Origin: an uncultured Candidatus Saccharibacteria bacterium
GTDB taxonomy: Bacteria > Patescibacteriota > Minisyncoccia > Phycocordibacterales > XYD1-FULL-46-19
Length of the DNA: 64,000 nucleotides
Direction: 5' to 3'
NCBI GenBank assembly: GCA_964539475.1
Contig: CAZIIR010000001.1
Coordinates: 2,869-66,868 of the forward strand
The notes under the pieces were generated by a model that worked only from the letters and a program-made list of their open reading frames with translations, did not search any database and was not told where the DNA came from. Shown here in pieces: positions 1-64,000 of the stretch. Position 1 is the first letter of the stretch; the number at the start of each line of letters is the position of its first letter. Both the position numbers and the translations under genes were made by a program.

Positions 1-7913: not shown

Positions 7914-8431
7914 AAAAGACACCATTACTTATTGAGTTTCCTCTTCCGTTGTTCGATGGGTTTTATCATTCTGTTTCTCAGGAAATGGCTGATACTTATG
8001 AGGAAAATTATCCCGACGAAGACCATTCGCAATATCATGAAAAAATAGCAAAAGGATTTCTTTCTTCCTTTAATAAATTAACTAAACAAGAATTTCAGTT
8101 TGTTAGAATTGATTCTCCAAAAGAATATAATTTTAATACTGATAAAATTATTGTAACCGGACGAAAGGAGAGACTAAGAACAATATGGAAAAATGTAAGA
8201 AAACTTCACAAAGATTTTAGTTGTTTTGAAGATGTTCTTCGTGAACAACTAACTCCTTGTGATGGTTTTATTCCATTTTATTCTAACGATCCATTAGACT
8301 GGCTTGCTAAAGATTTTGAAGAGTTTGATCAGAATGAGTTAGGTATTATTGTTGAAGCTTACTGTATGTTTAATGATGTTTACTTTGATGCAATTACCGA
8401 ACAACCAGAATACTACGAATCACTATCATGA
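7910..8431 (+). CDS. hypothetical protein
   Basis: Internal ATG with an ATGA overlap to the upstream stop. Confidence 0.5.
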   Translation: MKKTPLLIEFPLPLFDGFYHSVSQEMADTYEENYPDEDHSQYHEKIAKGFLSSFNKLTKQEFQFVRIDSPKEYNFNTDKIIVTGRKERLRTIWKNVRKLHKDFSCFEDVLREQLTPCDGFIPFYSNDPLDWLAKDFEEFDQNELGIIVEAYCMFNDVYFDAITEQPEYYESLS

Positions 8432-8470
8432 CTCCAGAAGCTAAAAAACTATGCAAAGACTTAGATCCAG

Positions 8471-8653
8471 ATGAATAAATATATTGGATATTTTAATGGC
8501 AAGCAGACTACTGTTGAAGCAGAGACTTCTTACGAGGCTCTACAAAAAGCTGTAGCTATTTTTAAGCCAGCTAAAAGTAAACAACACATGGTTCATGTTC
8601 ACTTGCATGAAAAGGATGGAAAGGCTATATATCACTCAACCGCTTCTTTATGA
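8471..8653 (+). CDS. hypothetical protein
   Basis: ORF track. Confidence 0.4.
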   Translation: MNKYIGYFNGKQTTVEAETSYEALQKAVAIFKPAKSKQHMVHVHLHEKDGKAIYHSTASL

Positions 8654-8820
8654 CATTTAAATATTTAAAAGATGCCATAGCTGAACTTTCTGATGAACAG
8701 CTTATGATGAATGCTTATATTCTAAGAGATAGGGAAATATATGTTCCTGATTCTTGTTTTCTTGTTAGTGAGATTAGAGAGCCATCTCTTGTTGAAAAGC
8801 TTGAAAATGAATATGCTTAA
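8650..8820 (+). CDS. small hypothetical protein (56 aa)
   Basis: ATGA overlap at 8650-8653, frame open to a TAA at 8818-8820. Confidence 0.35.
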   Translation: MTFKYLKDAIAELSDEQLMMNAYILRDREIYVPDSCFLVSEIREPSLVEKLENEYA

Positions 8821-9037
8821 GCGAAACTCAACCATTAATCATTATATGAAATCAGCAGATGATTCTTCGATAATGCCTTACGGCAAATACAATGGACAAC
8901 CGTTGGGAGATATTCCTGATAATTATATTAGATGGATGTGGGAAAATACTGACATCAAACATGAGATTAAAGAAGATACAGAGCGTGGTGCTATTGCTCG
9001 ATACTTTAAACTTGCATACGACAGCTTAACGAAATGA
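8807..9037 (+). CDS. hypothetical protein
   Basis: Internal ATG of ORF 8741..9037. Confidence 0.4.
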   Translation: MNMLKRNSTINHYMKSADDSSIMPYGKYNGQPLGDIPDNYIRWMWENTDIKHEIKEDTERGAIARYFKLAYDSLTK

Positions 9038-9073
9038 CGCTTTTTATAAAATAATCTTTTTTCAAAAAAGTCC

Positions 9074-9101
9074 TTGCATATTGTTTTTAGTGTGGTAGTA
9101 T
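9074..9101 (+). promoter_or_regulatory. sigma70-like promoter TTGCAT-N16-TGgTAGTAT (extended -10)
   Basis: Hexamers and the TGn element read from the sequence. Confidence 0.4.
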
Positions 9102-9107
9102 AGTGCA

Positions 9108-9222
9108 TAATAAACTTGTAGCCATCACCTACTGAGTTATTCGATCAATTTTGTTAGCTTTTTCGGCTGACGCAATTAGACCGAGCTTGAGTGTGTGATG
9201 GCCTCAAGCTCGGTCTTTTTGT
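9108..9222 (+). ncRNA. candidate ~115-nt small RNA bounded by a promoter and a strong intrinsic terminator
   Basis: No ORF. It lies between a promoter-like element and the terminator at 9178-9225. Confidence 0.4.
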
Positions 9223-9225
9223 TTA
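9178..9225 (+). terminator. rho-independent terminator (14-bp stem plus a T5 tract)
   Basis: agaccgagcttgag ... ctcaagctcggtct followed by TTTTTG. Confidence 0.75.
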
Positions 9226-9480
9226 CTTATCCAACTTCAATAAAAAAGGATAGCGGCCACCCGAAAGGATCGCAATGTGCCCAGAGAAAGTTACAGAGTT
9301 GAGAGGCTGTAAGTAAGGCGCAATATAAATATTATCACTGGTGAAAGGGGTTGTGTATTGTCGGCCAGTATAAAAGTAATGACTTTCGGTTCTCTCTTGC
9401 TCGCGGTTCAAAAGGACCGAGGGGTAAGGGGGTTTTGGATTGAGAGAGAAGAACAGAGTAAGACAGACCAAGGAAGCACC

Positions 9481-10194
9481 ATGAAGGAAGAATTAAACAC
9501 AGTAAGATACGGTAGAAAACTGTATCGCAATGAGTATTTAAAATCACCTGAATGGAGGCGATTACGCCTAAGAATACTTAGGTATGATAAACACAAGTGC
9601 TTCAAATGTAATTGTAAGGCAAGAGATGTTCATCACATGGATTACTCTATACTTGGAGCGCATCCTGTTAATGTGATTCGTTACCTTGTATCTCTTTGCA
9701 GGAAATGCCATGACAAAGTGGAGCTTGCCAAGAAATTAAACCTACTTCCTAAAGTTCATACAAGAGATCATATACGACTACTTGATTTCAACATCATTGA
9801 TCGCAACTACTCTAAGCGATTCAGGAAGACAATTATAGACACTGCTCTGTATAATAAAATTGTTAAGATTCCTCCTAATAGACATGCTCTAATAATGGGA
9901 ATACTTAAAGTTTCTTACTCAAAACCAATTGAGATTTGGGCTAAGGAAATAACAATGTCTCAGTATGATAAAATACTACAAGTAATAAACCATAAACAAA
10001 AGAGTGAGCAATATAAATATCAACTTCATCTATACAAAGAAATAAAGAAAGAAAAGAAAGAACTAAGCAAGGCTAAAAAGATAAAACGTGATGAAAAGAA
10101 ACTCAGAAGAAAAAGAAGAAAAGCAGAAGCGGCTCTCACTCAGGAGAGCCAACCGAGTAACAAGATCACCAAAAAGATTATTAAAACAATTTAA
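9481..10194 (+). CDS. HNH endonuclease with a Lys-rich C-terminal tail
   Basis: CFKCNCKARDVHHMDY...LCRKCHDKVE HNH/zinc motif. The start is moved to the ATG, and upstream lies a ~260-nt structured leader. Confidence 0.7.
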   Translation: MKEELNTVRYGRKLYRNEYLKSPEWRRLRLRILRYDKHKCFKCNCKARDVHHMDYSILGAHPVNVIRYLVSLCRKCHDKVELAKKLNLLPKVHTRDHIRLLDFNIIDRNYSKRFRKTIIDTALYNKIVKIPPNRHALIMGILKVSYSKPIEIWAKEITMSQYDKILQVINHKQKSEQYKYQLHLYKEIKKEKKELSKAKKIKRDEKKLRRKRRKAEAALTQESQPSNKITKKIIKTI

Positions 10195-10202
10195 AGAAAA
10201 AT

Positions 10203-10394
10203 ATGGAAAAACTAATAAAAACATTCCTTGATGGAAATATCGCAGAGGCAAAAGAAAGAGCAAAGGATTACACTAGAGTTCAAATTCAAGACTGTTTAAA
10301 TCGTAACTACGATTACTCTAAATATAAGTCTTTATTGATTGCTCTTTTTTTGAAAGACTTGGCTGTAATGTCAGAAGTATTAGATGCGGAATAA
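10203..10394 (+). CDS. hypothetical protein
   Basis: ORF track. Confidence 0.4.
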   Translation: MEKLIKTFLDGNIAEAKERAKDYTRVQIQDCLNRNYDYSKYKSLLIALFLKDLAVMSEVLDAE

Positions 10395-10395
10395 T

Positions 10396-10614
10396 ATGAC
10401 TATCACGACTAAATTTAATGTAGGAGATAAAGTTTGGCTTATTGAAAATAATTCAGCAATCCAAAAAACAATCAATAAGGTATTTACAGAAAGCGGATTA
10501 AAATACACAAGCAAAGGATATAAGTTAAATTTTACACTTAAAGAACAAGGTGAAAATGTTTATCCTGAGGAAGAATTATTCTCAACCAAAGAAGAACTAC
10601 TGGCATCACTATGA
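10396..10614 (+). CDS. hypothetical protein
   Basis: Internal ATG. Confidence 0.45.
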   Translation: MTITTKFNVGDKVWLIENNSAIQKTINKVFTESGLKYTSKGYKLNFTLKEQGENVYPEEELFSTKEELLASL

Positions 10615-11147
10615 AACTAATTGAACTACCAAACGGATCATGGATTGATCCACTTACTATTACGGCTATTAATGTAAGACGTTATAAGGATAATGTTACT
10701 CAAAAACCATGCGTTAACATTATCGGTCCTGGAGATATTAATAGTGTAATTTACTGTAAGGACGAAGAGTGTGTTGATATTGCAAGACTAATTGCTAAAC
10801 AAGTTAATGATGCGTGTAATAAAAGTATTACAGAGCAAAATAAAGAGTATATAGAAAAAACAAAAGAAGTTAAAAATAAAAAACTTTACCTTGCGTTACT
10901 TCCGCCTCAGGACGCATTTCTTTATGCTATAAAAGAATATGCAGATTTAGATGATGCATTTTTACTTAAGTCATTAAATGAAATAGATGAACTTGAGGAC
11001 AAATATGAAGGGGTGTATATTCACAGTATTAAAAATGAACAAATTGTAATCTGTGTTAATGACAAATATCTAACAACAATCTACTCAGCAGGACCAAAAT
11101 ACGCAACAGCAATCTACGAAACAGCAAAAAAACTAGCTAATAAATAA
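10611..11147 (+). CDS. hypothetical protein
   Basis: ORF track, ATGA overlap. Confidence 0.5.
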   Translation: MKLIELPNGSWIDPLTITAINVRRYKDNVTQKPCVNIIGPGDINSVIYCKDEECVDIARLIAKQVNDACNKSITEQNKEYIEKTKEVKNKKLYLALLPPQDAFLYAIKEYADLDDAFLLKSLNEIDELEDKYEGVYIHSIKNEQIVICVNDKYLTTIYSAGPKYATAIYETAKKLANK

Positions 11148-11150
11148 ATT

Positions 11151-11357
11151 ATGAACAACAAAAACAGAACAACAGAACAACGCAATCGTGACAAAATCCG
11201 CTACCTATTCCTTCAACAAATGAAGTTGTGTGGTAAGTCTTATAGCCTAAAAAGTCCATTCAGCGGAAAGAATAAAGCACAGCGAGCAAGGCTTGCTGGA
11301 TCATTTGCTTGTTTAAAAAACGGAATGCCAAGAATTGGTAATAATTTCAAATGGTAA
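11151..11357 (+). CDS. small basic hypothetical protein
   Basis: ORF track. Confidence 0.4.
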   Translation: MNNKNRTTEQRNRDKIRYLFLQQMKLCGKSYSLKSPFSGKNKAQRARLAGSFACLKNGMPRIGNNFKW

Positions 11358-11401
11358 AAAAGCATTAGTAGATCACATTAACAAATTTATTAAATAACAA
11401 T

Positions 11402-11689
11402 ATGGCTGATACAACACAACTCAAAGCATCGCTTGAAAAAGCATTCGGAAAAGAACTTACTGGTGAACAATTGTGGGCACTGGTTAAACTCTCTAAGTGG
11501 GTTCGCCTTAGGGCAAAGAATAACAATGCATTCAACAATTTGTTCAACAACTTGTTTCCTAACGCTCAGTTTAGGACTGTAACCAAAGAACGGAAAAACT
11601 ACAGGACAGGACAAATGGAATCATATCCTGGTCTTAGTATTATTATTAAAGGACAAGCGGTAACACAGGAGGAGGAGGAGGAGGAATAA
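11402..11689 (+). CDS. hypothetical protein with a poly-Glu C-terminus
   Basis: ORF track. A (GAG)n run encodes EEEEEE. Confidence 0.45.
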   Translation: MADTTQLKASLEKAFGKELTGEQLWALVKLSKWVRLRAKNNNAFNNLFNNLFPNAQFRTVTKERKNYRTGQMESYPGLSIIIKGQAVTQEEEEEE

Positions 11690-11755
11690 GTATGCAAGAT
11701 ATATGCTCAACAATAATTATCATCGCAATGTTTGTTTTTATTTATAAAATGTCAA

Positions 11756-11784
11756 GATAATATCATCCCTATTTTTGCTATAAT
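11756..11784 (+). promoter_or_regulatory. extended -10 promoter candidate (TGcTATAAT) upstream of gene 11818
   Basis: The TGn plus TATAAT element was read from the sequence. The -35 element is weak. Confidence 0.35.
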
Positions 11785-11817
11785 GTTCAACAAAACAGAT
11801 AAAGAAATTGTTATCCA

Positions 11818-12282
11818 ATGAAATACTACCTTACGTTCGTAAAGTTACCATTTGTTTATTGTGTTGTGTCTGCTGGTAATGCAGCGCAGGCAATCAAGCC
11901 ATTCCAAAAGTATCGTAATGATATTGTTGCTAACGGAAATGAGTTACGCTTCACTTTCGGTGAAGCTGTTGACTTTAAAGAAAAATGGGAGGAGGTTAGT
12001 CTTATTCATATCATGAATAATTCTAACACTAAAAAGAAGTTCAAGATTACTTGCGCTTCTACTGGAGTTATACGTTATGTTGAAGGCATTAAGGAAGATG
12101 TAGATGATGAATTAATTAAAGAAAACCCAGGAAGTTCATTCCTTACAATTCAGAACGAAAGATTCCTGACAAGAAAGGTAAAGAAAGAGGCTGTTCCTCT
12201 TTATAATATCAGAGAAGTTAGTAAATTCCCTAAAGAAATTCCATTACTTAGAGAAAATAATGATAAGACACTGGACACATGA
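11818..12282 (+). CDS. hypothetical protein
   Basis: ORF track. Confidence 0.5.
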   Translation: MKYYLTFVKLPFVYCVVSAGNAAQAIKPFQKYRNDIVANGNELRFTFGEAVDFKEKWEEVSLIHIMNNSNTKKKFKITCASTGVIRYVEGIKEDVDDELIKENPGSSFLTIQNERFLTRKVKKEAVPLYNIREVSKFPKEIPLLRENNDKTLDT

Positions 12283-12508
12283 AAGAGTCTATAAAAGACA
12301 CGGGCAAACCACAATCGTAAGAAGAGTTAAGATGTATAATATTTTTCTTGTAGATTGTGGAGCAGTGGTTTATAGGAGAATTAAAGATGTATTTGAATGT
12401 GTTACCTATGACTCAATGGGCTATGGTATTACACACAGATACCTAACAAGAGATAATTTTATTAAAGAAATTAAAAGAATACTAAAAAGACTAACAAGAA
12501 TAAAATGA
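12260..12508 (+). CDS. hypothetical protein (start uncertain)
   Basis: ORF track. Confidence 0.35.
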   Translation: MIRHWTHERVYKRHGQTTIVRRVKMYNIFLVDCGAVVYRRIKDVFECVTYDSMGYGITHRYLTRDNFIKEIKRILKRLTRIK

Positions 12509-13962
12509 AACATCCTCCAACTAAAGAGCAGCAAGCTATTCTTGATGCTAAAAAAGATACTGAAGTATTAATGATCGGAGCCAGAGCGGGCTGCGCGAAG
12601 ACAGATACAGGTGTTCGTATCACTGAGGCTTATCCTGATCGTAGCTTTAGATTTATTGTATTCGGAGCAAAGAACGCTCAAGAGTTTGCGTCTAAGCTTC
12701 CTAAGAATGCTATTGGAACAACCAAACATTCGTTCTGTAATAGTTTTATTAAGAAGCGTTACAACTTAGATAAGACTGGATTTAAGATGTTTAAGATCAT
12801 CGTAAAAGATGAAGACTACAACTTCAAGAATCCAAACTTGTCCAAAGAAGAAGTTTTTGCTACCCGTGAAAATCTTAATGCAATGAAAGATTTGGTCGGT
12901 CTTCTTAAGAACTCATATATCTCACCAACACCAGAAGATGTTGCGTATATTATGAGTCATTTCGGGATCACTCTTTCACTTGATTTTGAACAGGTTTGTA
13001 ATGATGCTGTTAGATTCCTTGGTGAGTCTGATAATCTTGTTACTGAGCTTGATTACAATGACATGGTTCGTTTGCCTATTATTTCTGGATCAATTAGATT
13101 TAACTTTGATGAGTTATTTCTTGATGAGGCTCAGGATAATAATCCTATCTCGAACGAGTTGCTTAGGCAGGCTAAAAAAGCAGGCTGTGGAGTAACGGTT
13201 GTTGGTGATGAGTTCCAAGCGATTATGGGATTCACTGGTGCTGATTGTGATTCAATGAATAAGATTATTGGAATCCTTGAACCAACAGTTCTTCCTCTTA
13301 CGGTTAATTTCCGTTGTGGTAAGAATATTATTAGAGAAGCACAGCGTCTTGTTCCTGATATTAATTATTGGGAAAACTCTCCTGATGGAGTGGTAAGTCA
13401 TCGTAACAACGATGAGTTCATGAAGCTGTTTAAAGATGGGGATTGTGCACTATCACGATTCAACAGGGTAATCATTCCAATGTGCTTTAAGCTTATTAAG
13501 GACGGTCGCAAGGCTACCGTTCAAGGTAGGGATTTTGGCACAATGCTTAAGACGATGGTTACAGGATTTAAGGCTACATCTATCGAAGAGTTTTACGACT
13601 CAATCGACAGATGGAAAGAGCGTCAACTTGAGAAGACTAAATCAGATTCACAAGCTGATGCAGTTGAGGATAAGTTTGAGTGCCTTAAATACTTTGCTGA
13701 TAACTCTGATACTGTTGAGCAAATTGCTGACACTATTGACAAAATCTTTTCTGACAAAGAAACAGAAGGTCTTAAGTTATCAACAGCGCACCGCTCAAAG
13801 GGACTGGAATGGGACAGAGTGTTTATTCTCGACTCTAATAATTTTATGCAAACTCATCCTAATGACAAAGAGTGGAATAAGCAACAGCTTAAAAACCTAA
13901 TGTATGTGGCACAAACGAGAGGTAAGCAAAGTTTAACATACGTTTCAAGTCAAAAAGTATGA
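12505..13962 (+). CDS. UvrD/Rep-like SF1 DNA helicase
   Basis: Walker A GARAGCAKT, motif II LDEAQD, motif III VVGDEFQAIMGFTGAD and motif VI STAHRSKGLEWDRVFIL. Confidence 0.75.
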   Translation: MKHPPTKEQQAILDAKKDTEVLMIGARAGCAKTDTGVRITEAYPDRSFRFIVFGAKNAQEFASKLPKNAIGTTKHSFCNSFIKKRYNLDKTGFKMFKIIVKDEDYNFKNPNLSKEEVFATRENLNAMKDLVGLLKNSYISPTPEDVAYIMSHFGITLSLDFEQVCNDAVRFLGESDNLVTELDYNDMVRLPIISGSIRFNFDELFLDEAQDNNPISNELLRQAKKAGCGVTVVGDEFQAIMGFTGADCDSMNKIIGILEPTVLPLTVNFRCGKNIIREAQRLVPDINYWENSPDGVVSHRNNDEFMKLFKDGDCALSRFNRVIIPMCFKLIKDGRKATVQGRDFGTMLKTMVTGFKATSIEEFYDSIDRWKERQLEKTKSDSQADAVEDKFECLKYFADNSDTVEQIADTIDKIFSDKETEGLKLSTAHRSKGLEWDRVFILDSNNFMQTHPNDKEWNKQQLKNLMYVAQTRGKQSLTYVSSQKV

Positions 13963-14138
13963 ACATAAATGACTTACATGGAAAAACATTTAAACACAAG
14001 ACAATAAGAAAAACATTTACAGTTCAAACTGTATATACAAGTCCAGAAGGAAAAGTTGTATTAGAAGGAAAATGCAGTAGATCAATTCCTTCAATTGTTT
14101 TAATAAGGCTTGAAGAACTTAGTTCAAAATATTTTTAA
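13959..14138 (+). CDS. small hypothetical protein (59 aa)
   Basis: ATGA overlap with the helicase stop, frame open to a TAA at 14136-14138. Confidence 0.3.
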   Translation: MNINDLHGKTFKHKTIRKTFTVQTVYTSPEGKVVLEGKCSRSIPSIVLIRLEELSSKYF

Positions 14139-14140
14139 AT

Positions 14141-14341
14141 ATGGAAGCGTTCGTATTTCTTGATAATAATATTAACATGAGAGGTATCTTAACTAGCTTT
14201 AAGGTAAAACAGCTTAACGACATTTGTAGAGCACACAAAATCAAAATCGGAAAAAACAAAGAAGAAACAGTTAGTAATTTAATCAATGACCAAAGATGGA
14301 ATGACGGAGCAAGTGTAACATTATTTATTAAAATACCATGA
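14141..14341 (+). CDS. small protein with a SAP/Rho-N-like helix-extension-helix motif (possible DNA-binding)
   Basis: The motif LTSFKVKQLNDICRAHKIKIGKNKEETVSNLI resembles the SAP signature. Confidence 0.35.
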   Translation: MEAFVFLDNNINMRGILTSFKVKQLNDICRAHKIKIGKNKEETVSNLINDQRWNDGASVTLFIKIP

Positions 14342-14910
14342 TCACAGACGAAGAATACGAAGAATTTGTTAAAACATTAATTAAACCAAGCGCACAGCTT
14401 GATGCAGAAGTAACAGAAGATGAAAAAATGCTTCTTCTTGTAGCTACGGCATTAATTGGTAATTCAATTAAATCATGTAAAGACCCAACGTGCGATAGGC
14501 CAGGTTATCTTAACTTGCTTCACATGATGTCTGGATTAGGATCAGAGTCCGGAGAACTTGTTGATGCAATCAAAAAGATTGTTATCTATCGTAAGTATCC
14601 TGGAAGCATTAATGAGCCTAATAGCATTGCGTGGAATGTAAGAGAAGAAATTGGTGATCTTTGCTGGTTTCAAACTGGTAATAAAATTATTAGGCAAGAA
14701 GAAAATCAAGAAATTTTTCATGATGATTTTTGGGGAAATCTTAAATACTTTCTCGATCTATGGAACAAGATGTATCCAAATAACGAAATTACAATCGACT
14801 CAGCTAAACGGTTCAATATGGAAAAGCTAGGAGAGAGGTATAAAGGTTTGAAATACACAAACGAAGCAGCACAAAACAGAGCAGATAAGGGAAAAGCAAC
14901 AGGAGAATAA
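14338..14910 (+). CDS. MazG-like nucleoside triphosphate pyrophosphohydrolase
   Basis: EExGE-type motifs SESGELVDAIKK and REEIGDLCWF. Confidence 0.5.
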   Translation: MITDEEYEEFVKTLIKPSAQLDAEVTEDEKMLLLVATALIGNSIKSCKDPTCDRPGYLNLLHMMSGLGSESGELVDAIKKIVIYRKYPGSINEPNSIAWNVREEIGDLCWFQTGNKIIRQEENQEIFHDDFWGNLKYFLDLWNKMYPNNEITIDSAKRFNMEKLGERYKGLKYTNEAAQNRADKGKATGE

Positions 14911-14911
14911 T

Positions 14912-15277
14912 ATGGCATACATTAGCAATATAAAAAATAAAAAGAAAAAACCACAATCAAAACAACTATTTACCAAAAAGAAAGACTTTTTCGCATCAAT
15001 TGGAGACGGTGATTCAACACTTCCTGCATCTGGTCCAATAACATCAATTCCATATGATGAAGTTGTTCATCCATCACACTACAATCAACTTCCAAATGGC
15101 ATTGAGTGTTGGGACGTTAATGAGCACTTCCCAACAAACATTGGTAGCGCAATTAAATATTTGTGGCGCGCAGGTCTAAAACCTGGACAAGAAACTGTTA
15201 AGGATTTAAATAAAGCAATCCAATATACTCAACGTCAAATTAATTTGTTAGAAGGCAGGAATCCTAAAATGAGTTAA
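14912..15277 (+). CDS. DUF3310-like phage protein
   Basis: Pattern HPSHYN...IECWDV...AIKYLWRAG recalled as the DUF3310 signature. This is recalled from memory, not searched. Confidence 0.4.
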   Translation: MAYISNIKNKKKKPQSKQLFTKKKDFFASIGDGDSTLPASGPITSIPYDEVVHPSHYNQLPNGIECWDVNEHFPTNIGSAIKYLWRAGLKPGQETVKDLNKAIQYTQRQINLLEGRNPKMS

Positions 15278-15289
15278 TATTTTAACTAG

Positions 15290-15329
15290 GCGACAATAAA
15301 GTTCAATCCTTTGTTGTCGCACTTTTATT
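15290..15329 (+). terminator. hairpin plus U-tract terminator candidate
   Basis: gcgacaa / ttgtcgc stem followed by ACTTTTATT. Confidence 0.45.
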
Positions 15330-15650
15330 ATGCATTACGAAGTCCAAATAAGACTAAGTTGGGTTCTTCCACCTAAGTCTAAAATTATAAATGGCATAGA
15401 GATTTATGCTGATTGGTTTGATTGTAGGTTTATCACTCCTACCTTTCCATCTAAGTCTTTAGTTTTAGAAAAGGTAAAAGAAGGAAGCGAAGAAGCTTAT
15501 GAAAAACTTAATTCCGTAATGTATTTATTAAACATAAATGAAAGCAAGATGAAACCTATTTATTCTGGCTCTGATTTTATATCATTAAAGCCTCAGTTTG
15601 AGGACTCTCATATATCATACATTTGGATAACAAAAGTAAATGAAGCTTAG
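15330..15650 (+). CDS. hypothetical protein
   Basis: ORF track. Confidence 0.45.
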   Translation: MHYEVQIRLSWVLPPKSKIINGIEIYADWFDCRFITPTFPSKSLVLEKVKEGSEEAYEKLNSVMYLLNINESKMKPIYSGSDFISLKPQFEDSHISYIWITKVNEA

Positions 15651-17010
15651 AGATTATCAATCATCATTATCACTTGAAGCAAGGAAGTGTTTGGCTAATA
15701 ATAATTCTATTATTCTCCAGCTTACAACTGGTGGTGGTAAAACAAGAATTGCAACAGATATTGTAGATCGAGCAGTAGTTAAGGATATAACCACAGTATT
15801 TCTTGCTGACAGAAAAGAAATTCTTAGTCAAACTGTAAAACATTTTAACAAGCTTGATATTTCATGTCAAATGATTACAGCTGACACCAAGACTATTTAT
15901 AAGTCTAAAGTGTATGTTGGAATGGTTGAATCTTTTTACAGAAGATACTGCAAGGGAATGTTTAATGGAATTGATATTGGTCTTTTCATATTTGATGAGG
16001 CTCACATCAGTTCTTACTACAAGCTAATAAAAAGATTAGAAGAAGAAAAGAAAAACCCATACATCATAGGATTGACAGCAACTCCAGTTGCATCATCTAA
16101 AAATTACCAACTAAAGAAATACTACAAAGATATTGTATGCGGACCATCAACTAGGTGGTTAATTGAGAGCGGTTATCTATTGCCATCAGTTGATATTGGT
16201 AATAGTAATGTTCTTGATCTTGATGTGATGGCTGGTGAGTTCTCAACTGAATCACAAGCAAGACAGTTCAAAAACAACGACATCGACAAAAAGATGTTTG
16301 CCCTTTGGAAGCAACACGCACAATCAAGACAAACATTATGTTATAATATTAACATTGAGCACAATGAATCTGTTCGTGAAATGTTTGATTTTTACGGATA
16401 TGATGTTGCCGCTGTATCATCTGAGACACCAAAAGATGAAAGGGAAGAAATTCTTAACAGATACGAAAAAGGAAACATTCAAATATTATGTAATGTAGGA
16501 ATCCTAACGAAAGGATACGACTCTCCTGGAACTGGTTGTATTATAGCCAACTTCTCAACAGCATCTACATCTAAATGGTATCAAGTTGTTGGTCGAGGAG
16601 GAAGACCATACGATGGTCTTAATGATTTTATTACCATTGACATGGGTAATAATATTCTTAGACATGGTTCATATAATGACGAAGTTGACTGGAAACAAAT
16701 ATTCTTAGATGACAAAAGAGATCGTAACTTTAAAGTAAAACAAAATGTAAAACTATGTCCAGTTTGTTACGCTTATCTATTCAATATACATGTTCCACAG
16801 TGTCATGTATGTGGTAATAAAATTGTTTTAAAAGAATTAATTGTTCTTGAGAAACTAATACCGGAAGAACTCAAAGACAAAGACCCAAAGAATATGACAT
16901 TATCCGAACTGCAACAGTATGCTAAATTTAAAGGATACAAAGCAGGATGGGCTTGGAATATGAACATCGCAAACACAGCAAGGAGACAACATGCAAGACA
17001 ACAACAGTGA
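15640..17010 (+). CDS. SF2 (DEAD/DEAH, ResIII-like) helicase with a C-terminal zinc finger
   Basis: Motif I TGGGKT, motif II FDEAH, motif III GLTATP, the QxxGRGGR region, and CPVC...CHVC. Confidence 0.7.
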   Translation: MKLRDYQSSLSLEARKCLANNNSIILQLTTGGGKTRIATDIVDRAVVKDITTVFLADRKEILSQTVKHFNKLDISCQMITADTKTIYKSKVYVGMVESFYRRYCKGMFNGIDIGLFIFDEAHISSYYKLIKRLEEEKKNPYIIGLTATPVASSKNYQLKKYYKDIVCGPSTRWLIESGYLLPSVDIGNSNVLDLDVMAGEFSTESQARQFKNNDIDKKMFALWKQHAQSRQTLCYNINIEHNESVREMFDFYGYDVAAVSSETPKDEREEILNRYEKGNIQILCNVGILTKGYDSPGTGCIIANFSTASTSKWYQVVGRGGRPYDGLNDFITIDMGNNILRHGSYNDEVDWKQIFLDDKRDRNFKVKQNVKLCPVCYAYLFNIHVPQCHVCGNKIVLKELIVLEKLIPEELKDKDPKNMTLSELQQYAKFKGYKAGWAWNMNIANTARRQHARQQQ

Positions 17011-17311
17011 AACTACAGAGCAAAAAGTTAAAAGAGTTAAAGGTGAAATTCAAAAATTATTCCAAGAAAACGATTTAATTGGAGTTGCAATTATTGGATC
17101 AATTGAAGATTCTTTTATTCCTGATTCTGAAAGTGAAAAACAATTACAAGTTTTCCATTGTTTTATGGCTGAAACAAAATATAGTGGATTTAAATTAAAA
17201 GATGGATGGTATGAAGAAACAGAACAAAAATTAGCAAATAATACAAAAAGCTGTTTCTGTATTATGGGAAACCTTTTTGGTGCATTGCTTAATAAATTTC
17301 TTACTACATAA
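16991..17311 (+). CDS. hypothetical protein
   Basis: ORF track. Confidence 0.45.
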   Translation: MQDNNSETTEQKVKRVKGEIQKLFQENDLIGVAIIGSIEDSFIPDSESEKQLQVFHCFMAETKYSGFKLKDGWYEETEQKLANNTKSCFCIMGNLFGALLNKFLTT

Positions 17312-17688
17312 TGGAACCGCAACACAAACCAAAACGAACACTCAACTACAAAGAAAAAGTTGCTGCTGGTCTTGTTAAGGGTGGTCTTAAAAAGTTCTCT
17401 AAAAAAGGATTGGAAAGACACAAGAAAGAACAGTTGCAGCATAATAAAAATATTAAAGATGGTCAGGTTTTCTGTGTAGCATGTGGCTCTACTAATCACT
17501 TAGAGAAACATCATCCGTTTGGAAGATCAAAACCAGATATATTTGTTTATATATGCGGAGAATATGGATGCAAAATCCACAGATGGATACATGAAAATGT
17601 TAACGAAGCATATAAATTAGGATGGATTCAGCCTCTTTACAGGGGACTTCCAAACAATCCAAACTGGCCAAAACCATGGGAGACATAA
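17311..17688 (+). CDS. HNH endonuclease
   Basis: CVACGSTNHLEKHH...CGEYGCKIHRWIHEN. Confidence 0.55.
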   Translation: MEPQHKPKRTLNYKEKVAAGLVKGGLKKFSKKGLERHKKEQLQHNKNIKDGQVFCVACGSTNHLEKHHPFGRSKPDIFVYICGEYGCKIHRWIHENVNEAYKLGWIQPLYRGLPNNPNWPKPWET

Positions 17689-17695
17689 TATAATT

Positions 17696-17920
17696 ATGGG
17701 ATATATACTATTTATAAAAAACAAAGAAACAGGTGAAATTCATTTTTTAACAAAAGATAATATTTTTGTTGCAAACCTGTCAGAAGAGTGTATAATGTCT
17801 TATTACGATGCTAACAAAAAGCATTCAAGTTTATCTAAAGTATCCTTTCAAAGCATGACAATTAAAAGTTTGATTGATCTACTGCCAAATTTGGCAGACC
17901 AAATAAAGTCACTTCTGTAA
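17696..17920 (+). CDS. hypothetical protein
   Basis: ORF track. Confidence 0.4.
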   Translation: MGYILFIKNKETGEIHFLTKDNIFVANLSEECIMSYYDANKKHSSLSKVSFQSMTIKSLIDLLPNLADQIKSLL

Positions 17921-17931
17921 TGTTAATCTTC

Positions 17932-18008
17932 ACGCCTATAGCTCAGCGGTTAGTAGCGGGGATCTCATAAATCCTAGGTCGTTGGTTCGACTCCAACTAG
18001 GCGCACCA
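17932..18008 (+). tRNA. tRNA with anticodon CAU (Met or Ile2 type), CCA encoded, A1-C72 mismatch
   Basis: The cloverleaf was folded by hand. Acceptor acgccta/taggcgc, T-arm gttgg-TTCGACT-ccaac, anticodon loop CTCATAA, 3' ACCA. Confidence 0.8.
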
Positions 18009-18010
18009 AT

Positions 18011-18028
18011 TTCCATCATGTGATGGAA
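18011..18028 (+). promoter_or_regulatory. perfect 8-bp hairpin immediately 3' of the tRNA (processing or terminator element)
   Basis: ttccatca-tg-tgatggaa. Confidence 0.35.
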
Positions 18029-18066
18029 CGTCAAAACAAAGCACAAAAACACGAAATAAATACATT

Positions 18067-19020
18067 ATGAACGCAGGGTTTAAAGCATTCAAAGAAAAAG
18101 CAAACGCAGGAGGTGGCAAATACCTTAAACCAAAAGATATAAAAGGCTCTCAAACATTCAGGATTATTCCATGGTTGTTTAAAAAAGCAATATCGCCTAT
18201 CTTGTTTTATTACGAAGGATGGGTAGAAGGAGAAACAAAGAAAGACAAACCTCACACAATCAGGTTTGAGATTAACTCTGATGGAGGTTATGATGCAGAT
18301 GAAGATATTACATGGGCAAAAGGAGATTATGGACTTCAAACTCCAAAACCTGCATTTGCTATGGTTGTTGCTGATTACGAAACAAATAGTGTTAGGGTTT
18401 TGTCAGGAACTCAGAAAACACTTATTGGACCATTATCAGAATTTCTTGATGATGAGTCTAAGTTGTTTATCAAGGACTGGAATGCTTATGAGATTATTAT
18501 TACAAAAGATGATAAGACTGATAAGTTTTCTATTACCCGTGAAAAACTAGATCAAGAAGATCGTAAATATCCAAAATGGATTATTGATGCACTTGAGGAT
18601 TTTGACTTCTCACTTGATGATTACATTCGTTGCGAGAAGACAGAAGAAGGAAAGGGAGATACTTATAAAGATGTTCTCAATGTAGTTGGTGATAAGCCTT
18701 CTCGCACCGAGAAACAGACTGAACAACCTAAAAAGAAAAAGACTGATGATGCAGAGCGTTCTCCGTCTGACAGCTTTGAAATTGTCCCTGATTGGGCTAA
18801 AGTTGTAACTCCAAATGGAGTAGTTCTTGGGCAAGCAACGGAAGAAAAACTCAAAGATATGAAATCTGTTCTTGACGGAAAAGCTAAATATGATAAGAGT
18901 CAACTTCTCTATCGCGCTATCTGCTCAGGTATTCTTGCTCACTCTAAAGAAGAAGGTGATCCAGAATTTGAACCAGAAGTAGGTGCAGATGGTTTTGCAG
19001 AAGACGACATTCCGTTTTGA
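18067..19020 (+). CDS. single-stranded DNA-binding protein-like, with the acidic C-terminal tip EDDIPF
   Basis: The C-terminus ...FAEDDIPF matches the canonical SSB protein-recruitment tip DDDIPF. The OB fold is not verified. Confidence 0.5.
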   Translation: MNAGFKAFKEKANAGGGKYLKPKDIKGSQTFRIIPWLFKKAISPILFYYEGWVEGETKKDKPHTIRFEINSDGGYDADEDITWAKGDYGLQTPKPAFAMVVADYETNSVRVLSGTQKTLIGPLSEFLDDESKLFIKDWNAYEIIITKDDKTDKFSITREKLDQEDRKYPKWIIDALEDFDFSLDDYIRCEKTEEGKGDTYKDVLNVVGDKPSRTEKQTEQPKKKKTDDAERSPSDSFEIVPDWAKVVTPNGVVLGQATEEKLKDMKSVLDGKAKYDKSQLLYRAICSGILAHSKEEGDPEFEPEVGADGFAEDDIPF

Positions 19021-19113
19021 TAAATTTATTACAAATTTTGGTTGAATCCAATTGGCCTAAACCAAACGACAAGCACAAGAAAAACAAACACGAAAAAAGA
19101 TAAAATACAAAAT

Positions 19114-20610
19114 ATGAAGACTCCAGACATCATTAAGTATAGCGACGACGAAAACGGCGACATTCTTCAACAGGACCGCAGTGAGGTTATTAAGAATATT
19201 GTTAAGCAATATAAAGTCAAACCTGTTGAGGGTAAGCCAGCGACTGAGGTTGTTAAAGACCTTTTGACTATGGCTTTCCGCGCCAAGGATGAAGACATCG
19301 AGCTTCCAGAAGATATGGAGCACTTGCAGAAAGTTGCTGACTATTGTAAGGAACTTGCAAAAGGTCATCGCGACATCTGCGACAAGGAAGCAGAAGAGGA
19401 AAAGCAAAAGAAGGCACTTAAAGCTCAACAGAAGACTCTTGAAAAAGAGGCTAAGGAAAAAGAGGATAAGCAGTATATTGAGAACGCTGCTAAATTTGAG
19501 GAAATTCTTGCTCGCAAGATCAAGGCTTCCGAGGAAAAAGTTAGCGCAAATGTTGTTGCTGCTGTTAAGGCAATCAATCTTCCTAAAACCATTTCCGTAA
19601 CTGGAAACGGTATGGGTATCGTTCTTTCTGAGAGCGCATCCAAGGATGATATTGCTACAGCTACCGCCAGCATGATGAGTGCTGCGGAAGGCAATGGTCA
19701 GATGATGGGTGCTTTGCAGTTCCTTATCGGTGACATTGTTAATGCCTCTGTGGACAAGAAGGTTTTCCGCACCAAGGGCGACGCTTGCAAAAACGTCAAA
19801 TACCTTGTTGAAGAAAAGCTTAATAAAAAGTTTAGCGCAGGAGCTATTAATGCAAACAGTCTTATGGCTGAGCGTATTCCTCCGCAGTATCGTAAGATCG
19901 GTGTTCTGCCATCCGTGTATCTCGCAGCCTCTAAGGTTGTCGCTCCACGGATCAAGGAACTTTCCGAGAAGGACGCTTCGGCACTTGTTGTTAAGTTCGA
20001 CGAAGGTCGTAATAATATGATTAGCCTGATCAATGATGGAACTATCACTTCCATCAAGGATTGTAAGGAATATGAACTCAAGCTTAAGCAGGAAGCTGGA
20101 TTGAATATTTCTCAGCCGGGCGAAGCAGGAAGACAGATTCAACGCTTCCTTCGTCGCTTGTTCTGGGCTATATGGGCTAAGCGTAACCTTGTTGATCCAG
20201 AAACTGGTATCGCTAAGTTCCATGAGCGCGATTGTGATGAGAATGCTCCTGCTGTTGAATACACAGTTGGTCAGTTGACTGACATTGAAGAAGAAGCTCT
20301 GAATAACCTTCAGAATCTCTTCCTTGTTGGTGAAGATGTTCCATCCATTATCAAAGGTTACACTGAGGTTGTGGATGAGAAAACCAAGGCGGTTGCTCAG
20401 GTTCCTAATCTTCTGGACGATCCTTTTGAAGACCCAAAACCAAAGGATAAGAAAGAGGAAGATAAGAAGGACGAGGAGAAGAAGGAAGACAAACCAAAGA
20501 GCAAGTCTAAGCCTACTCCTGAGCCAGAAGAGGAAGAAGATGAGGATGAAGATGAAGATGAAGATGAGGATGAGGATGAAGATGAAGATGAGGATGATTC
20601 CGACATCTAA
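19114..20610 (+). CDS. hypothetical protein with a long poly-(Glu/Asp) C-terminal tail (the start may be the upstream TTG at 19042)
   Basis: ORF track. Sensible composition compared with the 388-aa antisense ORF. Confidence 0.5.
   Translation: MKTPDIIKYSDDENGDILQQDRSEVIKNIVKQYKVKPVEGKPATEVVKDLLTMAFRAKDEDIELPEDMEHLQKVADYCKELAKGHRDICDKEAEEEKQKKALKAQQKTLEKEAKEKEDKQYIENAAKFEEILARKIKASEEKVSANVVAAVKAINLPKTISVTGNGMGIVLSESASKDDIATATASMMSAAEGNGQMMGALQFLIGDIVNASVDKKVFRTKGDACKNVKYLVEEKLNKKFSAGAINANSLMAERIPPQYRKIGVLPSVYLAASKVVAPRIKELSEKDASALVVKFDEGRNNMISLINDGTITSIKDCKEYELKLKQEAGLNISQPGEAGRQIQRFLRRLFWAIWAKRNLVDPETGIAKFHERDCDENAPAVEYTVGQLTDIEEEALNNLQNLFLVGEDVPSIIKGYTEVVDEKTKAVAQVPNLLDDPFEDPKPKDKKEEDKKDEEKKEDKPKSKSKPTPEPEEEEDEDEDEDEDEDEDEDEDEDDSDI
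20527..20598 (+). repeat. (GAR)n trinucleotide tandem repeat encoding an acidic tail
   Basis: gaagat/gaggat units repeated about 20 times. Confidence 0.6.
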
Positions 20611-20634
20611 TATTTAGATTAGAATAATCATCTG

Positions 20635-20670
20635 GCTACCATACAGTTCAAACCTGTATGGTAGCTTTTA
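20635..20670 (+). terminator. rho-independent terminator (12-bp stem plus a T-tract)
   Basis: gctaccatacag-ttcaaac-ctgtatggtagc followed by TTTTAAC. Confidence 0.65.
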
Positions 20671-20675
20671 ACTTT

Positions 20676-21068
20676 ATGACACTTGCGATAGACCCTGGGC
20701 CTAAACTAAGCGGATTCGTATTAATTAACGAATCAGATGACTCTATTGTAAAATTTGGTAAGATTTCATTAAAAGAAATAAAATTATTACAGTCTCAGTT
20801 TAAGATAGACAGACTGATAATTGAAATAACAGACTTTCCTATAGCAATGGCTGGAGAGTCTTTTAGAGACACCAATATAATTATTGGTCGCATTATAGAG
20901 TTCTATAAATGCGCTTGTATTCAAATAGGTCGCAATGAGGCTAAAAACCACTTTGGATTAAAAAACGACAAAGCTGTAATTGCATTCTTAAAAAGGTTTG
21001 GTATAAAACTCAAACAAGATGCATGGCAAGCATATCTAATTTACCAATACTACAAAAGCATTGGATAG
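20676..21068 (+). CDS. RuvC-like Holliday junction resolvase
   Basis: N-terminal MTLAIDPGPKLSGFVLI, as in the RuvC IDPG motif. The start is moved to the ATG downstream of the terminator. Confidence 0.55.
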   Translation: MTLAIDPGPKLSGFVLINESDDSIVKFGKISLKEIKLLQSQFKIDRLIIEITDFPIAMAGESFRDTNIIIGRIIEFYKCACIQIGRNEAKNHFGLKNDKAVIAFLKRFGIKLKQDAWQAYLIYQYYKSIG

Positions 21069-21078
21069 AAAACAAAAC

Positions 21079-21240
21079 ATGAAAGATATAAGAATAAGAA
21101 TTAGCAAAAGTGGAGAATGCTGGCTAATAATAAAAACACCAAATGGAAAAAGTGCAATGATTAGCCTTGGACAAAGAGGCGGTGAAGAAGATAATACAAT
21201 TGTAGGACAAACATTAAGAGAAGTTGCAGAAAAAGAATAA
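21079..21240 (+). CDS. small hypothetical protein (53 aa)
   Basis: Frame open from ATG to TAA, fills an intergenic gap. Confidence 0.3.
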   Translation: MKDIRIRISKSGECWLIIKTPNGKSAMISLGQRGGEEDNTIVGQTLREVAEKE

Positions 21241-22184
21241 TGAAAACACTAATACTACATCACAGCGCAGACATGGATGGCATATTATCAGGTGTAATAG
21301 CTAAATACTATTGCAGGCACACAGCCAATCCTGGTGATCATATTATTACAGCAGGAGCAGATTATGGTGACAATCTTGATAAAACATATCAAGGATGGTC
21401 ACTTGATCAGTTCGATAAAATCTATGTAATTGATTTTTCAGATGACTGGTTATTTACAAACGAAGCGATTCGTAATAAAATTATTTGGATTGATCATCAT
21501 ATTAACGCAATTGAAAAGAATTACAATGTAGCAAAATATGTGTTAGATGGAGTTGCTGCATGTAGGCTTACTCAGCAATTCTTTGCTAATGTAAATTATG
21601 CATTCCTTACCGAGTATGATTACATTGAAAGAAAAGTTAATGAACCATTGTTGGTTGCATTGATTGGAGAGCATGATATTTGGGATGAGTCATCAGTGTT
21701 TGCCAGAAAACTAAACTTTGGTATCACAAATATCAAATTTGAAGCAATTGAATTTCTTCACGAAGAAACAAGGCATGTAATAGCAGGTAAGAAAAATGAT
21801 GAGAAAAATCTTCATCAAAGCGAAAGGCTTGTAAGGATTTGTGATGTTGGTGAAGGTGTTATTAACTACATTCAAAGAACATCATCAATCCTTGGAGGTG
21901 GTATTCCAATAAATATATTCGGACACAAAGGTATTGCGTTTAATACTCATATCAGAAGTTCACTTATTCATCGACTTAAGGATGATGAGGAGTTTATGAT
22001 GGTATGGAACGATACTGGAAAACCATTAATGAAATTATCATTCTATTCAGAAGAAAAAGTGGAAGCACTTAAATTCGCAAAATACTTCGGAGGAGGAGGG
22101 CACAAGAGAGCTTGTGGATGCCAAGTCGATTTCAACACACTAACACTTATTCTTAAAAACCACTACGCAAATATCAAACCATGA
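21240..22184 (+). CDS. DHH/DHHA1 phosphoesterase (NrnA or RecJ-like)
   Basis: HHSADMDG, WIDHH and GGGGH motifs. Confidence 0.7.
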   Translation: MKTLILHHSADMDGILSGVIAKYYCRHTANPGDHIITAGADYGDNLDKTYQGWSLDQFDKIYVIDFSDDWLFTNEAIRNKIIWIDHHINAIEKNYNVAKYVLDGVAACRLTQQFFANVNYAFLTEYDYIERKVNEPLLVALIGEHDIWDESSVFARKLNFGITNIKFEAIEFLHEETRHVIAGKKNDEKNLHQSERLVRICDVGEGVINYIQRTSSILGGGIPINIFGHKGIAFNTHIRSSLIHRLKDDEEFMMVWNDTGKPLMKLSFYSEEKVEALKFAKYFGGGGHKRACGCQVDFNTLTLILKNHYANIKP

Positions 22185-22942
22185 GCGCAACATTCCTAGA
22201 ACTAAAACATCTGTCGGCAAGCACTATTAATGCATTTATTACAAACCGTCCAAAATGGTTTGCTAGTAAGTTTCTTGGGCTTGGATTTAATGGAAGTATT
22301 CATACTACCCGTGGTCATGCTGTAGAAGCTGGTATTGTTTCATGGTTGAAGCAAGGTGATATGACTCAGGCTATTAAAGATGCCATGGAGGAGTATGATA
22401 AAAAGATTGTAGGTATTGAAGACAACATTGAGTTTCGTCAAAGTGTTGGTCCTCTTGTCAAAGTTGGCATTGAAGGAACTGATGACTTTTCTGGATATGA
22501 AGAGTTCAAGACGAAGTATGGCAAGGCTAAGACACAAGAAAAAATCTCAGTTAATCTCGATGGCTGTAGTATTCCTGTCATTGGTTATCTCGACTTCTTG
22601 TATGGAAAGCGAATTATTGATAACAAGGTATCAGGAAAATCCCCATCATGTTTGAGCCAGGATTACATCTTGCAAGGTGCAATCTATAAGAAGGCTACAG
22701 GTCTTCCTGTGTCATTTATGTTCGAGATTGCTAATAAAAAACCTATTGTCAAAATCATTGAGCTTAGTGATGATGATTATAAGTTTGGTATCAATCTTGC
22801 AACCAAAGCTGCAATTGCTATCGAAAGGATTCTTGATAATCCAATTGACATGGATTTAATGAGGGCATTTATGTTCCCTGATCCTAGTGGTGGATATGGT
22901 GGAGATGAACAGAAAGAAGTTTGCAGACTACTAACTAAATAA
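22181..22942 (+). CDS. PD-(D/E)xK nuclease (RecB/Cas4/lambda-exo-like)
   Basis: GYLDF...IIDNK (D...DxK) followed by QDYILQGAIY (QxxxY). Confidence 0.55.
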   Translation: MSATFLELKHLSASTINAFITNRPKWFASKFLGLGFNGSIHTTRGHAVEAGIVSWLKQGDMTQAIKDAMEEYDKKIVGIEDNIEFRQSVGPLVKVGIEGTDDFSGYEEFKTKYGKAKTQEKISVNLDGCSIPVIGYLDFLYGKRIIDNKVSGKSPSCLSQDYILQGAIYKKATGLPVSFMFEIANKKPIVKIIELSDDDYKFGINLATKAAIAIERILDNPIDMDLMRAFMFPDPSGGYGGDEQKEVCRLLTK

Positions 22943-22945
22943 ATT

Positions 22946-23635
22946 ATGAAACTAACTAAATACGATCTTAATTGGGTTTTAAGGCATGTTCCAAAAAACC
23001 TTATTACTATAATTGAAAAGACTCCTAATATTTTTATTGCAGGAGGTTTTATTCGATCATGTGTTGCAAATGAAAAAATCAATGATATTGATCTTTTTGT
23101 ATCCTCTAAAAAAGAAGGTGCTGCTCTTGCGTTTGAGTTAAATAATCATGAAATGCACAGCATTCATGAAACAGATAATGCGTTTACAATTACAAAATAT
23201 AAACCATCAATTCAAATTATTCATAGGTGGGTTTTTGACTGTCCTGAAAAACTAATAGAATCATTTGATTTTACTATTGCAAAATCAGTTGTATTTTATA
23301 AAGACGGTCAATGGGATTCTCTTTGTGATGAATCCTTTTATCCGGACTTGGCTGCTAAAAGACTTGTTTATACTTCACCTCAAAGAGAAGAAGAGGCGGG
23401 AGGATCAATGTTAAGAGTATTAAAGTTTTATCAAAATGGATATAGGATTCCGTTAGATTCACTATCATCTGTTATAACAAGGCTTATTAGTAAAATTGAT
23501 TTTAAATCTTGTAAAAGAGACAATCCAAAAGATACTGACTTTCAATTGTCTAAAGTTATATGTGGTCTTCTTAGGTCTGTTGATCCTAATGTTGATCCAA
23601 CACACGAAGCTCATCTTCCGTCTAAAGGTGAGTAA
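22946..23635 (+). CDS. pol-beta-type nucleotidyltransferase resembling the head domain of CCA-adding enzyme or poly(A) polymerase
   Basis: IAGGFIRS...NDIDLFV (GGxxR...DxD), SFDFTIAKS (RDFTINA-like) and GSMLRVLKFYQNGYRIP (DPLRILRAxRF-like). Confidence 0.55.
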   Translation: MKLTKYDLNWVLRHVPKNLITIIEKTPNIFIAGGFIRSCVANEKINDIDLFVSSKKEGAALAFELNNHEMHSIHETDNAFTITKYKPSIQIIHRWVFDCPEKLIESFDFTIAKSVVFYKDGQWDSLCDESFYPDLAAKRLVYTSPQREEEAGGSMLRVLKFYQNGYRIPLDSLSSVITRLISKIDFKSCKRDNPKDTDFQLSKVICGLLRSVDPNVDPTHEAHLPSKGE

Positions 23636-24020
23636 AGAGCCGCCAGAGCATATAATAAATAGATTCCTGCTTAACAGACTTAATAATGTATGCACTCCTG
23701 ATAGATTCTGTTGTCAAATAAAAGATGGAAAGCTGTATGCTTATGTTGGAGGTAGTGATAAAATCATCTACAATCCAGCTACAGACACTCTTGATTTGCA
23801 ATATATTTATTACGGATACCTGCATCTTAAAAAGTCTAAGTTAAACAAGAAAATATTCAAGGATATTTTTGACATGCTTTCAAATGTCAAAATAGAAAAA
23901 ACTCCAGATCAGATTCTTAAAGAGAAATACGGAATTACATCAAAAAGAGTTAATGGAAAAATTAAAAAAGAAATAATGAAGTATGAAGCACTTAAGCCCA
24001 AAAACATTCCATCCGATTAA
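23628..24020 (+). CDS. hypothetical protein (GTG start preferred; the track gives 23496)
   Basis: No in-frame ATG downstream of the upstream gene's stop. A GTG preceded by AAAGG is in frame. Confidence 0.35.
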   Translation: MSKEPPEHIINRFLLNRLNNVCTPDRFCCQIKDGKLYAYVGGSDKIIYNPATDTLDLQYIYYGYLHLKKSKLNKKIFKDIFDMLSNVKIEKTPDQILKEKYGITSKRVNGKIKKEIMKYEALKPKNIPSD

Positions 24021-24546
24021 TAATAATATATTAGTTAAAAGGTTACAGCCAATGAGAGTTGGCAAGATTATTATTCCTGATCAGACTATTCAAAAGTCTT
24101 TCTATGCAGTAATAATTCGTGTTGGTGAAAAAGTAAAAGATACAGGACTTGTTCCTGATAAGATTATTTTTGTATGCCCAACATCAAGACACAATCAAAA
24201 GATTGATGAGTTTCATTGGATTATTAAAGAGCAAGATATTCATGCTATTCGTCATGGTGAAATTCTTAGACCATTCGGAAATAGAGTTTTCCTTAAGCGT
24301 CTTAATCAAGAAACAAAGATTGGTAGTATAATTATTCCAGACATGCACGAGACTGCCGACCAGTCCTTAATGGGAATATTTGTATTACGAGGAATTAAAA
24401 ACAATGAACCAATTGATATTCCATTAGTTGGTGGAGAGCATGTTAAAATCAATAAGTGGTCAATGGATATTGTTGAAATTGACGTTGATGGTGAGTATTT
24501 TTTATCAGTAAAAACATCACAGCTTGAATATGCTGAACATAATTAA
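23983..24546 (+). CDS. tandem double-domain GroES/Cpn10 co-chaperonin
   Basis: Two ~90-aa halves each align to GroES by eye: ILVKRLQPMRVGKIIIPD...AVIIRVGEKV and RVFLKRLNQETKIGSIIIPD...VGGEHVKI. Confidence 0.6.
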   Translation: MKHLSPKTFHPINNNILVKRLQPMRVGKIIIPDQTIQKSFYAVIIRVGEKVKDTGLVPDKIIFVCPTSRHNQKIDEFHWIIKEQDIHAIRHGEILRPFGNRVFLKRLNQETKIGSIIIPDMHETADQSLMGIFVLRGIKNNEPIDIPLVGGEHVKINKWSMDIVEIDVDGEYFLSVKTSQLEYAEHN

Positions 24547-25111
24547 ATCATTCTGTAGAGTAAGGCAGTTTCCAACTGACCTTGCTTTTTTGATTGGAGT
24601 TGAAGAGTCTTCACTTTTATATTATCTAATTCAAACATATGGCAATCTTAAGTTTGATGGCAATTATCCTAAGATATGGAAAGTAGATACTCTTTCTAAA
24701 CTTCAAGGCCGTGGATTGGTTACAATGATTGCTGATAATGTTTTTATTATCAATTACACAAAGCTGGACCAATTACTATGTCCGTCTGATTTACATATAG
24801 CTGTAATTCCAACATTTCACGATGAACGGTTTGTTGGGCTATGTGAAAAATGGCATCAGATTCTAAAAGAAAAGAATAGAACCAAAACTCTAAAGGAAAT
24901 ATATTTATTATTCAAAGGCAAAGCTCTTGAGGAATCAATAGAGGCATTGTCTAATTCAATTAACAATAGATGGGTAGGATTACACTTCAATGAATCTTCT
25001 AAAGATAATAAGACAGATAGAAGCAGCGGAAAGCCTGGGATTACAAGAGGAGGAGGAGAGCACAACAAAGGAGACGGAAAAGAATACAACACTACAAAGC
25101 GCATTGGATAA
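24524..25111 (+). CDS. hypothetical protein. It overlaps the next gene by 120 nt, and its C-terminus is low-complexity
   Basis: ORF track. Confidence 0.4.
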   Translation: MNMLNIIKSFCRVRQFPTDLAFLIGVEESSLLYYLIQTYGNLKFDGNYPKIWKVDTLSKLQGRGLVTMIADNVFIINYTKLDQLLCPSDLHIAVIPTFHDERFVGLCEKWHQILKEKNRTKTLKEIYLLFKGKALEESIEALSNSINNRWVGLHFNESSKDNKTDRSSGKPGITRGGGEHNKGDGKEYNTTKRIG

Positions 25112-25673
25112 TTTTGATTGGAAGTTCAAAACTCCAGATTCTGCTCTTAAGGAAATCAAAGCAGATGCTATAAGGTTTATAACAGACTTATACAACAAGG
25201 AGTATAAGTTTTTTACATTGTTAGGTCCGACCGAAAGAGGCAAGACTCTTTTGCTTAACGACATAATGAGGTTTATTAAAGAGAACTCATCACTGTTTAA
25301 GTTTCCTTATGCCAAAAAAACAGTAGAAGGAAGGTGTGATAAATTTATTATATATGGCACACTAAAGGAACTTGTTTCACAATGTCTTGGCAATCCAAAA
25401 AGATATGAAGAAATAAAAACATGTGGAATACTATTCATTGAAGAGTTCTATAACTTCAATGTAATCAATAACTACAATGCTATGGTTATTGAAATAGCAT
25501 TTGATATTCTCAACTCAAGGGATAAAAAAGCTGTTGTCATTGACAGTAATAAAATGATTAAAGAGATTGAGGAATTAGATGTTCGTATCTCATCAAGGCT
25601 CCATAGAAATAACTCAATTGTTATTGAGATTTCTGACAAGGTTCCAATGTATCTTAAGCGACCAAAAAAATAA
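24990..25673 (+). CDS. P-loop ATPase (DnaC/IstB-like, possible helicase loader)
   Basis: Walker A GPTERGKT, Walker B ILFIEEF. Confidence 0.5.
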   Translation: MNLLKIIRQIEAAESLGLQEEEESTTKETEKNTTLQSALDNFDWKFKTPDSALKEIKADAIRFITDLYNKEYKFFTLLGPTERGKTLLLNDIMRFIKENSSLFKFPYAKKTVEGRCDKFIIYGTLKELVSQCLGNPKRYEEIKTCGILFIEEFYNFNVINNYNAMVIEIAFDILNSRDKKAVVIDSNKMIKEIEELDVRISSRLHRNNSIVIEISDKVPMYLKRPKK

Positions 25674-25984
25674 TGGCTACTCTACTACAAGGTAATAAAA
25701 TTATTGCTTCAAAAGATTTTGATATTAAATTTCATAGTGGAATAGTAAAAATATTAGAAGGTGAGCTTTACACTATTCAAAAAGTCTTTTCATTGGGTGT
25801 TGAATTGACTGTTAATGGTGAATTAGAATCTGTTATTTTCACATTAAAAGAACTACCTCAATTATGTTGGTTTCCATTAAAGGCAATTAACTATTTCGCT
25901 GACGCAATTGAAGTTGATGTTGGTAGATTTTATGATGATCAATCATTTCATATAAACAATCGAATAAAGGGATTACTAGCATGA
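25673..25984 (+). CDS. hypothetical protein
   Basis: ORF track. Confidence 0.45.
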   Translation: MATLLQGNKIIASKDFDIKFHSGIVKILEGELYTIQKVFSLGVELTVNGELESVIFTLKELPQLCWFPLKAINYFADAIEVDVGRFYDDQSFHINNRIKGLLA

Positions 25985-26334
25985 GAATAGAAAAAGCTGG
26001 AATATTTTCACAAGGAAACAAAGTAAAACCAGTAAGAGATTTAGTTGAGTTTGAAAAAAGAATAAAAGAATCAATCTTCGATGAACAATATCCTCTCCGT
26101 GGTCAGGAGTATATTATTAACGAGTGTCACGATTATGCTCCTGTGCTATACACCACTGACGAGCGTGGAGAATATACAAACAACTTAGATGGTCGTAGGT
26201 TGATGCATTGCAGACCACACCTTCTTCAATTCAAAATAAAATTATTCGGATTTGAAATGAACTTAGACAAAGTTGGATTTGAGTTTATGTTCAGATCAAA
26301 TCTATTTGTTCCATATTGGTATAACCTTCCATGA
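25981..26334 (+). CDS. hypothetical protein
   Basis: ORF track. Confidence 0.45.
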   Translation: MRIEKAGIFSQGNKVKPVRDLVEFEKRIKESIFDEQYPLRGQEYIINECHDYAPVLYTTDERGEYTNNLDGRRLMHCRPHLLQFKIKLFGFEMNLDKVGFEFMFRSNLFVPYWYNLP

Positions 26335-26759
26335 GCACTAATTTTATTATTACAGGCTATGACGAACATGATTGGCCTGAGTATAGGGATCAAGAAAATG
26401 GCAACTACCAACATAAATGCACTAAATGCAATGCCGACTTTATTGGTCCAAAGCATATGTATTTTTGCAGGATATGCTGGCATGTAATTAAAAACACATG
26501 CCCTAAATGCTACAAGTCACCACTTCGTGTATTAACATGGAAGTCCTGCGGAAATGATGGAAAAAGTCATCACTGTTGGGACTGTGATTTTGTCACATTC
26601 CCTCAAGGAATCACAAAAGATAACTGGAAAAAGTTAATGGCAGAAGAGGAAAAAAAGACCAAAATAAAAATATGCGCTAGGTGTAAACATGAGCACACAT
26701 CTAAAACAAAGTGTTGCGAAAAGTGTAAGAAATATATGAGAGATATGTATCGACTGTAA
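26331..26759 (+). CDS. Cys-rich multi-zinc-ribbon protein (six CxxC pairs)
   Basis: CTKC, CRIC, CPKC, CWDC, CARC, CEKC. Confidence 0.5.
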   Translation: MSTNFIITGYDEHDWPEYRDQENGNYQHKCTKCNADFIGPKHMYFCRICWHVIKNTCPKCYKSPLRVLTWKSCGNDGKSHHCWDCDFVTFPQGITKDNWKKLMAEEEKKTKIKICARCKHEHTSKTKCCEKCKKYMRDMYRL

Positions 26760-26761
26760 TA

Positions 26762-27040
26762 TTACAAGTTAATCCTCGCTCTATTCTTCGCCTTCGACTG
26801 GAGGCGAAGATTAGTAATTTTATTAGTGCCTCCAGTTGATATTGGTTTCTTGTGATCTACGTCCTTATTCTTCATCATAGCTGATGCGCGTTTAGGTCCG
26901 TATTTCTTGGTAAGAAACACCTCCATATCACGCCTAGCTTTATTTCGCTGCGACCTCTGCTTTATAGTTTTTTTATTATAAAGCTTGTCTTTTGTGTAGT
27001 CTCTTCCGGTTGACTTATTATGGACTCGTTTCTTCTTCAT
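26762..27040 (-). CDS. HNH endonuclease, last gene of the late operon
   Basis: DVDHKKPISTGGTNKITNLRLQSKAKNR HNH motif. Confidence 0.55.
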   Translation of the reverse strand: MKKKRVHNKSTGRDYTKDKLYNKKTIKQRSQRNKARRDMEVFLTKKYGPKRASAMMKNKDVDHKKPISTGGTNKITNLRLQSKAKNRARINL

Positions 27041-30000
27041 ATGCAGCTAATTGTTCTTCGCGTTCTTTGCCTGATTTTTCGATTAAGCTACTTGCCCTAA
27101 AGTATCTCTTGATGTCTGGTTGTGATACACCAATCACTGCCGCAAGATTTACAAAATCCAGTGGTGATATAGCCTCTGGTTTTTGAAAGAACTTAGAACC
27201 GCTTTCAATAGCATCGACTATTCCTTCCACCGTTCCACCAAAACTTCCACCGATATTAGCAATTGTTCTTTGCTCATATACGGCAGGAAGAAACTCTTGC
27301 ATCTGAATGTTTGCCAACTCTTCACTTAGAAGAGTTACAGTCTTACGGTTTTCAAGAGCCTTGTGTCTTTTGATTAGTTTTTGGATTCGATCAATTTCTC
27401 CTTTTTTCCAAGCCTTGAAGGTTTCAGCCTCTGGTCCGTCAGATCCTACATGAATAATTATATTAGGAACAGCTTCAAGGTTAAACGGAATAAACATGTT
27501 AGATGCTGCATCCTTTACTGTCTTGATTGAAAGAATCCTTGTGTTGTTAGTTCTGTTTTGAATATTCTGAATAACCTTACGATTCTTTTCTCTCATAGAA
27601 ATCTCAGCATTGAGTGTGCGACGCTCATTTTTTGTCATTCTATTTTGAGACTTAGAGTAAAGCTTTTTTAATTCCTCCTCTTCTTCTGGATTCTTCAATG
27701 CATGAACAATAGCGGCAGCCATTCCATACTGAACTGCATATGCCATCATTGTATATGTTACAGATTGAGCAGCAATACCCATCATGTATTTAAATGATTT
27801 GGCTTTTTGTTCTCTACTTACATCTGAATCAAAAAGCCTTCTCATTTCCTTTCCAAAGTTTACAGCGTTATTGATCGAGAACGACCTAAACGCTATTAAT
27901 AAATTTCTTGCAATACTTATTTTAGCATCCTTGTTAGTGAGATACTCACCACGACGAGAAGCATCACCAATACCTATATAACGCTCTGTTGCGTCAATAG
28001 CTTTTATGTATGACACTGGATCGTATGTAAGGTCTTCAAGTCTGACATGAGTTCCTTTTGAGTCCTGTTCAGCATTAAGGTATTCAGCAAGTGCCATAGG
28101 AGCACCTGACAATGTATCAGAAAGCCTGAATGCTTTAAACAGAATATTTTCGATTCCTTTATCAACACCAACTACTGCCCTATACAAATAAGGCATTTCC
28201 TTTTTCATCATTTCAACTAATGAGCTAGGATTAATATCCAGATTAACTGATTTGTCGATTTCTTGGAATTGCTGGCGATGAGTTACTTCAAAGATAACCT
28301 TATCCACAAGTCTTGCTTGATGAGGTTCAAGCATTCCCATTCTGTGTTTTAATAAATATGTTGCAGCTTTAAAATAGTTGCCAATTTTGTGTGGCTCATT
28401 AATGTGCTGAACAAAGTATGGAGTAGTATTTGAAACAAGCTGTGCTGGCAACTGATGTAAACCAGACAATACGCCCTGAGCCCATTTTCTTCCAACCCAG
28501 TTTGTAGCAACATGGTATGAATGCATGTATGATGCTTGAGACATCACATTCTGCCACGTTCCATTCATCGCACTTCTGAATGCATCTGTCCGACCTCTCT
28601 TTTGTTCTGGATCACCTAAGAACTTAGCAAACAATTTTCCATTCTTGTTTTTGTGATTCAGCAATTGAGACATCTCCTGTCTTGCATGTGCTGTAAAATA
28701 ATCATACACAGCAATCCTGCCAAGAGACTCACCGGCATAATTTATATTAAACACAAGAGAACGATTTGTTCCTATTTTTCTTGTTCTCGACTTAGTAGAA
28801 CCAAGTCCAGTTGTATTTGTTCCATAAAATATTTGTCCAGAAGAGAATGATTGAGCATCAGTTAGCATTTGAGCTTTGGCGATATCAAAATCTGTATCAC
28901 CTTCACCTTTGATGATAACTGACATTGTTGGAATGTAGTTCTCGATTTCCTCAAATGGTCTTCCATAAATAAACTCTGTAGTGAACTTAGAAAGAGGTTT
29001 TAGTGCATCATACATCTTAACGATACCATCTGCATATTGGATTCCCTTGTCTCCAATAAATATATTAGCATTCTGGTAGAATTTAGCAACATCTTCTGGT
29101 GTGAAGTCAGAAGTAAGTTGTCCATTTTCTATAGTGTAGTTAATACCAGACAGGAAGTTATCTTCAAGATACTCTTGATGACGCTTTCCTTGTGCATCAA
29201 AGTCTCTATCGTAAACTCCAATAGTATTTTTATTAGAGTCAAGAACCCATTGGACGCTTGCTTTAAATCCCTCTTCAGGAGATTCAACTAATTTTCTTTG
29301 ACGAAGGATTCCAAACATTCCTATCTTGTTAGCCATGTCAGCATCAAGAACACCGTTATAAACATCACTTTGAAGTGATTCAATGTATGGTGTAATAACT
29401 TCTTCGTGATACCGTTTAGCAAGAACAAGACCTTCACGGAATGGTGCTTGAAGACGAGTCAAAAGATCGTAAGAATAACCATCGGTTGCAAGTCGTTCAA
29501 TCTGACTTGAGTTAGATTCAAGTTTAGATATGTCAGAGTTCTTTTTTCTTGTCCCGTATGGGTCACTAAACGTGGCCTCCATGTTTCTAATGATATCTGT
29601 TGTCTCACTACTAATAAATCCCTCAAGACGATTTGGATAGCCATCAGTAACAAGACTAAGAAGTGAGTAATAAACTCTGCGTAAATCTCCACCACTAAGA
29701 GATGTTGCATCCGTAGTAATTAAACTAAGCGCGTATTCATTAAATAGCTTACGCATTATTGCAACTTGTTCTCTTAGAATTGGAATACCATTATCCAAGA
29801 TTGGATTACCTGTCTCTACAAGGCTGCTATCAAGATCAACAACTCCACGGTTAATAATATCACTAATATCATCAATTGCTTCAATAGCTTGGAACTGGAG
29901 ATCAACAACAGCATCCATTGTTGCAATGTCAGAGTCGTTAATAACAACGGATGCAAGATCATCGTTCTTCTCTTGAATAAGGTCTTGAAAGTGTTTTCTC

Positions 30001-33000
30001 GCAGCGCCAGCGTCTTCATTAAAGAATGCAAACTCAGGAAATCCCTCTACTCGACTTGCGTAGAACTCGTATTCGTTTTTGTTAGCTTTCTTTTTATAGT
30101 CGATCAAACGCTGTTCAAGTGTGTCAACAGGAATCCTTTCAGTGGCAGGATTTTCCTGTTTGTTGCGAGTATTAACAAAGTCTTGATAATCAGCCAAGAA
30201 AGCCTCTACGTCATTATCGTTAAGGAATGCGTATGGAACACCTTTGAAAGCGTTGTTGATTTGAATTTCTTTACCCATGAGTTTTTGCTCATAAGTTCTC
30301 TTGATTAGTTTAGCTATTTCCTTAGAAGCTTTGGATTTAGATTGTGTAATAATTTCATTATCAGTCACAATCCAATCAAGATCGTTGTCTTCTGTTGGTT
30401 CTACTGGAGCTTTTTGTTTAGGCTGTGATTTGCTAAAACGAATGTCTGGAGAATTAGAGAATCGTTGAGACAAAGGAATTACATTACCTTGATCGTCTTT
30501 TGTAACAGGGTCTGAGGATTTAAATTGAGAAGAATCAAACCCAGCAATTGCGTCTGCTTCTTGCTCTGCGCTTTTTTCTCGTAAAAGAAAACCATCAAAA
30601 CCAGCTTCCAGTAGTTCTTTTTTTAACTGCCCCTTGTTTAATCTCTCAAAAACTGGACTCTGCATTCCATTGCTTGGCTTGGCCTTAACTCCCAACGATT
30701 GGACAAATGTATCAAATTCCTGGTTGCTAACACTTCCAGATCCAAGCTGCCGAAAATCTGCCGGATTTGAAATATTATGATAAAGACTCAATGATTTATC
30801 TCCAAAAAGTTGAGAATACTTTTTGTTTTCTGTGACGTATATCAACCCAACACCATCTGTCTTAATAGGAGATACCAAAAAACTTCTTCCTGTTGAGGTT
30901 AATATATTTCTAATCCTTCCAAATATATTAAAATCAGAATTTGTTGAATGAATAACCATAGATGGTTTGTATCCAGCCTCTTTAGCAGCCTCATCAACCA
31001 TCTTTTGAGCGGTGTCTAAATCACCAGACTTAACTGCCGCCAAGTATTTTTGATCTTTAACATTATTATTAGGCTGTGATTTACTAAATCTAAGTAGTCC
31101 ACGGTTTTGTGGAACACTGAACATGTATCCGGTGTTGGTGTCTTTATTAAACACAGCAGACTTACCTTTTCCGTGCCTACCAACTGTTACTTTTTTAGGT
31201 TGTGAGTTAGTAAGTTTTTTAAGACCGTTAGGAACGCGCTCGTCGTATGCGGCTTTCATTCCTGACTCTTGTTCTATTTTTGGAACTGATTTTTTTAACA
31301 GATCAGCTCTAACTGTTTCTCCATCATAAGTTGTTAAGCGATAGATATTACCGTCTGGTCCTTCTGATTTTATTCCAGGTATAGCTCCTTCGCTTCCATC
31401 TGCCATTGTATAAGTAGTATCAATATCAGTCCTGGGAATCCAATCATCTGGCATTTTAATGTTACCATTATTATACGATGCATTTTCTATAATATCTCCA
31501 TCTTTTTCTGGATTTGCAAGTTCATAAATATCACCAACTTGATCATGCCCCTCAGTCATCATTGCTGTTTCAGCATCGCTTGTAATAATTTTATCAGCAC
31601 CTTGTTCTTGTGCAAAATTAACAGCGGCTTTAAGTGCAAGTGATTCCCAATAGTTTAGGAGCGGAGATGAAATATCTTCTCCAAGACTTTCCCATTTATC
31701 AATAAGAAGAATATTGTCTTCTTTAGATATTACTTCATTTTCTTTATATTTATAAATATCAACACCAGTATCTTCTGCTTCTCGTTTTGTTAAATGCAAT
31801 GAATTAGACGACCCTTTTTTGCTAATAGTAATAGAATCATCTAAAAGCTCTATTACAAGATCAGATTTTTTATAACCATCTAATCTATTTTTGTCTCTAC
31901 TTAATTTTCCAGCCCAATCGCTTTGAACTTCCCATATTTCAAGAATGCGAGTTGGTTTAGTTGCGGTTGTTCCGTCTGGTAGTTTGTTTCCAGTTTGGTA
32001 TTCATGGATACCACCACGAACGAATGCTAGTTGGTTTGCTTTAACACTACCTTCGTAATGCTGAGATTCAAATTTAGGTTTTGGAGTTACTGTTGCTCCT
32101 GTGTCTCTTACGAATACAGTAATTGTTCTATTTTCATCGTAAATTGAAGACTCAGATGTTGTTACAAAATACCTAGGTTCTGGATATTTATTTTGAAACT
32201 CCTCAAGCTTACCTTCCTTTTCTTCTATTGGAAAGGATTCTTTTACAATATATTTATTATCATATAAAGAATTATCTATTTTATTTAAAGAAGATGATTC
32301 TTCACTTGGAAGTGGAACATTCAAACTCAAATCACCAGACCAAATAAGCTTATGTCCAGGCTCGATTTCTTCACCTTTAAGTTGTTCGTTTGAGTATGGA
32401 TCTACTCCGTATTTTCCGGTGGCAGAGCTATTTTTTGCCGCTAAGAAACTACCGGTAGAATATAGTTCAATATATTCATTAGCAAGTTTCTTTGCATTTT
32501 CTGGAAGTTCTTCTAATTTAACACCACCAAATGTTTTAAATACAGCAGTTTCACCAGTAAACATTGGAGCGTCAGGCGCAAACCCAATGGTTTCTAGTTC
32601 GTGCTGAACAACACCAACTGTTCTGCTTAATGCGCCACCACTAAAATCTAACTTATTTATTACAACAGTAGGAACTGTGTCGATCACTTCCGCCAGTTCC
32701 GACATATTAACACGACCATTTTTTGATAAATCGTTAACAAGTTGTGTCAGTGTATCAACCTCAAACTCAGTAGCTCCTGATTTTTTGATCTTAGCTGCAA
32801 GGTTTTGAGAAGGAAGAGTTCCATCTTTAGCCACAACAAGACCCATTACATTTTCAGGGTCTTTTAGTTGGTCAGCAAGACGAAAATCAAACTGGTTGGT
32901 TGAACGACTAAAGCGAGTTGCTGCTGGAGTTTTGTATAAATACTTATCTCCCATTATAACATTTTTATCACTGTTCATTCCTGCGAACTCAAGAACAGCT

Positions 33001-36000
33001 TTTTGAGATGAATTAAGTTTATACTGCTCATCAACAAGGATTGACGATCCGTTTATGACACGAAGATAACCACGTTTAGCCATTTCTGCATAAACCTGAG
33101 TAACCGTCATTCCTTCTATAGCTTCTTCGCCAATAATGTCAATAGCTTTTCCAAGATGGTCTTGATAACCAACATCGATTATTTTTCCATTAGGCGCAAT
33201 CCAAGCTCCGTATCCACGAATAACAGAATCCATGTAAACTGATTGGTGGGATTTGGAATACTGTATTTCTCCATTTGTTGTTATATCAGAATCAAAAGCG
33301 GTCTGAATAATAATATCAAGATCATTAACTGTCCAGTTTGCTGTCCCTGCTTTCAGGAACTTAATACGAATCCAATTAACAATCTTTTCAATAATTGATT
33401 TTGATTCTTTATCCTTTCCTTCTGTTAGTTTAGCAAAAATTTCATCAACAATTTCATTTTCTGTTAAGTTTTCTTTTGCATATGCAGCACTTGTTCTTTC
33501 CCAAACATTTGAACCGTCTCTCCATTTAAGGGTTTTTAAGAATGTAACTAAATTATTAAACCCTTCTTGGCTAATGCCAGAAAGAACGCCACTTAGTTTA
33601 AGATGACCAACAACTTCATGTTTAAATATTCTTTCTACCGCTTCCACATGTGACTCTCCTTTATGTGGAATAATATTATCAAGAATAATTGTAACATTGC
33701 CTTTTTGGACAAAAGCTTCAACGATGCTCGTAACATCTTCACGATTTAATTCCTCGTGTGTGTTTACGATCTTAAGGTCTTTCAGTCCAACGTCTTTTGC
33801 AAGCTCGTTAATTCTGTCAGTCTGCTCTTTTCTGCGAGCTATGTTTTCAGGAGTGTTTTCGCGTTGTTTGGCAAGAGTAGCTTGTGATTCTTCTCTGAAC
33901 TGCTCAATCTCTTGTTGAAGAATATCTAAAATATCAGGCTCGGATTCTTCAACCGGAGCGGTGTCTTGAACAGGAGCAATGGTTTCTTCAATAGCCTGCT
34001 CGACGGTTTGTTTAGGTGCTTTCTCTTTACCTTTCTTGATTGCAGTTTGAATGCTTTGTGCAAACTTATACAAGTCTCCATCGTAAGATGGAACACCATA
34101 TATTTCTGCAAGCTGTGGAAAGTTAGCTTCTGAAAGAAATCCACGACTAATTAAATTATTAAGACGATCTCCAGTAAAGTCACCTTTTTTAGAAAGTGAA
34201 ACAATCTGCATTAATGTTCCTCGATCAACTTCCTGTGCTGGCTGTTGTTCTGGATTTTCTTTTTTAGCAGTGAGTTCAGCAAGCTTAATTCTTGATGCGC
34301 TTTTTTGGCTTTCTGTATATTCACCACTCTTATCATTAATAACTTTATTATGAAGCGCAATACGATCTTCAATTGAAATTTGAACATTTGGCTGAATACG
34401 AGCCTTGTCTGCTTCTAGTTTTCCTATCCAATCTTTAGAGCGTATTTTTTGTTGTTCGGTTGCATTGTCGTCGTTTAATATTTTGTTGTGATAAGCCAAT
34501 GCCTTATCAATGCTTTCAATAGCTGCGCTTGGATTCTCAGTCTCATTGATCTGGTCAATGGTTTCGATTGTTGGAAGAACTGGTTCTGGTTCTACTGTAG
34601 GTTCTACGGTATCTTCTTCAACAGGCTCTACCGCAGGTGTTTCCACAGGCGTTTCCACAGTTTCTTCAACTGGAGTTTCAGCTTTTTTCTTTTTTCGTGA
34701 CGATGGCTTTTTAACTTTTGGAGCAACAACTTTCTTTCCTTCTGGAGTATTTTTATTAAGCTTTTCTGTTGCTTCATCTATTCTGGTTTGATCAATTGTT
34801 TCTGTTTCAACAACTGGAGCTTGTGTTTTTTCCAACTCATTGTAACGAGTTAGCTCAGTTGGTGTAATAGTATTATTAATCTTTTTTTCAAGCAAGTTTT
34901 CAAACTCTGCTTTATCTTTGTTATCAATAACTTCACTATCATCAACAAGAGAAGTCTTAGGCTTAACTTCTGCTGGATCAATTGCTTCCGCTGGTTCTTT
35001 AGTGGCAACTTCATTAGCTTCTCTGACTTGAGCTAATATTTTTATTTTGTTTCCAGTTACAACGACAGGAACCCACCCAACTTGTGGATTAACAGAAGCT
35101 TCGTATCTTTTAGCTAGTCCTTTAAATTTAACAAATCTCCTGTTAGGTGTTACCTGTAATGTAACAGGTGCTCCTAATGCTTTTATTAGGTTGGCGTTTT
35201 TAACCAATGCCATTCCTTCTTGTTTTACATAAATAACATTATCATTCTTTAGTTTGGTGTCATCATTAAGAGTAACATCAAATGGCTTCTTGGTTTGAAG
35301 CTGCTTATCTTCTCCTTTTAATATGAAATTTGTATCATTAGACTCAAACTCAGTTTCTTCTTGAAAAGCAATAGGACCAGCCGATGTTCCATCATCGTTT
35401 ATCTTTTCAAACAATCCTCTTGCTTTTTTTAACCTTTCAAGTTTATCTTTGTCTTTTACTGGATCAAGGTCTTTTTCAATTTTATTAAGCTCATCGGTAT
35501 ATGGCTTATTTGCAATTCTAATTTTAGACTGCTCTGGAAGAACCTCTCCAAGTCTTTCTTTTAGAGTAGCTTCTGCTTTGTCTTTGATCGGAGTTCCAGA
35601 AGGGTCGAGAGATGGCTTGGTATCTCCCTTAATAATTTTATCAGGAGCTTTTGCTGTGACATTAGAATTAGCTATTTCAATAGCCTTGTCGTAGTTACCC
35701 GCTTTGATAGCATCAAAGATTTTTAACTCTTTAGCTTTTGTGTCAGCAATACTAACTGTTTTACCAGCATCAGTTAATTGTGCAATAGTTGCAGAAACAT
35801 TAGCTTGGTTTGATCCTTTTGTTAATCCAGCTATTCCAGTACCAACCATTGCACCAACTGTTCCTTCGACAGCAAATGAACGAGCAAGCTCTCCGATATT
35901 AGTAGCATTCTTTAAATACTGCTCATCTCCAGTTGCATAGTAATCACCAAGGTTTCCGGCTACATCTGTTCCTACTCCACCAAGCAAGCCTTCGTTTAAA

Positions 36001-36968
36001 GAACCAAGAGTAAATCCCTTAACTACAGATGGTAAATATTCTTTAATAACGGCTCTTTTTGCAGCTTCTGTTGTAGCTGCATTAAATGCGCCAGCAAATC
36101 CTTTTACTTTTCCGAAAGCACCACCAAGAATAGACTCCGCTCCACCGTCAATAATACCGGCAGGAATTGCATTAACTGCGGCATCTTGTGCAACTAATTC
36201 ATTACCAGTTCTTTTAAGTTCACGATTATATGCTTCCGTCATATGACGGGCAGTTGACATCGTAAGAAGCGTTGGAGCAACAAGCTCTGGTGCTCCTGCG
36301 GCAGTCATACCAGCAGACAATGCCATTTGGCTAAGAAAATTACCAAGTCCACCAACTACTTGTGAACTAAGATTATTATCAAACTCTGGATTCTCAACCA
36401 AGTTTTTAGCAAAGAACCTATTGGCTTCTTTGTAGTCAGCAAAAAGATCAACACCAAGACCTCTAATTGCCTGTTCTGTGAATCGTTTAACTGAATCAGT
36501 CAAGAAGTCAGGCATACCACCTGGCTTGTAAGAATCCTTGGCAAGCTCACTCTTAATTAAATTATTAGCAAGGTCTTCGATGTGAAATTCAAAATCTTTT
36601 GCTATTGATGGTGCTTTTTTTGCAGAAGAAGGAACAGCATTATCTCTCCAGTCTTCAATAGACTTAACTCTCTTTTCAACAGGATCGTTAGCGTTTATAT
36701 TAATCTGACCATACAAATCGGCAGCCTGCTCAGGAGTTGGTGTAAAACGAGGAATATTTACATTGTGACGATATGATGTAAATATTTCAGCGGATTTATC
36801 ATTAACATACTTTAAATCCTCATCTTCTTTAATTTCGTTTTCATTAACAAATGTTTTACGAAAAGACTCGAAGGCAAGTGGCTTCCGCTCATCTGGAACA
36901 GAATTAAACTCTTCGCTGGCAAGATAACCTCTTACAATGTCTGGATAGTCAAATGAAGTGAGTGGCAT
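27018..36968 (-). CDS. giant (3316-aa) virion or ejection protein carrying a zincin-like HExxH motif, a Gly-rich N-terminal region, a PT/PE-rich linker and internal repeats
   Basis: One uninterrupted ORF. HEVVGH at residues 1117-1122 (about 33603-33620). A TPVE repeat linker. Duplicated ~35-aa units LAYHNKILNDD and IALHNKVINDK. No DxDGD or T7-like RNAP motifs found by eye. Confidence 0.7.
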   Translation of the reverse strand: MPLTSFDYPDIVRGYLASEEFNSVPDERKPLAFESFRKTFVNENEIKEDEDLKYVNDKSAEIFTSYRHNVNIPRFTPTPEQAADLYGQININANDPVEKRVKSIEDWRDNAVPSSAKKAPSIAKDFEFHIEDLANNLIKSELAKDSYKPGGMPDFLTDSVKRFTEQAIRGLGVDLFADYKEANRFFAKNLVENPEFDNNLSSQVVGGLGNFLSQMALSAGMTAAGAPELVAPTLLTMSTARHMTEAYNRELKRTGNELVAQDAAVNAIPAGIIDGGAESILGGAFGKVKGFAGAFNAATTEAAKRAVIKEYLPSVVKGFTLGSLNEGLLGGVGTDVAGNLGDYYATGDEQYLKNATNIGELARSFAVEGTVGAMVGTGIAGLTKGSNQANVSATIAQLTDAGKTVSIADTKAKELKIFDAIKAGNYDKAIEIANSNVTAKAPDKIIKGDTKPSLDPSGTPIKDKAEATLKERLGEVLPEQSKIRIANKPYTDELNKIEKDLDPVKDKDKLERLKKARGLFEKINDDGTSAGPIAFQEETEFESNDTNFILKGEDKQLQTKKPFDVTLNDDTKLKNDNVIYVKQEGMALVKNANLIKALGAPVTLQVTPNRRFVKFKGLAKRYEASVNPQVGWVPVVVTGNKIKILAQVREANEVATKEPAEAIDPAEVKPKTSLVDDSEVIDNKDKAEFENLLEKKINNTITPTELTRYNELEKTQAPVVETETIDQTRIDEATEKLNKNTPEGKKVVAPKVKKPSSRKKKKAETPVEETVETPVETPAVEPVEEDTVEPTVEPEPVLPTIETIDQINETENPSAAIESIDKALAYHNKILNDDNATEQQKIRSKDWIGKLEADKARIQPNVQISIEDRIALHNKVINDKSGEYTESQKSASRIKLAELTAKKENPEQQPAQEVDRGTLMQIVSLSKKGDFTGDRLNNLISRGFLSEANFPQLAEIYGVPSYDGDLYKFAQSIQTAIKKGKEKAPKQTVEQAIEETIAPVQDTAPVEESEPDILDILQQEIEQFREESQATLAKQRENTPENIARRKEQTDRINELAKDVGLKDLKIVNTHEELNREDVTSIVEAFVQKGNVTIILDNIIPHKGESHVEAVERIFKHEVVGHLKLSGVLSGISQEGFNNLVTFLKTLKWRDGSNVWERTSAAYAKENLTENEIVDEIFAKLTEGKDKESKSIIEKIVNWIRIKFLKAGTANWTVNDLDIIIQTAFDSDITTNGEIQYSKSHQSVYMDSVIRGYGAWIAPNGKIIDVGYQDHLGKAIDIIGEEAIEGMTVTQVYAEMAKRGYLRVINGSSILVDEQYKLNSSQKAVLEFAGMNSDKNVIMGDKYLYKTPAATRFSRSTNQFDFRLADQLKDPENVMGLVVAKDGTLPSQNLAAKIKKSGATEFEVDTLTQLVNDLSKNGRVNMSELAEVIDTVPTVVINKLDFSGGALSRTVGVVQHELETIGFAPDAPMFTGETAVFKTFGGVKLEELPENAKKLANEYIELYSTGSFLAAKNSSATGKYGVDPYSNEQLKGEEIEPGHKLIWSGDLSLNVPLPSEESSSLNKIDNSLYDNKYIVKESFPIEEKEGKLEEFQNKYPEPRYFVTTSESSIYDENRTITVFVRDTGATVTPKPKFESQHYEGSVKANQLAFVRGGIHEYQTGNKLPDGTTATKPTRILEIWEVQSDWAGKLSRDKNRLDGYKKSDLVIELLDDSITISKKGSSNSLHLTKREAEDTGVDIYKYKENEVISKEDNILLIDKWESLGEDISSPLLNYWESLALKAAVNFAQEQGADKIITSDAETAMMTEGHDQVGDIYELANPEKDGDIIENASYNNGNIKMPDDWIPRTDIDTTYTMADGSEGAIPGIKSEGPDGNIYRLTTYDGETVRADLLKKSVPKIEQESGMKAAYDERVPNGLKKLTNSQPKKVTVGRHGKGKSAVFNKDTNTGYMFSVPQNRGLLRFSKSQPNNNVKDQKYLAAVKSGDLDTAQKMVDEAAKEAGYKPSMVIHSTNSDFNIFGRIRNILTSTGRSFLVSPIKTDGVGLIYVTENKKYSQLFGDKSLSLYHNISNPADFRQLGSGSVSNQEFDTFVQSLGVKAKPSNGMQSPVFERLNKGQLKKELLEAGFDGFLLREKSAEQEADAIAGFDSSQFKSSDPVTKDDQGNVIPLSQRFSNSPDIRFSKSQPKQKAPVEPTEDNDLDWIVTDNEIITQSKSKASKEIAKLIKRTYEQKLMGKEIQINNAFKGVPYAFLNDNDVEAFLADYQDFVNTRNKQENPATERIPVDTLEQRLIDYKKKANKNEYEFYASRVEGFPEFAFFNEDAGAARKHFQDLIQEKNDDLASVVINDSDIATMDAVVDLQFQAIEAIDDISDIINRGVVDLDSSLVETGNPILDNGIPILREQVAIMRKLFNEYALSLITTDATSLSGGDLRRVYYSLLSLVTDGYPNRLEGFISSETTDIIRNMEATFSDPYGTRKKNSDISKLESNSSQIERLATDGYSYDLLTRLQAPFREGLVLAKRYHEEVITPYIESLQSDVYNGVLDADMANKIGMFGILRQRKLVESPEEGFKASVQWVLDSNKNTIGVYDRDFDAQGKRHQEYLEDNFLSGINYTIENGQLTSDFTPEDVAKFYQNANIFIGDKGIQYADGIVKMYDALKPLSKFTTEFIYGRPFEEIENYIPTMSVIIKGEGDTDFDIAKAQMLTDAQSFSSGQIFYGTNTTGLGSTKSRTRKIGTNRSLVFNINYAGESLGRIAVYDYFTAHARQEMSQLLNHKNKNGKLFAKFLGDPEQKRGRTDAFRSAMNGTWQNVMSQASYMHSYHVATNWVGRKWAQGVLSGLHQLPAQLVSNTTPYFVQHINEPHKIGNYFKAATYLLKHRMGMLEPHQARLVDKVIFEVTHRQQFQEIDKSVNLDINPSSLVEMMKKEMPYLYRAVVGVDKGIENILFKAFRLSDTLSGAPMALAEYLNAEQDSKGTHVRLEDLTYDPVSYIKAIDATERYIGIGDASRRGEYLTNKDAKISIARNLLIAFRSFSINNAVNFGKEMRRLFDSDVSREQKAKSFKYMMGIAAQSVTYTMMAYAVQYGMAAAIVHALKNPEEEEELKKLYSKSQNRMTKNERRTLNAEISMREKNRKVIQNIQNRTNNTRILSIKTVKDAASNMFIPFNLEAVPNIIIHVGSDGPEAETFKAWKKGEIDRIQKLIKRHKALENRKTVTLLSEELANIQMQEFLPAVYEQRTIANIGGSFGGTVEGIVDAIESGSKFFQKPEAISPLDFVNLAAVIGVSQPDIKRYFRASSLIEKSGKEREEQLAAYEEETSP

Positions 36969-36971
36969 ATT

Positions 36972-38840
36972 TTAATCGTTTACAAATTTTGATTCGCTTA
37001 AGTAGTCCATATATCCTGGGACATCTCTAGCTTGGTCTGGCTTATTTTGTTCTAACCAAAAGAAAAACGCTCTATCTGGATCAGCGGCAATTTCTCTTTT
37101 TCTTCTTTCTATTCTTGCTTTTACAATACTCTCATCAAGTGACTCTGTGCTTGCAAACTCACCATAACTAAATGTATTAAAATCAACAATATCAAATGCT
37201 GCTGGTTTTTTATCAAATTCGCTAAGCCATTTAATATACTTTTGATTTACTGCATATGGGTTCTTTTTGTCTGGATTTTTATTTCCAAACATTTCTTCAA
37301 AGTTTCTGCGAAGACCTTTTATTTGTTGGTCTTTTTGAGTTGTAATATTTTTACTACGATCTACAATTTCAATTGAAAGCTTTCCATTTTCATCATACAC
37401 ACTCCCATTAGCTTCAAACACCTTTGCCTTTGGGTTTGATGTCTTTTCAGCGTCAACACTTGCATCCCAAGCTCCAACAGGAGGTGGTGATTCTATTGCA
37501 GGTGCTCCGTATTCCCTTTCAGCCATTGCTTCAAGATGACCAACAATTGCTCTTGTTCTTACCAATGGATCATCTGACTCTGGAATATTTTTAAAATCAT
37601 CACTTTGACGAAACTTAATAATAGCCAAGTCTGCTTTTCTTACAGCAAGATCAATCTTAGCAGGGTCTTCACCAAGACTAAGCATCTGACCCTTATACAT
37701 CTCTATCTTACGCTCAATTACTTTTTCTTGATCGGTATATGTTCCGTTTCCGTATCGTGAAGCAAGAACCTCGCCAATAGAAACAAACGCATCTTTTTGT
37801 GTAACTTTACGATCTTGATTAAGCTGCTCTCTGTCTTTTGGTGCAAGACGAGACTCATACTCTCTTGCAATATTTATATTAAATGGATTCTTTTCGTCAG
37901 ATTGAGCAATAAGCTCACCAACAATCATTTGGTATTGATCAAGAGAATCATACTCTTCAACAACCGGAGGCATTAGCTCCTTAGAGCGAAGCGGTCCAGG
38001 TTTTGTTCCAAACTTTTCAAATGCGTCAACCTCTTCTTCTTTTGGAGATGAATGGTTTTCTTGTGGAACCTTACCAGAGAGTATATCACCATTTTCATCA
38101 AGATTGTAAAGTTCTTCAAGTGGTTGAATTCCATTTTCCCATCCTGCTTTTGGAAGCAATGGATTTGGACCACCCTCTGTTCCATCTGGATTAACCTGTG
38201 CGCTTGGCCATGTTTCTCTTTTAATAGTTAATGGATCAACGCCAGCGGTAAGTTGGCTTGCGGCACTTGAAATTCTTAAACTTCTATCTCTTAGTTCTTT
38301 TCCTTTTTCGCTTATTCTCTTAAGGTCGTTTGTAATACTAATATATTCCTCACTTCCTTTTCTTGGCGCTGCTGCAACTATAACATATCTACCCTTATCT
38401 TTGTCAAAAAACTTTCCAGTTAGCCTCATGTTTAAGGCTTCTGACTCTTTCTGAATATCTTTTTGCTGTTGAGTTAATAGTTCAGCCTCATTGTTTATAG
38501 CAGAAACCAATGGACCAAGTGAAGCAGCTTTTTTTTCTTGATTGGCTCTTAAATCAAGATAATCTTTTTTGTAAGCCATCTCTGCCTTTTGGGCAGCTTC
38601 TCTTATTTGAAGTTCTTTTTGTTGAAGCTTAAGGTTTTCAGTTTTATACCACTCATCAACCTCAATCTGTTTTAAATTGATTGTAGATTTAACCATGTCT
38701 TGAAACATGGCTGATCTATCTCTGTATGACTGACCAATAGCATTAAAACCTTGCGTAATTGCATTAGCAAAGTTCCTGTCGGCTTGGGCTGTTAGTTGAG
38801 CACCATTTAAAATTGTGCTGGCTGTATTTTCAGTTCCCAT
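36972..38840 (-). CDS. internal virion or ejection protein (622 aa), coiled-coil rich
   Basis: Position immediately upstream of the giant gene in the tail/internal-protein cluster. Confidence 0.5.
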   Translation of the reverse strand: MGTENTASTILNGAQLTAQADRNFANAITQGFNAIGQSYRDRSAMFQDMVKSTINLKQIEVDEWYKTENLKLQQKELQIREAAQKAEMAYKKDYLDLRANQEKKAASLGPLVSAINNEAELLTQQQKDIQKESEALNMRLTGKFFDKDKGRYVIVAAAPRKGSEEYISITNDLKRISEKGKELRDRSLRISSAASQLTAGVDPLTIKRETWPSAQVNPDGTEGGPNPLLPKAGWENGIQPLEELYNLDENGDILSGKVPQENHSSPKEEEVDAFEKFGTKPGPLRSKELMPPVVEEYDSLDQYQMIVGELIAQSDEKNPFNINIAREYESRLAPKDREQLNQDRKVTQKDAFVSIGEVLASRYGNGTYTDQEKVIERKIEMYKGQMLSLGEDPAKIDLAVRKADLAIIKFRQSDDFKNIPESDDPLVRTRAIVGHLEAMAEREYGAPAIESPPPVGAWDASVDAEKTSNPKAKVFEANGSVYDENGKLSIEIVDRSKNITTQKDQQIKGLRRNFEEMFGNKNPDKKNPYAVNQKYIKWLSEFDKKPAAFDIVDFNTFSYGEFASTESLDESIVKARIERRKREIAADPDRAFFFWLEQNKPDQARDVPGYMDYLSESKFVND

Positions 38841-38850
38841 AATATTATTA

Positions 38851-40062
38851 TTACGACATTCCTCCGCCTTGGCTGTATCCAGCTATTTGAACTTGCTGTA
38901 ATGATTTATAGTAATCCTGCTGTGTTCGAGAGTTACTATAATTTTGCAACGCTGACGCGCCGCCAGAAATAGCAGAAACCATTGCAGCATTATTATTAGC
39001 CTGACTTGCTTGATCCGCTGATCCCTGAGCTATTTCAGCATTTGAAATATTAAACATGTTTTCACTAAGCATTGCCTGTGAAGACATAAGCTGTGAACCA
39101 AGATTATTAATTGCTTGAGTTCCATAGCTAAGACCAGAGCTTGCAATGTTTTGAGCAAGTCCTGTTTTAACCTTTTCAATATCAAGCAACTGATCTTGAA
39201 CTCTTGTTAAAGAATTACCAAGGTTTTCTTCATTCCTAATACTAAGTTGAGCATTATTGTAAACCTTAGCTGTGTTTGCAGCCTCAAGGTCCATTGCTGT
39301 TTGAAGAGGGCTAATTGGATCAACAGTTCCTTCGCGAGAAAAGAAGTCAGAAATAGCAAGTGAATTAGAAAGACCTTGCTGTGAAAAGCTATAAAGGTTT
39401 TGAGCAGAAAGGTTTGCAAATGTTCCACTTGCTTCTCCTACTGTTAATGCCTTAAGTCCATACATACTGGACCGCATTATTTCTCCCATCTTTCCGGTAA
39501 ACGCATTACCATCAAGAGCAGCAAGAGATGAGTTCATTTGTTGCGCGCTTCGCAACTCATCTTGTGTTCCTCCAGTAATGAAATCAAGATTTCCTTTCTG
39601 AATAGCATCCCTGTATTGAAAATCATTCATTGATAGGCTTTTGGCCTCATCCATAAATGCTGACGCGCTTGGTGCGTCAATTCCTTCAATTACATTAGCA
39701 ATATTATTATAAGTGTTCTCAGCAATACCTCTTGATTCAAGTGCAATTCCTGGAGCTACATTTCCAAACTCAATCAATGAATCTTTTAGGAATCCAATAT
39801 ACTCTTCCTGCAACGCCATGCTTTGCTCGAACTGGCCTTCGGCAATTCCATTCATTGCTGCAAACTGATCGTTCGCAAATCCAGATTGATTTGAAAGTTG
39901 AGCCCTTGAATTTGCTGCATTTTGTTTAGCAGCTTTTTTTGATTGGCTTGCAGAGTAAACACTGTATCCAGTTGCAGCAACACTCGCTACGGCAGCTACT
40001 GTTCCTGCTACGGCAGCTACGGTTCCAAAGACAGGAACAAAAATTAAAAAGTCTAAGATCAT
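38851..40062 (-). CDS. internal virion protein with an N-terminal transmembrane segment and a Q/S/N/A-rich body
   Basis: The N-terminus FLIFVPVFGTVAAVAGTVAAVASVAATG is hydrophobic. Position in the cluster. Confidence 0.45.
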   Translation of the reverse strand: MILDFLIFVPVFGTVAAVAGTVAAVASVAATGYSVYSASQSKKAAKQNAANSRAQLSNQSGFANDQFAAMNGIAEGQFEQSMALQEEYIGFLKDSLIEFGNVAPGIALESRGIAENTYNNIANVIEGIDAPSASAFMDEAKSLSMNDFQYRDAIQKGNLDFITGGTQDELRSAQQMNSSLAALDGNAFTGKMGEIMRSSMYGLKALTVGEASGTFANLSAQNLYSFSQQGLSNSLAISDFFSREGTVDPISPLQTAMDLEAANTAKVYNNAQLSIRNEENLGNSLTRVQDQLLDIEKVKTGLAQNIASSGLSYGTQAINNLGSQLMSSQAMLSENMFNISNAEIAQGSADQASQANNNAAMVSAISGGASALQNYSNSRTQQDYYKSLQQVQIAGYSQGGGMS

Positions 40063-40472
40063 TTTAATGTTTTTATTAAAGGATTGTTTGGTGCATCCGT
40101 AAACTCTTCAATTATTTTCTCATGATCTGTCATGTCAGTAACATGAAATGTCGCCCAAATCGTATCAGTTACAGCATAAAGAGCACGCCTTGTTCCGGGT
40201 TTTGTTATTCCGTGATATGGAGCCTCAAATATTTCACGCTCATTTGTAAGTTCATTAATAACAATAATCTTACCTTTTGATATTACAAATGGATGCTCGT
40301 ATTTGTGGACCTTGCTTGTTAAAGCTGTCCCTGCTGGAATGTATATTATTCTTTGATACAGCCCAGGAGTAAAGATGTGCTTTAACGGAAGTTCAATTAA
40401 TTTTAAACCAGCAACAATTGCAGCTTCTATGCCGTCAACTATTGTTGGTTCTTTTAAAAGTTCTTCACTCAC
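40059..40472 (-). CDS. structural or tail-associated hypothetical protein
   Basis: ORF track, operon context. Confidence 0.45.
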   Translation of the reverse strand: MSEELLKEPTIVDGIEAAIVAGLKLIELPLKHIFTPGLYQRIIYIPAGTALTSKVHKYEHPFVISKGKIIVINELTNEREIFEAPYHGITKPGTRRALYAVTDTIWATFHVTDMTDHEKIIEEFTDAPNNPLIKTLK

Positions 40473-40510
40473 ATTTTACTATACTACATAATAAAATTAT
40501 TGCAAGTTGT

Positions 40511-41581
40511 TTATCGAATTTTCTTAATCTTTGAAAAGTCTCTAATTGAGCTAACTTGCATTTTAGCTGTGCTATTTGGCCTTTGCTCTCTTACTTCTTT
40601 AGCGAGAAGATTTATTCCTCCAAGTATAAAAGCTTCACCAAGCTGAATATTGTCTTCTGAGTATTTCTTTTGAACACCCTTTGCTATCGAGAGTATAGCA
40701 TTTTTATTATCAGATATTAGTATCTGAGTAGGATCAACAATGCTTGATGGTTTTGATCTTTTAAATAGACCTAATACACAATTGTTTTTAACGCAAGACT
40801 TTGATATTTGATATATCTTGTAGTTAGACGTTACTTCGTATGGCTCAAGCCTTGCTATTAATGTTCCAACATTTGTATCCTTGTTTACTAGGTAGTAATT
40901 AACAGGATTAAGAGTTGGGTCTTTAATGACGTTATAGATGTCTCCAATAATAATATCATTATAGTAAACTTGCTGACCTACAATTGGATACATTACTCCC
41001 TCATTGTATTTAACCTCTTCGTCAGCTAAGTCGCGATCTTCACAAACTATAGGCTTATTTTCTGTTTCTTCTTTATAGTAAGTGTATATTGGTCTTCCAT
41101 TGCATCCAAGAGATGAGACAAGTGTTTTCTTATTCTTCTCACAATCACCACCACATACAGCTATGTAATACTCGCTTTTGCAACCACTAGGTCCACATGG
41201 TTTGCACCATTGGCTATTAGGTTGAAACATTACAGGAGAATCACCGAGATGATAAACATCGTTACTAAAGCCATCTAAAGCTAATGGACTTTCCGCCGGT
41301 CCATTCTTATGGAATATAGCAGCGGTTCCATTTATATTTACAGGCTTAAAGTTTATATTACAACCAAGCAATACATTGTAACCATGGGGCGTAACAATTG
41401 TATTATCTTCTCTTACTGGAGTGTAAAAGAATTTCGTTGAACCATAAAACTTTCCAGATGACCAAATCTCATCTTGAACAAGGCTTAGTGTTTCAAAAAT
41501 ACGCTGCTCATCATTAGGATATGACATCCCAATGTATGGAGCTATAAACTCAGCTATTGATCCTGCTGTTTGATTAGACAT
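40511..41581 (-). CDS. putative tail protein
   Basis: ORF track, operon context. Confidence 0.45.
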   Translation of the reverse strand: MSNQTAGSIAEFIAPYIGMSYPNDEQRIFETLSLVQDEIWSSGKFYGSTKFFYTPVREDNTIVTPHGYNVLLGCNINFKPVNINGTAAIFHKNGPAESPLALDGFSNDVYHLGDSPVMFQPNSQWCKPCGPSGCKSEYYIAVCGGDCEKNKKTLVSSLGCNGRPIYTYYKEETENKPIVCEDRDLADEEVKYNEGVMYPIVGQQVYYNDIIIGDIYNVIKDPTLNPVNYYLVNKDTNVGTLIARLEPYEVTSNYKIYQISKSCVKNNCVLGLFKRSKPSSIVDPTQILISDNKNAILSIAKGVQKKYSEDNIQLGEAFILGGINLLAKEVREQRPNSTAKMQVSSIRDFSKIKKIR

Positions 41582-42012
41582 TATGTTAGTGCTGGTGGTC
41601 TAAGTATATACCAATACATTCTTTGAGTAGCGGTGGCAACTGGTGAATTTATTCCGTATGCATCAAGCTCTGCTACAGTAAGAGCGGCAAGGCCAGGTTT
41701 TAGATTTGCAATTGGAAGACTAAGAAATGGAATGTTAGCAGGGTATCCAGACAACGAGTAATCAACTTGCCACTCTCCATCTATATGTTTACCTATTCCA
41801 TAAGGAAAGCTGGTTTTTATCCAAACAAGCTTTTTATCGTCTCCTTTTGGAGTTTCATCGCTTTCAATAAAATTATTAACAAGGTTTGTTGAAAGCGAAA
41901 GATACTTAATAATAAAATTAAGAAGCTGTTCAGGTCCATCACAAAGACCTTTAAAACTTTCTGGAATAGGTTCAATATCTTTATTTATCGCTGCTGTAAT
42001 TGGTATATTCAT
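41581..42012 (-). CDS. putative tail protein
   Basis: ORF track, overlapping start and stop. Confidence 0.45.
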   Translation of the reverse strand: MNIPITAAINKDIEPIPESFKGLCDGPEQLLNFIIKYLSLSTNLVNNFIESDETPKGDDKKLVWIKTSFPYGIGKHIDGEWQVDYSLSGYPANIPFLSLPIANLKPGLAALTVAELDAYGINSPVATATQRMYWYILRPPALT

Positions 42013-43751
42013 TTTGATATTTTGTAGCTAAATATTTTAGTAGAAGCGCATAGTTTCTTTTCTTTTGGCTTGTCTTCTGTTTTGTATGTTGTCTTGTCGT
42101 AATCTACTATTTTAGCCAATGAAATTAATCTCTTAAACGAGCACCATCCTTTTATTCTTATCAGGTTTTGAATAGTAAAAAACCTTGCTGTCTTATCCTC
42201 TCCAGTTGAAACATTGTCTCTTGATTCTGGACAATTGTCACACGAAATAATATTATTAGACTCGCACTTGCTTGAAGATTTAAACTCAAGTTTAGATGTT
42301 TGCTTAAACTCTTCTGTGTCTGTTGTTCTTGATAAAATCTCTACTGTGACATTGGTCCTTATATCTGACAATGAATAAAACTTATTCTCTGGCGACTTTG
42401 GAAAAAGAGGTTGCGAGTAATCAAAAGACCTTGTTAAGAATTGCGATTCAATATCAACATATTCTCCCTTGTTATTAAAGTCTCTTATCAATGACTCGTC
42501 GTAAACATACAGTCTGTTTTTGCAATCGTGGTCATAAGACAGTATAAGCATTTCCTGCTCAACGTCACCGATAATATTTATATTCCATGGTCTTAATCCA
42601 GTGAATATAGACTCGACAATATCTTGATATTGATCCTTTTGTTTTCCGTAGTATGGATCAGGGGTCTTTACTAGCAATCCATTCCAATACACAAAACCAT
42701 CGCAGTTGGCTTGTGGTGCTATTGTTGTGTATATACTTTTTTCGTATGCTCTTGTATAACAGCTATCAAGATAATGTCTTGAATCATTGTTAAAAAACAA
42801 TGAAGCTTCTACGCTATGATTTGTGTATCTGTCTTTGTTTTGGAAATCAGCCCTTCCTTGGTTTAGAGAAACAAGACCGTAGATTGGGTTTCTAAAATAA
42901 ATATTACCGTTTGATGTTTCAAACGAATTACCAGAAACGGCACCAATTCCAGGAAGTATATTGTCAACAAATCCAGTTCCTTGTTGTGCTGCAAGTCCCC
43001 ATGTTGTTCTTGGTCCTCTTACGTCTGCTGAGTAAAAGTCTTTCTCAGTTGCAAATGCAAGGTTTCCACCTGCTGCATCTCTTGCTATTGTTCCAAGCTT
43101 TCCTATTGCCTGAATAATACTTTCATCTTCTGGAGCAACAACTCCATAGATATTATCAATTATAGCTTCATCAAGAGAAATTGGTTGCTTAATCGTAGAA
43201 GACTCTATTTCTCTTCTGTTTGGTTTAACATACCAAAAGCGATTCTGAACATAGATACCCATTAATCCTGGGCCTATTTCTCTTTTGCTTTTCTTTGCTC
43301 TTTTTACCTCGCCTTTTGTTATGTATAATGGAGCATCAAATCCATTGTTTACAATAGCTCCGTTTGGAACTCTTGTTATCCAACAATGCTTTATACTTGG
43401 AACATTTTGATCTTGAGTATTAAGTATCTTTGCTTTTCTAGTATATTTATTACCAGTTATCTCAAATATCCATCCATCAATAGAATACAAAGAAACAAAA
43501 CTTCCGTCTGTGTCTTTGTATGATCCACAGCCTTGTGGGTTTCCGTTCTCCCAAATTTCTTGATGTGCTGTTACTTGAAATTCAATTGGTATTCTCCTAA
43601 ATCCAAATCTGGTTTGTATACCTTCTCCAGATTTAGGAATAACCTGATTGACACTGTAAACGTATTGGTTTTTACCAAGCAATGAAGGACTAATAGAGGA
43701 ATCCATTCCTCCAGCAAAGCTTACATATCCTTCTGGCTTTAAATCGCTCAC
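42009..43751 (-). CDS. putative tail protein (580 aa)
   Basis: ORF track, operon context. Confidence 0.5.
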   Translation of the reverse strand: MSDLKPEGYVSFAGGMDSSISPSLLGKNQYVYSVNQVIPKSGEGIQTRFGFRRIPIEFQVTAHQEIWENGNPQGCGSYKDTDGSFVSLYSIDGWIFEITGNKYTRKAKILNTQDQNVPSIKHCWITRVPNGAIVNNGFDAPLYITKGEVKRAKKSKREIGPGLMGIYVQNRFWYVKPNRREIESSTIKQPISLDEAIIDNIYGVVAPEDESIIQAIGKLGTIARDAAGGNLAFATEKDFYSADVRGPRTTWGLAAQQGTGFVDNILPGIGAVSGNSFETSNGNIYFRNPIYGLVSLNQGRADFQNKDRYTNHSVEASLFFNNDSRHYLDSCYTRAYEKSIYTTIAPQANCDGFVYWNGLLVKTPDPYYGKQKDQYQDIVESIFTGLRPWNINIIGDVEQEMLILSYDHDCKNRLYVYDESLIRDFNNKGEYVDIESQFLTRSFDYSQPLFPKSPENKFYSLSDIRTNVTVEILSRTTDTEEFKQTSKLEFKSSSKCESNNIISCDNCPESRDNVSTGEDKTARFFTIQNLIRIKGWCSFKRLISLAKIVDYDKTTYKTEDKPKEKKLCASTKIFSYKISK

Positions 43752-43764
43752 AGTAATTATTTTA

Positions 43765-44871
43765 TTAAGCCCAAAAGCCTATTAGCGTAACAGTAGAGCT
43801 TGCAACAACTGGTGTTCCAGAAAGAATATTAGATTGAAGTGTAACAGTTCCACCGGAAGTTGTCACAACAAACACTCTTCGTGTAATAAATACAGATTCA
43901 CCTGCTGGAACATAAGCTACCTGTAACTGTGTTCCATTAACAGTAATATTCATTATTGACCCTGTTGCTCCTGCGTCTTCAATTACAAGAATAAGCTCAA
44001 GCTCAGCAACTACAGCACCACCACAAAGAGATATAGATGGAGCATTAAGACCTGCCCATGAATATGCTATAGATGTAGTATGACCTGTGTATAGATTATT
44101 AAGCCTTAAGTCCAATGACTTTCTATCGTGAGCAACACATAATGCTGGCTTTCCTTTTTTTAAGCATCCTTTTTCATCTGTGTAAACAAGATACTTGTGA
44201 GTCAATACATCGTTGTATGTAACGCTTGCTTCATTTGTTATAGACATTTCTGGCATACACAAAGTCCTGCCACCTTGTCCTGTAAATATGCGCTTTATCT
44301 TACGAAGACAAGCCTCGATAAATGTTCCACCAAAAAGAAATGCAGCCTGATGGTCTGGATCGGTATCAAGTTCTGGAGTTGCATAAAAGCAAATCTCATC
44401 TGATTCGTTTAATATTTTTATTACAGAATCAACTCCTTCTGTTTCAAGAAGAGTAAGAAATTGCTCTTTCAGATAGTCAGAGCATCCAAATGGAGGTGCT
44501 GGAAAAATAACCGCTCCTTCTGGAATTACAACTCCGGGCTCTGGATTGCCAGCTACCTTATTAATTGTATTTCCTTTCTCGCATCCATTAAGAACCTTAA
44601 GGACACGCTCTCCGACTTCTGTTATTCGATAGAATCCATACTTGGATTTACCAATTACAATTCCAACATACTGACCAACCCCCCACAGTTTAGCTTGGCA
44701 AACATGAAGATTTGCAATCTTTCCAACTGCTGGAACTGTAAAGTCCTCGATTGATCTATCGTGGAATTTACCAGATTGCGATGTGCATGGTGATCCTTCG
44801 TTCTGAACATCACTACAAAGAGTTGATGCAGGTATAAGGATTTTATCTTCGTTTTGGCATCCGCAGGACAT
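43765..44871 (-). CDS. Cys-rich putative tail protein
   Basis: ORF track. Confidence 0.45.
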   Translation of the reverse strand: MSCGCQNEDKILIPASTLCSDVQNEGSPCTSQSGKFHDRSIEDFTVPAVGKIANLHVCQAKLWGVGQYVGIVIGKSKYGFYRITEVGERVLKVLNGCEKGNTINKVAGNPEPGVVIPEGAVIFPAPPFGCSDYLKEQFLTLLETEGVDSVIKILNESDEICFYATPELDTDPDHQAAFLFGGTFIEACLRKIKRIFTGQGGRTLCMPEMSITNEASVTYNDVLTHKYLVYTDEKGCLKKGKPALCVAHDRKSLDLRLNNLYTGHTTSIAYSWAGLNAPSISLCGGAVVAELELILVIEDAGATGSIMNITVNGTQLQVAYVPAGESVFITRRVFVVTTSGGTVTLQSNILSGTPVVASSTVTLIGFWA

Positions 44872-44873
44872 AA

Positions 44874-45605
44874 TTATTGAGGGTAAATTATTTGTAAGAA
44901 TCTAATATCATTATTAGAAAGTTTATCATTCCATCCAACTGTTATATTTGCAAGACCTTGTGGTATTGGATATTCCATAATGGAAGTAGCATCAAAATCA
45001 GTTGCCGTGTATCGTGAAGCTTTGCTTCTGTTTAATACTTGAAAGTCTATTTGCTCTTTAGACCATCCTTGTGTTGATGCGTAATATTTATATACAGCAG
45101 ATTTATTCCAAATTAGATTAATTGCTTTTGGACTTTGGTGTTCATGCTCAAGACCTATTGCGTGAAGAATTTCATGTTGAGCAACACGATCCCATTCTGC
45201 TTTTCCATCACCAAAAACACCAGACTTAAGCTCAAGATTCATTGTAGCTTGATTGCTAGAAATAGTCTTGCAATCAACACCTAAGTAACTCCAGTGCCCT
45301 TGTCCTGAATCAAACCTAACTCTGATGTCACTAGGTCCAGTTGTTACTTGAGTAAAGCGAAGATTAACTAAATTATCAATCGCCTGAAATCGCTTCCATG
45401 CTTCTGCTTTTTGTCCAGCTTTTCCTGTCAAAAACTTAACACGAAGAACTGACTTCTGTGTCCAAAACTTTGAGTTTTGACCCCATGCTTTTAGTGCAAG
45501 GCTGTTTGTTTGCATTGCTCGAATAGCAACACAACTTTTGCATTTATCGTCAGCTATGACATTAAATGCAAATACTGATAAAATTATTACAAGTAGTGTT
45601 TTCAT
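44874..45605 (-). CDS. secreted zinc metallopeptidase of the metzincin type (HExxHxxGxxHE, astacin-like) with a signal peptide
   Basis: HEILHAIGLEHEH at residues 144-156. N-terminal MKTLLVIILSVFAFNVIA signal-like sequence. Confidence 0.55.
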   Translation of the reverse strand: MKTLLVIILSVFAFNVIADDKCKSCVAIRAMQTNSLALKAWGQNSKFWTQKSVLRVKFLTGKAGQKAEAWKRFQAIDNLVNLRFTQVTTGPSDIRVRFDSGQGHWSYLGVDCKTISSNQATMNLELKSGVFGDGKAEWDRVAQHEILHAIGLEHEHQSPKAINLIWNKSAVYKYYASTQGWSKEQIDFQVLNRSKASRYTATDFDATSIMEYPIPQGLANITVGWNDKLSNNDIRFLQIIYPQ

Positions 45606-46027
45606 TATCGTCTAACCGACCAAACATCAGAGATTGAGTATTTTGAAATATTAACCTCGTTGCTTTGATTTCCACCAAGGCAGTATATAAACTTACCTTG
45701 AACTTTTTCAAGAAGAGTAACATGATTTCCTCCTGATCTCCTCATAATAATTGTATCGCCTTTTTTCCAATGATGCGAAGCAAGAGGAACTTCAATTCCC
45801 CATTTAGACCATTCAGCGGCACGATAATGTTCTTTAGGAACTCCTGTTCCTGTCTCAAGTCCCCAAAGACCACGTATGCATCCACACCAAGCTGTTTTAG
45901 AATCATCCTCGTTTAGCCATGATGCAGAAAGCTTAATAGCCTGCTTTATTCTTGGCGTTGACTTTGATCCTGGGGTCTCCTTAAGACCAATGTCTTTTAG
46001 AGCATGATTATAAATTGCTTCACTCAT
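45605..46027 (-). CDS. CHAP/NlpC-P60-like peptidoglycan peptidase (endolysin candidate)
   Basis: Cys-containing TAWCGCIRGLW and downstream GGNHVTLL (His), arranged as in the CHAP fold. Confidence 0.5.
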   Translation of the reverse strand: MSEAIYNHALKDIGLKETPGSKSTPRIKQAIKLSASWLNEDDSKTAWCGCIRGLWGLETGTGVPKEHYRAAEWSKWGIEVPLASHHWKKGDTIIMRRSGGNHVTLLEKVQGKFIYCLGGNQSNEVNISKYSISDVWSVRR

Positions 46028-46034
46028 AATATTT

Positions 46035-46472
46035 TCATTTCAAGAAGTTCTTAAACAGGTTTCCTGTTTCTTTTATTGCTCCAACATTGGCTTCTGGATT
46101 TGATCCTAATACCGTTGCAGCTTGTCCTGTTGTTTTTATTAACAACTGATCTGTTGCTGCACTACTTCGGATTCCTAGTTGTGCTGTCGCTTGTTTTCCT
46201 GCGTTGTATGCATCGTATGATCCTGCTGCTAGTGCTGATGCCCCATATGAAACTACACCATTAATACCATGTTTAAAGCTTGCTTCATCATCTGTTTTGA
46301 CATACATTCCTTTTCCTTTTGTTGAATCAAACTCAGCTTTTCCTCCCATTTTAACCAAAAGGTTTTTTTCTTTCTTTACCTTTCCTTGGCTAATTTCAGT
46401 CTTTGAGTTATAAGCTGTTGTGCAAGAAACACAAAGCAAGCACAGTAATATATTAATTAGTTTCGTTTTCAT
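46035..46472 (-). CDS. lipoprotein (spanin-like candidate)
   Basis: Signal peptide plus Cys: MKTKLINILLCLLCVSCTT. Confidence 0.45.
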   Translation of the reverse strand: MKTKLINILLCLLCVSCTTAYNSKTEISQGKVKKEKNLLVKMGGKAEFDSTKGKGMYVKTDDEASFKHGINGVVSYGASALAAGSYDAYNAGKQATAQLGIRSSAATDQLLIKTTGQAATVLGSNPEANVGAIKETGNLFKNFLK

Positions 46473-47007
46473 CTTTTTCTTTATTTAATTTGTCTGTTAT
46501 TCTTTTTTCTGCCTCTGTTAAAATAGACTCCGCATAAGAGTCCGACTTTTTATATACTTTCTTTATCAATGATAGTGAAACTATGAAAAAGAAGCCAGTA
46601 ACAATAGCTCCTCCTATTAGCATCATAATGGGATGAAGTATTAATTCTTTACCAACTGGTAAAATAAGTGAAAGAATTATATTAGCAGCACTACCAAGCA
46701 TTAAAGAAAACCCTGCTCTACCACATGTTACATTAGGAGGTTCTTTTCTTATCCTGAAAAGAATAAGACACACAACCATTAATGCTCCACCAAGTAAAGG
46801 AACAAGAAGTCCTCTTAGTTCTGATATATCATTAGTCAACCTTTCTTCTGCCCATATAACAAATCCGATAATAGAAGTAAACATTCCTGCAAAACCCCAT
46901 GTTATCAATTCAATTATTGGTATTACTCTATGTGGCATATTAGTTGTGTCCAATCCTCCGTGATCCTTATCTATAAGAGACTTTTTTAGTTTGTGAGCAC
47001 TGGTCAT
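46453..47007 (-). CDS. four-TM membrane protein (holin candidate)
   Basis: Four hydrophobic helices. Adjacent to the lysis enzymes. Confidence 0.45.
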   Translation of the reverse strand: MTSAHKLKKSLIDKDHGGLDTTNMPHRVIPIIELITWGFAGMFTSIIGFVIWAEERLTNDISELRGLLVPLLGGALMVVCLILFRIRKEPPNVTCGRAGFSLMLGSAANIILSLILPVGKELILHPIMMLIGGAIVTGFFFIVSLSLIKKVYKKSDSYAESILTEAEKRITDKLNKEKDENETN

Positions 47008-47066
47008 GTTTTGGCTTCATCTAATGTTTTTATTACATTTTATTTAAACCTATCAAAACATAATAA

Positions 47067-47450
47067 TTAATGAATATATCTTGAGCTAAGTTTTGATCCA
47101 TAAAATCCACTTGGAGGATTTGGGCCTTGCCAAAACTCGGTTCCATCTTTGCATTTTACAAGTCGCACTGCTTGGTATTTTGCACCATTTTCCCAACTAA
47201 TAACTTTTACTGTTCCTGGGTAGTATGTTCCGCTAGAGTCTGTTTCTGGTTTTCCTGCTTTGGCAATTATATTATCAGAAGAACGCATTACTTCTGCGTC
47301 TCTTTTTCCGCTTGCCATTCCCCTTAGTTGATCAAGATAATTAGAATTATAAAGATTTCCAGAATCTGATTCTATTACAAAATCAGGAGAAGAACAAGAA
47401 ACCAATGTTAAAATAACACTATAGACTATTGTGATGTATGTTTTTTTCAT
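47067..47450 (-). CDS. lipoprotein
   Basis: Lipobox LTLVSC after a signal peptide. Confidence 0.5.
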   Translation of the reverse strand: MKKTYITIVYSVILTLVSCSSPDFVIESDSGNLYNSNYLDQLRGMASGKRDAEVMRSSDNIIAKAGKPETDSSGTYYPGTVKVISWENGAKYQAVRLVKCKDGTEFWQGPNPPSGFYGSKLSSRYIH

Positions 47451-47460
47451 AACTTTTTTA

Positions 47461-48447
47461 TTATATTCCGTATTTTGTTAAAAGATAATTTTCAACAAGT
47501 TGTCTGTCTGATTCACTTAACGCACTATCGTAACCAATTACTTCGTAAATATGCCCGCTGCCAAGCTCTCCGCCAGAAAGGTAAGTGCCGGGCGCTGAAA
47601 TAATTCCCGGTGCGCCTGCTGATCCAACTGTTCCTTGGCTGACTCCATTAAGCCAATGTTGTCCACCGCTACTTGTTTGCACAGCATTATGAAGCCGTAT
47701 TGAGGTATTTCCATTGCTAGATGTCGAGCCTCCGGCGAAACCCGTGTTAGAGTAGTAGGAATAATTAAACGAGTATGGTCCGAGGAGCCAGTTGTTACCA
47801 CCGCTTACCCATCGTCCGTTGGTTGTTCCTGAGTTTTTGTAAACGACAAAGATCGTGCATGTTGAGCCAGCGCTCCATGTAGTATCCATCCACTCCGCGC
47901 CCGCTGTTAGCAAACTCTTCACTCCTCCAATGTCTTTGAACACTGGACGTCTAATACCTGTAGCCTGCGTAGCGTTATTACCTTGTCCGCTGGAGTCAAC
48001 CCAAGTTTCCACAGTTTGCCCGTCTGTTGCTTGCGTAGTGCCTGTGTTATACGCGACACCGTTACCCTTGAGCCATAATTTAAGTCCTGCAATGTTTGCA
48101 GGCGAAAAAGTAGTTATAACTTCTGATGGATCGGATTCACCGTTTCCATTTATAGCTACAACCCAGACGTAATAAAGTGTTCCGTTAATAGTTCCCAAAA
48201 TAATGTGGCTTGTGTCAGACGGACCAGCTACAGGACTTGATTGAAGCGCAAACTCAAAATCATTATTCTCTGAGTAATAAACCTGATAACCTCCCTCCGG
48301 TTCAGGGTCTAACGCATCCCACGATACGTCGACTTGCTCATTGCCTGCTTGAGCGAACACGTTTTGTGGAGGAGAAGGAGGTAGGCCACCGCCGCCCCCG
48401 CTCGGACGGCGAAAGTTAATGTTTTGAACTAATCCGAGCGGAGGCAT
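47461..48447 (-). CDS. tail fibre or receptor-binding protein with FN3-like and ConA/LamG-like lectin domains
   Basis: PPSPPQNV...VDVSWDALDPEPEGGYQVYY (FN3-like), then a jelly-roll-like LKLWLKGNGVAYNTG... Confidence 0.45.
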   Translation of the reverse strand: MPPLGLVQNINFRRPSGGGGGLPPSPPQNVFAQAGNEQVDVSWDALDPEPEGGYQVYYSENNDFEFALQSSPVAGPSDTSHIILGTINGTLYYVWVVAINGNGESDPSEVITTFSPANIAGLKLWLKGNGVAYNTGTTQATDGQTVETWVDSSGQGNNATQATGIRRPVFKDIGGVKSLLTAGAEWMDTTWSAGSTCTIFVVYKNSGTTNGRWVSGGNNWLLGPYSFNYSYYSNTGFAGGSTSSNGNTSIRLHNAVQTSSGGQHWLNGVSQGTVGSAGAPGIISAPGTYLSGGELGSGHIYEVIGYDSALSESDRQLVENYLLTKYGI

Positions 48448-48454
48448 AATATAT

Positions 48455-48736
48455 TTATTCCGCTGGTTGGTTGTAGCAACGGACTGCCCCTGATGCTAAT
48501 TGAATCTTACTGAAACGCCCGTAGATAACATCACCAACAATATATGTTGCTCCCGCTGTAACAACACCAGAAACCATGTTTATACCATTGATGTTTGCAT
48601 TACCCTTTAGTTTTGCAAAAACAGTGTCTTCCAAAATTTGAATAACAGATACACAAACATCTTCAACCTCGTCTGTGTCCCAAATCTCAAATGATCCAGC
48701 GTATCCGTCTTCAATTATAACACTTTGTGGTCGCAT
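48455..48736 (-). CDS. hypothetical structural protein
   Basis: ORF track. Confidence 0.4.
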   Translation of the reverse strand: MRPQSVIIEDGYAGSFEIWDTDEVEDVCVSVIQILEDTVFAKLKGNANINGINMVSGVVTAGATYIVGDVIYGRFSKIQLASGAVRCYNQPAE

Positions 48737-48740
48737 ATAA

Positions 48741-49304
48741 TTATGATGCTGGCATTGCTCTAAGAGCAGTGTAGTTCAACTTGGTTGTTGTGTCTGTTCC
48801 GTTTGCGGAAAGAGTTACGTTAATCTGTCCTGCTGCTGCTACAGCCTTAGTAACAAGTTCTGCTGCTGCTTGGCTATGAAGAGTCACATGAACAGTATCA
48901 GTAGCAAGAAGACCAGCTATAGGAATATCACCTGCTGTTGCTACTCCGTCGTTCCATGTATGGATTCCTGATCCAACTACATAGTGAGAAGCTGTTTCAA
49001 TTGCTGCTTCTGATTGAGAGTCAATCAACTGAACTTGCAGTAGTTTAAGACGATCAATCTCGGCGCGAGCCCAATGGTATTCTGTTTCACTCAAAGGAGT
49101 TCCACAAATAATTTTATTATAAAGCGATAGCAGTGTAAGGTTTCCTGTTTCTGCGCTTGTGGGAATAACCGAAGGCTCTACTGCATAAAGTAGATCATAA
49201 GCGTTTCCAATCTCCAAGGATTTTAGTTCAAAGTCTTTTAATCCACCGCATTGTGCAATGGAGCGAGCAGTAACTAACCAATTTTTTTCTACGGTGGGTG
49301 TCAT
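48741..49304 (-). CDS. hypothetical structural protein
   Basis: ORF track. Confidence 0.45.
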   Translation of the reverse strand: MTPTVEKNWLVTARSIAQCGGLKDFELKSLEIGNAYDLLYAVEPSVIPTSAETGNLTLLSLYNKIICGTPLSETEYHWARAEIDRLKLLQVQLIDSQSEAAIETASHYVVGSGIHTWNDGVATAGDIPIAGLLATDTVHVTLHSQAAAELVTKAVAAAGQINVTLSANGTDTTTKLNYTALRAMPAS

Positions 49305-49325
49305 AGTATCTTACTATAGCCGACT

Positions 49326-50012
49326 TTAAGTTAAAGTCAACTGTTTGTTTAATATTTTTTTTGCAATTAGATTATACGGATTTATTGGTTCTATTTTTAC
49401 AATTTCTTCCAATGGATACATATCTCCTGAGTATTTCATTTTAGCATGTGGTAATAACATTACTGCACATCTTATCATTCTTGAAACAAGTTCTATTTCA
49501 TATCCTCCACATGCAGGAAGACCTTCAAGATTTATCATTACAGCAAATCTTGGCCATAAAGCAAAAAGCCTATTGATCGCCCTTTGTGCATCTGTAATAT
49601 CTTTATTAACAATTGCCCATATCGCACGAAGAACACAAAGCCTTGATATATTAACCATTGTAAATGGATTTATAGTAAGCGATGCTCCATCAAGAAGTTT
49701 TGGCTTGTCTTCAATGTCATTAAATATCATAAAGTATGTCCTTGCTGTTATTAGAGAGCAATGCCACCTATAATGATAAAACTGATTTTCTTCGTTTGAT
49801 ACAACTTCAAATGCTTTTGGAAATGCTTTTTGTAAAAGCTCTATATTTGAATACTTTCCTTCTAAGTGTCTATATGTCAGCCAGCATATAGACTTACCAA
49901 TTGATGGTAAAAATCTCCATTCTAAGTTTAGTAATTTATATATTACAGATTCACAATCTGCAATTTTTTTTTCTATTGAATCATCTAGCTCAAGTCTTTT
50001 TCCGATGTCCAT
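49326..50012 (-). CDS. hypothetical protein
   Basis: ORF track. Confidence 0.45.
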   Translation of the reverse strand: MDIGKRLELDDSIEKKIADCESVIYKLLNLEWRFLPSIGKSICWLTYRHLEGKYSNIELLQKAFPKAFEVVSNEENQFYHYRWHCSLITARTYFMIFNDIEDKPKLLDGASLTINPFTMVNISRLCVLRAIWAIVNKDITDAQRAINRLFALWPRFAVMINLEGLPACGGYEIELVSRMIRCAVMLLPHAKMKYSGDMYPLEEIVKIEPINPYNLIAKKILNKQLTLT

Positions 50013-50896
50013 AGCGCAATTCTTTCCTTTGCTTTAATAATTGCATCATCTACCCACTCTTGTCTTCTTGTTGCTTCTTGTGCTGAGTAAAGACGAGCGG
50101 CTGTTAATGTCCTACAGTGATCAATTCTATCGTCATCTGTTCTTTCGTGATTCTTTTCTTTTCCTATTAGCTTCGCATTAAATCCAGCTTCCCATAAATA
50201 GTAATTAAGAAGAATCTCAGTATCTGGCCAATTGTTTCCCATCTCAGGATGGTTTGGAATGAATTGCAGACCTTGTTTATTACATAGCTTTCTAAGGCTC
50301 CATGCTGCATTTATGTGATCCATTGTTGGAACATGAAGCATTGTGCATGTATGGCTTACCATATACTGCCAATCAGAATGCTCTCTTGGTGTCATCTGAT
50401 AACCAACAGCAGGTCTTTGATCGTCAGTTAGAAGAATCAATTCTTCTAATACATTTCTTCGTTTTAGAAATACATCTGTATGAGTGCAAAACAAATGTTC
50501 TGTCCTACATACTGACATAGCCAAATCCATAGCATGAGCAGGATAATCGCTGGAATGAATTACTCCTTTAAACCTTAGTCGATGAATCTCTATGTCATCA
50601 TCATCTGCAAACTTCTTTTCAATTATGTCGAAGTTTTCCTTTGTGCTGCCAGTATCAACAAGAACAATAAATGGTCGCGCAGTTTGAAGTCGTAATAATT
50701 CTATTACATATTCAACAGTATCAGGAGTATCGAGAATTGGTATCCATGCTTCACATGCATATTCCCATGGCTTCTTCTCGATAACTCCTTTTTGTGCTGA
50801 TTCTCTACCTCTTGCTGGCGACCATTTATCGTCTGTTTGTTTGATTACTGGTGCGTTTTCTTCTTTAATAATAACTGACTTTAGCTCTTTTGGCAT
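49985..50896 (-). CDS. GT2-like glycosyltransferase
   Basis: FIVLVDTGSTKENFD resembles the GT-A IVVDDGSTD motif. Acidic ADDDDIE. Confidence 0.4.
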   Translation of the reverse strand: MPKELKSVIIKEENAPVIKQTDDKWSPARGRESAQKGVIEKKPWEYACEAWIPILDTPDTVEYVIELLRLQTARPFIVLVDTGSTKENFDIIEKKFADDDDIEIHRLRFKGVIHSSDYPAHAMDLAMSVCRTEHLFCTHTDVFLKRRNVLEELILLTDDQRPAVGYQMTPREHSDWQYMVSHTCTMLHVPTMDHINAAWSLRKLCNKQGLQFIPNHPEMGNNWPDTEILLNYYLWEAGFNAKLIGKEKNHERTDDDRIDHCRTLTAARLYSAQEATRRQEWVDDAIIKAKERIALWTSEKDLS

Positions 50897-50915
50897 GACT
50901 TTAATTAATTTATTG

Positions 50916-51566
50916 CTACTCCTCTGTAATCACATCAACTGGACTCACGATGATGTAAAAATCAAGTGCTGGCATTGTGCATGAAGCAGCGTTTGCATTC
51001 AGATACTTAACTTTTACTCCGTAGATATGTCCTGGGAATATGTTGTTAGCTATAGTATTACCTTCGTCCGTGTCTTTGTCATGAAGACTTGTTGACGTAA
51101 GAAGAAGAGTATTACCAATTTGAGCACCTGATGTAAAATCCCAAAATCTTACTTCAAGACTTGCTGCTCCTACATAAGCACCACCACAAGCATTCCAGTC
51201 AATGGTGGAAACACCAATTCCTAAAACCTTGTTATTAAATGGCGATTTTGAATACTGAGTTATTGTTTCATCATTAGGATCAACTGTATCTCCCTCTGGT
51301 GTAGAAAAAAGAATAATACCAGAGGCATAACCTTTCTCCTGAACTCGATCAGTGTATTCCCTAATTGCTGCCGCAATATCAACCAGTGCTCCATACAAAT
51401 TAATAATGCCGTCACCTAAAGTGTAGCATGTATGTTTTGTATATCTAATGAATGTTGACAAAAACGATGGCTTGGTAGCTGTTCTTGCTTCACATGTGCA
51501 ATCTTCTGTTGGCATAGTCGTAATATTTTTATTGTTACAAAAAAGGGGGAGTAGGAATGACCCCAC
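50916..51566 (-). CDS. hypothetical capsid-associated protein (possible ATG start at M18, about 51515)
   Basis: ORF track. Position immediately downstream of the MCP. Confidence 0.4.
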   Translation of the reverse strand: MGSFLLPLFCNNKNITTMPTEDCTCEARTATKPSFLSTFIRYTKHTCYTLGDGIINLYGALVDIAAAIREYTDRVQEKGYASGIILFSTPEGDTVDPNDETITQYSKSPFNNKVLGIGVSTIDWNACGGAYVGAASLEVRFWDFTSGAQIGNTLLLTSTSLHDKDTDEGNTIANNIFPGHIYGVKVKYLNANAASCTMPALDFYIIVSPVDVITEE

Positions 51567-51588
51567 TCCCCCAATTTTTCATCATCTA

Positions 51589-53640
51589 TTAAGCACAAGT
51601 CACACGAATACTCACAGCACCTTCTCGGAATGCGCATCCGAAACCAGCTTCCGCAGTCTGAATGACATAGGTAAGCGTATCTGGATTAACACTAGAGATT
51701 GTTCCGCTAATAGCAGTGCTGATAATAACACCTTCTTCATCGTAGAAGCCGACGTTAACAGTAGCTCCAACATTGCAGTTCAGAGAGCTGTCAAGAACGA
51801 CCTTGATTGCATCTTCTGCTATTGCATCGTCATCAGTGCTATCAGCACAACTAACAACAGTTCCGTAAGTTGGGGTTGCATCTGGACATCCAATGTATGC
51901 AATGCACTCATCAGCAGCAAGCGCAGAGGCAAGCTTGATAAGAACAGTCCAGTCTGGATTCACTACATTCGGGCGGAAGATTTCGACAATCGTAGCCGCG
52001 CGAACCTTGGTAGTATCTCCAGAATCATCATCATTGATGTGAACCTGAATAGTGCTACCGCAGACACAAGAACCAAGAGGAGATTGATTAGGAGCAATCG
52101 AATCTTGGTTTTCCTTGCGAATCTTAACCATGTAATGAAGATTTGCAGCATCACCACAGGATTTGGTGGAGCATTTAACCTTCCTTACACTGGAGGAGCT
52201 AGTAATATTATTACTAACCTTCGTGTTGTTAGGATTGCAACCAATGGTCAGAATCGAGCAACTCTGAGTCTTTGGAACGATGGTGAACACAGGCTGGAGA
52301 TCGCAAGTATTTGGAGCGCGAAGACGAATCTTTTTAGCGCGAGCAATCATACCCCAACTTGCATCAGGATTAAGCATACGGAAGCCCATTTCATACCGCT
52401 TACGGAAGTGAGGCATGTTAAGGTCTTCGTTACACTCCTTATCGTAATCGTTACGATATTCCCAATCGCCCTTACCGGAGATAGGATGAATTGGCATTCC
52501 TTCGATACCAGTCGAGATAACTGGACGACTAAGGATTTCACCAGCACCCTTACCAATGGCTTGAACAAGGAAGAATGGAGCGTTACGATATTCACGGAAG
52601 TCGTAAACAGAACGAACACCAGTGTCAACCTCAACGTCTTTACGACCCTGAACAACAGCGAGTCCACCTTCGGAGCTTTCTGCAAAGCGAGGAAGGGCTG
52701 GAACAGAGCGCATAATAAAATTACCAATAGTATGACGCTCTTGGTCTTCATACACAGAGCCGTTCAACATCGGCACTTTTTGTGTGTATTTAGAACGCTC
52801 GATATACTCTGGATTATCAAGGATTTCCCTCTTATACCAGTCTTCTGGATACCAGAACTCAAACAATGGCTCACCACGCTGACCCTTAGCAATATAGTTA
52901 GGATTGCGAGAATCAGTCAATGCGGAGCCGAAGTTATCCAAGAAGGACAAGTCAACAGGCATGATGTTGCTTGGGTTTCCAACCTGAGGATACAACGGAT
53001 TCATGTAAGAGTAGCGATACCCTTGCAGAGCATTGTATGGACTAAAGTTTTCAACTGGAACAATATTGCCAGAACCATCGTTCTCGACTTCAAGAGCCCA
53101 TTTGTGACCAGTCATCCGAATGAGAGCCATGGTATAGAATATATTCATTACCTGCTCGTCAACAGAGAACCGCTCCTTCACAATCATTTCGGCAATTTGC
53201 TTTGCCTGCATGGAAGTGCGGATATTAGCGATACACATACGACGGGTTTTGAAGCCGGTCTTATACATTTCCAATTCAGGAATAGCAGAGATGCCTCCCT
53301 GTGGAATTTCGCAGTAATCCGTATGACATTCATTAGCAGAACCAGGAGAGCAAATCTCCATGGAACGCTGAAAGATCCCCATGTCAAAGGGAATATGAGC
53401 AGAGTGATAAACTCGACCCAATTCGGTTGTTCCGCTCCAGTCTTTCCACTCACGAACTGGAAACAGTCCGGTGAGGTATTTATACATGGAGTCATACATG
53501 ACTTTCATTTGTTCCACCTTCTCGCTCCAAAGAGCGTTAGGTCCGTCTTTAAAAACCAAGTCAATAACTTGGTCGCGAGACATGTCGTCTCCACAGGCTT
53601 CTACCTGATCTATCCATTCGTCTGATGTTAAGTGTGGCAT
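51589..53640 (-). CDS. major capsid protein candidate with a Cys/Ser/Thr-rich C-terminal extension
   Basis: Position after the scaffold gene, size, operon orientation and composition. The 725-aa antisense ORF is rejected. Confidence 0.5.
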   Translation of the reverse strand: MPHLTSDEWIDQVEACGDDMSRDQVIDLVFKDGPNALWSEKVEQMKVMYDSMYKYLTGLFPVREWKDWSGTTELGRVYHSAHIPFDMGIFQRSMEICSPGSANECHTDYCEIPQGGISAIPELEMYKTGFKTRRMCIANIRTSMQAKQIAEMIVKERFSVDEQVMNIFYTMALIRMTGHKWALEVENDGSGNIVPVENFSPYNALQGYRYSYMNPLYPQVGNPSNIMPVDLSFLDNFGSALTDSRNPNYIAKGQRGEPLFEFWYPEDWYKREILDNPEYIERSKYTQKVPMLNGSVYEDQERHTIGNFIMRSVPALPRFAESSEGGLAVVQGRKDVEVDTGVRSVYDFREYRNAPFFLVQAIGKGAGEILSRPVISTGIEGMPIHPISGKGDWEYRNDYDKECNEDLNMPHFRKRYEMGFRMLNPDASWGMIARAKKIRLRAPNTCDLQPVFTIVPKTQSCSILTIGCNPNNTKVSNNITSSSSVRKVKCSTKSCGDAANLHYMVKIRKENQDSIAPNQSPLGSCVCGSTIQVHINDDDSGDTTKVRAATIVEIFRPNVVNPDWTVLIKLASALAADECIAYIGCPDATPTYGTVVSCADSTDDDAIAEDAIKVVLDSSLNCNVGATVNVGFYDEEGVIISTAISGTISSVNPDTLTYVIQTAEAGFGCAFREGAVSIRVTCA

Positions 53641-53808
53641 CTGATTTTGATTTTAATGTTTTTATTACGATTATCGTCCTGTTTGATGCCAACCAAACTT
53701 ATAGCGGCAAACCCTCTTGTAGCCAACTCAAGATAAGGCATTAGGTCTTACTACTTCCGGATTTCAATGATGACTATACTACAGTATTAAGAATAAGCAA
53801 CTAATATT

Positions 53809-54006
53809 TTAATTATTTGTTAATTCAAGTTTACTAAGTAAAACTAGCTTTAATTCTCCTCTTGTTTTGACAAGACCGAATTTTCTGATTCCTAAAAAGC
53901 CAGTTGTTATACCTATTAGACTTCCATAGGTATAACAATACATATATCCAGCATCGTAACTTGGATCAAGATATTTCTCTTTCCATTTTACATTGAGCGA
54001 GTTCAT
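53809..54006 (-). CDS. small hypothetical protein (may be spurious)
   Basis: ORF track. Confidence 0.25.
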   Translation of the reverse strand: MNSLNVKWKEKYLDPSYDAGYMYCYTYGSLIGITTGFLGIRKFGLVKTRGELKLVLLSKLELTNN

Positions 54007-55160
54007 TTAAAAGTCCCTAGTGGGTCCACTGGTTTTCCGTCTGGTTTTTTTATTTCTTTCCTTTGTGATGATCCGCCACCTCCAGGTGCTCCAGATTTAT
54101 GTTTCAACTTTTCAAGTCTTAGTTCTTCCTGAATTTCTTTAACTTTAGTTACAAGAGAATCAAAGTGCTTAGCTTTTGAAAGATCAGTAAGAAGGTCTGC
54201 ATATTCCTTTTTGTTTTCTCCCTTTAATACTTTTATTAGGAAATCACTATTTTCTCTTATGCTGTCCTTAAACTCATCTTCCGCAATAACACCTTCAATA
54301 GAAGAATAGTCAAAGTCTTTAATTACTTTATCAGTAACATAAACTCTTCCTGCTGTTTCCTTTTTAATGTATTCTTCTTTTTGCTGTGCTTCTTGGTAAA
54401 GAAGTTCTTTTTTCTTTTCTTCTTTTGTTTTTTCCCAATTCTGTTTAGCAGATACTGCTTTAACTATTTTACCATGAACTGTTTGAATCTGGTTTACAAC
54501 CTGACTCAACTGCGGAAGGTCATAATCTTCTCCTGTTGCTCTTTTGTATTCACTTTCAAACTTGGTAAGAATAGCCTTAACCTGTATTGACCCTAGAGGC
54601 TTACCTTCCTTATCAAGTGAAAGAAGATTATTATAAAGAGAATCAATTAACTTAGGATTTTTGATTTTTCCTTCGTTATTGATTGGAGCAATAATAGCTA
54701 CAAGGTTATTTTTCTCTTGATTAAGAGGTAGTATGTAATCTTCATTGTATTCGTTTGAATGATCAATGCTGATCTCCTTTAATCGCATGTCTGTTTCTTG
54801 AAACTTTTTCTCATACTCTGTAAGCTTCTTTTTCTTTTCCTTGTTACGCTCAATATATTTATTAACCTTTTCTTCATCAAGACCACCTTCTTTGTTTTTG
54901 ATATAATCAGCAACAGGCTTAAGAGGCTTTAGTTCTTCAAACTGAGTCAACTCAGCTTTAAGTTTTTTAGCCTCTTCTTCGGCAGCTTCTTTTGCTTTTT
55001 TTAATTCAGAGAACTGTGATTCTTTTGATTTAGGTTGCTTGTCTTGTGGTTTATCCTGTGGCTTATCATCAGGAATCTTGTCTTCTTTTTTTGGTTCATC
55101 CACAACTTCTGTTGCGCGAAACATTGATAATGGGTCTTTAATTTCTACTGGAGTGCTCAT
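54003..55160 (-). CDS. scaffolding protein candidate (K/E-rich coiled coil)
   Basis: Highly charged, helical composition. Between the portal and the MCP. Confidence 0.45.
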   Translation of the reverse strand: MSTPVEIKDPLSMFRATEVVDEPKKEDKIPDDKPQDKPQDKQPKSKESQFSELKKAKEAAEEEAKKLKAELTQFEELKPLKPVADYIKNKEGGLDEEKVNKYIERNKEKKKKLTEYEKKFQETDMRLKEISIDHSNEYNEDYILPLNQEKNNLVAIIAPINNEGKIKNPKLIDSLYNNLLSLDKEGKPLGSIQVKAILTKFESEYKRATGEDYDLPQLSQVVNQIQTVHGKIVKAVSAKQNWEKTKEEKKKELLYQEAQQKEEYIKKETAGRVYVTDKVIKDFDYSSIEGVIAEDEFKDSIRENSDFLIKVLKGENKKEYADLLTDLSKAKHFDSLVTKVKEIQEELRLEKLKHKSGAPGGGGSSQRKEIKKPDGKPVDPLGTFK

Positions 55161-55420
55161 TTCTTAATTATAATTGGCTTTATTGTTAATAGCTGTGCTA
55201 ATTTTCTTGCTTCTGAGTATTTTGCGTGTGCGTTTTCTGGAGTTGCCTCTGTGCTTAACGATAGAAGTAATTCATTTAATATAATTATTCTAAAGTCAAT
55301 TGATGTTTTTAGTTCTGATAGCTTTTGTTTTCTTTCATCTGTAAGTGGAAAAAAATCCAATACTTTATCTAAATCACTCATGACAATAATTGCATAGCTC
55401 TTTCTGCCGCAGCAATCCAA
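55157..55420 (-). CDS. hypothetical protein
   Basis: ORF track. Confidence 0.4.
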   Translation of the reverse strand: MDCCGRKSYAIIVMSDLDKVLDFFPLTDERKQKLSELKTSIDFRIIILNELLLSLSTEATPENAHAKYSEARKLAQLLTIKPIIIKK

Positions 55421-55560
55421 GCATCTGATTGTTTCTTTTTGGTCGGATCATTTGAAAATGTTTCCCAATTTGGAAGAAGATCACCATTAAATGCTTTTCC
55501 TCCAACCGCTTCACAGTATGTTTTATACAATTCTCCTGCAATGTATTCTTTATTAATCAT
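55378..55560 (-). CDS. hypothetical small protein
   Basis: ORF track. Confidence 0.3.
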   Translation of the reverse strand: MINKEYIAGELYKTYCEAVGGKAFNGDLLPNWETFSNDPTKKKQSDAWIAAAERAMQLLS

Positions 55561-55564
55561 ATTA

Positions 55565-57931
55565 TTATTGTTGTGCTAGTTTGACTGCTTCTTTCATCCT
55601 TTTCAGGTCTGCTTCTACTGTAGCTAATTGTTTCTTTATTTCTGAGTTTTCATCTGCTTCTCGTTTTTTCATTTCCATCTTCATTTGGAAATCTGCTGCC
55701 TTACGCTCTGCTGCCGCCATTGTAAGAGCGTTTGTCCTTTTCTCTTTTTCTTGTGCTTTATACTCAAGAATTTGGATTTTTCTTAATTCCTCTGGCGGAA
55801 TATCCATTCCTTGCTGTCCGTTTTGAGCGTTATCCTGTTTCTTTTTATTGATTATGTCAGCTATTTGTTTAGCTGTTTTTTCAAATGTTGTCTGAATGTT
55901 CTTAAATTCCTTATAGCGATTTTTGAAGAATCGTGATGTTTTTATTGCCTCAACATGCTTCTCGGTATTAGTAAGAGCATTGGTGATATAATTGAATCCA
56001 GCAACAATATCTTCACCACCTTGTATTCCCTTGATCATTCGATCAATCTTCGCATAATGAATATTAAGGTGCCCAATGTTATCTTGAGACGAATCGAAAA
56101 CAACCTCAGATGTGTTATAAAACGCTGAATTTTCAAGTGCTGCTTGTTCTATTTGATGGCCGTATTCAACTGCTTCAATAAAAATATTAACATCTTGTCT
56201 TGAAAAGCCAAGTGCCATCAAGAAGCTTCGTTGAAGTCTTGTTCTTCCATTTGAGTTTTGAGCAAATGGCATTGCAGCTTGGATTGATTGAATGTCGTTA
56301 TTAACAGCATGAAGCTGTATGCATTCAATCTCAGAGAGTATCTTTTTAATATCCTCTTTCTTTATTCCAAATTCCTTGAACTCAAACTCAAGTTCATCAA
56401 AGAATTTTGCCTTTGCTTTTTCGTCAATTGGATTGTCGTAATCCTCGTTAATTAAATCATTAAGAATGCAGGTAAAAAGAATAGAGTAGTCCCTTAGTTT
56501 AAATGGGGTTTTTGCATTCTTTTGATTTGAATGCATTGCCCCCTGCAATTGAACTTCATCTTTTGTTGGTCTATTTGATAAATTTATTTGAGGATTGTAG
56601 TGAGATGTCTGACTCTTAAAGTCATTGTCGTCACTTTGTATTGATTGAATATGATCGTTTAGATCATATCTAATCTGTCCTGTTGGAATAACTGCATTAG
56701 GTGGAAGTATAGTCAATCCACCATAAACTTTAATCTCAACGTCTTCATTTGCAAGATCGTCCTTAGTCTGGATCAAAAGGTTTCCAGTTAGAAGTAGCTT
56801 ATCCTCGATTGAGTTACGCTTAAAGTCATACCTCATACTTTCCTCTGTTATCTGCTTAGAGGAACCACGGAGACTGTGAATTGTTTTCTCGTTGCTTACT
56901 GCAAATTCTTTTACAATATTGATTCGCTCAGTGTATGGAATTTTACCGTGATTTTTTTGATACAGAAGATATTTATTAGCAGAAACAGTCCATCCACTTT
57001 CGGCGTAGCATTGAGTTGCTACTATGTATGTTTCAGTAACCTCTGATCCGTCTGTAGTAAATATTTTAGCAACATCAATGTTGTTAATATTTATATTAAT
57101 CCAAGTCTCTCCTTTTTTCTCACGAATAATTTCAACATCTTCCCATGAGTTGATCTCTAGCTTACCTTCATTGATTTTTGCGCTTATTTCATAAGCACCG
57201 GATTTTACGTCATTTATGATTTCTTCATTATTAGAAAGCAAATCATAAAAGATTTCCTCAATTCCTTCTTTTACCCATCCATTTTCATAGATATGGTATG
57301 GGTCGCATCTGTTTTCTACTAGAGTTAATTCAAACTTTTCACACTCTCTTATTCTTTGTAGAAGGACTTCTGCTTTGATTGTGTCAAAAACAACATAATT
57401 CCTAATGTCATCAATGGTTGTTCCGTCTTCAAAGGCTATGCTTTTATGTGAAATTGGGTTTCCGAGGTAGTTAAACTTGTCTCGAATGATTGGAGCGAAT
57501 CCAAAAACGTAAGAAAGATACTCGATTTGACAAAGAAACGTCTGAAATCTTGGGTCTTGCTCAAGAATGTCAGCAAAAACCTCTGCTATTTTCCTTCCAA
57601 AGATACTTCTAAGTAATTCTGTATCAAGGAATTGATAAATTTGTTCTTTTTTCTTGCTTGTTCTGTTAAAAACAATCTCCATCATGCCCAATGTCTTGAA
57701 AATCTCAGTGACATTAGACATAACACCTTGTTCTACAAGCATTCTGCCCTTACCAAAGTTCCAGTTGTTAGACCATGATATAAATTGTTTCTTTCTTTCA
57801 TTCTCATCGAAAGGTTGCTTGTATTCCATCAAGTAATCTTCGGTGTTTTGAATCTTGTCCCATCGCTCAGAATGAGAAAGAGTTGCTGCGCTAATAATTA
57901 TATTAGCATCTTCTGAGTTTTCGATGATCAT
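55565..57931 (-). CDS. portal protein candidate (788 aa)
   Basis: Size and position between the terminase and scaffold/MCP. Confidence 0.5.
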   Translation of the reverse strand: MIIENSEDANIIISAATLSHSERWDKIQNTEDYLMEYKQPFDENERKKQFISWSNNWNFGKGRMLVEQGVMSNVTEIFKTLGMMEIVFNRTSKKKEQIYQFLDTELLRSIFGRKIAEVFADILEQDPRFQTFLCQIEYLSYVFGFAPIIRDKFNYLGNPISHKSIAFEDGTTIDDIRNYVVFDTIKAEVLLQRIRECEKFELTLVENRCDPYHIYENGWVKEGIEEIFYDLLSNNEEIINDVKSGAYEISAKINEGKLEINSWEDVEIIREKKGETWINININNIDVAKIFTTDGSEVTETYIVATQCYAESGWTVSANKYLLYQKNHGKIPYTERINIVKEFAVSNEKTIHSLRGSSKQITEESMRYDFKRNSIEDKLLLTGNLLIQTKDDLANEDVEIKVYGGLTILPPNAVIPTGQIRYDLNDHIQSIQSDDNDFKSQTSHYNPQINLSNRPTKDEVQLQGAMHSNQKNAKTPFKLRDYSILFTCILNDLINEDYDNPIDEKAKAKFFDELEFEFKEFGIKKEDIKKILSEIECIQLHAVNNDIQSIQAAMPFAQNSNGRTRLQRSFLMALGFSRQDVNIFIEAVEYGHQIEQAALENSAFYNTSEVVFDSSQDNIGHLNIHYAKIDRMIKGIQGGEDIVAGFNYITNALTNTEKHVEAIKTSRFFKNRYKEFKNIQTTFEKTAKQIADIINKKKQDNAQNGQQGMDIPPEELRKIQILEYKAQEKEKRTNALTMAAAERKAADFQMKMEMKKREADENSEIKKQLATVEADLKRMKEAVKLAQQ

Positions 57932-58488
57932 GGAATGTAATTAGGTGATTGTTTGTTTATCCAACAGTTATCTGGCCGAACCACTCCAAATTTTTCATTA
58001 AATTGTTCCATTTTTGATGGAAGCATGACAGAAAGAGCGCATCCACAAACGTCACAACCATTTCCTTGTAGTCCGTTTGGTATATTAAACCCTTTTCCGA
58101 ACATTTTCTTGAGTCCGTTTACTGTTCTGTTAAGAGTATCAGTAAATCCGCATCCTCTACAGCCAGGAATCTCTGTTTTCTTTGGACAGTTTGTGCAAAT
58201 AATCGCTCGTCTATTGATTTCTGACTGATCTGCTACTTGTCCTGAGACTACTTTAACGACAGCTTTTGCTCCGTTAATATAATCATTAAGAGTCAGTGGT
58301 TTTTTAATATTACTTGGTGGTCTTGATACTGGAATGTTTTCTTTGTTTTGAAACAGTTCAGCGTTTACTTGATCTAAAATCTCTTGGTAGTCTCTTTTGT
58401 CACCAGCTTTAACAACGCGAAAAGCGATAGCTTCTGCGCTATCGCCAAGAATCTTGTCACCTTTATAAATAAATGAAAATCTTTTCAT
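57928..58488 (-). CDS. Cys-rich hypothetical protein
   Basis: ORF track. CTNCPKK...CRGCG...CDVCGC. Confidence 0.45.
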   Translation of the reverse strand: MKRFSFIYKGDKILGDSAEAIAFRVVKAGDKRDYQEILDQVNAELFQNKENIPVSRPPSNIKKPLTLNDYINGAKAVVKVVSGQVADQSEINRRAIICTNCPKKTEIPGCRGCGFTDTLNRTVNGLKKMFGKGFNIPNGLQGNGCDVCGCALSVMLPSKMEQFNEKFGVVRPDNCWINKQSPNYIP

Positions 58489-60632
58489 ATTTTTACCAAT
58501 CGCTTACCTTGCCACAATTTACTGTAGTTGTCAACACTTCTTTTCTTTTTCTTTTTTTCCAATTTTCCTAGTCCTGCAATATTAGGTCTTACGTTATACA
58601 CTACATACAGCATGTAAAAAGCTTGAAAGAAAGTGTCGAGAACATCAGGAGAAAAGTTATGCTCTTTCTTGAAATCTTCCTTTGAGTCGAGATTAAGAAG
58701 TTCAGCATCTCCTTTTCTTTTTACCTGAATAAACTTTCTTGTAAGAAATTCCTTATCGAAGCTCTCGCAATTCAATCCTGTCAGGAGTGATGAATTTATT
58801 CCTCTTACTCTACCTGCTTCAACAAACATTCTGAATATGTATGCTCCTAGAGTAATTTTATTAGTGACAGCTTGATCGGCGTAATGAACAACCTGTCTTT
58901 GTATTTCTGCTTTTACATAAGTAGAAATTGTTTGGAGTGGAATACGATCTTCAAGCTGTCCTGTTATCTCATTGATCTTTGGCTTGTCTGGAACTTTCTC
59001 TTGGTAGATAAGATGATGACACGGGTATCCTCTCACTGCTAACATTTCAATATGTGCAGGTCTTGCTGTCCAGTCCATTATGTAATGACCCGGCTCTATA
59101 CCAAACCTTTCGTGAAACGTAATAATATTATCACAAGATTGCCTGTAGTATTCTAACGCTCTAGTTGGCTTTTCAAATAGAGTAATATAGCCAGGATTAA
59201 TATTAACCATTGGTAAGCCATCAGAAGTTGTGCCAATATCAAATGCGGTTGATATGTTGCGATCAACACTAGCAGGAGCAGAATCAAAAGATCCAATAGT
59301 AAACTTTTTAAGGTAATCCTCTGGTGGTTTTTCATAGGATTTTGTATCCTCAAGAATGTCTTTTGTTAATATAAATATTTTCTTTTCTGAACTTTTCTCG
59401 AATCTGAATCCAATCCAGAATCGTTTATATGCTATGGTGTTTCGAGTTGCTTCGTTTGGATATAACTCATTCTTTTTCTTTTGCGTTGGGACGAATCTAT
59501 GAAACTTCCTAGCAAATTCAGAATTGGTAACACCAAGGCTAAGATCGTTATTAAAATGGATTACAAGACTGTTGTGACCAAGTGATTCTGATCGTGTTTT
59601 AAGCGTAGATTCCCACATGTGGGTTTCCTGATTAACAGAATCCCATCCAGTGTTTGGAGCAACATTAATACCAAGAAGATCAGTGTCTTCATCGAAGTTT
59701 CCTGATGCATTGAACCATCCATATTTAGGATGAAGGAACATGTTGTTATATGCTCCTAGTGGTGCATCATCAGTTGACTGCATCTCATCTAATAAATATA
59801 TTCGAGCTTCTGGATCATGGTATCCAGTAAGCTTATCAACAACACTTGAGTCCTTTCTTCCTCTTGGTATTAGAACACCTTTAAATGTTCCACCTTGCTC
59901 AAACACCTTACCGTCCTTTACTCGGTTGTATGTGTAGTCACCACACTTACGCGCCTTCCCTGCAACTAATGAGAATTGATAACGATCTTTATTTACTTCA
60001 TAAAGTCGCATTGCATAAGGCCAAGTTGATCCCTTGATCTTAGATTCACTAACAGTCGAGAATGTGCATTGAGCACCTTTCTTAGTGAAGATAAAGTAAT
60101 CATAAATCATGGACATAAATGAAAGAGGTCCATACGTCTTTCCTTGTCCTGCTCCACCAAACTCAATTACATTCTTGTAGTTTGATACAGCGTAGTAATA
60201 ATCGACCAGCCATGGTGTTATAGCCAAGTCACCAATAAACGATCCGTCAGGAGCAAGTTTTCCTGGCCACCTAATACTGGCTGCATGTGATAAATGAGTC
60301 TCTCTGTTAAGGAGTGTTGCACTTTTAGTGAAACGTAATAAATTTATTTTATCAGGATTCTTTTCAAGCTCAAGCTCACGCTTATAAAGATCGGCAAAAT
60401 GAATGAATATATAAATCTCAAGATCGTATTGGAAGTGAAATGGATTTGGGACATACTCCTGATGGTATATCGGCAAGTCCATAGACTCAAACTTTTTCCA
60501 TGCTTCCTCTACTGCTTTAGAGTTGTAGAAATACTTCTGACTAAATCCTGTATCTATAACAGAGCTTTTAGCTAACGAGAAGTTAGAGAATCGTGAGTTC
60601 TTAGCCTTAGTTAATTGATCCTCTAATTTCAT
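58485..60632 (-). CDS. terL: terminase large subunit
   Basis: Walker A FGGAGQGKT, Walker B IYLLDEMQS, C-terminal Asp-rich nuclease region. Size 715 aa. Confidence 0.75.
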   Translation of the reverse strand: MKLEDQLTKAKNSRFSNFSLAKSSVIDTGFSQKYFYNSKAVEEAWKKFESMDLPIYHQEYVPNPFHFQYDLEIYIFIHFADLYKRELELEKNPDKINLLRFTKSATLLNRETHLSHAASIRWPGKLAPDGSFIGDLAITPWLVDYYYAVSNYKNVIEFGGAGQGKTYGPLSFMSMIYDYFIFTKKGAQCTFSTVSESKIKGSTWPYAMRLYEVNKDRYQFSLVAGKARKCGDYTYNRVKDGKVFEQGGTFKGVLIPRGRKDSSVVDKLTGYHDPEARIYLLDEMQSTDDAPLGAYNNMFLHPKYGWFNASGNFDEDTDLLGINVAPNTGWDSVNQETHMWESTLKTRSESLGHNSLVIHFNNDLSLGVTNSEFARKFHRFVPTQKKKNELYPNEATRNTIAYKRFWIGFRFEKSSEKKIFILTKDILEDTKSYEKPPEDYLKKFTIGSFDSAPASVDRNISTAFDIGTTSDGLPMVNINPGYITLFEKPTRALEYYRQSCDNIITFHERFGIEPGHYIMDWTARPAHIEMLAVRGYPCHHLIYQEKVPDKPKINEITGQLEDRIPLQTISTYVKAEIQRQVVHYADQAVTNKITLGAYIFRMFVEAGRVRGINSSLLTGLNCESFDKEFLTRKFIQVKRKGDAELLNLDSKEDFKKEHNFSPDVLDTFFQAFYMLYVVYNVRPNIAGLGKLEKKKKKRSVDNYSKLWQGKRLVKI

Positions 60633-60867
60633 TTGACTTTATGTTTTAACGTGCTATGGTCTAAGATGCTAATTGAATTTACACCGCGAATCAGCGGAGC
60701 TTTTACTAATATAGTTATTAAGAATACTGATGTGTCTGGAATGATCAAAGAGTTTGATCTCACAGAAGAGGAAGCTCATGATTTCGTTAAGACTGTTATT
60801 ATTTCAGCGTTTTCTATTTATAAGATAAATATTAACAGTGTAATTAACAAGATCAAGGAGCATGAAG

Positions 60868-61131
60868 CTAAGGGCTAGTTAACTTCCACTCATCTCCTTC
60901 ATCTGGACCGTTTAATCTTTCTGCTATTTGATAAGCAGTGTCTTGAGCTATATCAGAGTTAATGAACTCATGCGCCATTCCTTGTCGAGCATACCAATTA
61001 CCTGCTCCTCGTTTAGCAATCAAAGACATTGACTGTTCATTCCAAGATGCGAGTATTTGAACAGCATCGAAATGTTCACTTATTTGGACTACTGCTGCTT
61101 CAAGTATCTTTTCTGCTTCTTGTATAGTCAT
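60868..61131 (-). CDS. hypothetical protein
   Basis: ORF track. Confidence 0.4.
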   Translation of the reverse strand: MTIQEAEKILEAAVVQISEHFDAVQILASWNEQSMSLIAKRGAGNWYARQGMAHEFINSDIAQDTAYQIAERLNGPDEGDEWKLTSP

Positions 61132-61352
61132 CCGTATATGTCTTGTGGTTCTTTGACTAGCTTGTAGCCCATCTGACTTAAGGCAGCTTCAATCTGTTCA
61201 GCAGCATTAGCTGACCAAACAAACAAATAGTTGTCTCCAACTTTTTCAGATGATTCTAATGCATTTGACATTATCACTGAGCTAATAATTATATTACCAG
61301 GATTCATGTCATCCTTAAAAGCTTCATGAAACTGTGTGGATAAATTACTCAT
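61128..61352 (-). CDS. hypothetical protein
   Basis: ORF track. Confidence 0.4.
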   Translation of the reverse strand: MSNLSTQFHEAFKDDMNPGNIIISSVIMSNALESSEKVGDNYLFVWSANAAEQIEAALSQMGYKLVKEPQDIYG

Positions 61353-61600
61353 TTCGCATCAATCAATTTAGTTACATCACACCTGATTTCTTCCTGTATT
61401 GTATTTGTCTCATTAATCAATTCTTGTTTATGAGAACACACTGGCTGTGCATCCCTTCCGTAATGAACTTCTCGTAACGTAATAGTTTTATTAAAGTTCT
61501 CCAAGCATCCCAATAGATATTCAGCTAGAATGAAATCGGGTGTTCCGTTTTCCAAACTGTGTTCGTTAATTACTTGTGCTAGTTTTTCTTGTAGTGTCAT
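61349..61600 (-). CDS. hypothetical protein
   Basis: ORF track. Confidence 0.4.
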   Translation of the reverse strand: MTLQEKLAQVINEHSLENGTPDFILAEYLLGCLENFNKTITLREVHYGRDAQPVCSHKQELINETNTIQEEIRCDVTKLIDAK

Positions 61601-61812
61601 ATTATTGTCTTTATCATTTCTCCCTGTTTCTTCTCAATTTGATCATCCCTCATCTTTTTAAACTTATCGAGAATGTCTATAAACTTAACTCGATACTCAC
61701 CAACCATAAGTGCTTTAGCTTGTAGTATTTCTATATCACGATTCATCTGTGTTTGTCTATTAATCGCTAATTTAACCTCAGTCTCAATATCACTAATAAT
61801 TTTATCAATCAT
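61597..61812 (-). CDS. hypothetical protein
   Basis: ORF track. Confidence 0.4.
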   Translation of the reverse strand: MIDKIISDIETEVKLAINRQTQMNRDIEILQAKALMVGEYRVKFIDILDKFKKMRDDQIEKKQGEMIKTII

Positions 61813-62621
61813 AACTCATGCTCCTTTTGTTTAATAACCATTCGCTGTGGTTCCATTTCAATAATTTTATTATCAGTCAACTCCATTGGTCGTGATGGCA
61901 TAGGTAGTCTGTAGTCATCTTCCTTCTTAGTCCCTGCTGCTTGCTGAACAGCAATAGCTCCGGCGGTCTTAACAGTGTATTCACGATACAAATCAATACC
62001 GTGCATTCCTTTACACTTATCCAGAATACCTGTAATAGTTTTATCAAGTCTATTCCACCGAGCAGGTTCTTTATCAGGATCAGTCTCCTCAAGTTCAGCA
62101 TATAAAGCAGGAAGCTTAGCAAGAAGAATATGAAGGTATTTCTTCTCCTCGTCAATAACAACTCCAGCTAACTGCTGGAATGCATTTGATTTTAATAGAC
62201 TTATTTCCATTTCATATTCTTCCTTTAATTTTTCCAATCTTACCCTTGTTCCTACAAGGCGTAAATAGGTTCCTACTTGAGTTGCTGTAATCTGTCTATA
62301 CCCGAACTCGAATAATGTTAACATTATCTCGGCTTCTGAATAGCCAAGGAAGTGTAACATCTCTATGTGCTTGATTATTGGTTTACTTGTGTCAAAGAAG
62401 CTTTTACAATACACCATCTTTTTAAGGACACCAGTAACATATCCTTTAATACACAGTGTTCGTTTGTGTTGTTGTCTTAGTGTTCTTATTGCATTTATTG
62501 CAACAATTTTATCAGTCTTGCTTGGAATGAACTTCATCAGTTCTTCCAGCTTATCCTGATCACTGACTGCGAAGCGGTCTTCGTGACGTGGCTTAAATGG
62601 TCTTAATCCGTCATCATTCAT
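61809..62621 (-). CDS. hypothetical protein (possible small terminase subunit, by position only)
   Basis: 270 aa, upstream of terL. Confidence 0.35.
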   Translation of the reverse strand: MNDDGLRPFKPRHEDRFAVSDQDKLEELMKFIPSKTDKIVAINAIRTLRQQHKRTLCIKGYVTGVLKKMVYCKSFFDTSKPIIKHIEMLHFLGYSEAEIMLTLFEFGYRQITATQVGTYLRLVGTRVRLEKLKEEYEMEISLLKSNAFQQLAGVVIDEEKKYLHILLAKLPALYAELEETDPDKEPARWNRLDKTITGILDKCKGMHGIDLYREYTVKTAGAIAVQQAAGTKKEDDYRLPMPSRPMELTDNKIIEMEPQRMVIKQKEHEL

Positions 62622-62881
62622 TTTGCTTTTGCTGGTGCTCCAAGGACAAGTGCTCCTGTAAGCTCATCAATATGAATCACAGCTTTAACTTGCTCTATAA
62701 CATATTTATTAGTTCCTATCTCAATCTCCTTACCAGTGCTTCCTTCATGTGGTGGCACTGCAATAAAATCCCCCTTGTCCACTTTGTGGAATCCTTTGCT
62801 TCCAATAAACTGATGCTGCTCATTAAGTAAATGATATATCATAATCCGTTGCCTCCTGTTAGTTTGTTTACCGATAGCCAA
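62618..62881 (-). CDS. hypothetical protein
   Basis: ORF track. Confidence 0.4.
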   Translation of the reverse strand: MAIGKQTNRRQRIMIYHLLNEQHQFIGSKGFHKVDKGDFIAVPPHEGSTGKEIEIGTNKYVIEQVKAVIHIDELTGALVLGAPAKAK

Positions 62882-63216
62882 TTAGCCATAGCTGTATTAA
62901 TGTTACCATTCGCATTATAGCACAGTATTATGTATCGGTCAAATGATTTTATTTCATTTCCGCTTTTTGTAGTAATGGTCCTAATTAATATATTAGAACC
63001 CATTAACTCCTCTAGTTTCTTACGGCACAACTCTCCATTCTCTGACTTAAGCTCTGGTGCATATACGTCTTTTAATCTAAACTGATGAGTAACTGATACG
63101 TCGAATCCTAATTCAACGCGTGCTGTTATAGTGTCCCCATCGTGGACATTCACAACTGTAGCACTGTAATCCGCTGAATATCCAAGTGAGTATATGAGTA
63201 GTATGAGCCATCGCAT
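62839..63216 (-). CDS. SNase/thermonuclease-like nuclease with a signal peptide
   Basis: VHDGDTITARVELG...RLKDVYAPE, as in the staphylococcal-nuclease DGDT...D.PE motif. N-terminal MRWLILLIYSLG. Confidence 0.5.
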   Translation of the reverse strand: MRWLILLIYSLGYSADYSATVVNVHDGDTITARVELGFDVSVTHQFRLKDVYAPELKSENGELCRKKLEELMGSNILIRTITTKSGNEIKSFDRYIILCYNANGNINTAMANWLSVNKLTGGNGL

Positions 63217-63339
63217 ATATCACAATACCGTAGTATTTTTATTACGCAAGTGAAATAATGGATTACTTGAATGGGACCCTAGTGGTGGAATGTGACGAAT
63301 GGAAAAATGATATATGCGAAGTATGGGGTTCTTTTATAA

Positions 63340-63470
63340 GTGGAGAGGAGGTGATGAATAATACCCCACTATATCGGGAGGGAGGGAGTGGGGTGTATGG
63401 AGTGGAGGTGAGGGGAGGTAATACTACTCTATTGGTGAGAGGGAGGGGGAGATGTCCCCACCCACCCGCG
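63340..63470 (+). repeat. G-rich tract (GGGAGG/GGGG runs) in otherwise AT-rich DNA
   Basis: ggagggagtggggtgtatggagtggaggtgaggggagg ... gggagggggag read directly. The overlapping ORFs are junk. Confidence 0.5.
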
Positions 63471-63839
63471 TTTCAAATTTCCTCGCGCCATTTAGAGAAT
63501 CTTTCTATTCCCCCACCAAGGGATTCCTTACTTTTCCTCCCATGAAATTTCCTAGTAAAAATATTACAACCTTCACTTTCAACAGTTTAGCGGTGTGGTG
63601 CTGGCAGTGTTGGCAATCCAAGTTGGAAAGCTGGCAGGCTGGCGAGCCATGGAAGGGTATGGCCAAAGTGTAACTATTTTACCAGAGAAGTGCGAAATAG
63701 CTTGAATGTCATTCTGGGCTGGAGTAGGTTACGACGTTGGTGTCTATTGTTTCTTACACTTCGGAGCTTGTCTCTTGAGAGTCGGAATCAGTAGGTCACT
63801 GAGGGGATAGCGAAAAGCTCCCCAAGTCTCCGTTCCTTC

Positions 63840-63935
63840 CCATTAGCTTGTCGGCTAGCCAGTAGTGGCTAGCTAGTCCATCCCCTAGCCTTTCCATTCT
63901 GGAATAGGCAGGTAAACAAATGGACTAGCTCAAAC
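63840..63935 (+). repeat. cluster of GCTAGC/CTAGTCC palindromes and a 9-bp inverted repeat (gctagtcca / tggactagc). Iteron-like
   Basis: Read from the sequence. Upstream of the late operon. Confidence 0.45.
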
Positions 63936-64000
63936 ACTACTATGTCACGCCGTAATAAAATCGTTAGTCCATCCGAAGTAATCGCAGACACCGCAGCTCA

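Follow-up and report, generated by a model that had tools for sequence, protein, structure and literature searches.

The cos region of phage lambda is arranged as cosQ-cosN-cosB and lies upstream of Nu1/A. The left end of phage T7 carries a terminal repeat with a palindrome, flanking arrays of short repeats, early promoters, and the RNase III site R0.3 before the first early gene; the T7 promoter consensus is TAATACGACTCACTATAGGGAGA. Iteron-type origins have at least three phased direct repeats of 17-22 bp, an adjacent AT-rich unwinding element, and boxes for host factors. In phage N4, the hairpin promoters of the vRNAP have a 5-7-bp stem and a 3-nt loop with a central purine, and several copies are found in the early region (PMC3715699). 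The crAss-like Cellulophaga phage phi14:2 makes long, abundant early non-coding RNAs, which are intergenic, lie at the early end and are transcribed rightward from the earliest time point (bioRxiv 10.1101/2020.03.07.982082).

Sequence comparison shows the window phage (the window being the whole 64-kb stretch of DNA analysed here) to be a member of a new, uncultivated ~69-kb lineage without a detectable relative among ~50,000 sequenced phages. DNA and protein searches of INPHARED, which holds these phages, gave no match for the region described below, for TerL, or for a 3316-aa protein. Exact-sequence look-ups found no record of the window's own proteins, and exact 32-43-nt patterns from the 63217-63941 region are absent from IMG/VR. 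The lineage is widespread in metagenomes, where 80 TerL relatives were found.

The initial annotation placed a GC-rich junction between divergent early and late blocks upstream of a nuclease gene, and both points are borne out: a leftward block led by the nuclease meets a rightward gene at ATG 63942, and the GC content of 63217-64000 is 46%, compared with 36.7% for the whole window. Chimeric assembly was considered as a source of the high GC and rejected, as relatives show the same architecture in one piece. There is no conserved ORF in 63217-63941. Two + strand ORFs across the G-run, at 63258-63545 and 63452-63673, had been dismissed as spurious; they indeed have no family matches, and indels of 25 nt and 19 nt interrupt them in sister phage L008. 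The annotation saw no credible ORF as far as 64000, which is correct up to 63941; the last 59 nt (63942..64000, + strand) open the first rightward gene, which starts at ATG 63942, has the translation MSRRNKIVSPSEVIADTAA..., and runs off the window without a stop. A gene cut by the window edge, named in the annotation as the case against a special region, occupies these 59 nt only. Relatives have a gene of 120-134 aa in the same place, with 122-134 aa in L015, L017, L024, L086, L090 and L091; the equivalence is by position, as 19 residues are visible here.

We tentatively read 63217-63941 as a non-coding control region which separates the late (leftward) and early (rightward) blocks, and in which a conserved module would launch early transcription, followed by a leader RNA. 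Four parts can be distinguished in + strand order. A candidate late promoter or initiation motif abuts the nuclease gene. It is followed by fast-evolving, C-poor tandem repeats, which are G-rich in the window phage. Next come a G/C hairpin and a conserved, single-copy, orientation-fixed element (with a GCGC box and a GATTCCTT core), then an AT-rich element. Last is a ~370-nt structured + strand leader RNA, whose final long hairpin reaches the start codon of the first rightward gene. The order is identical in relatives L008, L086, L087, L090, L015, L024, L027, L029, L051, L017, L033 and L053.

The second and third parts (repeats, hairpin and conserved core) most likely form a DNA-level assembly site. 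The lineage-specific repeats would be bound by a putative phage protein, and the conserved core and the AT-rich element would be the target of a conserved machine that starts rightward early transcription; replication or packaging may begin from this module too. The rightward transcript probably starts near 63570-63585 and folds into the leader, the terminal hairpin of which may control the stability, processing or translation of the first early gene. Against early control, no candidate for a repeat-binding protein was identified, and scans for sigma-70-type and Bacteroidota-type (-33/-7) promoters found nothing above chance. Moreover, a promoter for a general polymerase is expected in several copies and the conserved element is single-copy; a pac, cos or ori function would fit this at least equally well.

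The conserved element (CE; ~135 nt, 63437..63573, + strand) contains the hairpin, a C-tract, the GCGC box (63484-63489), and an invariant core, AGGGATTCCTTAC (63519-63531). The core is 13 nt long and unique in the window. In alignment A5, none of the 11 lineages departs from GC at the box or from AA..GATT.CTT, and the lineages which carry the core span 35-99% TerL identity. Model R2, run over 499 kb of related DNA, gave one CE match per locus, always in the early orientation (13 matches, E 7.6e-24 to 3.1e-11). The special cis elements suspected at the junction are thus real, with a single-copy conserved element at each locus. An element which remains invariant while TerL drifts to 35% identity is a handle on the start of infection, replication or packaging, and the core can be used as a lineage marker; along with the structured leader RNA, it is one of two features of the junction that are useful for follow-up. 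A degenerate CE pattern, CCCACCC..GCGC..GGATTCCTTAC, was also tried and set aside. Its 28 matches in 596 Gb of genomes all resemble chance occurrences in GC-rich coding DNA. It has four matches in IMG/VR; those in L054, L056 and L057 are intergenic, by count indistinguishable from chance, and L057 alone has weak support from model R2 (E=0.009).

The G/C hairpin, GGGGA-GATG-TCCCC, is followed by the C-tract CCCCACCCACCC (together 63446..63467). Its arms change sequence yet stay complementary in at least six lineages: they are GGGGTGGGG/CCCCACCCC in L086, GGTGGGA/TCCCACC in L087, GGTGGGG/CCCCACC in L024, TGGTGG/CCACCA in L029, and GGGT/ACCC in L015 and L027. The AT-rich palindromic element CTAGTAAAAATATTAC (63552..63567, + strand) is a candidate rightward promoter or melting element. 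On the opposite strand it reads as the late motif with 2 mismatches, and inverted repeat I1 pairs this region with 63230-63249. AT-rich TAAT/ATTA elements come after the core in most relatives.

Upstream of the core are two tandem units of ~57-60 nt (63339..63452, + strand), G-rich and C-poor, each with a TAATAC(N4)CTAT motif and then G-runs. They correspond to direct-repeat families D1, D3 and D4, with a spacing of 57-60 nt. The annotation pointed out G-quadruplex (G4) potential here and proposed G4 prediction as a check. The prediction, covering both strands of the 64 kb, returned a single canonical motif, (G3+ N1-7)x3 G3+: GGGAGGGAGGGAGTGGGG at 63376-63393. The surrounding 63314-63529 is the only site in the window with at least four G3+ runs per 73 nt. 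A second lineage, L015, also has a canonical motif, in repeats of the form (GGGGTATT)n. It is nevertheless hardly credible that the tract folds into a G4 which is itself the functional signal. The motif is found in 2 of 11 related lineages (the window phage and L015) and is missing in sister L008, which is ~96% identical across the late blocks; 63302-63443 is only 42% identical between the two phages, while the genes of the small late proteins next to it have 91-97% DNA identity. In other relatives, the same place is taken by unrelated short tandem repeats with units of 8-16 nt. What is conserved at this site is hence not G4 formation.

The repeats and hairpin could also be read as promoters for a phage polymerase. 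In one version, TAATACCCCACTATA and TAATACTACTCTAT with their G-runs would be promoters of the T7 type; in the other, an injected polymerase would use the G/C hairpin as a promoter in the manner of N4. The motifs do resemble the T7 consensus, and two ATACCCCTATAG copies are kept in L008. However, the motif is found only at 63359-63373 and 63419-63433, and the genes scanned include no detectable single-subunit RNAP and none with detectable similarity to vRNAP. The 3316-aa virion-block protein is cysteine-free, as reported for the vRNAP of LUZ7, LIT1 and PEV2 (PMC3715699), which speaks for a phage polymerase; the hairpin itself has a 5-bp stem and a 4-nt loop and is single-copy, in contrast to the three promoters with 3-nt loops of N4. 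Both versions are very improbable. The 3316-aa protein has no Pfam, PHROG, PDB or phage-genome match, and a homologue search with its C-terminal third returned nothing from which an alignment could be built.

The general likeness to N4-like phages (Schitoviridae) extends to genome size (~70 kb), divergent early and late blocks, and a hairpin heading the early region (PMC3715699). A further shared feature is a giant virion-block protein, free of cysteine, encoded at the far end of the late genes. Unlike N4-like phages, the window phage has no detectable vRNAP homology and no structural gene related to theirs in sequence, and it has one hairpin rather than three, with a 4-nt loop and a G/C-only stem. 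The lineage might be a deeply divergent analogue of N4-like phages in a non-Shine-Dalgarno host, with the cysteine-free 3316-aa protein as a new type of injected polymerase, the single G/C hairpin plus GATTCCTT as its one entry-end promoter beside telomere-like G-rich terminal repeats, and the structured RNA as a new class of immediate-early phage RNA; this combination is quite improbable. The T7 left end is similar in its short imperfect repeat arrays, its G/C palindromes (L015 and L027 carry CCCC(T/C)AGGGGGG), and its long hairpin just upstream of the first early gene. It differs in that T7 genes all run in one direction, and the window phage has no T7-type RNAP. Terminal repeats are a feature of T7, to which the window phage is likened by its sequence.

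The junction may also be a genome end or packaging site, where the repeats, G/C hairpin and core would make up a concatemer junction or terminase recognition region, with physical ends or a direct terminal repeat located here. The variable repeats, beside the terminase operon, would then be bound by a TerS-type protein, and cutting or recognition would take place at the symmetric hairpin and core, much like cosB-cosN-cosQ of lambda or the arrays of short repeats that flank the terminal repeat of T7. The order of parts matches that of lambda: a conserved core and a symmetric element, then lineage-specific repeats, directly upstream of an operon which holds the terminase (the leftward operon encodes TerL, with the Walker A motif GGGGQGKT). 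As in lambda, the element is single-copy and directional, in a fixed orientation. There is no sequence similarity to lambda; the operon starts with a nuclease instead of a recognisable TerS, and on the other side are a rightward structured RNA and an early gene. Cohesive ends and nicks are features of lambda, whereas the window region is known from its sequence. The layout also resembles that of N4, a genome that ends at the divergent junction in terminal repeats of 390-440 bp (PMC3715699).

Contig ends bear on packaging in both directions. At least seven contigs from six lineages (L008, L024, L027, L029, L051, L053 and L087) end inside the CE or within ~350 nt of it. On the other hand, the contigs of the window phage, L015, L017/L021, L086 and L033 read straight through, and the break points, which lie anywhere from within the CE to 334 nt past it, keep no fixed distance. 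Breaks are located in tandem arrays (L053), repeats (L090), or, in the L017 lineage, a palindrome (L019, L022), and hypervariability would break metagenome assemblies as well; the clustering of breaks near the CE can thus also be explained by repeats and hairpins. The repeats also differ strongly between the window phage and L008, although the neighbouring late proteins are so similar. A genome end or packaging site is possible but doubtful. Contig P0002 ends short of the junction.

Replication origin function is unlikely. As an origin, the tandem repeats would be iterons for a lineage-specific initiator, and unwinding or priming would take place at the hairpin, core and AT-rich element, where an R-loop primer may be favoured by the G-richness of the non-template strand. 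Direct repeats do adjoin the single-copy conserved core and an AT-rich element. In 9 of 11 lineages, the early strand of the 180 nt upstream is poor in C (fraction 0.01-0.14, compared with 0.18 genome-wide). In L015, the CE is followed by long tracts that are AT-rich or alternate purine and pyrimidine; L017, L029 and L051 have such tracts within the same non-coding region, mostly on the late-gene side. Typical iterons, however, are 17-22 bp long; the repeats have units of 8-16 nt in relatives and two copies of a ~58-nt unit in the window phage, and they share no helical phasing. There is no DnaA box within 2 mismatches, the AT-rich element of the window is only ~16 nt long, and no initiator gene was identified; the reversal of gene direction here confounds the GC skew.

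Under the preferred reading, early transcription from the conserved module would produce the leader. The segment 63572-63941 (~370 nt, + strand) encodes a structured RNA, the probable leader or a non-coding RNA of the first rightward transcript, and its structure is supported by the fold and by compensatory changes in two clades; a cis-acting role is probable. The + strand of 63560-63941 (382 nt) folds at -137 kcal/mol (z=-3.7) and the - strand at -115 (z=-2.7). Between the window phage and L008, 79 pairs over 63572-63858 remain 100% paired: they survive 6 double changes and 4 changes on one side, and none is broken; 4 of 500 shuffles are as good. The one-sided changes comprise three G-C/G-U and one U-A/U-G, which, with the more stable + strand fold, fits a + strand RNA. 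The hairpin at 63803-63823 illustrates the pattern: GGGG-AT-AGC-GAAAA-GCT-CCCC in the window phage is GAACC-GT-AGC-GAAAA-GCT-GGTTC in L008. In the leader of the sister clade (L086, L090 and L091), 24 of 78 pairs are compensatory, a number reached by 0 of 500 shuffles and compared with 3-9 in slid controls. These samples comprise two sequences in the window-phage clade and three in the sister clade. The closing helix matches across the clades with one compensatory pair (CAGGC/GCUUG and CAGAC/GUUUG). The covariance model of the sister-clade leader, R1, does not retrieve the window's leader, so that RNA homology across the clades rests on manual comparison.

The best Rfam 15 match in 63100-64000 is ar14, at 24.4 bits with a gathering score of 58.8; the only match in the window that reaches its gathering score is a tRNA-Met outside this interval. 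The leader, with compensatory support and no Rfam family, is a candidate for a new class of phage RNA, comparable to the unexplained early non-coding RNAs of phi14:2. The two phages share long non-coding stretches at the early end and genes without Shine-Dalgarno sites (typical of Bacteroidota). Transcription was measured in phi14:2, whereas we infer it for the window phage, and the likeness is one of layout and gene features.

The palindromes noticed in the annotation are present: GGCTAGCC at 63853-60, CTAGCTAG at 63869-76 and CCCTAGCC at 63883-90. CTAG is avoided genome-wide (72 observed, 215 expected), and five copies within 63855-63925 form the window's densest cluster. A long RNA hairpin beside the first early start codon, of which they would be the arms, accounts better for the GCTAGC/CTAG palindromes. 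This terminal hairpin of the leader (81 nt, 63861..63941, + strand) abuts the start codon and contains CTAGCTAG, CCCTAGCC and inverted repeat I8 as a stem, with GGCTAGCC just 5' of it. I8 was described as a 9-bp repeat; it is real, and its length is 11 bp, perfect, pairing 63871-81 with 63920-30. The fold of 63845-63960 has a free energy of -44.2 kcal/mol (z=-5.6). The window's terminal hairpin is known from one sequence, as L008 ends at about 63854; an analogous ATG-abutting hairpin (helix 8) in L086, L090 and L091 has compensatory changes in 12 of 22 pairs. Eye-catching G-tracts between phage genes can thus be fast-evolving repeat filler, and palindromes can be RNA-hairpin arms.

On the other side of the junction, ORF 62839-63216 (- strand; 125 aa, ATG start) is the first gene of the leftward block. 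Sequence profiles identify it as a staphylococcal-nuclease homologue, in agreement with the fold originally assigned to it. It matches PHROG 452 'endonuclease' (E=4.8e-15), and profile A4, built from the ORF and its homologues, matches PDB staphylococcal thermonuclease chains across the OB-fold core (E=2.9e-9, profile positions 34-126). A4 shows no variation at D26-G-D28-T, R47, E55 and R94, and these residues line up with the IDGDT, RLLLVDTPE and YGR segments of thermonuclease; the conserved DGDT, R..(A/T)PE and YGR-type R motifs cover the Ca2+-binding and catalytic residues of SNase (D21, R35, D40, E43, R87). Unlike typical members of the family, the protein is only 125 aa long, its single sequence has no Pfam SNase match, and it carries a lineage-specific hydrophobic N-segment, MRWLILLIYSLGYSA, in which a hydrophobic stretch follows a basic residue; the annotation read a signal peptide here, which makes the segment a candidate for secretion. 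Homologues in IMG/VR have a non-hydrophobic N-extension instead. A single-sequence AF2 model (pLDDT 42.6) was too poor for a fold search. The motif GTAATAAAAATACTA (63231..63245, - strand), 14 nt upstream of the nuclease ATG, is a candidate late promoter or translation-initiation motif. The related AT-rich motif GTAATAAAAAYAYTA, allowing up to 2 mismatches, has 71 matches where 2 are expected, just 11 of them near gene starts; most reflect A-rich coding strands, so the evidence is restricted to exact copies. Four exact copies of GTAATAAAAATACTA are found in the window, and three of these are located 13-14 nt upstream of late-gene ATGs (63216, 53640 and 47007).

The window is a fragment of a phage genome. 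Its early (plus-strand, rightward) block, 1-26759, includes genes for two helicases, a DHH phosphoesterase and a MazG-like enzyme; its late (minus-strand, leftward) block, 27018-63216, encodes proteins of 3316 aa and 715 aa, the latter carrying the Walker A motif GGGGQGKT and taken here to be TerL. No match to the window DNA, TerL or the giant protein was found among 50,697 sequenced phages, and PHROG and Pfam families are absent for most late proteins. TerL has 80 metagenome relatives, on contigs which reach 69-71 kb. None of the 54 gene starts in the window has a Shine-Dalgarno sequence and the leaders are rich in A, a typical trait of Bacteroidota genes; the host thus probably makes no use of Shine-Dalgarno sites. 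Long ORFs occupy both strands at 51448-53625 (+, 725 aa) and 51589-53640 (-, 683 aa), where the 683-aa gene is called on the late strand in relatives, and at 19042-20610 (+, 522 aa) and 19057-20223 (-, 388 aa). A gene-free stretch of ~450 nt (non-coding 3300-3760) holds a 15-bp inverted repeat (CTCAGTTCAGCACAC/GTGTGCTGAACTGAG) and a tRNA-like element (3659-3738, +) with the anticodon loop AAUGAAA; the tRNA-Sec model gives this element 29.6 bits against a gathering score of 47, and ARAGORN misses it.

The two blocks part at 63217-63941, which is the divergent junction recognised in the initial annotation; that description of the region is accurate. The staphylococcal-nuclease-like gene reported beside it (62839-63216, minus strand, 125 aa) is borne out by PHROG 452 'endonuclease' (E=4.8e-15) and by a profile with its homologues, in which the DGDT, R..APE and R motifs line up with those of staphylococcal thermonuclease (E=3e-9 for the match); a Pfam search with the single sequence gave no match. 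Its hydrophobic N-terminus is a plausible candidate signal peptide. GC content is 46% in 63217-64000 and 36.7% in the window. This stretch had been described as lacking a credible ORF, which holds for its non-coding part but not for the last 59 nt: an ORF opens rightward at ATG 63942 and continues past the window end, and relatives have a 120-134-aa gene at the equivalent place.

Junctions of relatives were fetched with TerL as anchor (TerL identity 35-99%). Taken in the early direction, they follow a common order: start of the first late gene, tandem repeats, G/C hairpin, GCGC box, core, AT-rich element, GC-rich non-coding stretch and small rightward gene. The junction is a genuine control region with several parts, conserved in a novel phage lineage. 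The repeat unit is short and differs in each lineage: GGGGTATT in L015, CTTAGGAA in L027, GGTGGTGGTAAA in L024, TGGTGGATGAACGGAT in L029 and AATAATTTGACAGGA in L086 (all contigs of relatives); the window has two ~58-nt units. Junction regions of relatives also contain long alternating purine/pyrimidine tracts (CGCACGCACA..., GTATGTGTGT...) and, in L017, a palindrome whose arms match perfectly over 29 bp; contigs L019 and L022 stop at this palindrome. The palindrome and tracts lie at ~3100-3230 and 3420-3590 in L017, ~240-330 in L029 and ~480-720 in L051. Another conserved motif, TCGCTTCGCTC, is found repeatedly in their early non-coding DNA (L086, L015 ~7600, L017 ~3130-3170), in L086 as two copies of GTATTTGACTCGCTTCGCTCGGGGC (~4900, 5190). 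No copy turned up in the window, perhaps because the motif lies beyond 64000.

The striking G-tract is real: it is the sole canonical G4 motif in 64 kb, with a G-run density unmatched elsewhere in the window. The proposed G-quadruplex, however, finds no support in conservation. The sister phage L008 is ~96% identical in the late block but 42% identical across 63302-63443, with 25-nt and 3-nt indels; it keeps two copies of ATACCCCTATAG and lacks the G4 motif. Canonical G4 motifs occur in only 2/11 lineages, while C-depletion on the early strand recurs (C fraction 0.01-0.14 in nine of the eleven; 0.18 genome-wide). These comparisons show that the repeat zone is fast-evolving and that the G-tract is one lineage's form of it, not a conserved quadruplex.

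Beyond the repeats lies a conserved element (CE, 63437-63573) made up of hairpin, GCGC box and core. The hairpin arms vary in sequence among lineages and keep their complementarity: GGGGA/TCCCC in the window, GGGGTGGGG/CCCCACCCC in L086, GGTGGGA/TCCCACC in L087, GGTGGGG/CCCCACC in L024 and TGGTGG/CCACCA in L029. The core, (A)A(T/G)RGATTCCTT(A/G)C, lies ~35 nt beyond the GCGC box and occurs once in the window. Across 11 aligned lineages there is no variation in the GC of the GCGC box or in AA..GATT.CTT of the core. Run over 499 kb, a CE model of ~146 positions gave 13 hits (E 7.6e-24 to 3.1e-11), one copy per locus and in early orientation every time, with weak extra hits in L057 and at the extreme end of L087. 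In 596 Gb of genomes, hits with a 22-base degenerate CE pattern stayed at chance level. CCCACCC...GCGC...GGATTCCTTAC is found in L054 (IMG/VR, 64.9 kb), L057 and L056, intergenic and just 5' of a first gene. These viral contigs seem unrelated to the window lineage, L054 and L057 being mutually related; the CE model gives E=0.009 for L057. In L053, a 65-kb IMG/VR contig, a 14-15-nt unit (GGCATCACCTGAAC / GGCATCACTGAAAC) is repeated in tandem ~13 times at the contig end (1-170), ~120 nt after the CE.

A single-copy, directional element would suit a packaging or terminal site, or a replication origin. In lambda, cosQ-cosN-cosB adjoin the terminase operon, and the order of CE parts is similar. The layout is also like that of N4, whose genome ends at its divergent junction (PMC3715699), and the ends of at least seven contigs, drawn from six lineages, fall inside the CE or no more than ~350 nt away. 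Five lineages nevertheless read through the junction, the break points lie at no fixed distance, and several are situated in tandem arrays or palindromes; metagenome assemblies would in any case break at a hypervariable zone with conserved DNA on both sides. A packaging or terminal site is possible but less likely than the transcription start module described next, and an origin is less likely still. As iterons the repeats are atypical, and neither an initiator nor a host-factor box was found.

The tentatively preferred model is a module that starts rightward early transcription, together with a structured leader; these three functions are not mutually exclusive. The region would launch early rightward transcription and so yield the leader. 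Folding of 63560-63941 (382 nt) gives -137 kcal/mol (z=-3.7) for the plus strand and -115 (z=-2.7) for the minus strand. In the two-sequence alignment with L008 (63572-63858), which stops before the terminal hairpin of the window, 79/79 predicted pairs are kept. Six pairs changed on both sides; four changed on one side with pairing kept (three G-C/G-U, one U-A/U-G), which makes sense only as plus-strand RNA. Four of 500 shuffles were as good, and slid controls gave 0-1. The clearest example is 63803-63823, GGGG-AT-AGC-GAAAA-GCT-CCCC in the window and GAACC-GT-AGC-GAAAA-GCT-GGTTC in L008. In the sister clade (L086, L090, L091) 24/78 pairs are compensatory (0/500 shuffles equal; slid controls 3-9), 12 of them in a long hairpin ending at the first rightward start codon. 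The window is arranged likewise: its 81-nt hairpin (63861-63941, z=-5.6) stops one base short of ATG 63942. It contains palindromes CTAGCTAG and CCCTAGCC and an 11-bp stem, previously noted as a 9-bp inverted repeat; GGCTAGCC (63853-60) lies just 5' of it. All three palindromes are where they had been reported, and they are best read as an RNA hairpin. CTAG is scarce genome-wide, about three-fold (72 observed, 215 expected), yet five copies are packed into 63855-63925. A long-range closing helix agrees across clades with one compensatory pair (CAGGC/GCUUG, CAGAC/GUUUG). When built on the three sequences of the sister clade, a covariance model fails to retrieve the window leader, and an Rfam search of the region gave no match. 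Cellulophaga phage phi14:2 is reported to have long, abundant early non-coding RNAs, intergenic and at the early end, of unknown function (bioRxiv 10.1101/2020.03.07.982082).

Four exact copies of GTAATAAAAAYAYTA are present in the window, all on the minus strand (63231-63245, 53654-53668, 47022-47036, 44410-44424). Three lie 13-14 nt upstream of late-gene ATGs, and the copy at 63231-63245 precedes the nuclease; we read the motif as a candidate promoter, or initiation element, of late genes. A rightward copy with two mismatches (63552-63566) stands directly before the structured RNA. Scans for sigma-70 promoters, Bacteroidota-type promoters and DnaA boxes found nothing beyond chance. A 12-bp perfect inverted repeat, TCGCATATATCA/TGATATATGCGA (63211-63222 and 63308-63319), flanks the late motif, with the left arm overlapping the start codon of the nuclease and the right arm not kept in L008.

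The 3316-aa protein (27018-36968, minus strand) has no match in Pfam, PHROG, PDB, phage genomes or protein databases. Its DTDFDIA (residues 2691-2697) is similar to the DFDID catalytic motif of crAss-like gp66 without matching it. It contains no cysteine, where ~44 would be expected from other late proteins; the next two proteins, of 622 aa (36972-38840) and 403 aa (38851-40062), also lack it. Position and size of the giant protein recall the N4 vRNAP, and the vRNAPs of LUZ7, LIT1 and PEV2 are reported to be cysteine-free (PMC3715699).
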